A stretch of DNA of 63,826 nt, counting the filler, from Ministeria vibrans ATCC 50519 (lineage: Eukaryota; Protista; Filasterea): the NCBI GenBank assembly GCA_943704425.1. It is 7 parts of 7 records of this genome, joined end to end, with 100 filler letters (N's around TTAATTAATTAA, not from the genome) between each part and the next. Parts side by side here need not be neighbours in the genome. Positions count along the whole stretch, not along the records: positions 1 to 28,653 come from CALSCP010002066.1; 6 more parts are not named here. The stretch is one strand, 5' to 3'. Within the stretch, counting starts at the first letter, position 1. Each line of letters starts with the position of its first letter. The notes under the pieces were generated by a model. It searched no databases, was not told the origin of the DNA, and saw nothing but the letters and a program-made list of their open reading frames with translations. Shown piece after piece: positions 1-63,826 of the stretch. Both the position numbers and the translations under genes were made by a program.

Positions 1-25
1 GAGAGAGAAACAAAGTGATAGAGAA

Positions 26-135
<110 letters not shown>

Positions 136-209
136 AGAAAGAAACAAAGTGATAGAGAAAGAGAGAGAGAGAGGTTTAAGAGTGAAGAGTAATTGTTGTT
201 GTTGTTGAC

Positions 210-1517
210 TAGCTCTGACCTTCTCTTGAGGAATGCTCTTCCAACAGGACACAATAAGACCGGCACAGTACGAGCGCAGCGTAGGTGCGTTCGCAGTGTC
301 TGCAATCACCAGCAGTTCAGTGCAGTTGCGTTCGTTGGCGTGTAGCATAAGCGCCTTTTCAGTTCTATAAGAATTATTGTTCAATACTCAAAAAATTACT
401 TCTTTCTGTTCATGGTAAGTACCGTTCTTTGAGACCAGGAAGACCAAATCGATTTGAGGCAGTGAGTAGGTCAAAGGCAAACTGATCCGCTTCTTTGATC
501 TCGACCTTGTCCGTGTACACAAACTTGAGCATGGTGTACACAACCTACAAGAACAGTTTGTAAATGGGCGCATATTTGTTTTCCCCTTTTCCTACCTCAT
601 AGCGCATGTCAGTGATCTCAAACTCGTCGACCGATGCCAAGTTGTGACCATCGGCAAGCCACGAGTCGCCGCGCGCCGCCAAGACAAACTTGTGGCACTT
701 AATGCGTCGGCCGCCGACAACCACGGCGACATCGCTGTGGCGGGAGCATAGAGAGGAATGTGAGGCAAGGGTGAGTTGCTTTGCAATAAATTAGTCTCCA
801 TGGCGAATGAAGACGGCGGGAGGGAGAGGGGGGAGGAGGAGATCAGCAGAAGAGAGCGAGTGGGATGAGTTTGAGACAAAAAGTCGCAATCAAGTTCGAG
901 AAAGAAAAACCCCCACTTTTGCCGGATTAGCGTCCAGGGCGCTTTGAAATATGCGTGTTGCCACACCCACGCAACCGAATGGTGTGTCATCGAGCGGGAA
1001 AGGGGCGTGGACAATGAGAGAGCAAAAGAAAAAACCTTTCTTTTGAGACGGCGAAGATGACGAGCAGAGAGAGAGAGCGAGAGAGACAGGGCATGGAAGC
1101 ACATGGCCTACCTGAGTTCGTCGCGGTCAAAGAGCGTCTCAATGCGCTTGAGGATTCGCGTGACAAAGTGGTCTGTTGCCGCCGGGTCGCCTGTGCCGTT
1201 CAGGCTCGCCTGCGCCGCCAGCTGGTTCTCCAGCTCGACGCATCGTTGCTGAAGCTTGGTGTACTCGCCCTGCAGAAGGGCGAGGTGTCGCTGGAGCTTG
1301 GCAATCTCTGAAGAGAGAGACAGAGAGAGAAAAAAAATCGAGGTTGAGTCGATACTCGTAAAGCAACGAGCGTTCAGGGAGGAGAATCAGCATTTCATAG
1401 GAATGAAGAAGGAAAACGGAGAAGGGGGATCGTATATTATTATTATTATTATTTTTTTTTTGAAAAAAAAAAAAAAACGCTTTCTTTCTCAATCTGGATA
1501 CCTTCGGCGCCACTCAT
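210..1517 (-). CDS. ANKFY1: Rabankyrin-5/ANKFY1 homologue, 5' part (coiled coil + BTB/BACK); continues off the left edge
   Basis: Spliced exons read MSGAE|EIAKLQRHLALLQGEYTKLQQR...LFDRDELS|DVAVVVGGRRIKCHKFVLAARGDSW...|VVYTMLKFVYTDKVEI...NRFGLPGLKER|..NCTELLVIADTANAPTLRSYCAGLIVSCW, following the ANKFY1 N-terminus; GT-AG introns. Confidence 0.88.
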
Positions 1518-1712
1518 GCTGGTCACTTGAGGGGTGACGCAAACAAAAGTTGAGATCAAAGAGAGAGAGACGAATCAAATTATTTGTATTTTATAATTGA
1601 ATTTTGATTGAAAGTGAACAAGTAAGGTATGTATTAATAATGCAGAGGAAAAGTAAAGGTTGAAAAAATGGTCAACTTCCAAAAATGAAATACTCTATTT
1701 ACTGTACAGTTT

Positions 1713-4700
1713 TCAATAGGCTCGAGAGCGCCTCACAAGGGGCTTCCCATCAGGGTCATGGGTTTGGGGTGCGGTGAGTCGCGCATAGAGTGCCTGTGAG
1801 CTGGTGTATTCCTCGAGACTGCTGACCGAGTCGGTGTGGGGCTCGCGAGGTCCATGCAGTCCAACGTCAACACAGTTTGCATAGATGTGTTGGTCCACAG
1901 TGGTATTGGCAAGGCACACTACACCCTCCTCAATGGTCACTTTGCGGTTCTGTAGCAGCCGCGCTTGATGTGCCAGCTGACAGAACGAACGGGAAAACAA
2001 AACAAAACAAAAATAAGTCTTTTCTGTTTCTTAGGGTGCTTGATACCTGTAAGAACAACACGTAGGCATGGCAGTCGTGCGTGTCGGGTTCGTCAACCTC
2101 GCAGCCGTACGCATCACGCATAGTCTGGGGTGCGACGCTAGCATCGCTCGTGTCGCTGTGGCGCCCACCACCTGCACTTCCCTTACCCTGTCGTCGCTGC
2201 ATGAAAGACTCACGGAAGCGCCCGCCACCACTGGCCAACCACCGCTCGACACCAAACACTTCGCGCTCCTGAGCCTTGTCCTTGGACGCCCCCTTGCGCG
2301 TGCTCGATGTCGTGATCACCTGGAAGGGCGACGTTTGGTCCTCGTCAAAGCCCTTGACAGCATCCGACGTGCGCATAATGTTGAACGCAAACATGCCATC
2401 TTCGCCTTCCTTGAAGCTCTCCAGCTCATTCTCATTGTAAAACTCGGACAGCACCCACTTCATGGCACGGAAGCCCATCGAGTCCATCTCGGGGTCGCGT
2501 GGCACTAGCGTGCGCTTGAGATGCGCCTTGGCTCCGGGCGAGGCTGCTGCCGCTGCTTCTGCCACGGCCGCCGCAATACGCTCGGCAGCTGTCGGCGGAC
2601 GCTGCTTCTTAAGCGCCTGCTGCTGCTGGCGCTGCTCCTGTCGTTTCCGTCGCTTCTTGTCCTTTATCGTCTTGGCATCGTCAGGTGGTCCTTCGCCCGA
2701 GTCGCGCCACGGCCGACGGTGCTTGGCCAGTAGCTTGTTCATCTTTTGGCTGCCCTTGGACGTTGTCGTTGGGTCGTCCGCCGGCTCAAACGTGTAGCCT
2801 GAGAATGATCGTCCACGCAGCGACGGCGCTGCAGCACCAGATGCTGCTACTGCTGCTGCTGCCGCCGCTGATGATGATGATGTGGTGGTGGTGGTGGTGG
2901 CGGTGGTTTCTGAAAACGAGTCACGCTGTGTGGCATCTCCTTCGCCCGTTGTTCCCTCTGGCACCTCGTCGACCGATTGTCGCAAGTACTTCTCACGACG
3001 CACCGCCACGGCAGCGGAGGCAGCGGTGACAGCGGTGGCGCCCATGAGATGGCGGTCGTCGGTGCCCGTAGGCGCAGTCCAGGCGAGTTGCAGTTGCTGA
3101 ATGCGTCGCTGCATCTCCACTGCGCGTTCTTTGGGCGACACCTGCTGTGCCTCGGCAAGTGTCTGCGCCTTCTGTTCTGCCGTCTCTCCCTTCTTGGGCA
3201 CCAGTGAGTTGACGTCGCTCAATAGATCAAGCAAGAAGACGAGATCATTGTCGGTCGCGTCCGCCCCGACATCGAGACCGCCCAGCCAGCGCACCAGACG
3301 AGGCTCGTGCTGTCGCGTCACTTCCTCGTCGGTCCCAAAGTCCACATAGCCATCATCCTTGAGCATACTGGATGCGGTCGCCACAAGACTGTCTGCGTCC
3401 CGCCCTGCACTGAGCACGTCTTGCAGGGCAAAGAGCAGTCCGTCGTCGCCTGCACCACGGTACGCAATTTCGTCGTCGTTACACTCGTTGGCTGTCTCTC
3501 GCACCACCATCGCTGGCAGCGACACCAAGGACGAACGCGACGATGACGATGAAACCGACGATACCGACGATCCACACGACCACGCAAGCTCATCGCCTTC
3601 CTCCCTTTCTACCCGCTCCTCCTCCTCCTGCTCCTCCTGCTCCTCCTGCTCCTCCTCCGACAAGTCCTCATCTTCCACTGACTCGTCCTGACCACGTCGC
3701 TCCTTGACGCGATCGCCCGTCGTCGTTCCTCTCATGCTCTTTGGATCGGTTGCTGCGGCAATGGCGCGCCTTCGTCTGCGCCCTCCCAGGGTGTCCTGGT
3801 CCTCTTCGCAGACGCCGAGTCGCGCGTGCCACCAGTGAACGTGGTTTCGACGGGGCATGCGGTAGCCGCACCAGGGCGGATGGTAGTGCAGGTAGTAGTC
3901 GGTGGAGAGATTCCACAGGGAAGTGTTGGAGTGGACGGACGGTCGGAAGACGCCAAGGAAGAGATTGATGGCGCCTTGCTTGTCGGCGTCGGTGAATGAG
4001 TTGCTGTAGTAGCGTTGAATGGTGTGCAGAATGTCGCGCGAGTTTGAGGTCCACTGAGACGTCTGACGGTATGTCTCAAGGGTGTTGACAAGCTGAGAGC
4101 CGCCGTACTGCAGGGCAATGGTGTCGCCGTGGTCCTCGTACATAGTCTTGAGCACATGAAAGGCAGCACAGTCAAACTCGACGTGGGGCCAGTCGATGAC
4201 GCCGAGCGCGTACAGTTGATGGCCCAGCGCACACTTGCCCACCATAAACTCGACCATGTTGGTGCGATCGAGACAGTCAATGCAGTTAGTGCGCAGGACG
4301 CCTAGCTGGCGACGTCCCTGCACGGAATTCTCGTCGTACGACACGCCGCCCACCTTGATTTGCATCCCTTGCTCCTCGCGCACCCGGTTCGCCGCCACCT
4401 GCTTGCCACTGTGAAAGAAGCCCGTGATGCGGATGGCATCTACGCCAATCAGCGCAAGCCGCTCCAGTACGTTGTTCTGCGGATTTTTGCTCTTGGCACA
4501 GTTGGCCATGTCCCATGCACTGTAGATCAATTGGTGGTCCGGTGGAAGGTGCTACAAAAGGGATTAATAATCATTAATAATTAATATAAAAACAAGTGCT
4601 CTAAAATTCGTTCTTCTCAAATTAATTACGCGGTTGAGATAGCGAACGCACTGGCCAAACTCGCGATGAAGAATGCTCTCGCGGGGCTTTTTCTCCTGCT

Positions 4701-6145
4701 TCTTGACGACATTGAGGACAATGATGGGTGAGCCGTAGATGCGGAAGAGTTCGTCAAAGTGGAGGGCGGCAGGGGAGTGGCAGGGGTCGACACGGTCGAC
4801 TTGGATGGGCGGCTTGGTCGCGAGACCCTTGGTGTCCTGGCTCCAGAAAAGCGGGATGCTGCCACGCATCTGCCGGAACGACGTGTAGCCGCCCGTGTCG
4901 GAGCTCAACCGTGACGCATCGTGGACAATCTGCTCGCTCTCGACGTCATTGGCCACCCAGCCGGCATCGTTGGCGCCGCGCTTAAGAAACCGCGTGCCTG
5001 CCATGCGCCGAGACCGTCGCGCAATCAGTGTCACGTAGATGGGCCGTCGAAATACTGCCAAGTTGGCCTAGAAAAAGAAAAGGTTGAGGTTCAGCCTATG
5101 GTTGATAGTGCCTCCGTTTTTCTCTCTTCTTTTTCTCTCTGCGTAAGGCCGTCCGTCTGCATGTCTCTCTCTGATGTCTCACTCTGATTCTCTCCCTTGT
5201 GTTTCTCCCTGGTGTCTTCATCTCTCTTTTTCTTTCTCTCTCCCAAAGCCGTCCGTCTGCACGTCTCTATCTCCCTATGTACTTCTCTCTCACTCCATCT
5301 TGTGTATTTACCTGGGAGACAAAACCGTGGATGATGGGAAGAATCCAGTCGCGATGGACATGGTTGATGAGGGGCTGCAGCAGGTAGTGGTTCCAGATGA
5401 ACTTGTCGTTGAAACGCGACAGGTCGACGCGTCCTGATGGCAGAGTGGCGTCCATTTCATCGCTGCGCACCATTTGGTACTGGAGACCGTGCGTGAGATC
5501 GTATGTGTGACTGTAGTAGAAGTTAGAGGTGAGGTCCACGGAGTGAAATGTTTTGAGATAGTGCGTCTCGTCGGCGGATCGTTGGACGTGTGCGCTGGGA
5601 TGAAGCACAGGCACCATGGCGGTGTCTTCAATCTTGTAAATGTAGTGGGCACCAATGAGAGCAACGCGGCGTCGTTTCGTCACGAGGATCAGGTAGTATC
5701 CCTCGAGGAAGCGCACAGCGCCCAGCAGCGCATACGCCGAGACCTTCCCAAAGATGCCCCCAAGCGAGCGGTTGCCCTCGTCGATCATCATCAGGAGGTT
5801 CCGCACTTGCTCGCGCGTGTATTCGATGCCGTCGTCGACAATGTTGAGCGCGACCGACATTCGGTCAATCTGTGAGAAGGAAAAGAGTTTTTGAGACGAA
5901 TTTTTTATTTTTGTTTTGTAAGAAGAAAAAAAGAATCACCTTGAGAACACGAAAGCGCGTCCCGTGGCTGTTGGAACCGACAATGTAGAGGCGCTACACG
6001 AGTGCGTGAGTGTGAGAGTGGCAGAGCGAGCGGGAAGAGAGGAGAGAGAAGGAATTGAGCGAGTTTGTACCATTTTGGTCTCGTAGACAGCAATGCCTTC
6101 GACCGACGGCCGAGCCGGCACCAACGACAGCGCTGGTTTGCGCAT
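1713..6145 (-). CDS. FIG4: FIG4/SAC3 PI(3,5)P2 5-phosphatase, multi-exon, with long low-complexity C-terminal region
   Basis: YETK..RFYIVGSN..RFRVLK; RRSRRMAGTRFLKRG; ANDVESEQIV; RGSIPLFWSQ; catalytic RTNCIDCLDRTN; GDTIALQYGGSQLV; RYYSNSFTDADKQ. Confidence 0.95.
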
Positions 6146-6301
6146 GAACAAAAATAATAGTAAAAAGGATAATAAAATTAAAAATTAAAAAATATAATAA
6201 TAATAATGTATTGTTTTGGGGGGGGTTTTTTTGACTCTGATCAGTGGTTATTAAGAGGGACGCCGCAATGATGCACCGGGGATTGCCGTGTACAAGCTCT
6301 A

Positions 6302-6458
6302 CCTGTGCCTTCGTACATTTTTCTCATAGGTGTATCACTCAGTATCAGTGGGTCTATGGGCTTCTTTCGGGACATTCTCGTCTTGAAGTTTACGGCGGAA
6401 GAATGTCTTGTTTTGACATTGAGTACAGCTCTCGATTCTCTATTAATTATATTCTTAG
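6302..6458 (+). mobile_element. Dispersed ~160-bp repeat, copy 1 (Helitron-like, non-autonomous)
   Basis: Near-identical to 30133-30294 and to the reverse complement of ~56150-56290 (shared GTATCAGTGGGTCTATGGGCTTC...GACATTGAGTACAGCTCTCGATTCTCT). Confidence 0.75.
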
Positions 6459-6580
6459 TGGTTAATAATTACAGTCATTGTGATTGCATTTCCTTTCTGA
6501 CTTCTGAGTAAACAAAGGTGTTGTTTTGTGGTATATTAGTACTGTAATGAAAAATTGAAAATGACTGCGGGGAATACATA

Positions 6581-9500
6581 TTAGAGATATTGTTTGTCGT
6601 CGTCGAGCCACTGGTCGGGAAACTGGGTCGCCGAGGCGCCGATACGCTGGAGAGTGATCTCGTCGATGACCTGGGCACAGTCGTCAAAGCTTGTGGCCGA
6701 CTGCCTGACGTCCGAGTTGGTGCGTCCAAAGCGACGCAACGTCGTCGGGGTAGCAACAGGTGAGAGTCCCTCGTTTTCGATGAGCGAACGGCGGGCCGAG
6801 CGGCGCGGACAAAAGTCCGCGCTGACGTTTGAGTCAGTGTCCGAATCTTGTTCCTCGTCAACCCATTCCTTGATGGCGTTCTGGGTCTTATCCATGTAGC
6901 GTTCGCGGATGCTGCTGACAAAGTCGGGGTCGACTTCATAAAAGGACTCGATGCGGCCGCGCATGATGTCGCGCAGACGCATTTGGGTGTCGCTCGAGCT
7001 GCCCTCGGTGGTGGTGCCCGAGAGAGACATACCGGAGTCGGAGTAAGCCGAGCTCGATTCTGTGCGCGACATCGTGGAAACGCTGGTTTCGCCGCGTTTG
7101 GGAGGCGCACGGAAGCCACCGCGGCGCAAGGCGTCGTTTCGCTTGTGCTTGTTGTTGGAGGAGGTGCGGGTTGAGCGAGCCTCCCACTTGCTGGCAAGTT
7201 CGGCGCGGGTGCGTCGCGAAAGCCCATACGCGAAGAAAAGCCAGAGGCCCTGGAAGCCATTGACAGCGGCAAAGAGGAGCCAGACAACGTCCGAGTCGAC
7301 CGCCAGCGCAATGTAGCTGAGCACCCAAGTGGTTCCGGTGGTCATACAGAAAATAATCATGGCACGCAAGTGTTGCCATCGCTCGGAACTGCTGTTGGAC
7401 TTGCGCAGGCGTTTGTTGGCCTTGTAGCTGCGGTAGAAGACGCGAACGCACATAAAGAGAATGGCAAAGTCAAATACGAGCACGACGCCAAGGGGCACAA
7501 GGAAGGCCCACGTGAGAACGGGGCCGGATTTGAACCAGCAAACGGAAGAGCTAGTGCTCGAGCCTTGTGTCTGGTCCACAATGGCAAGGACGGCCGTGGG
7601 CAGCAGAGGGAGCAGCCAGAGCAGCACGCAAGCAACGGTCGTGGAGCGGACCGACTCGCTGAGCTTGTTCAGAACAATGGCACGCCAGAGCAGCGCAGCA
7701 CTTGCAAACATCCACATGAAAACAGACATGACCGAGTAGTACAGGGCCAGTTTGGAGAATTGACACAGCGCTGCGTTTTGCGTCTGGTTGATGCCGGCGG
7801 AGAAAATGACATTGACGAGGATAAGCGCAACGCTAAGCTGCATCACAACGAGAATAGGAGTGGTGCGCAGACGGGGCAGGTAAGAAAAAATGAGGAGCAG
7901 TGCAGTGCAGGCAATGATGGAGATGATGCAACCCAGCAAGCTGACGACGTTGGTGGCAACTGCTAGGGGTGATGTTGACGACGTGTAGAAAACTCCAACG
8001 TCGCTAAAGTGCATCAAATCGCCGCTGATAGTGCTGAGCACGTCGTCAATCACTTGGTTGCCCGCCTTCTCCCAGTCGCTGCCTTCGGCGCGGTAGTAAA
8101 GAACACGCGAGTAGCCGGGAGATGGGCTACCCAGAGGGATGGTGATGCGCACGGCTGTGGTAAAGTCCATGGCTGGCAGGAGTGTGTAGATAATGGAGGC
8201 GCGGTACGCCGAGGGCTCCGAGCCTACAACACTTTGGGTCGCGCGACGCCCGACAATAATGTCCTCGGAGACCTCCTTGAGCGCACCGACTGGCACTGTG
8301 AGCGTCACATTGCCGCTGCTGATGCTGCCGCCCACATTACGGGCCACCGTGGCTGCTGCAAGCTCGAAGTAGGTGATTTCCGTCTCACAGAGTTCGCCCG
8401 TGAATACTCCAAGGCAACTACAAGTAAAGGCGGAGACACCATCGACGCACACTGCGCCATTCTGGCACGGCGACGAAGCGCACTCGTTAATATCAAGGGC
8501 GCAGGTGAGTCCCGTGTAGCCCAGAGCACATGTGCATGAGTGACCGCCGCCCGGCGCGGGGGACTCAACACAGGTGGCGCCGTTCTGACATGGAGACGAT
8601 ACACACACATCGGCGTCGTCGGAGCACATGGCGCCTGTCCAGCCTGCGAGACACGAACAGGTGTACAGATTGGCGCTAATATCTTGACAGGTAGCGCCAT
8701 TCTGGCAGGGTGACGACTCGCACTCGCTCGTCTCCAAGTCACACAGCAAGCCAAAGAATCCAGCGGGGCAAGAGCACGTAAAGCTGTATGCAGCATCGAG
8801 ACACGTCGCGCCGTTCTGACAGGGCATCGACGCACACTCGTCAAGGTTCACACTGCACGTTACGCCGGCAAAACCGCCCACACAGTTGCACGAGTAGCCA
8901 GCGACAGCGTCGGAGCAGGCGCCGCCGTTTTCACAAGGAGACGAATCGCACTCGTCCATATCAACGGCACAGATGGCGCTGGTGTATCCGACGGCGCAGA
9001 GGCAGAGGAAGCTGTCCTCAAGGTCGAGGCAGGTGGCACCGTTCAGGCAAGGATTAGAGGCGCACTCATTGACGGTGGGCGCAGGCAACGGGAAAGTCTC
9101 TTCGCTGGGCTTGAACAGCACGGCAAAGTTGGTGAGATGGTTGCAGCGACAGCGAGTAGAGCTGGCAGACGAGGAGAGCACCGTGCAGCCATCGGTGGAC
9201 CAGGCGTCCAAGTCGAACGACCAGTAGTAGCAGCCGCGCGGGGCAGTGCGGGAGCTGTTGGCGTGGACAAGGTCGACAATAACAGCGTCGTCGTCGGCGA
9301 GGCCGTTGACTTGGGCGTCGCCCACGACAAAGGAGACAATGGGAGAGTCGAGGACGAGGGCAGGGTCACTCTGGTTGGTGGACAGCTCGGAGAAGGGGTT
9401 TTCGGCGTAGGTGACCATCTGGACGACGATGGAACAGCTGACGAAGGCACTGAGTTTGGCGTCGGTGTCGCTAACGGCGGTGGCGAAGCCCGCCGGGAGC

Positions 9501-11186
9501 GTGACGGCCGACGTGCCAATGGCGTGGATACCTGTGGCGCTGGCGATGGTGGAGCGAGTGGAGAAGGCGCTGCTAAAGCGGTTGCCATTGGAGGTGCGGA
9601 GAGTGTTGCAGGGTTGCTGTAGGGCAGTGGATCGCACTGCGTTGACGGCAGCCGTGGCAAGGGAGCTGGTGCTGGCGACAGAGCGCAGAGCGGGAAGCGT
9701 GTCTGCGGCCAAGAGTGCGTCGACGGTGTCCAAGGCGAGAAGGGTAGCGTTAAGTGAGCTCGCGAGATCGAGGTCAGGATCGATCGGAGCGTTGGAGGGG
9801 TCAAGCAGGCTAAGAGTGTTGTTGACAAGGAAGGAATTGACCTTGTTTAGCGAGGTGAGCATGACCGCTGCAGACTGGGCGGGCGAGTCGGTGGTGGCAA
9901 AGGCGTTGTTAGTGGCGAGCGTGTCAATAATGGAGAGGGTGCCGTTAACCAGATCGCCCGCGGCGTCTTCGGCTTCAAATTCGTTGAGGTCTGTGACAAG
10001 GCAGTTGGGCATGCCATCAGCGGGGTTGTTGTTGCTCATGGTGAGATTTGGCGGGTTGACAAATGGTGTCCACGAAGCGACACCACCCGTGCACAGCTGT
10101 GGGTTGTCGACAATAGTCGCCTGGCCACCAATGGATTTGAGCGAGAGGCGCATTGCGATGGAGCGAAGTGCGAGGTTGTTGCGGATCTCGAGGTCGTCCG
10201 TGATGAAGCGCAGGCTGCTTGTGGCAATGTGTCTGAGCGCGGTATTGTTGGTGACAATGAGGGACGCCTTGATTTTTCGCAGTCCCAAGAGTTCCAGGCG
10301 CTCCAGGCTGGCGCAGTTGGTGACTTCAAGGGACGTGTCGATGTTCTTGTCGCTGGTGTACAGGCGGACGGTGGTGAGCTGCTGGAGATTGTCGATGCGC
10401 AGCTTGTCGCCGACACTCTTGGGGACAGTGTAGTCCAGGGTGCCTCCGACGACGCCTGGGTCGTCAGCAATGAGCAGTGCGGCGGCATTCTTCAGCTTGG
10501 TGAAGAGCGCGAGGAGCGGTGCTGACGTGGGCGAGACAAAAAAAACGCCCGTGAGCGTTCGCACCTTGAGCAGCTGCAAGGAGTCGATGGAGGCAAGGGA
10601 CGGGTTGGCACGAAGGTCAAGGTCGCCATTGAAGGTCGCTGCAATGCTAGAGAATGCGATGACGCTCGAGAGGACCGGATTCTGCCGGATGGCAAGAGTG
10701 CCAACTGAAGTAAGCAGAGGGAAACCGTCGAGGGTAACGAGCGCGTCGTTGTCGCTGATGTCCAGGAGCGTAGACACAGTCTCAAGTTTGGGAAAGGCGG
10801 CGACGGAAGTGGTAGGGAGCGCCGTTAAATTGCAAAGGCGAAGTGTGGTGACGTCGACAAGCTCAGGAAAAATGCCCGAAATGTCGGACAAGGATGCGAG
10901 TGAATCAAGCACCAGCGCACCCTGGATTGTGTCTACTAGTGGGAACGCATTTTCGACTTGCACCGTCGTCCACGACGAGGGCACGACGAGAGTTGCGCTG
11001 ATGGTTGTGCTACAAAATGCATATAGTGACGTCAATTGGAGCGGTCGCGCGACAAGAAGGCGTGTTCATTTGTGGATGGAACCCTTACCAAAGGGGGTTG
11101 TTCAAGGACTCAGTTGGGGTACACACAAGCGCGGAGCAAAAAGACGACGACGCGAGGAGAGTGAGAAGTGCCACAAACAAAAACAT
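6581..11186 (-). CDS. Adhesion-type GPCR: signal peptide, L-domain/LRR-like repeats, GAIN/GPS, 6 EGF repeats, ZU5-like domain (HFS), 7TM_2
   Basis: Exon 1 MFLFVALLTLLASSSFCSA.. (11186-11089), intron about 11088-11010; GPS CYYWSF..WSTDGC..CRCNHLTNFAVL; six EGF repeats; secretin-like 7TM (VVSLLGCIISII..MSVFMWM..CWF..GTTWV..NGFQGLWLFF). Confidence 0.92.
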
Positions 11187-11582
11187 TTCTTTCTCAAGAA
11201 GGAAATGGCGTTGCACTGGATGGACGCGAGCGTCGCGAGGGAGGGTGATAGTTAACAAACAACAGAGTGGTATAACAACGGACGCCGGTGCGCTTGAAAG
11301 AAAGAAAGAATTGATTGTGGATTTTTTTGGAATTTTTAAGTACGAAAGATCAGCGACAGATCCAAAACGCCATCTCAGCCATCCGAGAAAATGGCTACTG
11401 GATGAGGCATCACCGCACCAGCAAGCAATCAGTTTTTGAGTTATTATTGGTTGCCGGTTGGTGACACGAATGGCTTGTATCGACGGAGGATCATGGTGAA
11501 TCAATGACAGTGAATAATAAGTCTTCAGTCAGACGTCAGTTCAGTGAATAATAATTTTTTTCAGTGCTTCCTTCACATTTCC

Positions 11583-12489
11583 ATGAATGAGCGACCCTGT
11601 CCATTCTGCGAGATTGTAACGAATAGAAAGGACAGCAATGGACGGGGTCTTCTGTTTTTCGACGATCGCGTCATTGTGTTCTATGACATTCGCCGACGCG
11701 CTCGTCTTCACCTGCAGATTGTGCCCGTCAGCCACCGCCAGGACATCAACTCGCTGACACGCGATGATGTTGATCTTGTGAGACACATGGAGTCGGTTGG
11801 CACACAAGTTGCGCGCGTAAGGAGCGCACTTTAGCCATTTTTATTTAACGGGTTCTTTCCTTCTTCTTCTCTTCTTCTCCTCTTCTTCTTCTTCTTCTCT
11901 CTCACTCCTCCTCTCACTCACTTCTCTCACTCACTCTGTCTCTGTTTCTATCTCTCTCTCTCTCTTTCTCTCTTTGTCTATCTGTTTCTGTCTATTTGTT
12001 TGTGTGTTTGTCTCTTCTCTCTCATTTTCTCTCTCTCAGACACTTCTCAACGACTCTACCATTGAACCGCTTATGGGATTCCATGTACCGCCTTATACCA
12101 GGTGAGTCAGCTTGCGCTGTATTGTGTGTTTGAATCAACTCTCACAACACACATATTCTCTCACTCTCCATCGACCCTCTGCACACGCTCTCTTGACTCT
12201 TCTCATTCTACCCCGCTCTGACGTCCTCCCTTCTATCTCTTTATGTTTCCAATATTATAGTATATTTTATACGACGTCGTATTTATTGATACTATGTATT
12301 ACCTTTACATTCTTGTCGGTGGAGTATTCTCTACCTCTCTCGCTCACTCTTGTGCATTTTTCTCATTCAAGCGTCCATCACCTCCATCTTCATTGCATTG
12401 TGCCACCGTTCCTTTGGTTTGCAAGGCTCAAGTATCTGTCATTTGCACCGTGGTTTCGCACTGTCGAGCAAACCATCTCGCGATTGTAG
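11583..12489 (+). CDS. HIT-family nucleotide hydrolase (HINT3/aprataxin-like), 3 exons
   Basis: CPFCEI...HLQIVP..|GFHVPPYTS|VHHLHLHCI histidine triad. Confidence 0.85.
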
Positions 12490-13177
12490 TCCGGTTGTAG
12501 TGCCACTGCAATCTTCTGCCTCGTTCGCTTGGCACTCTCAGTCAACGATTTTTGTTGCCCTTTCTCTTCTACATGATAAAATGTGTATCTCTTTCTCTCC
12601 CGCACGATGTGACAAACGGGTAGTACTCTTTTTATATGGACTGTTAAAATATAATGTACAAAATCACACCAGCCCAATCTTTTGTCTCTCACTGTTCCTG
12701 AGATCTTTCGTCTCTAATCACTATTACGGAATAAGGCCTAAAAGAACAATAGATCATTCAGGACGAGTCAGAAGGCGCGATAGACACGGGGGTTCTCACA
12801 CGCGGATCAATGAGTGGTGCGGTGTTTATTTTGTTGTGGTTTCAGTGAAAGCCCGCAAGATTGTACATTAGAATGATCGGTGTGAAAAAATGTCAAGTGT
12901 ACCGTCCCTCCATGCAGATTGTCTCCATTTACGCGACAAAGTAAAACAACACTTACAGCATAAAACTTTCATGCGCTTTAAAGCCAAAAGAGACCGTGGC
13001 GCTAAATCGAGAGACTGACTTCAAAAAATTATTCATTCGCTTAATTCAGTTTTGTCTCCCGCTTCTCTGACAATCCAAGGTTTGAATCACACCTCCAATC
13101 ACTCCCATTTTATCGTCTCCGTCTCTCCAGCCTCACAGCCGCGGCATACTCCTAACAGTTGACCAATATTTCGCAGC

Positions 13178-16100
13178 ATGAAGTTTGCGCTTCTCGTCCT
13201 TTGTCTTTGTTGTGTCGCCGCCGTGTGCGCCCAAGGCCCACCCAATCCAAGACCTTCGGGTGCACGTCCTTCGTCGCGACCCGACCGACCTACTAGTGTA
13301 AGCGATTGGTTGAATTTTCCATTTGATTCTCACACTACTCTTTTCGCATTGTTGCCACAAAAATTTCAGCGTCCCCTGTTTACCGGCCGCCCGTCTCCAA
13401 CGGGCCCCGCCCGCCCGTCCAACGCTCCAGGTGCTACCGGCAGTGCACCCCAACCCACAAGGGTAAGCTATTTGCGTTGATTGGGCGATATCCAGCGTGT
13501 GGTTCCCACGCAACTCTGTATTTTTTTTTCCTTTCTTCTTATTTACCCCTCACCGTTCTGCTCAGCCGACCGCCGCCGCCCCTGCATGAAACGTTCTTAA
13601 CTTATGTTTTCTTGTCTTCTTTACGTGTTGTCTTGCAGCCTAGCAACGTCGAAGTGCTTGATTGGTACACTTCAAATTTTGCGGGATTCACTGGCAGTGG
13701 CTTTGCTCCAAACCCTAGCGCGGGCCAACTTTCTTCCAATGAGTGGTATGTTGATGTTGCTGCACCAACACCGACAGTGGGTCCCAATGTGAGTGCACGC
13801 CCCACTGGTACACGACCGACAGCCCGTCCCGATGCGAGTGCACGCCCCACTGGTACACGACCGACAGCCCGTCCCGATGCGAGTGCACGCCCCACTGGTA
13901 CACGACCGACAGCCCGTCCCGATGCGAGTGCACGCCCCACTGGAACCCGACCGACAGCCCGTCCCAATGCGAGTGCACGTCCCACTGGTACACGACCGAC
14001 AGCCCGTCCCAATGCGAGTGCACGCCCCACTGGAACACGACCGACAGCCCGTCCTGCTGGAGCAACTGGCGTGGGTGGTCTCGGTGGTGGTGGTCCCGGT
14101 GGTGGTGGTCCCGGTGGTGGTGGTCCCGGGGGTGGTGGCCCAGGTGGCGGAATTGGTCGCCGTGATGTCGGTGTCTATGGGGGCGAGCAAACCTCTGCCG
14201 AGTTTGCTGGCGGCGTTGTGTCTGAATTACCGACTACGCCCGCCGTGTACGCTCTTAACTCAACACGCGGCATTGCGCTGGTATGCAACCAATAACTTCC
14301 CTATCATTTTCTTATCAATATTCTTGCTCTTATACATAACCTAGGGTGTGTTTGCAACTCAAGCCTTTTTCAACCCCGGCTTTTTTGAGCTACAGCTTCC
14401 AGCTCAGCCACTGAGCACAAACGATGTGCTACGAGTGCGCACTGAGTTTGTATCGCTCGGCAATCCCTCAATTGGATGGGCGCTCTCCGCGTACACGGGA
14501 GCTCTCGATAGCCCTGACGCCACCCCCTTTGTCACTCTCGACCGGTTCTCTCCGCCACAACAACAGCAAAGGCCTCCAACTCAGTGGCAATACTCTCTTC
14601 GTACTGCTCATCTCAATGTCACGGCAGGTAAAACATCAGAATGAACAACCAACCAAAATGACAGACCTTCGTTTGCAGATATGGTCTCGTCTGCGCGCAT
14701 CTTCTTGCGCTTCACAACGCGCGGAGGTCCGCCCAACACGCCTTTCTCATCGGGTCTGGTTGGCATCAACAGTGTCCAAGTTCAGATTGTATCGCCCTTG
14801 TCGACTTCCAGTGTCAGTGTGGCTCCCAGTGCGACTCCCAGTGTGGCTCCCACTGCGACTTCCTCCTCTAGCTCTGTCGCTTTGTGTGCGTCTATGCCCT
14901 GCCTCCATGGCGCCACATGCAACGAAATGCTGGACTCATACACCTGCACGTGTGCCCTTGGCTTCAGTGGCGACCACTGCTCTGTTAATGTGGACGAGTG
15001 CTCAAGTGAGCCATGTCAAAACGGTGGAACCTGTACCGACACCGTCAATGGTTTCACTTGTACGTGCGTCTTGGGTTTCACCGACAGCATCTGCCAGACT
15101 AACATTGACGACTGCGCTGCTCAGCCCTGCCTTAATGGTGCTTCGTGTACCGACTCCGTCAACGGCTACTCGTGCGCGTGCGCCTCAGGCTTTACTGGCA
15201 CCCTGTGCGACCAGGACGTACTCGAGTGCGCCTCCGCTCCGTGCCAGAATGGTGGCACGTGTACGGACGGCGTAAACAGCTACACTTGCACGTGCGCTGC
15301 GGGATACACGGACGCCTCATGTGCAACAAACATCAACGAGTGTGCCTCCACTCCGTGCCAGAATGGTGCCACATGTACGGACGGCGTAAACAGCTACACT
15401 TGCACTTGCGCTGCGGGGTTTTTTGGCACCTTTTGCGACACAGCCACTGACGAATGTGCGTCGTCTCCGTGCCAGAACAACGGCGTGTGCTCCGATACGG
15501 TTGCTGGCTACACCTGTACTTGCGTCACTGGCTTCAACGGTGCCCTGTGCCAGACCAACATCAACGAGTGCGCCTCCACCCCGTGTGAGAATGGTGCCAC
15601 GTGTACGGACGGCGTGAACGGCTACACTTGCACGTGCGCTGCGGGATACATGGGCGCCTTATGTGCAACGAACATCAACGAGTGCGCCTCCACCCCGTGC
15701 GAGAATGGTGCCACATGTACGGATGGCGTGAACGGCTACACTTGCACGTGCGCTGCGGGATACATGGGCGCCTCATGTGCAACGAACATCAACGAGTGTG
15801 CGTCAAGTCCGTGTCAGAACGGCGGCGTGTGCACGGATGGAACGAACAGTTTCTCGTGTGCGTGTGTCACCGGGTGGTTTGGCGACGTGTGCGACACGGA
15901 TGTCAACGAGTGCGCGTCGAACCCATGTGGCAATGGGGCGACGTGTGCGGATTCGACGAACGGGTATGCGTGCCAGTGTGCGGCTGGATACGAAGGGCCA
16001 CACTGTCTCACTGAGACGGACGAGTGCGCGTCGAGCCCATGCATGAATGCAGGTGTGTGCGTTGACCAGTTGGCGGGTTTTAGTTGTACTTGTGTGACTG

Positions 16101-17434
16101 GGTACGAAGGCGCTACGTGTGCGATGAACAGCAACGAGTGCGCGTCCAATCCGTGTACCAATGGCGGCGTGTGTAATGACGCTATCAACGGCTACTCTTG
16201 TACGTGTGCCTCTGGTTTCACGGGTGTTCTGTGCGACCTGGATCTCGACGAGTGCGTCTCGTTCCCGTGTGCCAACGGTGCTTCGTGCGTGAACAAAGCG
16301 AATGGCTTCTCTTGCTCGTGTTCTGCGGGCTTTTTTGGAGCGTTGTGCGAATCGGAGACGAACGAGTGTGCGTCGAATCCCTGCTTGAACGGTGCGTCTT
16401 GTACTGATTTAGTCAATGGCTTTTCCTGTTTGTGTTCGGCCGGCTACACAGGCAGTTTGTGCACTGTGAACGAAAACGAGTGTGCATCGAACCCTTGCCT
16501 CAACGGCGGTGTCTGCACCGACCATGTCAACAGTTTCTTTTGCGCCTGTCCAAGCGGCTTTACCGGGACGACCTGCGCGGACGATGTCGACGAGTGCACG
16601 TCCAACCCGTGCTCAGGCGCGACCTCATTCTGCTCCAATAACATCGGCTCGTACAGCTGCTCTCCTCCCCTCGAGGGTGCAGTTCTTGCTCAGTCACTTG
16701 TACCCACAACTGGTGCGACGATCACCTCGTCGAATGTGAAGGTTGTCGTTCCTGCTGGAGCACTGACAGCTGGTACAACCATTACACTGGCGCAATTTCC
16801 CGCAACGTACCAGCCTAATGTTGCGCCTGCGACGACGTCAGGTGCTGCCGGATTCTTCTACGAGCTTGCTCCCTCCATTTCTTCGTTCAACGGCAAGCAA
16901 GTGCGGGTAACAGTCACCATCCCAAATTTTGACGCCTCCAAGACGTATGTGCTGTACTATCGTGCGAGCGGTGGAGCATGGACAGAGGCGTCCAGTCAAG
17001 TCGTCGATGCGACACTGCACACCGTTTCGGGTGGCCTTCTGCACTTCAGCACAGTTGGTGTCTACACAGCCACTCAGCCAGCGACGGGCAACCAGAACAA
17101 CAGTGGCGCATCCTCCAACACAATCCTGATCGTTGTCCTTGCCGTGGTGGCGTCCGCTCTTGTATGCCTCGTCGTCATTGCCGCCATCCTCTACACACGT
17201 CGGCGTCGCCAAGCGCACCTGTGGACCAACAGCAGCGCCAAGCCCACTGCCACCTCCACGTCGCTCTTTGCCGACACCAGTGCGGCTGGCCAAGAGCAAC
17301 AGATGGGCTCGCACGATTCGTTTACCAATCCGATCTTTGCTGATAGCACCGACAATCTGCCCCGCGCCGTTCCCGAGAAACGCACTCCCATGGATGCCTT
17401 TTACATCGACAATGGCGATGAATTTGTTGCCTAG
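13178..17434 (+). CDS. Single-pass Notch-like EGF-repeat surface protein with juxtamembrane ZU5-like (HFS) domain
   Basis: Signal peptide MKFALLVLCLCCVAAVCA; several short exons; 15 complete + 1 partial EGF repeat in exon ~14680-17434; ZU5-like ..VVPAGAL..YELAP..GGLLHFSTVGV; TM ILIVVLAVVASALVCLVVIAAILY then RRRR; tail with FTNPIF. Confidence 0.9.
13792..14150 (+). repeat. Coding tandem repeats: ~6 x 45 bp (SARPTGTRPTARP[D/N]A) then (GGGGP)x4
   Basis: Visible unit gagtgcacgccccactggtacacgaccgacagcccgtccc..; in frame within an exon of the EGF protein. Confidence 0.9.
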
Positions 17435-17591
17435 CCAGACAAGTTCGAGAGGGAGGAAGAAAGAGAGACAAAGAAAGAGTGTGTGTGATGTATAACAAAA
17501 AACTTCAATTAACAATAATAATAATAATAATAATAATAATAGTTATTCGTGGTTCAAAATGTTTTCTTGTCTTCGGTTTAATTTGTAAGTA

Positions 17592-21402
<3,811 letters not shown>

Positions 21403-21760
21403 GGTTGGTGTCGCAGCGGATGCAAGAGGTTAGGACGCGCACAGACAAGGGGACGCGTGCACGAAGGCGAGTTTTATTTTGACTTTTCAGTAATTCAGTT
21501 TTCACTTTTGACTTTTGAGTTTTGAGAATTTGACAATACATTTCACATTTGGTAATTGGGATTTGGACTTGTCGACTTGAGACTTTACATAGCGATCTCC
21601 CAATTGTTCCTAGTGTCAGTAGTGTGAGTAGTGTCAGTGTGATATCACTAATAGTCAATACTCAAGACTGTGATAGCCCCTGGCTACTTAGTACTTACCT
21701 GTCTATGAAAAACACAAAATTAATAATCATCATAATTATTTATTTTATATTTGATTCACC

Positions 21761-22302
21761 ATGAGCGGCGATCCATCAAACTCGCCTGTCTCAGGGGATA
21801 CATCGCTTGACGCTCATGGCAGTTCTGATCGGGCAGCGTCGCCGTTGGCTGGAGATCATGAGCTTGATCGCGCGATTTTACAGTCCATGCTCCCACCCGG
21901 GATATCCTGCTTGTCCGAGGAGGAGCAGGAGGCGTACATTGACAACTGGTTGGTGACCATTCGACAGCGAGAAGAGTTTGAACGTGCTGAAGCGGTAAGG
22001 AAAAAGGAAATGGGTTGAGTTCAACTCTCTCTCTCTCACACTCTCTCTCTTTCGTCACTTCTCGATGTGCAGGCCCGCGTTGAAAGAATAGCACAGGAGT
22101 ACCCTCGCCTCCACACGGCACTCTATGAGTTCAGCGAAGAGGCGTTCCAGCGCACCTTTCGCGACTGCATTGCCAACCTCTCGAATGCTTCGGACCTTGC
22201 GTCGCTCCCATGCACTCGCCTGGGGCCTCGTCTCTTCAGAATAGAGATGCTTACACCCCAGACATGTGCTCAGTTTCTTGAAGGTATGCTATTGTCAGTG
22301 TC

Positions 22303-22384
<82 letters not shown>

Positions 22385-23011
22385 CTGACTGATTGTGTAA
22401 TGTGTGTCTCTTATTGAATGTTAGAGATTGACCATTTCGAAGAGTGGTGCACCTCGCAGGGACTGCCGATACGGCGTCCGAATAGCATGAACGAACACGG
22501 AGCCATTCTTGACGAGATGGGGTTTGCGCCGTTGATGCGAGAATGGATTCGCTATGCAGTGGAACCCCTGAGTCGCGTGTGCTTTCCAGAGGTGTTGCTT
22601 GAGGAGTCGCACTTGGACGACCACCATGCGTTTGTGGTGGAGTACGGAGCGGGGAAGGACCGAACACTGAGTGAGCATGTGGATGATGCTGAAGTGACCC
22701 TCAATCTCTGTCTTGGGCGTGTCTTCACCGGAAGCAAATTGCTCTTCAACGGCATTCGCTGTGGCCACCACCGCCAGTGTGAGGCGCGCACCGACGAACT
22801 CATCACGACAGACCACACACTGGGCTCTGCCCTTCTCCACTTGGGCAACCACCGCCATCGTGCACTGCCGCTCGAGTCGGGTCATCGCTCCAATCTCATT
22901 CTGTGGTGTCGCAGTCGTGTCTATCGCGAGCGCATCTACGCACAGTTGGAGGACATGGACGAGAGGGACGTGCAGCCGAGCGACTGCTTGATACCCTGTG
23001 ACTATGTATAA
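21761..23011 (+). CDS. OGFOD2: 2OG-Fe(II) oxygenase, OGFOD2-like, 3 exons
   Basis: RPNSMNEHGAILDEMGF; HHAFVVEY; HVDDAEVTLNLCLG (HxD); HLGNHRHRALPLESGHRSNLILWCRS. Confidence 0.85.
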
Positions 23012-23159
23012 AATATATGAAGAAGAATGATCTCAGTCACAGCTCTAGTTTGAACGCAATGCAACAAACAGATCGTGAGAGACATCACTAAAACGAACGA
23101 GGATCAAAGTGGGCATATCCAGATTCCAATCGGGAAAATTTGATCATTTTTTTATATTA

Positions 23160-24308
23160 GGTACTACGCGATGCCTGATAAGAACAGCCCTGTCCAAGGC
23201 TTCTCGACTGGCTCGCTCCGCGTCGAATCAGACGTGGACTTGTCGGAAATCAACGACGAACTTGCCACGGTGAAAAGCACTCGAATGTACGACCTTCTCA
23301 TTGTTAACAGTGCCACCACAGTTGGAGCGGTAAGGGGAGGCTGAACGAAAAATAAAACGGACGATATGAGAGGAGAGAAGAGAAATTGAGAGAGAGGTAC
23401 TAAACAAACAGTGATTCAGTTTGTCCTGCGCGCCGTTACGGCGCCCTTTCACCTTCTCCGGACCCAAAGACAAGCGGGATTTGTTGATGCTTCAATCAAG
23501 AGTGCACGGGCAGCCGGCGGCACCCGAGCGCTTCTTGTACGGTCTAAAATTGTGCGGAGGTTGTTGTTGTGTCTTGGGTTGATTCTCTCTTCTCTGCTCA
23601 GACGGGATTACCAGCGATTGCACTGGGCACGTCACTTTCCATGGTGTCTACCGAGGTTGACGAGGGTGATGGGAATACGCTGCCCATTCTGAGTGTGCGC
23701 GACATCCCTAACTACACAGCCTGGTTCACTCTTGCCTTCCCTCTCTTTCACGTCTACACACGTCAGGCGGTCGTTCCTTTCATTCCTGGTGCACAGCCAC
23801 ACAAGCTTTCCATGGTCAAGACACTCACTGACATTGTCAAGTAATCGCAAGAGAACCAAACACTCCACTCGAAGAGGAGCGTCTAGAACTATCTCTCTTT
23901 CTTAGACACCACGGAGTGCGTGGACTCTTCTCGGGCTACACTGCCTCATTGGCAGGCTTCTTGTCGTGCTGCTCCATTACCCTGAGTCTCTATCAGCTGA
24001 TTCCACCGGACCTGGAAAATGGCAAGTGGTCTCCGACTGTAGGCTGGGCGACTATCATCGCCGTCCCTTCCCTTTTCCTCCTCTGGTACCCCTGCGACAC
24101 CATCTCCAAGCGTCACCAACAACGCCTCGTGCGCTCCCTCGTCGACCCTACCGTCGTGCCCCTCACCAACCGTGCCCTCATCCGCCGTCTCTGGGCCAAA
24201 CACTCGCTCCCTGGCTTCTACCGCGGTCTCTCCTACTCCCTCATGAAGACACCTGTCTACGCTGCCGTCTTGGCTGGCGTGTCCGTTGCCTTCTACTCCG
24301 CGCAATAA
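23160..24308 (+). CDS. Divergent mitochondrial carrier (SLC25) family protein; 5' end uncertain
   Basis: Px[DE]xxKR-like YPCDTISKR; RGLFSG and PGFYRGL motifs; APFHLLRTQRQ. Confidence 0.55.
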
Positions 24309-24883
24309 AATGCAAACTGAAACCACATTGTAAAAAGAACAACCAAGGGACAACCAAGGATTGTTATGCCCAAACAAACAAAAAAGGAAAAACTAACGAC
24401 GAGAAATTAATAAGAGTAACTATTACAATCAGAGCTTGCCAAAGCATTGGCACACACCAGAGCGTTCCAAAACACCACACAATACAATACGGGCGAGCAC
24501 ACAATATTTTCAATAGAAAAAATAAATAGAAGAAGAAGAATAATACAACCCATTTATTAATGAAAACATGAATAGAAGAAGAAGAATACAATCAATTTAT
24601 TAATGAAAAAATAATTAATAGAAGAAGACATTTCCAATCTGAATCGCTATGAAAATTGACTCTTGGCCAAAATTCTTGCGCTCGACCCACCCAATCCTCC
24701 TTCCCCTTCCCTCTTCCCCGCAATCCGTTCATTCCAAAAGTACCGTCTTGATCCACCCCACCCAGCCAGCTCCCCTGCGCAAGTCTCCTCATACTGCGCA
24801 ATACTATAAATTGGCCGTTGATCAACCAAACCCATTCACTTATTTTTCTCTCTCTCACTCTTTCCCCAAACAAACAAACCAAA

Positions 24884-27874
24884 ATGAAAGTCTATGGACT
24901 CTGCTACGTCCCCGTTCACGCCGTCACCCCTGTGGTTGTTCAGTACGTGCCCGTCTACCACCCCGTGCCCCTCCGAAGTGTCTCGGTGAACGGTAAGATC
25001 CCATTTTTTTTATTCTCAACTTACCCCTTTCACTTTCCTCCTCTCATCTTGCTCCTCCTGCCAGCGCAAATGGTCGACGTCTGCGCCGAAGTCACAGTCA
25101 AGCAAGTCTACGTCAACAGCGAACCCACACCCATTGAGGCACAGTAAGAAGACAAAAAAAGAAGACAAAAAAACAAAAAAACAAAAAAAAGTCGCACTGC
25201 ACTCCTCTCTCTGTCCCTAACGCCTCTCCCTCCGTCTCCTGCTGCTAGATATGTCTTCCCACTTGACGAACGCGCGGCGGTCTGCGCGTTCAGCTGCGAC
25301 GTGGACGGGCGTCAGATTGTGGGTGAGGTGAAGGAGAAGGACGAGGCGACGCGCGAGTACAATGCGGCTGTGCAGCAGGGCCACGGCGCGGCGCTTCTCA
25401 CGCAGGAGAAGGAGGACGTCTTCAAGGCCAAGATTGGCAACATTCTGTCGGGCTCGGTCGTGACTGTGTCCATCACGTATGTGGTCGAACTTAAGACGGA
25501 GGGTGACGCTGTGCGTTTCTTGCTGCCCACTACTGTCGCGCCGCGCTACACACCGCCCGGCACGGCACCCACCGCACAGCCACCTACTGCGTCGTTTGCT
25601 GCGAGCGCCGCTTATGCGCTTGATATTAAGCTCGAGTGCTCCATGATGTCGGCGATCCAATCGATTGTTTCGCCCTCTCACGGCCATGTCATGGTCGCGA
25701 CTGTCGAGGGCCAGACGGCCACGGCACAGCTGCTGAATGCCGTGGACATGGACAAGGATCTGGTGGTGCTGGTGACGCCCGAGAAGCCCTTGGTGCTGCA
25801 AGCGTGCCTCGAGCACGACGCGCCCTCAGGCTCCCACGCCGCCATGCTCACCATCTGCCCACAGTTTGAGCTCGTCGACAAGCGAGGCGAGTACGTCTTT
25901 GTGGTGGACCGCAGTGGCTCGATGCGTGGTGCCCAGATGACAAAGGCATGTGCCGCCCTGCAGCTCTTTCTGCGTTCACTGCCCGCCGACTGCTACTTCA
26001 ACATTGTCGGATTTGGCTCGCGCATGGAAATGTACGAGCGCTCGTCGGTGCGCTACAACGCCCACTCGCTCGCCAGTGCCACCAAACACATCAACGGAAT
26101 CACCGCCAACCTGGGCGGCACCGAACTGCTCAACCCACTACGCACCGTAATGGACCGTCCTGCCATTCCCGGCTACGCCCGGCAGGTCTTTGTGCTCACC
26201 GACGGACAGGTGTCCAACACCGAGGCGGTCGTGTCCTACGTGCGCTCGCAGGACCGCCACGCGCGTGTCTTTGCTCTGGGCATTGGCTCGGCCGTCTCGC
26301 GTGCTCTCGTTGAAGGCATTGCGCGTGCCGGCAATGGTACTGCCAAGTTTGCCGTCGAGAGCACTCGTCTCGAGGGTCTTGTCGTGCCTCAGCTGAAGCA
26401 AGCCATGCAGCCCGCCATCCGCGACGTCAAAGTCGACTGGGGCACTAGCCTTGCGGCCGCCTCGGCGTCTCAGCCGCCTGTCTACACCGAAAAGGCCCCC
26501 GAGCCTGAGCCTAGCCAGCCACCCAAGGTCAAGTCTCTCCTGGGCTACCGCAGCCCCAATGCGACTGCCACCATGACTTCCGCTACATCCACCGCCACTC
26601 CCGCCAGTCGTGCCCTTGTCAAGCAGTCGCCGCACTCCCTTCCACCCGTCTTCAATGGCGAGCGCTTCCAGGTCTACTGCATCTTCGAGCCGGGCCAGTC
26701 GCTGCCCAAGAGCGTCAGCATTACTGCACAGACACCTGACGGGCCCCTTGAGGCAACTGCCGACATCACCGAGGAGACGACTGTCGAGGGTCTTCTCATC
26801 CACCGCATGGCCGCGCGTGCTCTTCTGCGCGACCTCGACAACGGTACCAGTCCCCTTCATGCCGGCCTCGGCTTTGGCTCACATCCATCGCTCGCCGAAA
26901 TCAAGCGCGAAATGGTTACGCTGAGCAAGCGCTACAACCTTGCGAGCACCCATGCCGCCTTTGTCGCAGTCGACGTGCGCTCTCTCGGCGAACGTCTTCA
27001 GTGCGGCGGCTGGACTCCTCATGTCGACGTGCCCGCCATGGCACCTCAGCAACAACAACAGCAATTCCGCAGCCGTGGCGGTCCCATGCTTGCTGCGCCT
27101 ATGATGATGCAGGCAGGATTCGGAGGTGGCGGTGGCGGCGGCTACGCTCGCAACTGTGCGGCGCCCATGATGAAGGCCAAGATGAAGAAGGGCGCCGGTC
27201 CACCACCGCCCATGGCTCCCGGTGGACCCGGGGCCCAGGTGGCCATGAGACGCTCGGCTGCCGCTCCTGCCGCTCCTGCCATGAACTCTGCGGCCTCCGC
27301 GCCTACCGCTGACATGCTCTGTGACAGCTTTGGTTTTGTTGACGATTCAATGGACAACTCGAGTCTGTGCAGCAGCGACGACGACGAGGACGACGACTGG
27401 GAGGAGAAGACAGAAAAACTCGAGCTGAACTCAGCGTCGCTCCTGTCCGTCAAGACCGACAAGAAGCACATCAACAAGGAGAGTAGCAGCAGCAGCAGAC
27501 GTAAGGAAGGTGGTGGTGCGGAGAAGAAGAACTCCAAGAGTGTGTCGCCGCTTGAGACAATGGACCTCATTGTGAGCACTCAGGACGTCGATGGCTCAGT
27601 GGGTCTCACGGCGGCCCTTGTCGCGTCGGTCAGTGCACAGCTGAGTCAAGACGCAGTTATGACCGCCTGCAGCGCCTATCCGTCGAGCACAGGCAGCGTT
27701 GACACGCGTACCATTGCCGGCACTGCCCTGGCCATTGCGTTCCTGCGCGCCCGTCTTGCAGACCACAAGGACGAGTGGGAGCTCATGGTCGACAAGTCCC
27801 TTGACTTCCTTCGTGCTGCTGTGGGCGCTTCACACGTCGATGCCCTTCTTGCTGCTGTCGCTGCGCTTCTCTAG
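24884..27874 (+). CDS. VIT + vWA domain protein (VWA5A-like)
   Basis: VKQVYVN..PIEAQ|YVFPLDERAAVCAF; VVDRSGSM MIDAS; LGGTEL; VLTDG; VFALGIG. Confidence 0.9.
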
Positions 27875-28476
27875 GAACACACACACACACACACACACAC
27901 ACAATAGTTTATCAAGCCATAAAAATGCACAGTAATAATTTCATTCATTTGAATACATTAGTAGGTCTGTCTCACTCAGTAGTCAGTCGTCAGCATAGTG
28001 TGGGACCTACTCACTCAGTAGTCAGTCGTCAGCATAGTGTAGTGTATACACTTACTCACGCCTGTTTGTCTGGTCAAGTGGTCATACTAGCTGTTATTAT
28101 TTTGAAAATTTCAACCTCAGTAATAAAATTAGTAAAATAATTATTACGTCTTCGATCGATTATCGATAAAAATTTTCTTCTGTACATTCACCGGGACCAG
28201 AAGTACCAACTATAAATGAGTCGGGTAGGAGTGCAGGGCTCGCTTGAGCCCTCACTCCTACATTCGGTAAGCTTTTGGCACTTTTGCGTCGCTAAGTTTT
28301 TCCAATTTTTTTTCCCTTTTGATCAAATATTATAATCTTTTACCTTTTAAAAAACCCATCTGTAGGGTGGAACAGCAGACATGCATCAGGTATTTGACGC
28401 GACATCCAATATTTACAGTTAAATATTTTGCAGCCTACAAAATATGTTTATATATCACAAAAAGGCCTCGTCTGGT

Positions 28477-28589
28477 GTCTGCTTGGTCTAGTGGTATGAT
28501 AGAAGCGCAACATCTGCGCTTCCTTACATCTCGCTTCGGGCTTCAATCGAAATTGCAAGAGGTCGCCGGTTCGATTCCGGCAGCAGACC
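28477..28589 (+). tRNA. tRNA-Pro(CGG) with two introns (28501-28528 at 25/26; 28541-28553 at 37/38)
   Basis: Acceptor GTCTGCT/AGCAGAC; A box TGGTCTAGTGG; T arm GCCGG-TTCGATT-CCGGC; after removing both inserts the arm reads T CTCGC TT CGG GT GCAAG AGGTC, like eukaryotic tRNA-Pro; oligo-T terminator from 28591. Confidence 0.9.
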
Positions 28590-28653
28590 GTTTTTTTTTG
28601 GTTCTTTTTCTTTTTTTTTGGTTCTTTTTTTTCTTGCTTGTTTCTGTTTTTTT

Positions 28654-28753
28654 NNNNNNNNNNNNNNNNNNNNNNNNNNNNNNNNNNNNNNNNNNNNTTA
28701 ATTAATTAANNNNNNNNNNNNNNNNNNNNNNNNNNNNNNNNNNNNNNNNNNNN
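28654..28753. other. Artificial contig linker (N-run with TTAATTAATTAA); others near 51113-51212, 54355-54454, 57313-57412, 60162-60261, 62520-62619
   Basis: Identical six-frame-stop spacer embedded in ~100-nt N blocks. Confidence 0.97.
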
Positions 28754-28892
28754 TTTTTTTTTTTTTTTTTTTTTTTTTTAGGACTGGTCAAAAGGAGGAA
28801 ATGAGACAAAAGAAGAAGGATGTGTGGTTAAAGACGGAAGGGATGGGTTGCGGATGAACTGCAGGGAGGGGCGGGGGCGGGCAAGAACGCAC

Positions 28893-29051
28893 CTGGATGT
28901 GCAGGCGACCGCTCTTGATCGCGTGGACGATTGTTTCGTTGATGTCGACTGCTGTGACCTTACGGCCGGAGCGGGCGAGGATCAGAGCCATGGGCAGGCC
29001 GACGTAGCCGGCACCGACCATGCATACTGAGCTGGCAGCGGAAGAGGGCAT
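28893..29051 (-). CDS. UDP-sugar dehydrogenase (UDP-glucose/GDP-mannose DH family, WecC-like), first exon; truncated by contig end
   Basis: VCMVGAGYVGLPMALILARSGRKVTAVDINETIVHAIKSGRLHIQ followed by a GT donor. Confidence 0.8.
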
Positions 29052-29204
29052 AGTGTAAATTAGGCAGGTGAGAAAATTGTATTGATTATTTTGATCTGAG
29101 TTAGTAGTGGGTGTGATATCTGATTATCTGTGATCTTTCAAGACTTTCATCTTTGCAGTTTGGAACTTTGGATTATATTTGTTAATTGTTTTCATCTTTT
29201 TGTC

Positions 29205-29987
29205 ATGCTTGCACTGCGACGAGTGGCGACGCTGCAGGGGCTTGCCCGCCTCGGTGGACTTGGAGTCTCTTCGCAGCGATATGCCTCAACAACCACAACT
29301 GTCTTTGACATTGGCAGTGAGACTGAATTTACAGACAAGGTAGAGAAGTCACCGGTGCCGGTCATTGTGGACTTTCACGCTGGGTAAGGAGGCAGAACAA
29401 AAAATATACATAAAAAAAGAGAGTGAGAGAAAAAAAAAAAGTTGTTTCATTTTGTTCTTTTCACTCACCTCACCAACAGCACCATTAGCGTGCATACGAT
29501 CAACAAACACGTCGTACATGCGATTGTGCGTGCGTGCACGACGATCATATCGTTCCTTCGTGTCTCATCCCATCTTATTCGTGACAATAGCACATCTCTT
29601 TCCTCTTTCTGTCTCACTTTTCTCATCGATATTCCCTCCACACACGCACACACACAGATGGTGCGGTCCTTGCCGAATGCTCGGACCTCGTCTTGAAAAG
29701 GCGGTTGCAGCAGAAGGTAAACACACACACACACACACACACTGATTCAACTGTGTGTGAAACTGTGTGTGTCTCTCTCTCTTACTGCGACTCGAACCTG
29801 GCACTTAGGTGGTAACATGCGACTTGCGCGAATTGACATCGATGATCTTTCTGAGCTTGCATCGAGATTCAACGTCAGCAGCATTCCCTTTGTGGTGGGC
29901 TATGCGGGCGGCAAACGTGTCGCCGAGTTTCTGGGAAACGTACCGGATCCCAAACTCAACGAGTTTCTCGAGACGCTCAAAAAGTGA
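29205..29987 (+). CDS. TXN2: Mitochondrial thioredoxin, 3 exons
   Basis: Arg-rich presequence MLALRRVATLQGLARLGG; PVIVDFHA|WCGPCRMLGPRL; FNVSSIP. Confidence 0.9.
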
Positions 29988-30132
29988 TTGAGCAGTAGTA
30001 ATGCTTCTTCTCTTATTGTTTGCAATACAATGCAGTGTAAAAGGTTTTTATTTTATTTTTCTAATCTTCGTGTGAACATTGAACAACAAGATCAAGATTA
30101 TTGACGCTCAAAAAGAGATCGAGCAATAGTAA

Positions 30133-30294
30133 TCCTGTGCCTTTGTACATTCTTCTCATGGGTGTATCAGTGGGTCTATGGGCTTCTTTCGGGACATTCT
30201 CGTCTTGAAGTCTACGGCGGAAGTATTGTTTGTATAATGTCTTGTTTTGACATTGAGTACAGCTCTCGATTCTCTTTAAATTTAATTTTCCTAG
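30133..30294 (+). mobile_element. Dispersed ~160-bp repeat, copy 2 (5'-TC ... CTAG-3', inserted at A|T)
   Basis: Interrupts the second copy of a local tandem duplication whose first copy gives the empty site agtaa|tg. Confidence 0.75.
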
Positions 30295-30459
30295 TAGTTT
30301 TCTCTTTTTGATTGCAATACAACGCAGTGTAAAAGGGGGTTTTCTAATCTTCTTGTGAATATTGATTATTGAACAGCAAGAAAATTTTACGCATACGACA
30401 ACTCACACTTTCAATAACACACGCTCTCTCTTTTCATTATATTCTTTTTCTTCTTCTGT

Positions 30460-32248
30460 TTACATGATTTCACCAACATCGAGGGCGTTGGGCTCGGACG
30501 AAACGGGCACCTGGCGAGGCCAAACGCCAAACCCAAGGTCTTCGTGGGTGCGAAGGGCTGCGCGTAGTGCCTCCTCGCTGGGCTCGTCGAGCTGACTGCG
30601 AAACATCTCGTAGACAAGGTTGTTGTTGACCTTGAGCGCCTTGTGGTGGTAGTCGCTGTAGGAGGTGGCGGGTGGAACGCTGCCGGTGCTACTGAGGCGC
30701 TCGTCGTCACCGACGAGGGACTCAGCGTCGCCGCTGAGCAGGCGGCGCATCGAGTCGTGCGCGTCGAGCGCCTGTTGTCTCTCCTCGGCAAGTACTTCGT
30801 TCTCGCGCATGGTCGCCTCCCACTTGAGAATGAACGCCTCAAGGACGAGCGCAATAAAGAGGTTGAGGACAAAGATGACGGCGACGACAAACCACACAAT
30901 GAAGTAAACACGCGTCCACTGGTTCTGCGTGACGATCGCAAACGCATTCATACTAATGTACCAGTTATTGACAATCATCTGTTCCCACAGAACGACCATG
31001 GCCTGCGGCAGATTGTCAAAGTTGTTGCGGTAAAACTCGCCGCCGATGTAGTCGGCGTCGTTCAAGAGGAGCGGATTAGTGCCGTTGTGGTAGCTGTTGA
31101 GCGTCTTGTACGCAAACATGTCCATGCCAACGACGGAAAAGAAGTAGTAAAAGATGATGACAAAGCCGGCGAAGATGCGCAGCGACATGAGGATGTTAAG
31201 CAAGATGATGGCAACGCCGCGGAAGCGCTGGACCTGGGGGACGACGCGGAAGAGACGCAGCACAAAGAGCATGTTCAGAATGCGGCCCCACGTCCAGTCG
31301 CTCTCGGAAGGGTCGGGCAGAAGGTGCGCAGCAAACTCGACGAAGACGAGGGCGACGACGACGGCCAAATCGACCACGTTGAACCAGTTTGTGGTGAGAT
31401 AGCGCACAAAGCCCTTGCCGACAATGCGCAGGATGAGCTCGATGACAAAGATGACGATAAAGATGGCGTTGAGAATGGGAAAGACGGAGTCGCGCGAGCC
31501 GTCCGGCTGACCCGGCGGCCCAATGGCAATGGCGACAATAATGGCGTTGGCGAGAATGAGAAAGTTGGTGGTCCAGTAGAAAAGCTTGTTCTTGACAATG
31601 CGGCGGATGGCGAGGCGGAAGCGGCTGTTGCGCAGCAAGTGGATGGTGGCGGCGCGGTCGCGCTGTTCGCTGGACGACGTCTCACTTTCGTCGATGTGGT
31701 AGCCAAGCAGATCGAACATGGCGTTGTACTGGGTAACGGTGACGTGCTGGCTCTGAAGCGATGCCAGGTAATCGTCCATGTATGGGAGGTAGTTGCGGGG
31801 CAGCCGCATGAGACGTGTGACGCGGACCACCGTCGACATGGACACCGTCTCGGTGGGGTACACGCCGACGCCATTGGAGGCGTCCGTCGACGCCATTGAG
31901 ACAACGCCGCTCATGGAGCCGTCGGTGGCCGGGTCAGTGACCACGATAGGCCCCGGTGCAATGCGCCGCAGACACGCAAAGCTGGCGCGGATGCCCAGAC
32001 GGCGACGAATAAACGTAGTCTGCATCGAGTTGCGCAGGTGGTCGCGAAACTCGTTGTAGATGACAGCCGTAAGCAGGTTCATGAAAAGGTACAAGCCGAC
32101 GGCAAGGTACACAAAGAAAAACAGAAAGTACCTGAATTTTTGAAATAATAATTAGTATTGGTGTGTCCCTGCTTGTGCACGTGTGTGTCTTGTGAAAGCG
32201 CGTTTGTCTCTCTCATTGAATCTATCTCCACCTTCAAGTATGTATGTA

Positions 32249-32286
<38 letters not shown>

Positions 32287-33080
32287 CCATAAAATACGAA
32301 ACGTGTCTCTTAGATGTGCGATTTCGTTTGGAACTCCCGAAGAGGGTCGCGAATGGTTTCTGGCACTGCAGCTCAACACTCGAACAGTCGATCATGCTCA
32401 CTTGGCAAACGTGCACTAATCAAAACAAAACACACATGCACATACTCGTCCATTTACTCATTCACATATGTTTTGTTTTGTTTTGTCGGGGGAGTAGAAG
32501 CGCAAACATGACATTCCGCGGAATTTTGATGGAGAATTCATCAAAGTACATACGACAATCAAAGAGAGTGAAAATGATAGTATTATCCTCATTTCAATTA
32601 TTGTTGTCCTCTCTCCTCTTTCTCTCTATCTATCACTTTTGTTTTCTTCACTCTCTATCACTTTGATTCTTTCACTCTATCATTTTGTTTCCCTCTATTA
32701 CTTTGTTTTCTTTTTCTCTATTACTTTTTATCTTTCTCCCTTCTCTCTGTCTGTCTGTCTGTCTGCCTTGGATTCAGGTCGGTTGGATATGTGAGTTGTC
32801 GCGCGACAATCAAACGTGGAAGTGGGGTTACATTGCGCTGTCCAATTTTGACATGAACTTTTACAATTGCGCTCCGGTACGCAACAAAGGCCATATAAAA
32901 AACATGAAATTCAATTTTGAGCAATATTTAGGGAACGGAAGAAGAGTTTAACGATCCGTTTTTGAGTATTCCATTGTTGCACATTCGAGCGCGTCTGATT
33001 GCGCCGTCTGAGCGAAAGTACGTTGAGTGCGAGCGAGGCAGAGAGAGAGAGAGAGAGGAGGGAGAGAGAAAGAAACAAAG

Positions 33081-33157
<77 letters not shown>

Positions 33158-36100
33158 GAGAGAGAAAGGAGGGAGCAAGAAACAAAGTGATAGAGAGAGA
33201 GAAACAAAGTGATAGAGAGAGAGAGAGAGAGTGAGAGAGAGAGAGAAAGGAGGGAGCAAGAAACAAAGTGATAGAGAGAAAGAAACAAAGTGATAGAGGG
33301 AGAGAAACAGAGTGATAGAGGGAGTGAGATGCACTATGTTTCCCCCCAGCGAAATCTCCATTCAACTACCCCACCTGCCATGGCTGTTTCGGACGCAACA
33401 GCGTTGCCATACACACTGCTCGTTTGTGCGCCTTCAATTTGCGCACAGTGCGGCGGGTGGTTGTATCGAACACCACGACAGCGCCCGTGTCGTCGCACAC
33501 GGCAAGCTTGGCCTTGTTGCGCGCCAAGGAGAAGGCATTGATCTCGTCATCGGCAACAGACTCACTCCACAGTGCTGAGCTCATGTTGCGTACATCCCAC
33601 TGGTGCACGGTGGTGCCCGTCGTGGCGTACAAATGCGGCGGCGCAAGCGAGACAGTTGAGACTACGCAATAAACACACAAGGTATGAGTCTGATGCGCTG
33701 ATCGGTGTTGTGCTACGGGGGGCATGGAGTACCATCAACCCCGACACTGCCGTCGCGCGGTGCGGCACACAGAGCGTCCGACTGCAACACACACGAACCG
33801 GGTGCGACGCGATCATCCCACACGGACAGTCGCCCGCCACTATCCCCCGCCGCCACAAGCGATCCGGTAGCGTCCACACACAGAAGTTCCTTGCACGCTG
33901 GGTTAACCAGTGCCTCTAGCTCGATCATTTTGAAAGAATACGAAACTAATTATTTTGATATTGGAAAAATCACTCAAGGGAATTATCGACACCAACTCCG
34001 AATTCCTTAGTCCGAAGGGATTAGAGAGCAGGGCGGAGACCAGAGATTCAAGAGTCTAGATTGAGATTCAAGATAAGGTTTCTTCCTTTCTGACTGACAG
34101 GGCATTGAGGGCAAAGTTCAAACTCAATTTTCTCTGATTCTCTCAGGACTCAGTAGTCTTTTTATTCCAAATCTGACGTCGGACTCTCGAGCCCGATACC
34201 AAAATGTCTCGTTCGCGTCGCCGGAGCAATTCGTTTCGCGGCGAATCCATGCACGACTCGATGCGCGGTGCGTGTGACGTGATCGCGGCGGCAGCGGCAA
34301 GCGGCAACACGGACGGCAGTCAAGCGGCCTCTTCGGCGCCGTCCGTCGTCGTGTCGCCGGGCGCGTCGAGCCTCAGTCTTGCAGCGGCGTCTGGGGCGAG
34401 CGCGGGCGACGGGTCGCTCGTCGCAAACACAGTGGGCTGGACGTCGTCTGGGAGCGTCAGAAGGCCTCCAGGGGCCCCTCCGCTCTCGCAGCTGACCATC
34501 AAGGATGTGGTGCGCAAGCGCAACCAGGTCCTCAAGCTGCCCCCTCCAACCGTCGAGGAAACAGCCGAGTTCTTCTCACTTGTCGACATTTACATCACAG
34601 ATGATCTCTTGAAAACCAGCCGTTTTTGGTACGAGCCCGCCTCTCTCTGACCCCCCCATTGCCTTGCTACGTACATACCACACTTCTTTCATCTGTGCGC
34701 CGCGCCATTCTTCTCACTTTTATCGACTGCTCTTTTATTTTTTACTTTCATTATTATTATTATTAATTTTTTTTTTTCAAAAAAAATCTCTCGATTGTTC
34801 TGCGCGCCCCTCGCCCGTTCCCCTAGTCCTCGTGCGAAGCACCCATTCCAATGCGCTCTATTTGTGCATTCTGGTTCCTCTTTTTTGTTTTATTCTTGTT
34901 TCGCACTCTTCTTTTGTTTGAGTGGGTACCAAGATCTGATCTGTGTTCTTCCTCTGATAGCAACGACGCCGAATACGAGGCGACCAGGAGACAAATTACC
35001 GACTTGGCGGTGCGCATTCACGCCGAGTATCAACGCAAAGAGGAGAATTCGGCAAAGCTGAGCGAGTCGGAGTTTGCGCTTAAGGCTATTGTGGACGATG
35101 TCATTTCGCGTCTCATGCTGCGCGATCAGGTAGCAGCGCAAAAAGGAGGGCAAGTGTGAGAAACTGTTTGAGTTGACCCTGTGAGTGTTTGTGTGTGTCA
35201 GTATGTGTGTGCGTGTGTTTGTGTGTGTGTGTGACACTCTCACAGAGAGACAGAGTAAGAGAGAGTGAGTGAAATCATGGATTGAGTTGTACATTAAAAC
35301 TTTATATTAATATCCACACCAAATTTAGTGAGTATAATTTACACTGTCTTCATTTATTCGGATGGGGAATTGGTGGGTGACGCACACGTGGACGAGATGG
35401 GCGAATCAAGGGAATCTATCGAGTCCCGTAATGCCGTGTCAGGGTGTGTGTGGACGACGCGGCGTTGCCGTAGGCCGCGCAGACTGCTCGATGTGCTCAG
35501 TGCGGGCGATACTGGCGGATGAAGACTCCCAAGCGCACTGTGTTCCTTGTCCACAAAGCTCTGTGGCGACTTGTCCATCGTTTTTCTTGTCTCCACTGTC
35601 TCGTCTCTCTTCTCCAGTCTCTCTCCCGTCAATTCCACTGTCTCGTCCCTCGTCTCCACTGTCTCGTCCCTTGTCTTCACTACCTCGTCCCTCGACTCCA
35701 CTGTCTCGTCCCTTGTCTCCACTGTCTCGTCTCTCGTCTCCACTGTCTCGTCCCTCGTCTCCACTGTCTCGTCCCTCGTCTTCGCTATCTCGTCCCCTTC
35801 CTCCTCTCCTTCCTCTTCCTCCCACTCGGCATCAATCTCTGGACTGCTCCCTTGCACTCGGATTACAGGTGCGCTACTGCGACGCCGGTACCGACGAAAT
35901 CCTCGCTGGATCACTTGTGCAGCATTGTTGGCACGACGCTCCCCTTCTCTCATGAACGGGCGCGGTGTGTTGCGCCGGCGCAAATGGCGACGCACGGTGG
36001 TCTGGATCACTCGAGCAGCAGCATCTGCACTGGCAAACCCAACGCGTGACGTATCACATGTCGTAGCACATGTCGCATTCCCTTGTGGCTTGCATGCAGT

Positions 36101-39100
36101 CGTGATTGGCGGCGTCATGGTGTCCCGATCAACTTCCCATTGCGGCCTCTTGTGATCTTCCACCTTTTCCGCACCTTCTTGATTCGAGTGCTTCTTGAGT
36201 CGACGAAATCGCAGTTGGATCAGACGGGCAGCGGCCTCCATCTCGACCTCCTCCTCGGCCGCGTTAGCTAATCGCGACACCCTGTTCTCTTCCATTTCAC
36301 ACGTGCACCCGCCGTCATTCGCTTGCTCCCCAGCCACTTTCTGCCCTCCCGCCTCAGCGTGCGTCTGCTCTGCTTCGTGTTGCCGTCGGGCCTGATGCCG
36401 CCTTACACACCGCTGTACCGTCGTGGCCGCCCACTGCCGGCGCTCTTCTTCGCTTCCAGTTATTGACTCTTGCGCGTCGCCTCCCTGACTTTCATCAAAG
36501 ACATTGTCATCCTCTGCAATATCTGACTCTGCCACTACCGAGAGTCGCCCCAACGCATTTACGTGACTGGCCAAGTGCTCAGGCATGTGCAGCCCGTCGG
36601 CCGCCGACTCGGAATCCCGCTGAGTCTCCTCCAGCCCCACTCCAGCAGTCGTGTCGTCCCACTCACCGCAAGCTGCGCTACTCTCCACTGGTGATGATGT
36701 GGGCGCACGAGTAGGAAAAGACCTGAGTGTGCCGTCTGTTGCAGTGACAGACGTAGAAGGGGAGGTATTAGCACTGCTGGTCTGCTTCGCCGCCTCGTCG
36801 CGCAAGCGCTGCAGCAAGAGCTTCTCACGGTACGACATGGTCGGCGTGAACATCAATTTCACTGCAGGTACATGACTATGCTGTGTTGACGCCAGACTCC
36901 GAGAAGCACCACATGCCTCGCTCAAGGACGTCGCGCCTTGCGTCGTGACCCTCGCGCTCTTTGCTGACGCCTGCGTCTCACTTGAAATACCAGAAACACG
37001 CGATGCCTCGAGCGCCTCAAAAAACTCCGCGTGGCCCGCCGCCTCGTCAGATGTCTCACAGCGATCGCGCTCGAGCTCCTGCAACTGTCCTGTGTCACTC
37101 TCGTCATGAGTCGCCTCTGTTGCAATCGACACTGTCTTCGTCTGTTGTTGCTGTCCATGTGCTACTGCAGGTTTAGACACAGTTTCGCCGCGCCATGCAG
37201 CAACAGCCGCTTGAAACTCCTGTCGTGCCTTCTCTTCGTCGTACGTTCCCTCAAACAACGAATCCGAATGGCGTGAAACTTCATCTGGCGCTCTATTCGC
37301 CAATGTGCTCTCGCGATCGCAATGAGTCGCGCTCTCCTCCACGCGCGAAGCGGCGACATGAAACATACGCATACGCGTGCGCGTCGGGGAGGCAACTGCA
37401 GGTACCCTAGACGACGTTGACGTATAAGTCGACGTGGAGCGAACAGGCTCGCGCGTCTGCTCGTCGGATGTGCGCACTAGAGGTGGCAGACGTGTTTGGG
37501 CGGAGACTGCATGCACACTAGCCGACACGTCGACTTGACCTTTGCCACGAACTATTCGTCGTAAATCATCCCGGCGCTTCGCATCGTGACGGCGTGACGC
37601 GCGTAGCACTTCGGCGGCGTAGCGAGTGACAGGGCCCGGCTGCGCGGAACGCCACTTCGCACGCATCTGCGCCCGTCGCGCCCGCTCCGCATCCATCTCA
37701 ACACGCAGTTGTTCGAGTTGCTGTTCCATGCGAGCATTGTCGCGTTCCAGTCGAGAAGACGGAGCGACAGTTCGTCTACAAAGCAAACTGATGTTGTTCT
37801 CCTTGGCAACCTTCAAAACAAAAGGCATACTTGACTTCGCCGTGGCGCAGAGGCTGCCCCAGTTGCCCTGTGGAGGCTGCTTTCGAATGATTTTCACTCG
37901 CGCGAGATGTTTTTGACGACATTCGTCGACTCATTCAGAAACTGTGAAACGAGAAGAATTTTGAATAAAATTGACAGTTCAGTGATCACTGATCACAAGT
38001 TACAAGTCACAAGAATTGTTTTGGAGAAGTGTGTTGCATTGGTGGCAATTGATACTCTAGTATGCACTATGCCCACTTGGACCTTGATTAAGAAACATGC
38101 TCGTTGGCAATCCAATATGAATATCAAGTGAGAAAGCTTTTATTACAGAAGAACGTGTGTGAGCGGGCATTGTGTCACTTCGACTCCTTCTCCTCATCTT
38201 TCCCATCTGTCTGCTTGGTGGCAGTAGTATCGGCAAGACGCGACGCTGCAACCTCACGCACACGGTATCCATTGACAGCAGCGGCAATTTTCTCGTGGGC
38301 TTCCATAGGAGTTGACGTTTGCGTAAAGTATGTCTCAAACTTGCCATCGGGATTGAGCAGATATGTAATGATGGTGTGGTCCACCAAGTAGTCATCGGGA
38401 TCCTCATCGTCAGCTAAAACACATACCGTGTGTGAGAGAGAGAGGAGAGAGAGGTGGTGTGTGTGTGTGTTCGTGTGTGTGTGTGCAAGTGTATGTACAT
38501 AAGAATGTATGTACATAAGAATGTATGTACATAAGAATACATGTGCATAAGAATGTATGTACATAAGAATACATGTGCATAAGAATGTATGTACATAAGA
38601 ATACATGTGCATAAGAATGTATGTACATAAGGATGTGAAAGTGTATAAGGATGTGTGAGATGGGGAAAAGAACGAATGGACACGACGTGCGTACCGGGGC
38701 TCTTGCTGTGGTACACGCGGTAGCCCTTGCACACGGCCGCAATGGACTCTTCGTCGCCGCTCAGTCCAATCATTTTAGGATGGAATTCTAAGGAAACTGT
38801 GACTGACAAAGGCACAAACAGGTTGTCAGGACCTACCTTTCACGTACGCTTCGACAATCTTTGGTGTGTCGCGCTGTGGATCAATCGTAATGAAAAGAGG
38901 CTGCACCTCAACGCCAATACTCTTGTCGGCAGCCACTGAGTTGGTCACGTCGGCAATCTTCTCGAGTTCGTCGGGACACACGTCGGGGCAGTGCGTGAAG
39001 CCAAAGTAGAGGATGACCCAGCGGCCGCGGAAGTCCTCGTCCGACACCTTCTGGCCGTCGCTTCCAATCAGCGTGAAGGGAACGCCAATGCGCGCCTCAC

Positions 39101-39724
39101 CATGCGACTGTATTTGCTTCTGGCGCTTGTCCTCTAGACAGCGCAAAGACTGTGTGTGATCGGAGTGATCTCTGCTTCGCGCAACTAAATCATCGCACTT
39201 ACGTTCCTTGAGCTTCTCCTTTTCGATTCGAACCCACGCTACGGCAGCCATGACTGGCAGCGTCATGAATAGTAAGGTCTTCCAGGAGATGGGCTGCAAC
39301 ACACGGACGTTTGTGGAGAGGTAAGACACACACAGAGAATGATTGATGAATGTACCGACGACAGATGCGGATTGATCTTCTGCTGTCCGCTCGGATCTGC
39401 GGCTCTAGCGCGCGTCGTGGACACATACCGACGTTGACAGAGTACACGTGGTCGTGGTGTCAGACGCAATGCCAACTGACGCCACAACAGGCGTGCACCA
39501 GCACGGTGCAGCGGCAGACGAAACATAATACTGAATAATTTCAATTCGTTTCAGTTTTGATCAGTCGGTCGCTGACACCTTTCACTAATTCACTCCTTTG
39601 TCTCTTTATCCACTACAGTAATATATATATAAGGTAACGCCAGCGTCGCCGAGACCCCGTTCCCTCCCTGGGCCAATGTTATGCCGTCTGTGTGTCTCGC
39701 TCTCTCTCTTGTCTCCATCTCTCT

Positions 39725-39787
<63 letters not shown>

Positions 39788-41695
39788 NNNNNNNNNNGGG
39801 GGGGGGGATGCGTTTGTTTCTCTCAGTGAATCTCTCTCAATATTTGATATTATATTAAATATTTGAGCGTGTATGATGTCGCACTCTCTCTCTCTCTCTC
39901 TGTTGTCGGCGTATGTCACAATCACTTGTCGTACCATCCGTTTTCGTTGTAAGCGGGCATCATCACATTAGGATCGTTTGCGGTGGTCAACAGCACAAAG
40001 ATGCTGTAAAAGGAGTTGCCCAGATCGTTGAACTTGACTTGCTCATCCGTCTTGTAGAACAGGAGACGCCCCAACATCGTAAAGACAAAGATGTGTCCTG
40101 GGTATAGTTTGAGTTGAGTCGGATTTCAGGAGAGCTGTTAATTTATTTCATTGTAGTTATTAATAGTACCTGCTAACATGATAAGGACTGTGAACACTTC
40201 TGGGACGGTTTTCGCAAGACTTTTGACTGCCTTGAGAAACCGAAAGAATTATTATTATGAGAAAAAGGCAAAAACAAAACATTTTGATACCTTTTTCATG
40301 AGAGTTGAGTCATAGAGAAGAAAGAAGGGTCTGAGAAGACGACGCACGCGAAAATGGAGACCACGCGAGGGACCAAAGGCAATCATGCCGACGAGAAGAT
40401 CGACGAAGGAGATGAGAATGACAAAGAGAAGGGCAACAAACCAGTAGTTGCGCAAAAAGCGACGACGTCCAATAAGATGATACTTGAGAAGGGCGTCTGC
40501 ACCAAAGACAAAGAGACAGAGGAACTCAATGCCTTGCGTGAGGCCCCAGGGGGTGGGAATGGACGCAGGCGGTTCAAACAGCGCAATGGCAAGGATCAGT
40601 GTCACAAAAAACAGCTTAGGCCTAAAGGTTGGTCAAAAAGAGAACGACACGGAGAGGAAGAGGAGAGTGTAAGGTGGGAGAAACGTTGAACAGAGTATTA
40701 GAGGGAGAAAAAACAGGACAATCCGATGAAGGGAGGGACAGAGAAAAAGAAAGAAAACGAAAAGAAAAAGTGATGAAGGGTGGAACAAAGAAAAAGTAAG
40801 ACAAAAAAAGAGGAGAAAAAGAAGGACAGGTGATGAAAGAAGGGACAGAGAAAATGAAAGACAAAAAAAGTTTTCTTGTTGTGTTGTACCAGACCACATA
40901 GGGGGAGTAGTAGATGCGATAAAGGTGGAGAGTCTGGTCTTCGAGGCGATGGTAGATGGAGCGTGCGTTGATGCCATCTTCGGCAAATGTGACCGCTTGA
41001 AGAAGAATGCCTTCGTTGTTGGCACGGCAGGCACTCGGGAGACACAGATTTCCCTCGTAGGGATCGTCGTCATCGGTGGTTTTGATGTCGCGCTCGGCGT
41101 CGCTGGCCGGCAGCAACTTGTACCTGCCACTGCCACTACTGCCTCCTCCAGTTGCCGAACCACCACCACCACCACCACTGCCGCTGCCGCTGCCGCCGAG
41201 GTTGTTGCCACTGCCACTGCTGTTGTGGTTGGAGGACGACGACATGAACGAGGAGCCGGGTGCGGCGGCAGAGGCGGTGACGCTTGAAGGCAAAATGTTG
41301 AGGATGGGCGCAAACAGGGGATCGACAGAGTCAGCGGCACGGTCGACTTCGACGGCGTCTCCAATGTCCATGGCACTGAGGCGTTGGGTCGACTTGATGC
41401 GCGAGCCGGGGCGGCGGTGAGGGCGCGGGCTGAGGGTAGGGGCGGCGTCAAGGGGCGACGGCAAGAGCGGTTGTTGAAGAGACGAAGTGGCGGCTTCGGC
41501 GGCGTTGCCAGGGGCCGTCGTCGCCTTGGCGCTCGTGCTCTCCATGTAGGGTGTCGCGGCGGATGCAAGGTCGTGCAGGGGGTAGCCTCCTCGTCGGTTG
41601 GGCAGTACGGGCGCAGCACTGTCCGCCCCCGCAGCTTCTAAGACTGTCTCACACTCCTCTGGATCAGGGGACAGTAGCCACTGCTGTGCACTCAT
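30460..41695 (-). CDS. TPCN2: Two-pore channel, TPC2-type; 5' exons ~41695-39935, last exon 32131-30460
   Basis: LALFEPP-like S1; RVRRLLRPFF S4; pore 1 LLTTANDPNVMMPAY; AACGGATG|gtacga...ttcag|GTAC splice gives PAYNENGWYFLFFFVYL..MNLLTAVIYNEF; pore 2 WEQMIVNNW. Confidence 0.88.
32199..33017 (+). CDS. Five internal exons of a syntrophin-like PH-domain protein (no start or stop found nearby)
   Basis: Exons 32199-32237, 32314-32410, 32498-32545, 32778-32876, 32932-33017 splice in frame: ..CAISFGTPEEGREWFLALQLN..KRKHDIPRNFDGEFIK|VGWICELSRDNQTWKWGYIALSNFDMNFYNCAP|GTEEEFNDPFLSIPLLHIRARL. Confidence 0.65.
33375..33928 (-). CDS. WDR53: WD40 protein, WDR53-like, 5' exons only
   Basis: HLYATTGTTVHQWDVR..DDEINAFSL..LAVCDDTGAVVVFD..VRKLKAHKRAVC..LRPKQPWQ then a GT donor into the GA repeat. 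Confidence 0.7.
34204..35159 (+). CDS. Hypothetical protein, 2 exons
   Basis: ATG 34204, donor near 34629, acceptor near 34960, helical C-terminal exon ending TGA 35159; no family recognised. Confidence 0.55.
35354..37922 (-). CDS. ZBBX-like ciliary protein with IQ motifs and TRDETVE repeats; no B-box visible
   Basis: LERDNARMEQQL..WRSAQPG; SLFEGTYDEEKARQEFQAAVAAWR; MSYREKLLLQRLR resemble ZBBX blocks; four IQ-like motifs (e.g. AAQVIQRGFRRY). Confidence 0.65.
38175..39526 (-). CDS. SCO1: SCO1/SCO2 cytochrome c oxidase copper chaperone, multi-exon
   Basis: YFGFTHCPDVCPDEL; ITIDPQRDT; DYLVDHTIITYLLNPDG. Confidence 0.95.
38490..38640. repeat. Intronic ~16-bp minisatellite (gtatgtacataagaat)
   Basis: Tandem copies visible in a SCO1 intron. 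Confidence 0.85.
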
Positions 41696-41966
41696 AAAGG
41701 ACGCAGGATAATCCTGCGGCAACTGAGTAAAAATTGAATCTTTTTTTAAAATTTTTTTTTCAACTGAGTAAAATTCAAAGTTTTTTGTGTTCTCTGACAG
41801 GTTTGCTTCAATTCTTTACTCTTGCGACCCTTCCGAGCACCAAACTCACATTGGATCCATTGGTGATAGCTTGGAAGTGGGTTCTGCAGTCTTTTGAAGT
41901 GGTTGATACTTTTTGCGAAAAAAGAAAAAAGAAAGAAAAAACGGACAAAAAACGCCGGACGAGAAA

Positions 41967-43034
41967 ATGTCCAAAACACCGCCTCGTTTGTCACCGCCGC
42001 CGGTCAGACAGGCGCGTGGGGCGGTCCGACGACGGCCCGTCGACGCCGACGACCCGGCCGTGGCTGCGTCTGGCAAGTACGCGTCCGTTCGTCGAAATCT
42101 CTTTGGCACTGTCGACAGCGATGACTTTATCCGCGAGTGCGCGGCCGAGCGAGAGGTACCCTTTGTGCTTGTGAACAACGCTGTTTCCTTCGTGCGCCTC
42201 CGCTTGACTCTTATTTACCATTCTCTCTTATTTTTCAAAAACGCCGGTTCTTTTTTTTTTTTTTTTTTGACTTTTGTCATCGTTGGTTGCTCTTTTTCTG
42301 ATTTGGTATTTTCGCGTGCTTAGCGTGAATTAGAGGAGAAGCGACGCCGGTGGAACTTTGATTTTGATCGTGGGGAGCCGTTGGCGGGCAGCTATGACTG
42401 GGAGCGGTGTCCAACGCCCCCCTCGAAGGGCGTGGAGGCAATGCGACGCTTTTCAGACATGTTCACGACGACCGCCGTGGGTTCCGCCGCTATTGCTGCT
42501 GCGATGGCAAGTGCACGCCGCGCTGGTGTGAATGCAGACACAGGCACCGCGGCAGCAGCAGAAGCAGCTGCAACCACAACAGTTGCGACAAGTTCAAGTC
42601 GTCAATTATCGTCATCGCCCTCCCCCGCCTCCATGACACCACCACTCCACCCCATGTTCACCCGACGACGCAGCACTAGTCGTTCAGTTGTCGGCGACAC
42701 ACCCCACCACCTGCGCACCTCCACCTCTCCCACAACACCAACGACACCAACGACACGCACATTAACGACACCCCCAGCGCTGATGACCACCCCCACCACC
42801 ACCACCACGACGACGACGACAACCTCCACTCTCCTTGACAACTTTGACGTCTCCACACATTCACCACAACCCTCGCGCCGCAGCACACCACGCACATCGC
42901 CATCGCCCCGGCGCCCTCCGCCGCGCGACCGTGACCTCGCGTCCTACTTTGACGCTCGCATGGACACGCGCACCTCCCCTGACAAGCGCACACCGGGCGG
43001 GCGCGTCCTCAAGCGCAGTCGCAAGAAAGTCTGA
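41967..43034 (+). CDS. Cip/Kip-family CDK inhibitor (CDI domain), 2 exons
   Basis: VRRNLFGTVD..|..KRRRWNFDFDRGEPLAGSYDWE; many S/TP sites; basic C-terminal KRSRKKV. Confidence 0.85.
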
Positions 43035-43383
43035 GATTTTCTATTTTGTAATATTCTTGTGTAAAATATATATTGTAGATCATTCAATTTGTTTGTTCAT
43101 GTTGGCGAATTTTTTTTTACTCACAACCGAAACAAACCATATCTTAAATCGACGACTCATATTTGTATGGTCTTGCGTGTAAAAACATGCAATGTCACTT
43201 CAATTTGGTAGTTCACGTTAGCGACAAATCGCCAAGAGACCGCCAAATAACTTTAACATTGACTGTAATAGTACTACAATGTGTTAGTTTGTCCATGTTG
43301 TCGACAAATCAAGAGGTGACCAAAAATATATGTTCTTGCGTGTTCTTGCGTGTAAAAACCATGTAATATTACTTCAATTTTTG

Positions 43384-44659
43384 TTAGTCCACGTTGGCGA
43401 CAAATCGCCAGGAGAGACCACCGACGCCAAGCGAGAGGGCGCGCCAGCCGCCCTCGTCGTAGATGGAGCGCAGGCAGGCCACAAGGGAGGGAGGGCGGAC
43501 GGAGGCACCGGCGCGCAGGCCACATCCGCTGACGGCCATACGGGTGCTTGCCAGGAGGAAGGGGTAGTAGGGTCCGGTGATGCAGAAGTCGATAAGTTGG
43601 ATGCTGAGTGCCTCCTCCTGGTGTCGCAGGAAGGCCAGGTCGTCGTCACTCATATCCTCGTCCAGCTCATCGCCATTGTCGTCGTCACTGTCTTCATTGT
43701 TGTTGCTACTGTCCTTGCCCTTGCGTCGTGTCAGCCACGACAAACCCCAACTGACGGCAGTGCAGCCCACGGTGAGCAGCAGCACATGAACTGCCTCGCC
43801 CACCACCGCACCGCCTACGCCCGCCAGCAATCCTTCCATCCCTTCCCGATGCACAATCGCTCGTAGGCCTGCTACTATTCCTCCACTGTACAGCGTCTCC
43901 TTTCCAATGTACTGAGCAATCACACGCGTTGACAACACTGAGAACAAACAAACAAACAAAAACCAAAATTACAAAACAGCAGGTATGGTGTGAAAACGCT
44001 ACGACCCCAGTCAATGAACGTACGGTAGAAGGGATTCGCTACAAAGGTCGCAACAACTCCGGCACACACTTCGACTACTGTTCTTTGGACGACATCCTTG
44101 ACAAACACGCCCCAGGACGCATTTCGTCGGAGTTCGTCGAGCTGACAGGGATCGTCGTGTGTGAGAGACGAGCCCACCACACGATTGACAAGGAAGGTGC
44201 GCACAGCGTCGCGCACGACCACGTCTGTCAGGAGACCCATCACACGCGGTGCAAAGCCTGTGTACAGCACACGGAAGCCTGAATCCGAACAGAGTGCTCG
44301 TGCTAGTTCAACACAAAATTGAGATGGTGTCATTTCAAAAAGGAAAAACGATAAAATATGTTCAGTCGACTGTGGAGACATTTGGGGTGCTTACCATAGC
44401 CGTAGGCTCCGGGAAGGGCAAGGACAGTTCGGCCTGTGAGTGTTCGACGCAGCGTTGGAGGGACAGGCTCGTAGCCGCTCTGGATCAGGACACGAATGAC
44501 GGTGAGCGGGTGAGACGCACTATTCGACAGTGCGCGCGTAAGATAGCGCAAAGACAAGTCTGCAAAAGCGGGAGGGGGGGAGGGCAATGATGGTTTCATC
44601 TGTGTGAGTGGGGTGGACGGGGCCGCCGAGTGCGCCAGTGTGCGATTCTCGCCGTTCAT
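43384..44659 (-). CDS. MTCH2: Mitochondrial carrier homologue MTCH1/2
   Basis: SHPLTVIRVLIQSGYEPVPP..LPGAYGY; RVIAQYIGKETLYSG; YPFLLASTRMAVSGCGLRAG. Confidence 0.85.
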
Positions 44660-44878
44660 TCCATGGTGAATGTACCGAGATAACTTGTCCCGGCCGACGG
44701 CTTTGGTTGTCTCCTCGACTGAGCGTCCGTTCGATGGTTGCTCATGATCAGCTATTACAACAGAAAATAAGAGTGATGACTGCAGACTGATGGAATATGG
44801 ATCTCCTTACTAATGGACTCATCTTGTTTGATCTTGATTATGTATCTATTATGGTTAATCTATCACTTCTGTTGCTTC

Positions 44879-47800
44879 ATGTCGTCAAAGAAAACCTCGT
44901 CGTCATCGGGGGCGTCTTCGACGACAGTTCGAGTGGCAGTGCGCGTGAGACCGTTTTTGGCGCGCGAAATCCGTCGGGAATGCAAAGCGATTGTGCGCAT
45001 GAAGGACACAGCCACCTTCATCCGCCCTGCCCTGGTCCCCGGCAGCCGCCGCTCCATGAGCAGCGCGACAGGGGCCGAGAAACGCTTCAACTTTGACTTT
45101 AGCTTCTGGTCCCATACCGGCCTCAAAGAGTGTGGCACTGACGAGTCCTGTACGCGTTTGCTTTTGCTTTTTTGCTTTGCTGTTTTTTTTTTTTTTTTTT
45201 TTTTTGGCACTTTTGCACTTCCGTACACTACGCAATGCGATCAGAGACGCATCTCTTGTATGACTCACGTTTGATGTGGCGTGTGTCTGTGTGTTTGACT
45301 GTAGCGGAAGTGCCTGAGGGAGCTCTGCTTGCGAACAATCAGACCATCTTTGAGATGTTAGGACGCGAAGTGATCGACAACGCACTCAAGGGACTCAACG
45401 CGACTCTCTTTGCCTACGGACAGACGGGAAGCGGCAAGAGCTTCTCCATGATGGGCAGCAACCGTGACGGGCTTATCCCGCTTATTTGTCAAGAGCTCTT
45501 CCAGCAAGCCAACGAAGTAACTCCTCTCATCGTATCTCTGTTGTGTTTGTGTATTGTATATCATCTTGCTGTTCTTTAGCGCGGCGACGTACGCATCGAA
45601 GTGACCTACCTTGAGATTTACAACGAACGTGTCAAGGACCTGCTTGATCCACGCAAAAAACACGATGCTCTGAGAGTGCGTTCGCACCCTACTACGGGAC
45701 CGTACGTCGAGGGACTCAGTCGCTTTGCGGTGCGTGACTACGATCATGTGGAGCAGCTGTTGGACTTGGGAAACCAATCGCGTACGGTTGGCAGCACAGC
45801 CATGAACGACCAGAGTAGTCGTAGTCACAGCGTGTTTACGCTGGCGGTGACCGAGTCGCACGTCGACAGCGACACAGGCGAGACCATGAAGCGTAGCTCG
45901 CTGGTGAACCTGGTCGACTTGGCCGGGTCCGAGCGCGCCGATCGCACTGGGGCACAGGGACAGCGACTGCGCGAAGGCGCCAACATCAATAGGAGTCTTT
46001 CGGCGCTTGGCAAAGTGATCAGCGTGCTTGCGGACGTGCAACCGGGCGGCACGGCGCAGCACGTACCCTACCGCGACTCGGTGCTCACTTGGTTGCTGTG
46101 CCAGTCGCTTGGTGGCAACGCCAAGACGATTATGCTTGCGAATATTAGTCCGTCGGACGACGACTACGAGGAGACGCTGAGCACATTGCGTTATGCGGAG
46201 CGAGCCAAGCGCATTGTGACCAAGGCGGTTGTGAACGAAAGTAAATCGGCGCGCATGGTGGCCGAGCTTAAGGCCGAGATTGAGCGACTACGCGAGGCTT
46301 TGACGGCCGCACGCGACACGTCCAACAACGACACGTCGCTGGCGGAGCAGCTGCGCGAGAGCGAGCGCATGTGGGAGGAAACACGCGAGTCGTGGGAACA
46401 GCGTCTGATGGAGAGCAACGCGGCGCTCGAGCAACGGTCGCGTCAGCTCAAGGAACTCGGCATTGCGTCGAGCCTCTCGGGCGAAGACTGCATGTTGGTC
46501 AACCTAAATGAAGATCCGCTCATGAGCGAGTGTCTCGTCTACTCCATTCCCGCTGGTCGTGTGACACGTGTGGGGCGCGACGACGCCGGCACCACGCAGG
46601 ACATTCGCCTGGACGGTCTTGGCATTGACAAGGAGCATTGTCTGTTGGACTACACATCGCCCGGCGGTCGTGTCACCATCACTCCCGTCGCGAATGCTCT
46701 CACATTTGTCAATGGCGAACGTCTCACCTCGACGCGCGAACTCCTTCAGTTTGATCGTGTCATTCTCGGGCAGATTCAGACGTTTCGCTTTCAGTATCCT
46801 CTGTCGCATGCGACACCAACAGCTGAAGCAGCCGTCAAAGAAGAAGAAGAAGAAGAAGAAGAAGGAGAAGCAGGGGAAGCAGGAGAAGGACAACACCAAG
46901 TGTCGGCGAGTCGTAGTGGGGACCGTGGACGCACAACGAGCTTTCACTCGGCGTCGGGCGAGGCAGAACCCATCGTTGCCGGCGAGGTGGTCGATTGGAA
47001 TTACGCGCGACGTGAGCTGATGCAAGCGCGCGACACGATGGCCCTGTTGCTGGCCGCCGACCAGCTTGACTCGAGCGTGTACACACTGTCGCCGGCGGAG
47101 CGACGCGAACTCGAAGAGGAGCTGGTGGGCATTTTCAACTTGACCAATGAGGCGAATGCCATTTCGCAGGCGCTCCGTCGTGCCGTGGTGTTTGAGCCGG
47201 TGCTCAGTGGTGGTGGTGGCGGTGGCGGTGGGGAAGGGGCACGTCGTCCTTCGAGTGGACGAGGTGCCGCATCAACAGCAGGAGTGCATCATGGTCGACC
47301 TCACGCGGGCGTGCGAGTGACACAGTTAGACACGGACCGTAAAAGTGTGTGGTCACAAGAGAAGTTTCGCGGACGCATGTATGCCATTCGCGAACTGTGG
47401 CTGCAGGCTAGTCTTGATGGTGGTGACAGTGTGTTGTTGGAGACCACGCAACGCGACGGGGGTGGAAGCGGAAGTGGTGCTGCGGCGTTGACTGTGGCTG
47501 CGACATCGATTGGAGGCGCAGACGATCCTTTTGACGATGTGGGCGAGGACAAACTGGTGGGAAGGTGCCATCTGTTTTTGCGACCGTTGCACTACGGAGT
47601 GGATGTGACGCGTGCTCTGAGCATCATTGACATGGAGGGGCGTGTGCGTGGTCAGTTGCATGTGAACTTGCGTCGACACGAGCCGCGAGCGAACAGGAGA
47701 GGCAGTAAGAGTGAGAGGAAGAAGAATGGAGCAGAAGCACAAGGAGAGGAGGAGACGTTGCGTGGCGTGTTGAAGAAGACGAATGCGACGGTGGGGGTGT

Positions 47801-49764
47801 CGCGGAAGATGAAGGGAAAGCGGTTGTCGTTTGCCAGCGAAGAGCGGGAAATTGAGGCACAGAAAGAAGAGAAGGAGGAAGGGAAGGGGGAGGCGGCGGA
47901 AGAGAAGGAGGAAGGGAAGGAGGAAACGGAAGAAGAGGAAGAGGAAGAGGAGAAGGAGAGTGGAGAAGAGGAAGATGCGACGAATGGACCGCTGGTGGAA
48001 CTGACGGTGGGCGACAACCTTGTGTTTACGTTGTCAGTTGTGGCGGTACAAGGACTGACGGCGGGCGATGTGGCCAATTGCTACTGTAACTATTCGATGG
48101 CGGTGTTGCGTGCGAGTGCGAGCGACGATGAACAGTCGACCATGCAGCCGTTGTCGCGACTGCAGAACACACGACGTGAGACGGTGCGTCCAATTGGGGC
48201 GGCGAGCGATGGACACGGCGCACTGTTGAACCATAGCGAGACGGTGACGCTGGCGGTGAGCGAGGCGATGCTCAAGGAGATTCAACGTGCCGCGATTGTT
48301 CTTGAGGTACGTGGTGAAGTGGGGCCGTTGACGTCGCGCAGCGCAACCGCATCGTCGGGTGTGGTTGCCGAGGGACACCAGGCGGTTGTGCACTACCACG
48401 CTTCGCCGGCGCTGCTCGAGCTCAATGGCAACGGTGACTGGGAAGGCGTGCCATTTAAGCCTGAAGTGCGCGGCGGACGGGCGCGCAAAATGTTTCGTGT
48501 CCACCACGGGCAACAGCGACAGATGAGCCTCGATGTGTCATGGCGACGACCCGACACGAATGAAGAGGAGGAGAAGGAGAAGGTGGGCGATGACAACAAC
48601 GGAGATGTTTTGCCTGCGTACGCGGTGCAAGGGTGCAGGTCGTTGCGTGTGAGGAGTGTACATGAAGTGAAAAAGGACACGGCATTGGGCGGTGTGACGA
48701 CGGGTAGTCATGGCAAGGAGGGCGAGATGGAAAGTGAAGGCGTTGAGTTGCCGCTGGAGTCATGCAAGGTGGACCAGGCTCGGGGTGTGTGCAGCATCGT
48801 GGGCGATTGGGATGCGGTATCGCGGGCGTTTCGTGTGCTGCGACGACCCACCTCAAGTGGTTGTCGAGTGTTTGCGCTGGTGGAGGCGGAGCTGGAGCTG
48901 AGTGCACAGACGCCTGTGCCGTACATTACGCTTGCCAAGGAACTTTGCATCAAGGTGTACCCGCGTGACGCGGAGTTTAATACGGACGACGACGAGACTT
49001 TGTTTGGCAGGCAAGGGGGTGGTGGCGAAGCGTCGACGGCGAGCGCGGCGCTCCGGTTGCTTGACTGGCAGTTTGAGGTGGACATTGTGCGGACGGGTCC
49101 CAAAGGGTTCATTGTGGAGGACGCACACGAAGGGGCGTCGGCAGTTTTGCGCGCACACGCCGACAATGTGCGCACACATGAAGCGGCGATGCTTGTGGAA
49201 CGCTACCAGCAAGAGCTGGAGCTGATGCGGACGCTGCGTGTGCGCGGCGGCCGTGACGACTTTGACTCGCAAATTTCGCTGCTGAGTTCGAATCTGGGCA
49301 ACATTGGGGATGCAGCTGCGGCTGCGGCGGGCAGCGCAGGCAGCACACGTACACCACAGCTGACGATCAACGAAGTGCGATCGCAGACGTCGCCCTCTGT
49401 GTTGCGCACGATGCTACTAGAGTCACCGTCGGGCAGTCGCAAGCGCAGCACCAAGGCCATCACACACGCGCGCACCGGCCAGCAACTACGCGATGTGCTG
49501 CGTGAGTACGAGCGCGAGCAGCGACGCCACCGCGACACACGCGAGCGACTGTTTGCAGCGCAGATGCTCTCGGTCAAGCTTGAGTTGGCACACCAGGGTG
49601 TCAACATCCACAATGCGTCCATCAACGACCTGTATGACTGTGCGGTGCGCGACAATGTTCCCGTCAAGTTTTGGAGTCTGTGGATTCAGATTCAACTTGG
49701 GGCCTACGAGCTCGACCAGTTACCGGCGGACGCAGTGCAGTTTCCCATTCGATTTGGGTTGTGA
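44879..49764 (+). CDS. Kinesin-3 family motor (KIF13/KIF1-like) with FHA domain
   Basis: VRVAVRVRP; FDFSFWSH; YGQTGSGKS; SSRSH; LVDLAGSER; [16 protein letters not shown] followed by FHA. Confidence 0.93.
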
Positions 49765-49966
49765 AAAGAATAGAGAGAGAGAGAGAGAATGCGTGTGGGA
49801 GTGAGGTGTGTGTACTCAGTGTAACAAAGGGACTAATTCAGAAAATTTCTCCTGGTTGTTGGGGAGCGCGGTCGCGGTCGTCTGAGGGGGGAGGGGAGGA
49901 AGAGAGCAAAGTGATAGAGTGTGTGGTGTGTGTGTGTGTATACTCGTAGAAAGATAAATTCCTTCT

Positions 49967-50985
<1,019 letters not shown>

Positions 50986-51007
50986 AAACGAGACAAAGAC
51001 AAAATTA

Positions 51008-51098
<91 letters not shown>

Positions 51099-51580
51099 TA
51101 ATTATTATGATANNNNNNNNNNNNNNNNNNNNNNNNNNNNNNNNNNNNNNNNNNNNTTAATTAATTAANNNNNNNNNNNNNNNNNNNNNNNNNNNNNNNN
51201 NNNNNNNNNNNNATGATAAATAAATCTCGAATATATTCGTTGTGAAAGTCAATTTACATAGGTAAAAACGCATTTACCATTTACTACCCAATTTACTTTA
51301 CATAGTAATTTGGAGCCTTAGGCCCACTCTGTCCTTTGACCAGTGACCAACCTAACTGCCAATAATTCCATTGTGTTATGTGAATGGAATCATTACTGTG
51401 ATATGTCAGTGAGAGTCAATTTGTTCTATTACTTTACAGCATAGAGCATATTGCCACCTATATAATATATTCATCCACCCAGCGGACGCGAAAGGTCGGA
51501 GAAAGCAACGCTGGGCGAGCGTTGAACCTTTGCTTTTCCACTTTCTTCCAACAAAAGGTATATAGAAAAACAAAACAATT

Positions 51581-52353
51581 TTACTCGTAATACAGGGCAA
51601 AGACAATGGCACACGCAAAGAGAGAACCCTAAGCAGAGTATAATGGGAATGCAAGAAATTGATTAATCAGACGCTGATGATATTGTGACTACATTATTAT
51701 TGACAAACCTTGACACAGGAAGCAGTCGCCGAGTTGTCAGTCGTTTGATTCCACAGACAACGCGAAGCCATTTTCACGCCTTGATCAGCACGCTCTCCAA
51801 CGTGAACTTGACATATAAATTTGTATCGAGGAAATCCCATTCCTGCGCAAGTGACATTACGTCGAGCAATCATCAGACAGGATCGAGATGAAAAGTCAAA
51901 GGGTATCTATCATATAAGTATTACCTTTGACGCGTTCAAGAACGAGAGCGTTGAGCGAAGTTGCCAGCTGACGACTCGTGCTTTCATTGTACTCCTCTCC
52001 TTCTAAACTCTCCTCCAAGACAGTTTGCATCATCTTCGCCACTTCACCCGACCGAAATCTGAAAAAAAAACAAATATATTATGTTATGTTGTCAGACTCG
52101 TCGCGCTTAGGGTCTTCTCTGGCATGCCTTCTGTCGGGCTTCATCTTGTACGTGTTCTCAAACACCCTGTTGCCCGCCCCATGTCCTGCTAAGTCGTCTC
52201 TACAGTAAAGGCAGTGAGTTATACGCGAGACCATGCCCACGTCGCTATAGCAACATACTGCCTTCTCCTTTCTTACGTTCCAATAATAATACTATTGGGT
52301 CCAGCCTGGCCAGTCAAGCCACCCTTTATTGGTCTTTTTATTTTGGTTGCCAT
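51581..52353 (-). CDS. Tctex1-domain dynein light chain (TCTEX1D-type), 5 exons; absent from the ORF track
   Basis: MATKIKRP..|..FENTYKMKPDR|RFRSGEVAKMMQTVLEESLEGEEY..|GMGFPRYKFICQVHVGERADQGVKMASRCLWNQTTDNSA..|GSLFACAIVFALYYE*. Confidence 0.88.
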
Positions 52354-52429
52354 CAAGATGTCACCAAGAGATGTAGTGAAGAAAAAAAAATAAAAATAAG
52401 AGAAAACAATCATATTTTTAATTTTTATA

Positions 52430-53728
52430 ATGATCTCAGTGGCACTCGCTGAGTTCGAGGCATCCTCGGCTCGTCTCGCCTCCCAGCGAGAACATGCCCT
52501 GTCTAACACTATGCGCGTACAAATCATGCGCGAAGTGTGGTCGCGCGAGCGCTCCGAACAACGTTTGCAAGAGGCAAATTCAAAAATTCTCCGACTGCAA
52601 ATGGCCCAACGCTCCACGCCCACGGTCCTTTCAGCCACTGCCGACGAGGAATACTTTGAGGCGGTCTCGCGCGGCGACTACCCGCCCGACCTTGACCAGG
52701 ACGACAGTGATCTTTTGAAACCAACATTTGAATTTCGCTCGTCATCCTCCGGCCGCTCCAAGATCCTAGGCGATCCTCGCAAGCGCAAACCCACCGTGTC
52801 CAAGAAGCACAAGAAGACGGAGCGCGTGTCGCGAAAGAAGAAGCCGGCCAAGGCGACAGCAGCCGAAGGGGAGACTGAGCCCGACATGGAGACGGAACCC
52901 GATGCTCCAGCCGCAACAACAGCGGAACAAACTGCCACAGCAACATCATCACCAACGTCGTTGGGGAGCCTACTCAAGATGGACACGGCGTTGGCATCGA
53001 CATCGACGGGTGCGAAATCCACAATGGACACACCGGACGAGCTGGACACGACAGTGCCGGACGAGGACATGCCGATCACCGTTGAGACGTCACCTCCGCA
53101 GTCCGCGTCAAAGAAGACGCGGCGCCGCCAACGTGTCGTCGATGATAATGATGAGGAGCATACCGACGAGACGAGCCGTTCACCTGCCACCAAACGTGCT
53201 CGTCACCACACACCCACACCAAAGAAATTCAAGTCTCCGGCCAAGTCTCTCGCGCTCAACAACGACAACGACGTGGCAGATTTCGCCAAGGAACGCACAG
53301 AGTCGACAAGCTCTGAGGTGACCCAGCAACCCATTTCCACGACTCTGACCGCGAACGGTCAGACGAAGGAGTCAAAGAAAAAGATGAAGAAGAAGAAGAA
53401 GTCCAAGAGCGACGCGGCGGTATCCATGACTGAGTCGTCGTCAGCGGACACCCATCAGCTACAACACAAAGTGGGGGAGACACACAGCGACAAGCTACAC
53501 CACAAGGAGAACACCATGCCGCGCGTTTCCATTGCCGCCGCCGCACTTGGCCCTCCGCCCCCGCCATCGACCCTCAAGAAGAAGAAGATGAGAGAGAAGA
53601 AGAAGGCGGCTGCAGCGGCTGCCGCTGCTGCTGCTCTCGCTGCCACGACACGTCCTTCCTTCTCTCTTGGTTCCATTGCTGGCTTCAAAATGCCCAAGAT
53701 GAAGTCCAAGAAAATGATCAAGACATAA
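52430..53728 (+). CDS. Coiled-coil + Lys/Ser/Thr-rich low-complexity protein (probably the last exon of a longer gene)
   Basis: 432-codon ORF; acceptor tctcag at 52439 is phase-compatible with a candidate exon 51483-51557. Confidence 0.7.
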   Translation: MISVALAEFEASSARLASQREHALSNTMRVQIMREVWSRERSEQRLQEANSKILRLQMAQRSTPTVLSATADEEYFEAVSRGDYPPDLDQDDSDLLKPTFEFRSSSSGRSKILGDPRKRKPTVSKKHKKTERVSRKKKPAKATAAEGETEPDMETEPDAPAATTAEQTATATSSPTSLGSLLKMDTALASTSTGAKSTMDTPDELDTTVPDEDMPITVETSPPQSASKKTRRRQRVVDDNDEEHTDETSRSPATKRARHHTPTPKKFKSPAKSLALNNDNDVADFAKERTESTSSEVTQQPISTTLTANGQTKESKKKMKKKKKSKSDAAVSMTESSSADTHQLQHKVGETHSDKLHHKENTMPRVSIAAAALGPPPPPSTLKKKKMREKKKAAAAAAAAAALAATTRPSFSLGSIAGFKMPKMKSKKMIKT

Positions 53729-54749
53729 AAAGGAACTTTTTCAATTGCTTTGTTTCAGTTTACAAACGGAGGTAAATAATAAGATGTATTTAACTCGTCT
53801 AAGGCTCACGCAGTCAAGAGTCGAGAGAAACTAGGTCGCTGTGTTTGGAGCCTCACACCTCACCCCTGTCACCTGTGTGTGTCCGGACGTCAAGAAAAAG
53901 AAAGGACACATTATTTCTGAGATTCCAATCATATGCTAATCAGCGTCACCATAATCAATAATTAATCATTCATCATTTTGACACTGTGCGCTTCTGATTA
54001 TGCTTTTCGTGCTGTCTCTGCTCCTCGTTGCATCGAGCACGTGCACGTACGCGGCGGAGATTGGCCATGGTAAAGACAACCTTTCAGCTTCCTTAAGCTT
54101 TCTCTCACTGTCTCCACCTCTCTTTGCCGATAATTAATGCCGCCTAGTGGTCCTGCCGTCGCCGACACTAAGCGTGGACAATGCGCCCATGACCGCGTCG
54201 TACACGCTGTCAAAGCCGCTGTCCGCTCAGGAGACTGTCGTTGTGAGCGTTTCGACCCCCAACACAACTCTGGTACGTATACACATGCAGCGAGCGCCTG
54301 TCCGTCGTGTCGATGCGTGCTAGACACACACTGCTCCTGGTTTGCACCCCCCCCNNNNNNNNNNNNNNNNNNNNNNNNNNNNNNNNNNNNNNNNNNNNTT
54401 AATTAATTAANNNNNNNNNNNNNNNNNNNNNNNNNNNNNNNNNNNNNNNNNNNNAGGAGAAAGAAACAAAGTGATAGAGAGACTGAGACAGAGAGAGAGG
54501 AGAAAGAAACAAAGTGATAGAGAGACAGAGAGACAGAGAGAGAGAGGAGAAATAGAGAGAGAGGAGAAATAGAAAGAGAGAGGAGAAATAGAGAAAGAGA
54601 GGAGAAATAGAGAGAGAGAGAGAGAGAGGAGAAAAAACAAAGTGATAGAGAGACTGAGACAGAGAGAGAGGAGAAAGAAACAAAGTGATAGAGAGAGAGA
54701 GAGAGGAGGAAGAAACAAAGTGATAGAGATGCGGTGGCATGGGACGTAC

Positions 54750-55050
54750 GCAAAGCACTCTTCGGCGGTGTTGTCTGCAAACGTAACGATGCACGACGCC
54801 TGAAGAAGATAAGCAGAGGATGAGCTCAGACGGGGGACGCACACACATACACACACACACACACACACTAAGCGTACTTTGTGGAGGCATGCAACGCATG
54901 GGAACCATGCGCCTGTAGCACAACAAAAGAGAGAGAGAGGAGAGGAGAGAGAGTGAGAGGAAAGTGAATTTTCACGTGTCTCTGACCTGGTCTTAAAAAC
55001 GACACTATCGGAGCCTGTGCTTGAGCGATACAGTCACCCGTCGAAGACAT
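54750..55050 (-). CDS. 5' exons of an unidentified gene, truncated at contig end
   Basis: MSSTGDCIAQAQAPIVSFLRP|GAWFPCVACLHK|ASCIVTFADNTAEECF joined by GT-AG introns. Confidence 0.4.
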
Positions 55051-55158
55051 CAAACTTGAAAAAATACGTGTATCAAGTAACAAAACTGTGTGAAAGAAAC
55101 AAGTTAAGATAATTCAAATTTCATATTGACTTACTTATTCTTCACAACTTTCTTTAGT

Positions 55159-55863
55159 ATGATGGACGACATTGGACGTGCGCTCGATGCACTCTCGTTG
55201 TTCATCGACGACAACGTGCGAGCAATACGAGCGACCGCCTACGGCTGCATGTTTGTCGGGGGTCTCATGATTGCGGTGAGTTCGCGCCGACTGCACCCCA
55301 TGCGAAAGCTGTATGTGACCGACTCGGATATCCCCACCATGGTGGTGAATGGAGGATCCTTCCGGGCCGTGGTGGCTTCGGTGAACTCGGGCGAGCGCGA
55401 GCTCTTCGTTGACGTCGTCCATTCGCCCTGGTTCCGCCGTCGAACGGTGATTGCCTCGGCCAATAACGGCGACGAGCCGCCCCTGCCGCCCCCTCCACCT
55501 CCCATCCGGCTACGTCTGGCCGGTCTGCAAATCGACCACAACACGGCGGGTGCGTGTGTCTTTCAGCTCAGCGAGAGAATCGCCCATCAAAAAGTTGTGG
55601 TGAACTTGCTTCATCGTTCGCCAGAGGGACAACTTGTCGCTCGTCTCTCTCGCGGCTATCGACGCGACGACGTCGCCGAGGATCTGCTCCGCTCAGGCCT
55701 TGCTCGTGTTGATGGTGACTCACTTCCGCTCGACAAAAGCGGCACGCGCCTTCTTCGGCGCTACTGTGGCGCCCAAATGGTCGCCGAGCGCAACAGTCGC
55801 GGCCAATGGCACGAACACCGCCCTTCTCTCTTCGAGCAGCTTCAGCGGTTCTTTTGGCCCTAA
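55159..55863 (+). CDS. Staphylococcal-nuclease-fold membrane protein (C3orf33/LCL3-like)
   Basis: N-terminal hydrophobic helix; IRLRLAGL; VAEDLLRSGLARV; AQMVAERNSRGQW. Confidence 0.7.
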   Translation: MMDDIGRALDALSLFIDDNVRAIRATAYGCMFVGGLMIAVSSRRLHPMRKLYVTDSDIPTMVVNGGSFRAVVASVNSGERELFVDVVHSPWFRRRTVIASANNGDEPPLPPPPPPIRLRLAGLQIDHNTAGACVFQLSERIAHQKVVVNLLHRSPEGQLVARLSRGYRRDDVAEDLLRSGLARVDGDSLPLDKSGTRLLRRYCGAQMVAERNSRGQWHEHRPSLFEQLQRFFWP

Positions 55864-56149
55864 CACCCTTTACAACGGCGCCCGTCTCTCCTTTTCTCTC
55901 TCTCTCTCTCTCGCTCTCACTCTATATGCGTGCGTGTGTGCGTGTGCGTGCGTCATTGAGATTGGCATGTGTGTGCCAGTGTCTGTTATTCTATTGTACG
56001 AATGTAATATATTTATTTTTATCATCGTTGTCGTTGTACACATTGTGTTATTGAACAAAGAAGAAAACAAGTTTAAGCGGCGAACAACAATGTATGATGA
56101 GAATTTTAATAAAAAACTTGTAGTATTATTATTCTTATTATAATAAGAA

Positions 56150-56290
56150 AAATAGAGAATCGAGAGCTGTACTCTCAATGTCAAAAAAAACTATAAAAAC
56201 AAAAAAAATGAGCAGCTCAATACTTCCGCCGTAGACTTCCAGGCAAGAATGTCCCAAAAGAAGCCCATAGACCCACTGATACACCCATTT
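56150..56290 (-). mobile_element. Dispersed ~160-bp repeat, copy 3 (5'-truncated, inverted)
   Basis: Reverse complement matches 6302-6458 and 30133-30294. Confidence 0.75.
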
Positions 56291-56435
56291 ATTTTTCTTA
56301 CTATAATAATATTATAATTATAGTTATTATTATTATTATTATTCATGACGAGTATTGACAGTCATAAATCATAATCACTTCTGTGTGTTGATTGTGTTAT
56401 TCTTCTTAATCACTTCTTTCTTTTCTTCCGACACC

Positions 56436-57014
56436 ATGGAAGTAGGATCGTTTCAAGTAAGACGTCTGCCCATACGACACCCGCACGCATCGTGGGTCTC
56501 CAGTAATGATGTCTTTCGTTTGCTCTGCAGGAAGTGTGCAAGCGCAAGCGCACCAACATCGACCGCGTCCAGTCCAGGCGTCTCGAGGTAGAGAGCAACT
56601 TATGAGGGGGTGGGGGGGAGCTCTAACGGGTGTGTCTAGGAGGTGTTCAAAGCGGAGTGTTGGCCAAAGAACGACCAGAAAAAGGCATTGGCTGATGAAC
56701 TCAAACTGAGTCTCAATGCCGTCCAAATCTGGTTTCAGAACCGTCGAGCACGAGCCAAAAAGGCCGAGCAGGAGAGCAGCAAGCGGGCTGTCGAGGAGAA
56801 GCGCGCGTTTGAGAAGACGCGGCGACGACAAGAAGACATTGTCGGACGGTTTGTCGACGCGAAACGGAGCGAGCGCACCAGCGAGACACTGCATGCGTAC
56901 AGCCATCCGCTGGGCTATGGCGGTCCGCTCTTGGCCCTCGACGACGACCAGACACGCGCCGCCCGAACCGTACTGCAATGCTGTTCTTTGCTCTGTCACT
57001 CATCGACAAACTCC

Positions 57015-57047
<33 letters not shown>

Positions 57048-57250
57048 GTGCCTTTGTGTGTGATGGATGCTCTGCACTTTTTTTTTTCTCTCTCTTTCTT
57101 TCTCTCTCTCTCTCATATTGTGTAGGTCGATTCATATGAAGTTCCGCGACAAGAAACCATATTGGTGTCGGTGGAGAGTGCGTCGAGTGTCCCTCGACGC
57201 GGCAAAGCCCCTGCGGCACTGGGAAAAGGCAAACGAAAGTCCCTTGAGGT
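56436..57250 (+). CDS. Non-TALE homeodomain protein (Q50), 5' exons
   Basis: MEVGSFQ|EVCKRKRTNIDRVQSRRLE|EVFKAECWPKNDQKKALADELKLSLNAVQIWFQNRRARAKK. Confidence 0.88.
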
Positions 57251-57278
57251 GCGATTGGGTTTTCCTACTGCTTTGCCC

Positions 57279-57310
<32 letters not shown>

Positions 57311-57412
57311 TTNNNNNNNNNNNNNNNNNNNNNNNNNNNNNNNNNNNNNNNNNNNNTTAATTAATTAANNNNNNNNNNNNNNNNNNNNNNNNNNNNNNNN
57401 NNNNNNNNNNNN

Positions 57413-57483
<71 letters not shown>

Positions 57484-57529
57484 GCGTGTGTCTTTGTCTT
57501 GTGTGTGTGTGTGTGTATGCGTGCATGTG

Positions 57530-59595
57530 TTGATATTCGATGCATTACCAAATGGGCTTGTGCAAAAGTCATTGACTGCCGTGCCTGAATAATAAAAGGC
57601 GATAGAAGCGAGAAAAGGGTTAGTTGATTCTGAGGTAGGAAATGTATTGTACCAAAAGTGATGCTGAATGTGATTGTGTTGGTTGCGGAACGAATTGTTG
57701 AGACGGTAGACTATAAAGAGGAGAAGATTGAGAAAAGGTAGTGCCAGGGGGTTGGTGTAAATAGTAAGTGTGAGTTCGCACAAAGGGAATAACCGTCTTT
57801 TCGGTGTGAAGGCCACAGTCGGAAGCAGAGATAAAGAAGCGATGTGAGAAACCGGCGGGAACAGAGTTGATCTGAACGTATTCGCTGGAGGAACTGAGAT
57901 CAGTGTTGGAGGTCACAGTGAATGTCAGGTCGGTCAGAGGCACATCAGTAAACACCATTGATAGAGTCGACGGGTAGTATGCATTTGTTTTTGTCTAATA
58001 GAGAGAGACAATCAAGGGTGAGATCTTAGTGTGGCAGCTTTTGTTTTTTTTTTTAGGGGGGGAGGGGGGTCATTACAATGAGCTCGCTGGTGTACGAAAT
58101 GGAGCAGGTGGCGCCATTGGAGCATGGGCTTGAGATACACGCATCGATAATCTCGCAGTGGGTACCGACAATGCCAACACTGAGAGAGAATGAGACAATG
58201 AGAAAAAAATTTAGTGAGAGTAAGTGTGAGTGAGGGAGAGAGTGAAAAAAAGTGAAAGAGATCAAAAAAGATAGAGAGGGAGATGGAGAGATGGAGAGAG
58301 CATGCACATTTTTGGACAGTGCAATAGTACAAAAAGTATGTTCTTACGGGCAGACACAAGTGTACGAAGCGATTCCGTCCGTGCACGTTCCGTTGTTCTG
58401 ACACGGACCCGATTGACACTCGTCGATGTCAGTCTCACAGAAGTCGCCTGTGTAGCCTGGTGCACAGCTGCAGGTGTACGAGGCAATACCGTCGGTGCAT
58501 GTGGCGCCGTTGGTGCACGGGCTCGAAGAACACTCGTCAATCTCAGACTCACAATGTGTTCCCGTGTACCCGGCATGGCACGTACACGCAGAAAAAGACC
58601 CAAACTCGTCTGCAATGCACGTTGCAGCATTCTCGCTTTATTTAGGATGAGCAAAAATGTGTATATAAAAAGACAGAATGAGTTGAGGAGAGGTTAGAGG
58701 AAGGGCCTTACCAGGGCTGTGAGTTACACTCGCCGACAAACGACTCACAATTGTCTCCCGCGTACGTAAAGTGACAATTGCAAAAAAACTACAAATCCAA
58801 CAAAGTAAGGCCAGCAATTGCAGAAAAAATCAAGGTTTAGTAGATCAATAGTCATTGTGATCAAATTAAAATATAACTATAGATTATTACATTGTTCGAC
58901 GCAGCTTCAGTTGACAACTGAGCCGAAACTGCAATAAACAAAAGGAACACATTCAAGCCAAAGTCAGTTCTGAATCTTTTATCCCTCTCGTTTTGGATTC
59001 TACCGAATGGGTTTGCGCAAAAGTCATTGACTTGGGTACCTACGTACACGAGCAGACAATACAAAAAGTTTTATTACAATAAAACAATAACTGTTATTGT
59101 GTTTTGAAATTTGTTTTTTGTCCGACTTTCTTACCAAACGTGACAGTAAATGTGATTGAGTTGGTCGAAGAACGAATGGATGAAACGGTAGACTATAGTA
59201 AATGAGAAAAAAAAACAAAGGCAGAGGTGGAGAGGAAGAGAACAAAAGGTTAAAAATGAGTGAGTGACGACAGCGGGAGAGAGGAAAAATGGTATGTGGT
59301 TGTGTGCTCACGAAAGGAATGACGGTCGTTTCGGTGTGAAGACCGCAGTCAGAGGCGGAGGTGAAGAAATTATGGGAGTAAGACCCCGAAGTGAACTGGA
59401 CGTATTCGGAGCTGGAAGAAAGATCCGTCTAAATTGAAATAGAAACCAATTGAAAGATGAGTATGAGTATCTTCTTGAAAGGACACAAAAGGATAGTGTA
59501 CGTTTGATGTGACGGTCAGTGTCAGAGCAGCGTCAGGAACATCTGGGAACACAAATGAGAGAACGGTCGGATAATAGGCATTGCCTTGGTTCTAC
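57530..59595 (-). CDS. Internal exons of an EGF-repeat protein with a duplicated unrecognised domain
   Basis: EGF exons at ~58075-58180, 58350-58620 and 58710-58790; two copies of [41 protein letters not shown]. Confidence 0.7.
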
Positions 59596-60119
59596 AAACA
59601 TTTGAAGGTGAGTGTGTGTGTGTGTGTCATTATGTGTGAGTGTGTGCGTGTGTGTCGTATTCTCTCTCTCTCTGTATCACTTTGTTCTTTCTCCTCTCTC
59701 TCTCTCTCTCTGTATCACTCAGTTCTTTCTCCTCTCTCTCTCTCTGTATCATTTTGTTCTTTCTCCTCTCTCTCTGTATCACTTTGTTCTTTCTCCTCTC
59801 TCTCTGTATCACTTTGTTCTTTCTCCTCTCTTTCTCTGTATCACTTTGTTCTTTCTCCTCTCTCTCTCAGTATCACTTTGTTCTTTCTCCTCTCTTTCTC
59901 TCTGTATCACTTTGTTCTTTCTCCTCTCTTTCTCTCTGTATCACTTTGTTCTTTCTCCTCTCTCTCTCTGTATCACTTTGTTCTTTCTCCTCTCTCTCTC
60001 TCTCTGTATCACTTTGTTCTTTCTCCTCTCTTTCTCTCTGTATCACTTTGTTCTTTCTCCTCTCTCTCTCTGTATCACTTTGTTCTTTCTCCTCTCTCTC
60101 TCTGTATCACTTTGTTCTT

Positions 60120-60161
<42 letters not shown>

Positions 60162-60858
60162 NNNNNNNNNNNNNNNNNNNNNNNNNNNNNNNNNNNNNNN
60201 NNNNNTTAATTAATTAANNNNNNNNNNNNNNNNNNNNNNNNNNNNNNNNNNNNNNNNNNNNCACAAATCATCGGAGTACACATGGTATTAGAAGAGACGT
60301 CACAGAGCATTCTGACGGCAAAGACTGGAGGCGTGAAACACCTCCTAGTAGGTTGAAAATCAAAAATAATTATGATTCTGCAAAATAATAAGTTAACTTG
60401 CACTGTCTCGGTGACTGTTGAAAGAACAAAAGGGACAAAATTCGGACAAACCGGCTGAAAAGATTGAATTTCCGTTAAGAAAAAAACGGCAAGTCGGTGT
60501 ACAATGGCACACAAATCCAATGAAGGGCAAGGCGCGACCAAATCATCGGTGGGAAAGAAAAGCGGAATGAGATGCTTAAGGAGAGAATAAAAAGGTCCAG
60601 AAAGAAGGTCCGGGAGAAGGTCCGAAAAAGGAGAAAAAAAAACGAAACGCGCTCGAAACACGTTAGGAAGGATGGAATTCAGGCCGGTATTGGACAGTGG
60701 CGTGTAGTGTCCATGTCAGCAATGGACAGCGATGGATTGGGAGCGATGCGCAGACGTAAAGTGTTTTTTTCTGTTCTTTTTCGAAGGGTCAATACTTCAG
60801 AGAAACGGTGAGAAATGGTTGAAAACACGTTGAAATGAGGCTGAGCGAGCGGATTTAC

Positions 60859-61077
60859 CTGAGCAGCATTAGATTTGACTTCGAATCCAGCAAAGGCGAC
60901 CTCCCACTCCGGCGAGGTGGGCTCAGGAGTCGCAAATGTTTCGTTGATAAGCAGTTGTGCTTCACAAGGGCTTGTCACTGACCCAAGCTCGACCTCGGGA
61001 CCAGCTCCCGACAGGGTGCTGCCCGGAAGGGCCATTGTGGTCGACACTGCAACAAGAAGCAGTGCGAATAAGAGCAT
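60859..61077 (-). CDS. First exon of a probable secreted protein
   Basis: Signal peptide MLLFALLLVAVSTTMA; exon ends at CAG|gtaaat; downstream exons unresolved. Confidence 0.5.
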
Positions 61078-61370
61078 CAGAGAATAAAATAAATAATAAA
61101 CTTTATCGAAACCCCAAACCTTATCTCTATAACTAATTTAGTACATCACTCAGAATTTCGTACCTATTTTCGTTTCGTGTTGGTGAACAACACTGAATGT
61201 GAATTTGGTTCCTCTTCTCTCATCGCTAATGATCAAATGTCCATTGATTACTTGAATTCCTCTTCCATTTTCTCAAGAGGGGTCGTCGATTGTCGATAGA
61301 ATGGTGGAAGGAAGGTGGAAGTTAGAATTATTTTCATTATAGCAATTAGCTGATCAACTATAATAATTAG

Positions 61371-61658
61371 AAGAAGAAGAATACAACCTATTTATTAATG
61401 ATACAGTCACCACGCGAAGACACAGCCAGAGACTGTCTTAGTGCAAACTCAACCAAAACTCTAGAGGTTACATGGGAGAACAGTGGCAGGTCAGAGTGCT
61501 GTGTTGTTGTCACTATAGTGAGGCAATCGCAATGGTACGCCACTGCTCTCCCATGTTATCTTTAGAGTTTTGGTTGAGTTTACATAAAGGTGGTCTGGTC
61601 TGGCTGTGTCTTCGCGTGGTGACTGTATCATTAATAAATGGGTGGTATTCGTCTTCTT
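61371..61658. mobile_element. ~290-bp foldback palindrome / MITE-like element
   Basis: 61391-61430 is the exact reverse complement of 61599-61638; inner arms also pair; central palindrome CACTATAGTG. Confidence 0.8.
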
Positions 61659-61700
61659 TACTACTAATATTATTACAAAACATACTCTCAGCGTGATAAG

Positions 61701-62410
61701 TTACTCTGTGGACTGAACGAAACGAGAAAGACTGGAAGAAGAAGAAGGAGGAGGAGGGAAGGAAGGAAGAGCAGAGGAAGGAACACTATTTGGCTGATGT
61801 TGCTGTTGTTGCTGTTGTGATTGGCGGTTCTTTAGATCACCCGTTGTGTGGTTCACCCGTACTTGAGATCCATTGACGACTAATCCGTTGGTCGCCAGTG
61901 CCAGTTCTTGAGCTTGTTTTGTGGCGAATGAAATGAACCCAAACGGTTTCATTTCGTATGTTCTACAAAAGTGATTGTTTTCGTTTTTGTTTTTTGTTTG
62001 TTTTTAATAGTGTTTACCGGACTAATGTGACTTCTCCAAAACGTGAAAAGACTTTGCGTAGATCACTTTCTGTCATCCTACACACAAAATAATGATAAGA
62101 TAAAACAACTCAGTGTGAAGCCGTTAGTGTTTCTGTTGTCATACGTTGAGTTAAGGCCACCGACAAAGACTGTAAACCGCTCACGACCGCCTCCAGAACC
62201 GCTTGATCTCGCGTGTCCCTGGCCCGGGGTTGTTCCGGCAATCTTGTCCTGCGCCACAATGGTTGCGTCTTCCTCCTCCTCGTCGTCATCCACGTTGAGA
62301 CGCACGTCCTCCTCGCCGCCTTCCGTCCGCCGGCGCTTCTTCGACACCAATCGACTGGCATTCTGCGCGGTCTTGGCCTCGATGCGTTTCTACAAGTCGT
62401 TACACAGTTT
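61701..62410 (-). CDS. RRM RNA-binding protein, 3' exons
   Basis: RNP2 VFVGGL; DLRKVFSRFGEV; RNP1-like KPFGFISF. Confidence 0.8.
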
Positions 62411-62413
62411 GAG

Positions 62414-62519
<106 letters not shown>

Positions 62520-62619
62520 NNNNNNNNNNNNNNNNNNNNNNNNNNNNNNNNNNNNNNNNNNNNTTAATTAATTAANNNNNNNNNNNNNNNNNNNNNNNNN
62601 NNNNNNNNNNNNNNNNNNN

Positions 62620-62850
62620 TGATCGCAATGACGGATGAGTGAGTGATCATAATGGCGGATGAGTGAGTGATCACAATGATGGATGAGTGAGTGATCACAA
62701 TGATGGATGAGTGAGTGATCACAATGACGGATGAGTGAGTGATCACAATGACGGATGAGTGAGTGATCACAATGACGGATGAGTGAGTGATCATAATGGC
62801 GGATGAGTGAGTGATCACAATGATGGATGAGTGAGTGATCACAATGACTG
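62620..62850. repeat. Intronic 21-bp minisatellite (ggatgagtgagtgatcacaat..)
   Basis: About ten tandem units in the IST1 intron. Confidence 0.85.
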
Positions 62851-62870
62851 TCGGAGAGTGTTTGGCGCAC

Positions 62871-63392
62871 CTTGATGCGTGCACTCTCTTCCTTGCTCTT
62901 CTCCAGAAGCTTTCCGATTTCCTTGCGCGCGGCCACACTCTGGTTGGCTAATGAGAAAAAGGAGTCGAGTTGAGTTGAGTCGAGTGGGAATGTTTTTCCT
63001 TCAACGTCCTCTGGTGGAGAACATAGGGGGTCTACCGGCGAAGGGCGCTGGCAAGAGGTCCGTAATATGGATTGCAATGAATGGATGGGCCGCTCGGCAG
63101 TGGAGCTGCAGCGGTGTGATGATACGAAAGGATTGACGAAAAAAGAGAAGAAAAAAAAACGAAATGGGGGAAATTTCCATAAAACGAAAGAAAGTGAGAG
63201 AATTACGACAGTGCGAAGGAAAGAGCGGGAAGGAGGCGGGCGGGGGGGACGGGTGGACGTGCGGATGGGGCGTGGTGGCGCAGGAGGAGCGCGAGAGAGT
63301 CGGGTTGAGTTACATTTCTTCGCTTGAAGCATTTTCAGGCGCGTAATGGCCATTTTCAGCTGCACTTTGAGCTTGACTTTGTCGAATCCCAT
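62871..63392 (-). CDS. IST1: IST1 (ESCRT-III associated), first two exons
   Basis: MGFDKVKLKVQLKMAITRLKMLQAKK|ANQSVAARKEIGKLLEKSKEESARIK. Confidence 0.9.
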
Positions 63393-63826
63393 GGTTGGTG
63401 AGTATGAGTAGTCAAAATAAATGAATCGAAATAAAAAACAATTAAAAATAATTATTATAATATATTTTTGGGAATTTTTTACTCACAAATTACTCACTGG
63501 AGAGTCAAGCCCATCACTCACTCATATCCCATAAGTGCCATTGTCCATTGACAGTTGGAGCTTGTTACTTGGACGTCTGATCGAAGATAGCTACGACGTC
63601 CAACCTTATTGTTCTTTCGTTGCTTCTTTCACCTTTCTTTCACTTTCATTTTGTACGGTAATGTTTATAATTATCATTATTTTATTCATCTTCTCGCCTG
63701 ATGACCCCGCATGAGCGATCTCACTCTATGTTACAGCTATGGTCTGCTGGCAGCCGTGTCGCCCTGCGTCATTGTTCTCGTACGGCCTCCCCCTCTCCCT
63801 CCCCGTCTCCCCCTCCCCCTCCCCCC

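Follow-up and report, generated by a model that had tools for sequence, protein, structure and literature searches.

The window, that is, the whole stretch of DNA that was analysed (63,826 nucleotides of Ministeria vibrans ATCC 50519, filler included), encodes on its minus strand an adhesion-type GPCR of 1508 aa. From the N- to the C-terminus, the protein comprises a signal peptide, an L-domain/LRR region, a GAIN domain with an intact GPS, six EGF repeats, a domain of ~135 aa and a 7tm_2 core, and it is expressed as one mRNA. As the best explanation as a whole, we consider it reasonably probable that this receptor has a pair of homologous self-cleavage modules placed one after the other, the second of which would cut itself at HF/S. 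Activation of adhesion GPCRs is thought to need a GAIN domain that abuts the 7TM; in this receptor the two have been separated by the insertion of EGF repeats and a minimal ZU5-type domain, making it a test of which parts of GAIN serve cleavage, fragment association and agonism. The features of the gene are listed below; residue numbers are counted from window position 11035, and the number in the spliced protein is the residue number plus 24.

6584-11186, minus strand: whole coding gene, two exons, expressed; encodes the adhesion-type GPCR.
11089-11186, minus strand: coding part of exon 1, with ATG at 11186, a 32-codon hydrophobic signal peptide and a last 2 nt that belong to a split codon (frame and phase arithmetic; splice joint of 11089 to 11009).
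11010-11088, minus strand: intron of 79 nt, GTAAGG...TTGTAG (GT..AG), from transcript contigs and phase arithmetic.
6584-11009, minus strand: coding part of exon 2, 4426 nt, with the stop codon at 6581-6583 (reading frame; RNA contig from run X1).
9989-11009, minus strand: N-terminal Receptor-L-domain/LRR-like region (Pfam Recep_L_domain, E 2e-7; LRR matches weak).
9101-9988, minus strand: complete GAIN, helical part and beta part (phmmer against ADGRL3 GAIN structures, E about 1e-9).
9116-9232, minus strand: GPS motif with Cys and Trp residues, C-x-C-N-H-L/T-N-F-A-V-L, the H-L-T codons at 9131-9139 (Pfam GPS, E 6e-13, residues 602-640).
8378-9088, minus strand: six EGF-like repeats between the GPS and the ZU5-like domain (Pfam EGF, six stretches, E 1e-40; residues about 650-886).
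7970-8386, minus strand: juxtamembrane domain of predicted ZU5 fold, all-beta, without cysteines (14-paralog alignment A1, profile, AF2, Foldseek, VIA).
8003-8011, minus strand: H-F-S motif, residues 1009-1011, predicted cut between Phe and Ser (motif in 14 of 14 paralogs).
7955-8005, minus strand: post-cleavage strand S-D-V-G-V-F-Y and stalk up to TM1, candidate tethered agonist (sequence comparison).
7244-7954, minus strand: 7TM core, 7tm_2 of the Secretin/Adhesion family (Pfam, E 5e-25, residues 1029-1264).
6584-7243, minus strand: cytoplasmic tail, Ser/Arg-rich, in which a Pfam scan found no recognised domain.

With a 7tm_2 core and a GAIN domain with GPS in its ectodomain, the protein belongs to the adhesion GPCRs (class B2). 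It departs from that class in one respect: the GAIN/GPS does not lie directly N-terminal to TM1, where the GPS strand is the Stachel. The initial annotation had described an intact GPS (CNHL/T) followed by six EGF repeats, ~390 residues from TM1, and an HFS motif about 18 residues before TM1, and both placements were borne out. Because the 7tm_2 match begins at residue 1028/1029 (window 7954), the GPS Thr and the HFS Ser lie ~394 and ~17-18 residues from TM1, respectively. The C-N-H-L-T stretch occupies residues 631-635 (window 9131-9145). Completeness of the distal GAIN/GPS was confirmed by the Pfam GPS match together with phmmer matches to the GAIN structures of ADGRL3, ADGRE5, ADGRB and ADGRG (best E 9e-10), query residues 90-296 aligning with 606-828 of 6vhh. 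The distance from the end of the GPS to the start of 7tm_2 is 1161 nt (about 390 residues), compared with 30-143 nt in 44 paralogs; ~44 of the ~50 adhesion GPCRs of the genome keep the GPS beside the 7TM.

The modelled structure of the membrane-proximal domain has a ZU5 fold. An AF2 model of the ~135-aa domain, with the 14-paralog alignment as input, was all-beta and reached a pLDDT of 92.7 and a pTM of 0.86 (pLDDT 45 on the single sequence). The best Foldseek matches were the ZU5 domains of ankyrin, UNC5b and ZO-1, with TM 0.71-0.75 to ankyrin ZU5, and VIA gave a Z of 14.7 to ankyrin ZU5 (rmsd 2.4 over 126 residues), compared with 7-10 to GAIN subdomain B. The domain is related to the ZU5 superfamily by sequence profile as well as by fold, as the A1 profile matched both ZU5 domains of ankyrin-2 (4d8o) with an E of 1e-6. 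Pfam ZU5 was matched by two of the 14 paralogs (E 2e-4), and not by the window copy alone; phmmer of the single sequence against the PDB returned matches at E about 1 only. A search of protein-atlas features, useful as a lead only, placed the ZU5 cluster nearest among the named clusters (0.87). These results are consistent with the earlier proposal of a ZU5-like domain as opposed to a degenerate GAIN, which we rejected: the domain is ~135 aa and all-beta, has no helical subdomain A and no GPS Cys/Trp pattern, and matches subdomain B only. A SEA domain (alpha/beta, G/SVVV motif) was also rejected, since the model is all-beta and neither Pfam nor fold searches gave a SEA match. The sole Pfam match of the single-sequence domain, Htt_N-HEAT (E 0.0015), is under the cut-off and was taken as chance. 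Because standard Pfam annotation misses the domain, surveys can easily pass over this architecture.

H, F and S are invariant in the 14 paralogs, and H-[FL]-[ST] is retained in most of 13 further copies; in two family members, T-S-F-S replaces H-F-S. In the model, HF/S is structurally equivalent to the GAIN HL/T. In the VIA alignment to five cleaved GAIN structures, the last aligned position of the model is the Phe of HFS (residue 127), which thus overlies P1, the residue at which the N-terminal chains of these structures end (4dlq ..837, 5kvm ..382, 7qu8 ..249, 6v55 ..827, 8vti ..854). This supports the view, put forward in the initial annotation, of HF/S as the counterpart of the GPS site. 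Like the autoproteolytic subset of ZU5 domains (PIDD1, UNC5CL, FIIND), the domain also has an H/S-F-S triad in its last hairpin, at the point where the members of that subset are cut. GAIN, ZU5 and Nup98 are reportedly the subject of a paper by Liao et al. 2014. In the literature, ZU5, GPS and Nup98 are grouped as one autopeptidase superfamily (PMC3482391). Bacterial extracellular MAIN domains are cut between F and S of HFS, as determined by Edman degradation; an S-to-A substitution abolishes this cleavage, and the fragments remain associated (bioRxiv 10.64898/2026.05.12.724683). Because the bacterial HFS domains cut there, self-cleavage at HF/S is likely here by analogy.

The distal module is a canonical GAIN with intact GPS (HL/T), and the second, after six EGF repeats, is a compact domain of predicted ZU5 fold with HFS in its last beta-hairpin, at the structural position of the GAIN triad. 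We propose a mechanism in which this second domain would cut itself between Phe and Ser by a His-assisted N-to-O acyl shift, as in PIDD1 ZU5, Nup98, GAIN and bacterial MAIN domains, and both pieces would be held together via a shared beta-sheet. A pull on the ectodomain would then lead to detachment, so that the receptor would be assembled from three pieces with two latches. The least certain step concerns the 7TM clade, where the strand and a stalk of fixed length would form a new N-terminus at the Stachel site and may act as a Stachel.

The search of the genome for other ZU5-7TM_2 architectures, suggested at the outset, yielded four more: the GPS-EGFn-ZU5-7TM order is repeated in four paralogs on other contigs, with 2-13 EGFs. 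That these paralogs share the order and that HFS is invariant in 14 paralogs disfavours a chance origin. In a tree of the 7TM region, the five ZU5 receptors and one canonical sister form a clade (100/100), and in a tree of the ZU5 domains those of the five receptors make up one side of a branch (91/99). By these trees, the five ZU5 receptors are one clade of single origin. The 7TM clade derives from canonical GAIN-7TM receptors, and has kept the ECL2 C-W motif and the TM6 Trp. The initial annotation had taken the domain to be peculiar to the window receptor, a view that its distribution in the genome weakens. The ZU5-like domain is a juxtamembrane cassette found at at least 29 places in the genome, five of which adjoin a 7tm_2 core; nearly all other copies examined, with their HFS and hydrophobic strand, stand before a single TM helix, eight of them in EGF-repeat receptor tyrosine kinases. 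With HFS domains preceding a single TM helix so widely, the primary role of the domain is probably that of a general juxtamembrane self-cleavage or release module, and conservation of HFS is by itself no argument for a tethered agonist. That the domain also supplies a tethered agonist in the 7TM clade is a hypothesis added on top of this role.

In its strongest form, that hypothesis would make HF/S cleavage a GAIN-independent source of tethered agonist: S-D-V-G-V-F-Y would enter the 7TM pocket after the ectodomain had been pulled off, leaving the distal GPS as a second shedding site only. This extends, and is compatible with, our explanation of two modules in series, and we rate it as possible, though short of probable. 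The geometry argues for it. The claim that HF/S occupies the Stachel position relative to TM1 fits the spacing, as the cut site lies 25 residues from the TM1 motif, inside the range of 25-28 counted from the sequences of three canonical GPS-7TM paralogs of the same genome. The stretch from HFS to TM1 has no indels among the five ZU5 receptors, which are 38-48% identical, whereas the linkers of single-pass copies are Gly/Ser-rich and apparently variable in length. Positions P3', P6' and P7' are hydrophobic or aromatic, with Tyr at P7' in 4/5 7TM copies versus 1/9 single-pass copies, and the canonical descent of the 7TM clade, with its retained ECL2 and TM6 residues, points the same way. However, the strand pattern S-x-V-x-V/A-F/Y is also present in single-pass and RTK copies and so is explained by the demands of the ZU5 fold alone; the canonical T-x-F-A-V-L-M consensus is lost, P3' being Val/Leu instead of Phe; and five related sequences are not independent observations. 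A ZU5-derived Stachel is a plausible hypothesis. If it were real, tethered-agonist activation would need neither the helical subdomain of GAIN nor the GPS disulfides. More speculatively, and with some doubt, the clade may have swapped its GAIN-derived Stachel for one of ZU5/MAIN type, with HF/S and not the GPS making the agonist and the displaced GAIN acting as a distal mechanical fuse; this would amount to a mechanoreceptor of three pieces and two latches, and the RTKs would be two-piece and force-releasable through the same ZU5 latch.

It is also conceivable, but in our judgement unlikely, that the ZU5-like domain stays uncleaved and serves next to the membrane as a rigid spacer, or to bind a ligand or co-receptor, with HFS kept for structure. 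The best structural matches of the model are non-cleaving ZU5 domains (ankyrin, UNC5, ZO-1); the best-studied eukaryotic ZU5 domains (ankyrin, UNC5A-D, ZO-1) are not known to cleave themselves. A motif is no guarantee of cleavage: BAI2 has HLS and is uncleaved, because other residues position the His, and H-x-S/T is thus insufficient (PMC13062082). The replacement by T-S-F-S in two members likewise implies that some copies, at least, can do without the His. Against this, the ZU5-like FIIND of NLRP1/CARD8 has S-F-S as its own cleavage motif (PMC3210808), and HFS accounts for three of only five invariant columns in 14 paralogs of 40% mean column identity, an unusual degree of conservation for a turn kept for structure alone. 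The nearest relatives outside the genome also end in HFS or HLS, and such domains have been shown to cut at HF/S.

The transcript data bear on the gene model. A contig of 4603 nt from run X1 covers 6548-11009 without gap or mismatch and is then spliced across the 79-nt intron to exon 1, a joint present in contigs from four RNA runs. A second run (X5) gave a single contig over 6638-9438, which spans the 7TM, ZU5, EGF and GPS regions. RNA-seq had been named as the check for one continuous exon, and the GPS-EGF-ZU5-7TM region is unbroken in the contigs of both runs; the EGF-ZU5 segment is retained and the sole joint seen is the 5' intron, the support being assembled contigs, in which rare isoforms stay hidden. 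From 11035, the frame is open for 1484 codons without stop or frameshift, and exons 1 and 2 together make 1508 codons. Sequence searches used the exon-2 reference only, and the exon 1/exon 2 junction was checked by phase arithmetic. An artefact (misassembly, a wrong gene model, or an EGF-ZU5 segment usually spliced out so that the GPS abuts the 7TM) is highly improbable in view of the unbroken contigs, the long open frame and the four paralogs that repeat the architecture on other contigs.

Like canonical adhesion GPCRs, the receptor combines a 7tm_2 core with a large adhesive ectodomain that includes a complete GAIN with HL/T, and an H-x-S/T located ~17-25 residues ahead of TM1 leads into a hydrophobic beta-strand. 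Unlike them, its GAIN/GPS is ~394 residues from TM1, and the site on the TM1 side lies in a 135-aa predicted ZU5 fold without helical subdomain A, GPS cysteines or tryptophans. ADGRF1/ADGRF5/ADGRG6-type receptors (SEA + GAIN) also have two extracellular cleavage-prone modules; however, their SEA domain is of another fold (alpha/beta, G/SVVV) and distal, and their GAIN stays beside the 7TM, whereas in the window receptor it is the GAIN that lies distally, and the two modules both come from the ZU5/GAIN superfamily. PIDD1, UNC5CL and the NLRP1-CARD8 FIIND likewise have a ZU5 fold whose last hairpin bears HF/S (or SF/S), their self-cleavage site, and PIDD1 has two such sites in series, but these are cytoplasmic death or inflammasome adaptors, in contrast to an extracellular, juxtamembrane domain. 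The RTK and single-pass paralogs resemble SEA single-pass receptors (MUC1, dystroglycan-like) in having a juxtamembrane domain, predicted to be self-cleaving in the paralogs, that gives a non-covalent two-piece receptor; the SEA receptors differ in fold and catalytic motif. A whole group of this protist's RTKs may consist of non-covalent two-piece receptors.

A further likeness in description is to bacterial/archaeal MAIN domains (Brogan & Rudner 2026 preprint) and bacterial surface ZU5 autopeptidases (Zhang et al. 2012), which are small extracellular beta-sandwiches with no helical subdomain and with HFS in the last hairpin, just outside a surface anchor. They anchor enzymes, toxins and adhesins to the wall or membrane without a signalling core, whereas the window domain is fused to a 7TM, or in its paralogs to a TM-kinase, in a eukaryote. 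If the proposed cleavage is true, bacterial MAIN and cytoplasmic ZU5 autopeptidases gain a counterpart in eukaryotic cell-surface signalling.

We found no published description of a ZU5 adhesion GPCR architecture in the literature, and a recent survey (eLife) of GPCRs in unicellular relatives of animals leaves ZU5 unmentioned. Word-indexed protein searches with regions 880-1040 and 1015-1290 gave no match, a metagenome scan with the A2 profile matched 142 patterns of which 0 were confirmed, and the A2 profile search returned only one crinoid GPS-7tm_2 receptor, without ZU5. No eukaryotic ZU5-7TM protein was found among 1.8 billion representatives, a blank that is no proof of uniqueness because these libraries apparently lack the proteins of the organism itself. 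The same exhaustive search gave eight weak matches, including apparently prokaryotic surface-type proteins ending in H-F-S or H-L-S. Outside the genome, the sequence relatives of the window domain are confined to proteins that by description resemble the MAIN (as in B. subtilis YfkN) and surface-ZU5 kind, and two of the apparently prokaryotic matches exceed the Pfam ZU5 cut-off.

The focal receptor is encoded on the minus strand. Residues are numbered here from window position 11035, and the number in the true spliced protein is 24 higher.

Features of the focal receptor gene
11186, minus strand: ATG starting exon 1, which encodes a hydrophobic signal peptide and contributes 98 nt
6581-11035, minus strand: main open frame of 1484 codons (reading-frame scan)
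N-terminal part, minus strand: Receptor-L/LRR-like region (Pfam)
residues 602-640, minus strand: GPS motif (Pfam, E 6e-13)
9131-9145, minus strand: C-N-H-L-T of the GPS (sequence)
residues about 650-886, minus strand: six EGF repeats (Pfam)
8003-8011, minus strand: H-F-S of the ZU5-like domain (sequence)
residues 1029-1264, minus strand: 7tm_2 core (Pfam, E 5e-25)

Some 394 residues separate the GPS Thr from TM1; for the Ser of the His-Phe-Ser (HFS) motif the distance is about 17-18. The order proposed in the initial annotation, an intact GPS followed by six EGF repeats and a ZU5-like domain with HFS near TM1, was thus recovered in full. The 300-residue stretch that ends with the GPS is matched by GAIN domains from adhesion GPCR structures, ADGRL3 being the best match (E about 1e-9; the alignment to 6vhh spans query residues 90-296), so this distal module is a full GAIN and not a stray motif. 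The receptor has the 7tm_2 core and the GAIN/GPS of an adhesion GPCR, but its GAIN does not abut TM1.

Transcript contigs from four public runs were aligned to window 6300-11600. The contigs of all four runs contain a single joint, which skips 11010-11088 (79 nt, GT..AG on the coding strand), and therefore represent spliced RNA. Exon 1 gives 98 nt and exon 2 opens at codon position three, which keeps the frame across the junction, and the spliced product is 1508 residues long; the exon junction was checked by phase only, and domain and homology searches used exon-2 sequences. The contig of run X1 (4603 nt) is unbroken and free of mismatches over 6548-11009 and then follows exon 1 up to 11206, whilst that of run X5 covers 6638-9438 as a single piece. 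In these assembled contigs, which rare isoforms could escape, the transcript runs unbroken through GPS, EGF repeats, ZU5-like domain and 7TM, in agreement with the single continuous exon from GPS to 7TM initially envisaged. The architecture is real, expressed and recurs in paralogs. Just 3' of the gene, a stretch of ~40 nt (6404-6444) is touched by many contigs from several runs that then pass into unrelated sequence, probably reflecting a short repeat or a low-complexity element in the 3' UTR region.

The 146-residue membrane-proximal domain alone gave no match in Pfam or PDB sequence searches, and AlphaFold2 on the single sequence gave a poor model. We aligned 14 paralogous copies (profile A1; 40% mean column identity, with five invariant columns, Pro, Trp, H, F and S). 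The A1 profile matches both ZU5 domains of ankyrin-2 (4d8o, E 1e-6), and Pfam ZU5 is matched by two of the 14 members (E 2e-4). With A1 as input, AlphaFold2 returned an all-beta model (pLDDT 92.7, pTM 0.86) whose best Foldseek matches are the ZU5 domains of ankyrin-R/B/G, UNC5b and ZO-1 (TM 0.66-0.75). These profile matches and the similarity of the model place the domain, with its ZU5 fold, in the ZU5/GPS/Nup98 autopeptidase superfamily (PMC3482391). The alternative raised initially, a degenerate GAIN, finds some structural resemblance, since VIA-align superposes the model on GAIN subdomain B of CD97, BAI3, latrophilin, GPR56, GPR97 and Gpr126 with Z 7-10; the match to ankyrin ZU5 is much closer (Z 14.7, rmsd 2.4 over 126 residues) and, with the A1 profile match, decides for ZU5. 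As modelled, the domain is nearer ZU5 than GAIN-B, with neither the helical GAIN subdomain A nor the GPS cysteines, and the fold assignment is well supported. Among 1.8 billion representatives, exhaustive searching with HMMER yielded eight weak matches only. Several resemble prokaryotic surface-type proteins, as judged by sequence, the source organism being absent from the library; their aligned domain closes with H-F-S or H-L-S, after which comes a hydrophobic strand, and two of them score above the Pfam ZU5 gathering threshold.

When the genome from which the window comes (29.7 Mb) was searched in all six frames, it revealed many paralogous ZU5-like copies within long open frames: 15 after local iteration, and at least 29 places by the family profile. 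A 7tm_2 core comes next after the domain in five of the first 15 (the window gene, contigs C2584 and C1103, and two on C572). The other ten continue into a linker rich in Gly and Ser, one TM helix and an Arg-rich stop-transfer sequence, and eight single-pass genes combine extracellular EGF repeats with an intracellular tyrosine-kinase domain. Wherever a further copy could be read past the domain end, the domain is directly juxtamembrane, with one exception. In that copy (L062, C232:1717-2109) an EGF repeat separates the ZU5-like domain from the TM helix, and the triad is H-L-T, of GAIN type. The domain is thus not, as had been supposed, a special feature of the window receptor, being common to single-pass and kinase receptors of the same genome; the finding is wider than first thought, the cassette being receptor-wide and juxtamembrane. 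Any general role must therefore suit kinase receptors too, and the obvious candidate, by analogy, would be a latch that cleaves itself yet holds the ectodomain to the membrane stub non-covalently, the role proposed for SEA and MAIN domains.

The window holds a second ZU5-like gene (14645-17431, plus strand; ZU5-like part 16667-17083), with about 15 EGF repeats, HFS, one TM helix and an Arg-rich stop-transfer sequence; its open frame showed no kinase domain. The ZU5 tree places its domain outside the adhesion GPCR branch, in an unresolved lineage on the single-pass/RTK side, and by path length it is the nearest non-adhesion-GPCR copy to the window receptor's domain.

The genome contains about 50 7tm_2 loci. 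At 44 of them the layout is canonical, with the Pfam GPS match ending 30-143 nt before the 7tm_2 match; a GPS 726-1662 nt away occurs only in ZU5 receptors, namely the four whose GPS is detectable. The fifth (L012, C1103:25030-28885), which has 21 EGF repeats, has no visible GPS on its contig, the end of which cuts the open frame short. Between GPS and ZU5-like domain, the EGF count ranges from about 2 to about 13 among ZU5 receptors. A 7TM tree built from 39 paralogs groups the canonical C2221 receptor with the five ZU5 receptors in one clade (100/100), and the five ZU5 domains form one side of a branch of the ZU5 tree (91/99). This pattern is consistent with an EGF-ZU5 cassette having entered once between GAIN and 7TM before the gene was duplicated. 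Amongst canonical GPS-7TM paralogs, four have H-T-T or H-A-T instead of H-L-T (L030, C1494; L033, C335; L043, C2306; L046, C2169) and three lack one C-x-C cysteine (L040, L051, L052); judged by these motifs, they may be cleavage-deficient receptors.

In five cleaved GAIN structures, whose deposited N-terminal chain ends at P1 (4dlq at 837, 5kvm at 382, 7qu8 at 249, 6v55 at 827 and 8vti at 854), the alignment with our model stops at model residue 127, the Phe of HFS, whereas in uncleaved or whole-chain structures it runs on to residues 137-139. In the model, HF/S thus coincides structurally with HL/T, and its equivalence to the GAIN cleavage site is well supported. We take L837/T838 and L382/T383 to be the cleavage sites of latrophilin-1 and GPR56. 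The nearest solved folds are ZU5 domains that are not known to cleave, which counts against cleavage here. In its favour, the HFS triad is invariant in A1 paralogs as divergent as 23-49%, and the nearest outside relatives appear, by sequence, to be of a general MAIN-like kind. Bacterial and archaeal extracellular GAIN-B-like MAIN domains are cut between F and S of HFS, as established by Edman degradation; Ser-to-Ala abolishes cleavage, Ser-to-Thr rescues it, and the fragments co-purify (bioRxiv 10.64898/2026.05.12.724683). H-x-S/T is nevertheless insufficient, as BAI2 has HLS and is uncleaved (PMC13062082). On balance, we predict that self-cleavage at HF/S is likely. Thirteen further copies have H-[FL]-[ST] in most cases and S-F-S in two, where T-S-F-S replaces H-F-S (L068, C1507:14556-14948; L072, C1072:7874-8200); S-F-S is the motif at which the ZU5-like FIIND of NLRP1/CARD8 is cleaved (PMC3210808).

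Whether the strand after HF/S could serve as a Stachel-like tethered agonist is more doubtful. In all five ZU5 receptors the conserved TM1 motif (S/T-W/Y/L-I/L/V-G/S) comes 25 residues after the HFS Ser, indel-free, and in three canonical paralogs the corresponding spacing is 25, 26 and 28 (counted from sequences); single-pass copies have a low-complexity linker of apparently variable length. P3', P6' and P7' are hydrophobic or aromatic, Tyr occupies P7' in four of five 7TM copies versus one of nine single-pass copies, and the ECL2 Cys-Trp and TM6 Trp are retained. Against an agonist role, S-x-V-x-V/A-F/Y is the last ZU5 strand, common to kinase receptors too, and the T-x-F-A-V-L-M consensus is absent from ZU5 receptors. 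The five receptors are not independent observations because they form one clade, and the receptor-wide cassette makes the evidence less specific. The motif comparisons leave the strand a tentative candidate agonist, with the odds against it.

Two cleavage-prone modules in one adhesion GPCR are known from ADGRF1, ADGRF5 and ADGRG6, which combine SEA and GAIN; in those receptors the GAIN keeps its proximal place and SEA is an unrelated fold, whereas the focal receptor has its GAIN distal. PIDD1 likewise has two HFS sites in series, but is cytoplasmic. In the literature we found no published account in which an extracellular domain of ZU5/MAIN type is joined to a 7TM or RTK: the word ZU5 is absent from a recent survey of GPCRs in unicellular relatives of animals, and literature on ZU5 with adhesion GPCRs or Capsaspora gave reference-list mentions only. 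Searches of protein and metagenome libraries, which seem to be without the organism's own proteins, returned no other ZU5-7TM protein.

Elsewhere in the window, open frames in 18001-19000 and 20001-21000 have no match in Pfam. In both intervals the plus strand is strongly purine-skewed (GC skew 0.39-0.48, AT skew 0.41-0.45), and GC is low (0.38) in the former. Two further genes were recognized:
4564-5860, minus strand: intron-split gene for a SacI-homology (Syja_N) phosphoinositide phosphatase
25301-27874, plus strand: VIT-VWA (inter-alpha-trypsin-inhibitor-like) protein

What the first reader, a model, noticed from the sequence alone, without database searches (positions are those of the whole stretch)
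28477..28589. tRNA-Pro(CGG) with a second, non-canonical bulge-helix-bulge intron at position 25/26
Seen: a 28-nt insert (28501-28528) between the D arm and anticodon stem contains a perfect 8-bp hairpin (GAAGCGCA/TGCGCTTC). It is framed by a 3-nt bulge AT|A, a 4-position helix TATG/CTTA (one U-U mismatch) and a 3-nt bulge CA|T. Cutting after the second base of each bulge removes exactly the insert. A separate 13-nt intron sits at 37/38 with TTCG/CGAA pairing. Known: non-canonical and multiple BHB introns typify archaea and a few algae such as Cyanidioschyzon merolae, while animal and yeast TSEN mostly cut at 37/38. Inference: this apparent holozoan may have a relaxed-specificity splicing endonuclease and tRNA genes that standard scanners miss.
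Basis: partly seen in the sequence, partly recalled or inferred. Interest (0 to 1): 0.87.

Follow-up and report, generated by a model that had tools for sequence, protein, structure and literature searches.

The report
Twice-interrupted proline tRNA gene
This is very probably a working proline tRNA gene broken by two small introns, one at a place thought impossible outside archaea and a few algae; the same non-photosynthetic, animal-like protist genome holds more than twenty similarly broken or scrambled tRNA genes.

Summary
Window 28477-28589 (+) becomes a 72-nt tRNA-Pro(CGG) only after removing a 28-nt insert between positions 25 and 26 (28501-28528) and a 13-nt intron at 37/38 (28541-28553). 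Both are framed by bulge-helix-bulge (BHB) geometry. ARAGORN and Rfam miss the raw gene.

The gene does not look like a decaying pseudogene:
- It has an exact copy of a promoter-like element, one of 10 exact copies in 29.7 Mb; those examined, with one exception, precede tRNA genes.
- It has a T9 terminator, perfect acceptor and T stems, and G37.
- After splicing, its positions 8-48 match the paralogous Pro(AGG), apart from nt 34 and nt 41.
- Its hairpin is unique in the genome, so it is not a repeat.

The genome carries at least 11 other genes with D-arm inserts and at least 11 circularly permuted tRNA genes. It also encodes Sen2, Sen34, Sen54, Sen15 and RtcB. It has no photosystem or light-harvesting genes.

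This matches the Cyanidioschyzon merolae type of disrupted tRNA genes, but in a heterotroph.

Caveats:
- No RNA evidence could be obtained.
- The anticodon stem has one C-A mismatch.
- The BHB central helix has a U-U mismatch and a more stable competing fold.
- An atypical intron-free Pro(CGG) exists in a virus-like tRNA array.

The parts
28439..28458 (+). Upstream promoter-like element (AAAATA-N4-TATATAT-CAC) shared by the dispersed tRNA genes of this genome. It ends 18 nt before the tRNA 5' end.
   Evidence: Exact match to the pattern derived from other tRNA genes. There are only 10 exact matches in 29.7 Mb, and 28 at up to 1 mismatch against 3 for the reversed control. Of the 10 exact matches, 9 lie upstream of tRNA genes; the tenth (C2371) has no recognisable tRNA downstream.
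28477..28500 (+). Exon 1: tRNA positions 1-25 (5' acceptor strand, U8/G9, D stem and D loop AGTGGTA).
   Evidence: Read directly from the sequence. The D arm is identical to that of the three intron-less tRNA-Gly(GCC) genes and to in-silico spliced Pro(AGG).
28501..28528 (+). Intron 1: 28 nt, non-canonical, between positions 25 and 26.
   Evidence: Its removal is required for ARAGORN to call tRNA-Pro(CGG). It is the best BHB score of 4088 boundary pairs. Its hairpin is unique in the genome.
28502..28522 (+). Intron hairpin (helix h' of the BHB): 8-bp arms 28502-28509 and 28515-28522, loop 28510-28514.
   Evidence: It is part of the minimum-energy fold, whose z-score is -3.6 against shuffles.
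28495..28498 (+). 5' strand (TATG, exon) of the central 4-position BHB helix. It pairs with CTTA at 28523-28526, giving 3 of 4 pairs and one U-U mismatch. It is flanked by the bulges 28499-28501 and 28527-28529.
   Evidence: The BHB conformer scores -6.7 kcal/mol.
28529..28540 (+). Exon 2: positions 26-37 (U26, 5' anticodon-stem strand CTCGC, loop up to G37). Anticodon CGG lies at 28537-28539.
   Evidence: Identical to Pro(AGG) apart from nt 34.
28541..28553 (+). Intron 2: 13 nt at the canonical 37/38 position. The helix TTCG (28535-28538) pairs 4 of 4 with CGAA (28548-28551).
   Evidence: ARAGORN in intron mode reports it once intron 1 is removed. BHB score: central 4 of 4.
28554..28589 (+). 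Exon 3: positions 38-73 (3' anticodon-stem strand GCAAG with A41 opposite C29, variable loop AGGTC, T arm GCCGG/TTCGATT/CCGGC, 3' acceptor strand, discriminator C).
28591..28599 (+). T9 run, the Pol III terminator, followed by GGTTCTT and a second T run at 28611-28619.
   Evidence: The same arrangement follows other dispersed tRNA genes.

Best explanation
Window 28477-28589 is a functional nuclear tRNA-Pro(CGG) gene interrupted twice.

Inferred pathway:
1. RNA polymerase III starts at the upstream TATA-like/CAC element (28439-28458) and stops at the T9 run.
2. The precursor presents two bulge-helix-bulge motifs. One is a relaxed hBHBh'-like motif around the 28-nt intron at 25/26: central helix 3 of 4 pairs, 8-bp inner helix, 2-bp outer helix. 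The other is an hBH-type motif around the 13-nt intron at 37/38.
3. The tRNA splicing endonuclease (Sen2, Sen34, Sen54 and Sen15 homologues are encoded) cuts after the second base of each 3-nt bulge.
4. RtcB, which is also encoded, joins the three exons.
5. End trimming and CCA addition give a 72-nt tRNA.

Together with Pro(AGG), read as IGG, this tRNA would cover all four proline codons. CCG makes up 22% of proline codons in the window's genes.

Shown here: the sequence anatomy, the in-silico product, the shared promoter, the genome-wide presence of similar genes, and the enzyme genes.

Inferred: transcription, cleavage at these sites, the order of splicing, and use in translation.
For: - In-silico double splicing gives an ARAGORN-valid tRNA-Pro(CGG).
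- At positions 8-48 the product equals spliced Pro(AGG) from C2085, apart from nt 34 and nt 41.
- The tRNA-restoring boundary pair ranks first of 4088 by BHB score. P is about 0.04 given a hairpin insert.
- In this genome, 8 of 13 introns whose boundaries were set by tRNA homology fall in the top 3.5% of same-length windows for BHB geometry. Both introns of this gene are among them.
- The promoter element matches exactly, one of 10 exact copies in the genome. A T9 terminator follows.
- The hairpin is unique in the genome, so it is not a repeat.
- Only two canonical-type Pro genes exist, AGG and this one. No UGG of that type was found.
- CCG codons are used.
- Many other disrupted tRNA genes yield valid tRNAs when rejoined in silico.
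- Sen2 and Sen34, Sen54 and Sen15 and RtcB are encoded.
- The BHB motif energy of -6.7 kcal/mol lies within the range reported for processed C. merolae motifs, -11.1 to +1.15 kcal/mol (PMC3728597).
Against: - There is no RNA evidence. The contigs of the four runs laid (X14, X17, X19, X20) did not cover 27852-28653.
- No relatives were found for covariation analysis.
- The anticodon stem has a C29-A41 mismatch that Pro(AGG) lacks.
- The central BHB helix has a U-U mismatch, and a shifted non-BHB pairing is 6 kcal/mol more stable.
- Several other inserts in the genome show weak or no BHB: Ala(AGC) 9 nt, Glu(CUC) and Pro(AGG). BHB cleavage may therefore not be the only route.
- An intron-free Pro(CGG) of a different, atypical class exists in an array on C2093.
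Confidence: 0.7

Rival explanations
1. It is a pseudogene: a former tRNA-Pro(CGG) gene inactivated by a chance palindromic insertion and now decaying. CCG would be read by another tRNA, for example the array-type Pro(CGG) or Pro(UGG).
For: - C29-A41 mismatch in the anticodon stem.
- Imperfect central helix and a more stable competing fold.
- Intron-free Pro(CGG), Pro(UGG) and Pro(AGG) exist in arrays on C2093 and C585.
- No expression data.
Against: - Exact promoter match and T9 terminator.
- Acceptor stem 7 of 7 and T stem 5 of 5, canonical T loop, G37.
- Exon sequence identical to Pro(AGG) over positions 8-48 apart from two sites.
- The insert sits in exact BHB register.
- More than 20 other genes are interrupted in comparable ways, so interruption is the norm here.
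- The array tRNAs are atypical: A37 where tRNA-Pro has G37 (G37 being the rule is my own knowledge, not tested here), T loop ATCGTCC, no promoter, no T run.
Confidence: 0.15
2. The insert is removed, but not by canonical BHB recognition or not at exactly these phosphodiesters. This would resemble the ectopic introns of the Guillardia nucleomorph, most of which cannot form a BHB.
For: - Some inserts in the same genome lack any BHB: Ala(AGC) 9 nt, Glu(CUC), and weakly Pro(AGG).
- The BHB conformer here is not the minimum-energy fold.
- PMC3728597 notes non-BHB ectopic introns in the G. theta nucleomorph.
Against: - This particular intron has the best BHB geometry in the gene and one of the best among the ectopic introns.
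- BHB geometry is strongly enriched at intron boundaries genome-wide.
Confidence: 0.1
3. The 28 nt are not removed: the mature tRNA keeps an extra hairpin arm at position 26. Alternatively, the locus is an assembly artefact.
For: Nothing direct. The Ala(AGC) genes with a 9-nt D-loop insert that is too short for a BHB show that retained insertions cannot be excluded in this organism.
Against: - A 28-nt arm at the D-stem/anticodon-stem hinge has no precedent and would break the L shape. This rests on established tRNA structure knowledge.
- DNA runs from several studies hold 95-98% of the sampled words of the surrounding 4.6 kb. The tRNA itself was not covered by the runs laid.
Confidence: 0.04

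Closest known systems
[quoted passage not shown] 2007, 2013; PMC3728597)
   Same: - Ectopic and multiple introns in the D stem, D loop and T loop as well as at 37/38.
- Strict and relaxed BHB motifs.
- Circularly permuted genes, some also carrying introns.
- An upstream TATA-like promoter and a T-stretch terminator in place of reliance on A and B boxes.
- Intron sizes of tens of nucleotides.
   Different: - The host here has no photosystem or light-harvesting genes. It carries animal-like genes on the same contig.
- A Sen15-like gene is present, whereas none was found in C. merolae.
- Processing is untested here but shown by RT-PCR and Northern blot there.
Non-canonical BHB introns of archaeal tRNA genes (Crenarchaeota, Thaumarchaeota, Nanoarchaeota)
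   Same: - The same geometry: two 3-nt bulges separated by a 4-bp helix, cut after the second bulge base.
- Introns at many positions, up to three per gene.
- Detectable only with BHB-aware tools.
   Different: - The enzyme set here is the eukaryotic heterotetramer type (Sen2/34/54/15), not the archaeal alpha4, alpha'2, (alpha-beta)2 or epsilon2 forms.
- The genes have Pol III promoters and terminators.
- The exons are typical eukaryotic cytosolic tRNA-Pro.
Ectopic tRNA introns of the Guillardia theta nucleomorph and atypical introns of Chondrus crispus; permuted tRNA genes of prasinophytes and the Bigelowiella nucleomorph (review PMC13578239)
   Same: Nuclear or nucleomorph tRNA genes with D-loop or T-loop introns, or with a permuted order of the halves.
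   Different: - All of those are algae or algal relict nuclei.
- The 2026 review lists such genes only for these lineages.
- Most G. theta introns cannot form a BHB, unlike the intron studied here.
Ordinary eukaryotic tRNA intron at 37/38 (yeast and animal TSEN substrates)
   Same: Intron 2 (28541-28553) is exactly of this kind: position 37/38, a 3' bulge, and a helix between the anticodon loop and the intron.
   Different: Intron 1 lies at 25/26. The ruler mechanism of yeast and animal TSEN, which measures from the mature domain, would not be expected to reach that position.

Membership tests
Eukaryotic cytosolic tRNA-Pro | Cloverleaf with a 7-bp acceptor stem, D arm, 5-bp anticodon stem, 7-nt loop with U33, 5-bp T stem and TTCRANY T loop | tested here: met
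   Met only after removing 28501-28528 and 28541-28553. ARAGORN then calls a 72-nt tRNA-Pro(CGG). One C29-A41 mismatch remains in the anticodon stem.
Eukaryotic cytosolic tRNA-Pro | NGG anticodon with G37, and a body like other eukaryotic Pro tRNAs | tested here: met
   The anticodon loop is TTCGGGT. Positions 8-48 are identical to the genome's other canonical-type Pro gene (AGG) apart from nt 34 and nt 41.
Eukaryotic cytosolic tRNA-Pro | Expressed, processed and charged with proline | not testable with these tools
   The read runs laid did not cover the locus. No tRNA-seq data were available.
BHB (bulge-helix-bulge) tRNA intron | Two 3-nt bulges on opposite strands separated by a 4-bp helix | tested here: inconclusive
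   The register is exact: bulges at 28499-28501 and 28527-28529. The central helix has only 3 of 4 pairs, with a U-U mismatch. The conformer scores -6.7 kcal/mol and is not the minimum-energy fold. Such relaxed motifs are accepted in C. merolae.
BHB (bulge-helix-bulge) tRNA intron | Flanking helices h and h' of at least 2 bp | tested here: met
   The inner helix is 8 bp (28502-28509 with 28515-28522). The outer helix is 2 bp (G28494-C28530 and G28493-U28531).
BHB (bulge-helix-bulge) tRNA intron | Cuts at the symmetric bulge positions restore the mature tRNA exactly | tested here: met
   The pair ranks first of 4088 boundary pairs.
BHB (bulge-helix-bulge) tRNA intron | Cleaved by the tRNA splicing endonuclease | not testable with these tools
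   Only the genes for Sen2, Sen34, Sen54 and Sen15 could be shown.
C. merolae-type system of BHB-disrupted nuclear tRNA genes | Many nuclear tRNA genes with ectopic or multiple introns | tested here: met
   Pro(AGG), Ala(AGC) x3, Gln(UUG), Gln(CUG), Glu(CUC), Leu(CAA) and a Met-like pair carry D-arm inserts. Leu(CAA) and this gene have two introns each.
C. merolae-type system of BHB-disrupted nuclear tRNA genes | Circularly permuted genes (3' half upstream of the 5' half) | tested here: met
   Eight permuted tRNA species (nine gene copies, Lys(CUU) occurring twice) rejoin in silico to ARAGORN-valid tRNAs: Arg(ACG), Gly(UCC), Gly(CCC), Arg(UCG), Lys(CUU), Ser(UGA), Arg(UCU) and Ala(UGC). Thr(CGU) and Arg(CCG) were read by eye only. 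Circular RNA intermediates were not testable.
C. merolae-type system of BHB-disrupted nuclear tRNA genes | Upstream TATA-like promoter and T-stretch terminator shared by intact and disrupted genes | tested here: met
C. merolae-type system of BHB-disrupted nuclear tRNA genes | Host is a red alga or other alga | tested here: not met
   No LHC, PsbA/D or PsbO was found anywhere in the assembly, with a positive control. This is a host attribute, not part of the mechanism.
tRNA pseudogene or tRNA-derived repeat | Degenerate stems, loss of promoter or terminator, or a multi-copy insert | tested here: not met
   The promoter and terminator are intact and there is a single stem mismatch. The insert hairpin is unique in the genome, and the whole gene is single-copy.

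The most novel reading that the evidence does not exclude
A non-photosynthetic, probably opisthokont protist runs a genome-wide Cyanidioschyzon-like system of BHB-disrupted nuclear tRNA genes. It includes ectopic and multiple introns (one at 25/26) and a dozen circularly permuted genes. These are transcribed from a dedicated upstream promoter and processed by an ordinary-looking four-subunit TSEN plus RtcB. That would be the first case outside algae and their relict nuclei. It would show that a eukaryotic heterotetrameric endonuclease can handle archaeal-style substrates.
Probability: 0.55. Interest if true: 0.85.

Novelty: new member of a known kind. Interest (0 to 1): 0.75.

Why it matters
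Ectopic BHB introns and permuted tRNA genes in eukaryotic nuclei are reported only from a few algae and nucleomorphs (2026 review PMC13578239). They are often read as an archaeal vestige or a red/green-algal peculiarity.

Finding the full syndrome in a heterotroph with animal-like genes, a complete Sen2/34/54/15 set and RtcB would have three consequences:
- It would broaden the known phylogenetic range.
- It would argue for repeated origin, or wide retention, of promoter-driven, position-independent tRNA splicing.
- It would give an organism in which the substrate range of a four-subunit TSEN can be tested.

There is also a practical point. Standard eukaryotic tRNA annotation would leave this genome apparently short of decoders. 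The canonical-type tRNAs found for Pro, Gln, Glu, Lys and several Arg and Gly anticodons are invisible or partly invisible to default scanners.

Tried and rejected
- **Raw scans.** ARAGORN and Rfam on the raw sequence found nothing usable.
- **Alternative ARAGORN reading.** In intron mode on the raw gene, ARAGORN offers tRNA-Val(AAC), using the insert hairpin as the anticodon arm with a 26-nt intron. I rejected it because it needs an unnatural variable region and ignores the perfect Pro anticodon arm.
- **Mobile element or MITE.** Rejected: the hairpin has no other copy at up to 3 mismatches and the gene is single-copy.
- **RNA and strain evidence.** The look-up of sequencing runs found 20 holders. 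The four runs laid (X14, X17, X19, X20) gave contigs only up to 27851, so nothing covers the tRNA.
- **Relatives.** The 73%-identical neighbour protein lies on a 5.4-kb metagenome contig with no tRNA downstream. Two metagenome pattern scans found nothing.
- **Naming the organism.** Three protein searches were run: VIT-VWA, an EF2-like paralogue, and alpha-tubulin exon 2. None gave a named self-hit. Mitochondrial proteins could not be used because of in-frame UGA codons. The protein atlas search was uninformative.
- **Census.** About 100 promoter-like hits at 2 mismatches were therefore not inspected, and I did not try to read them by another route. The census is a lower bound from a biased sample.
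- **Deletion scans.** Exhaustive deletion scans with ARAGORN proved too permissive to fix intron boundaries. Boundaries were set by homology and BHB score instead.

Full report
**1. The observation**

- The 5' acceptor strand (28477-28483) pairs 7 of 7 with 28582-28588.
- The D arm is GTCT/AGTGGTA/TGAT.
- The T arm is GCCGG/TTCGATT/CCGGC.
- The discriminator is C, and a G plus T9 follows directly.

Two stretches interrupt the cloverleaf. The first is 28 nt (28501-28528), between position 25 and position 26. The second is 13 nt (28541-28553), between 37 and 38.

ARAGORN finds no tRNA anywhere in the window. Rfam gives only a 15-bit tRNA-Sec match. After removing both stretches, ARAGORN reports a 72-nt tRNA-Pro(CGG). 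After removing only the first, it reports the same tRNA with a 13-nt canonical intron.

**2. BHB geometry**

The 28-nt insert fits the bulge-helix-bulge scheme as follows.
- The 5' cut falls after the second base of the bulge A-U|A (28499-28501).
- The four exon bases before that bulge (UAUG) face CUUA of the intron (28523-28526). This gives three pairs and one U-U mismatch.
- The 3' cut falls after the second base of the bulge C-A|U (28527-28529).
- The intron bases in between form a perfect 8-bp hairpin.
- Two further pairs extend the helix on the exon side.

The 13-nt intron has a perfect UUCG/CGAA central helix and the usual 3' bulge next to the anticodon stem.

I scored all 4088 possible start/end pairs in the gene for this geometry. 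The pair that restores the tRNA ranks first. I then placed the same hairpin at random offsets within a random 28-nt insert at this site. The geometry came out right in 3.9% of trials, against 1.6% for fully random inserts.

Weak points:
- The BHB conformer of the motif scores -6.7 kcal/mol. A shifted, non-BHB pairing scores -13.0 kcal/mol. The value still lies within the range reported for processed C. merolae motifs.
- The spliced anticodon stem has a C29-A41 mismatch.

**3. Signs that the gene is maintained**

- About 20-40 nt upstream of many tRNA genes of this genome lies a shared element, roughly CAAAATA-N4-TATATAG-CAC followed by a T- or A-run.
- A pattern built from it has only 10 exact matches in 29.7 Mb, and the window gene's (28439-28458) is one of them. 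Nine of the ten precede tRNA genes; the tenth (C2371) has no recognisable tRNA downstream. At up to one mismatch there are 28 matches against 3 for the reversed control.
- The 21-nt hairpin has no other copy at up to three mismatches. The whole gene is single-copy. A repeat or MITE insertion is therefore excluded.
- Pattern searches for the canonical Pro anticodon arm find only two genes: this one and a Pro(AGG) on C2085. No UGG gene of that type was found.
- The Pro(AGG) gene is itself interrupted by about 47 nt in the D loop. Spliced in silico, it is identical to the spliced CGG gene from position 8 to 48, apart from the wobble base and nt 41. This independently fixes the 25/26 boundaries.
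- With A34 read as inosine, AGG plus CGG would cover all four proline codons. CCG accounts for 41 of 184 proline codons in the four long reading frames of the window.

**4. The rest of the genome**

I anchored a survey on the B box GGTTCGANTCC (70 hits against 12 for the control), on the best Rfam tRNA hits and on the promoter hits. It shows that interruption is common.

*Inserts in the D loop or D arm:*
- Pro(AGG)
- three identical Ala(AGC) genes, 9 nt each
- Gln(UUG), 42 nt
- Gln(CUG), 29 nt
- Glu(CUC), 30 nt
- Leu(CAA), 22 nt plus a 37/38 intron
- a tandem Met-like pair

*Permuted genes.* At least eleven genes have the 3' half lying upstream of the 5' half, separated by a short linker. The whole unit sits between the promoter element and a T run. 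They are:
- Arg(ACG)
- Gly(UCC)
- Gly(CCC)
- Arg(UCG), with a 37/38 intron
- Ser(UGA)
- Arg(UCU), Thr(CGU) and Ala(UGC), each with a T-loop intron
- Lys(CUU) x2, with the junction in the T loop
- Arg(CCG), with a T-stem intron

*In-silico rejoining.* Rejoining the pieces gives ARAGORN-valid full-length tRNAs for eight permuted species and for six D-arm-interrupted genes. Thr(CGU), Arg(CCG) and the Met-like pair were read by eye only.

*Canonical introns only:* Asp(GUC) x3, Arg(CCU), Ser(GCU), Ser(CGA), Leu(CAG), Leu(UAA) x2 and Tyr(GUA).

*Intact genes.* Thirteen sampled genes of the same class are uninterrupted.

*BHB enrichment.* For 13 introns I set the boundaries by tRNA homology alone. 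In eight of them the true boundary lies in the top 3.5% of same-length windows for BHB geometry, and both introns of the window gene are among these eight. Ala(AGC), Glu(CUC), Pro(AGG) and both Leu(CAA) introns score poorly. BHB recognition is therefore the rule but perhaps not the only route.

The sample is biased and incomplete.

**5. Enzymes**

The genome encodes:
- two proteins with the catalytic endonuclease domain, one Sen34-like (C1244) and one Sen2-like (C1078)
- a Sen54-type domain (C1258)
- a Sen15-type domain (C1907)
- RtcB (C2497)

At the gene level this is an ordinary eukaryotic heterotetramer plus the 3'-phosphate ligase. Nothing in the gene content explains a wider substrate range. 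That range is inferred from the substrates.

**6. The organism**

No tool gave a name. The evidence is as follows.
- The window contig itself carries an adhesion-GPCR (EGF, GPS and 7tm_2 domains), an EGF-repeat protein and a VIT-VWA protein. The tRNA gene therefore belongs to the same genome as these animal-like genes.
- The assembly has no LHC, PsbA/D or PsbO, while the cyanobacterial control is found each time.
- The mitochondrial contig C1523 is 55.9 kb, 24-28% GC, and reads UGA as Trp.
- Alpha-tubulin exon 2 is 88-90% identical to metazoan tubulins.
- The best hit of the neighbouring VWA protein is 73%, from a metagenome. Named hits reach 38-49% and are mostly holozoans.

'Heterotrophic, probably opisthokont' is as far as the evidence goes. 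'Holozoan' is plausible but not shown.

The organism's DNA turns up in algal and marine metagenome runs.

**7. A second class of tRNA genes**

Contigs C585, C2083, C2093, C135 and C491 carry tight arrays of intron-less tRNA genes. These lack the promoter element and lack T runs.
- The arrays include Pro(AGG), Pro(UGG) and one Pro(CGG) at about C2093:9229-9301.
- The array Pro(CGG) shares only 43 of 72 positions with the window product. It has A37 in place of G37 and the T loop ATCGTCC.
- Other array members are odd as well: a 73-nt Leu(CAA) without a long arm, and an Ala-type body (G3:U70) carrying a UGG anticodon.
- C2083 is packed with ATG-initiated orphan reading frames. One has a weak NCLDV-capsid match.

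I read the arrays as belonging to virus-like elements, not to the host's standard set. This is not proven.

The existence of an intron-free Pro(CGG) is the main fact on the pseudogene side.

**8. Comparison with what is known**

The anatomy matches the 'highly disrupted' nuclear tRNA genes of Cyanidioschyzon merolae:
- ectopic and multiple introns in the D stem, D loop and T loop
- strict and relaxed BHB motifs
- permuted genes, with or without introns
- an upstream TATA-like promoter and a T-stretch terminator (PMC3728597)

A 2026 review lists non-canonical introns and permuted nuclear tRNA genes only for C. merolae, Chondrus, prasinophytes and nucleomorphs (PMC13578239). Full-text searches found no report from a heterotroph. 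tRNAscan-SE looks for non-canonical introns only in archaeal mode.

The differences here are the host, the presence of a Sen15-like gene, and the absence of any RNA evidence.

**9. Verdict**

The most likely reading (0.7) is a functional, doubly spliced tRNA-Pro(CGG) gene within a genome-wide system of BHB-disrupted tRNA genes.

As a kind of system it is known. As an occurrence in a non-algal eukaryote it appears to be new, and it deserves experimental follow-up.

Noticed in passing
G000 contigs: C491:39686(-), C2280:70132(+), C2431:223992(-), C2647:46362(+), C738:67497(+), C1993:66399(+), C2350:47766(-), C2085:48590(+), C277:5074(+) and 23596(-), C335:20052(-). Loci L050, L078, L081, L084, L121, L122, L123, L129, L089, L090, L047.: At least eleven circularly permuted tRNA genes: the 3' half comes first, then a short linker, the 5' half and a T run. 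Several carry an extra intron in the T loop, T stem or at 37/38. Eight species give valid tRNAs when rejoined in silico.
   Followed up: partly
Window 28439-28458, and upstream of the dispersed tRNA genes (for example L037, L040, L041, L078, L081, L084, L121-L123, L129, L131): A conserved upstream element, CAAAATA-N4-TATATAG-CAC-(T/A run), lies 18-100 nt before the tRNA 5' end. There are 10 exact genome matches; nine precede tRNA genes and the tenth (C2371, L124) has no recognisable tRNA. This is likely a TFIIIC-independent Pol III promoter. One hit (C2371:117563, L124) precedes an unidentified RNA of about 130 nt with no Rfam match.
   Followed up: partly
G000:C585 (about 22250-22460 and 35680-37100), C2083 (about 7100-8100 and 38150-38540), C2093 (about 9020-9420), C135:20-200, C491:11940-12500. 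Loci L052, L053, L074, L075, L002, L042, L049.: A second class of tRNA genes: dense intron-less arrays without the promoter element or T-run terminators. Members include Pro with A37 and T loop ATCGTCC, a 73-nt Leu(CAA) lacking the long arm, tandem anticodon variants on one body, and an Ala-type body (G3:U70) with a UGG anticodon.
   Followed up: partly
G000:C2083:8300-36000 (L140-L142): The contig holding two tRNA arrays is packed with ATG-initiated orphan reading frames. One 438-aa frame (L140 5609-6925, minus strand) has a weak NCLDV major-capsid match (E 6e-4, below the cut-off). An M48-like peptidase is also present. It looks like a virus-derived element. I observed only.
   Followed up: partly
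G000:C123:2351-2432(-), C434:20883-20964(-), C434:28977-29058(+) (L039-L041): Three identical tRNA-Ala(AGC) genes carry a 9-nt insert (ACGCTTCTT) in the D loop. It is too short for, and does not fit, a BHB motif. Either it is removed some other way or it stays in the mature tRNA.
   Followed up: partly
Window 6581-11035(-), 14681-17434(+), 25301-27874(+): Long intron-free reading frames: an adhesion-type GPCR (EGF repeats, GPS, 7tm_2), a protein with 15 EGF repeats, and a VIT-VWA protein. They give the contig an animal-like gene flavour.
   Followed up: partly
G000:C1523 (55,949 nt; L108-L111): The mitochondrial genome contig is 24-28% GC, holds more than 25 tRNA genes, and reads UGA as Trp (cox1 has 13 in-frame TGA codons).
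   Followed up: partly
G000:C1301:16745-19873 (L120 1246-4374, +): A single-exon 1042-aa EF2-like paralogue. It is only 35-42% identical to EF2 of any named organism. The best full-length hit is a protein with an RRM domain fused to EF2 domains.
   Followed up: no
G000:C2553, about 104864-104975 (L083 245-356, +): A weak vault-RNA-like match (22.9 bits, gathering score 34, E 0.05) around a B box that has no matching tRNA 5' half.
   Followed up: no
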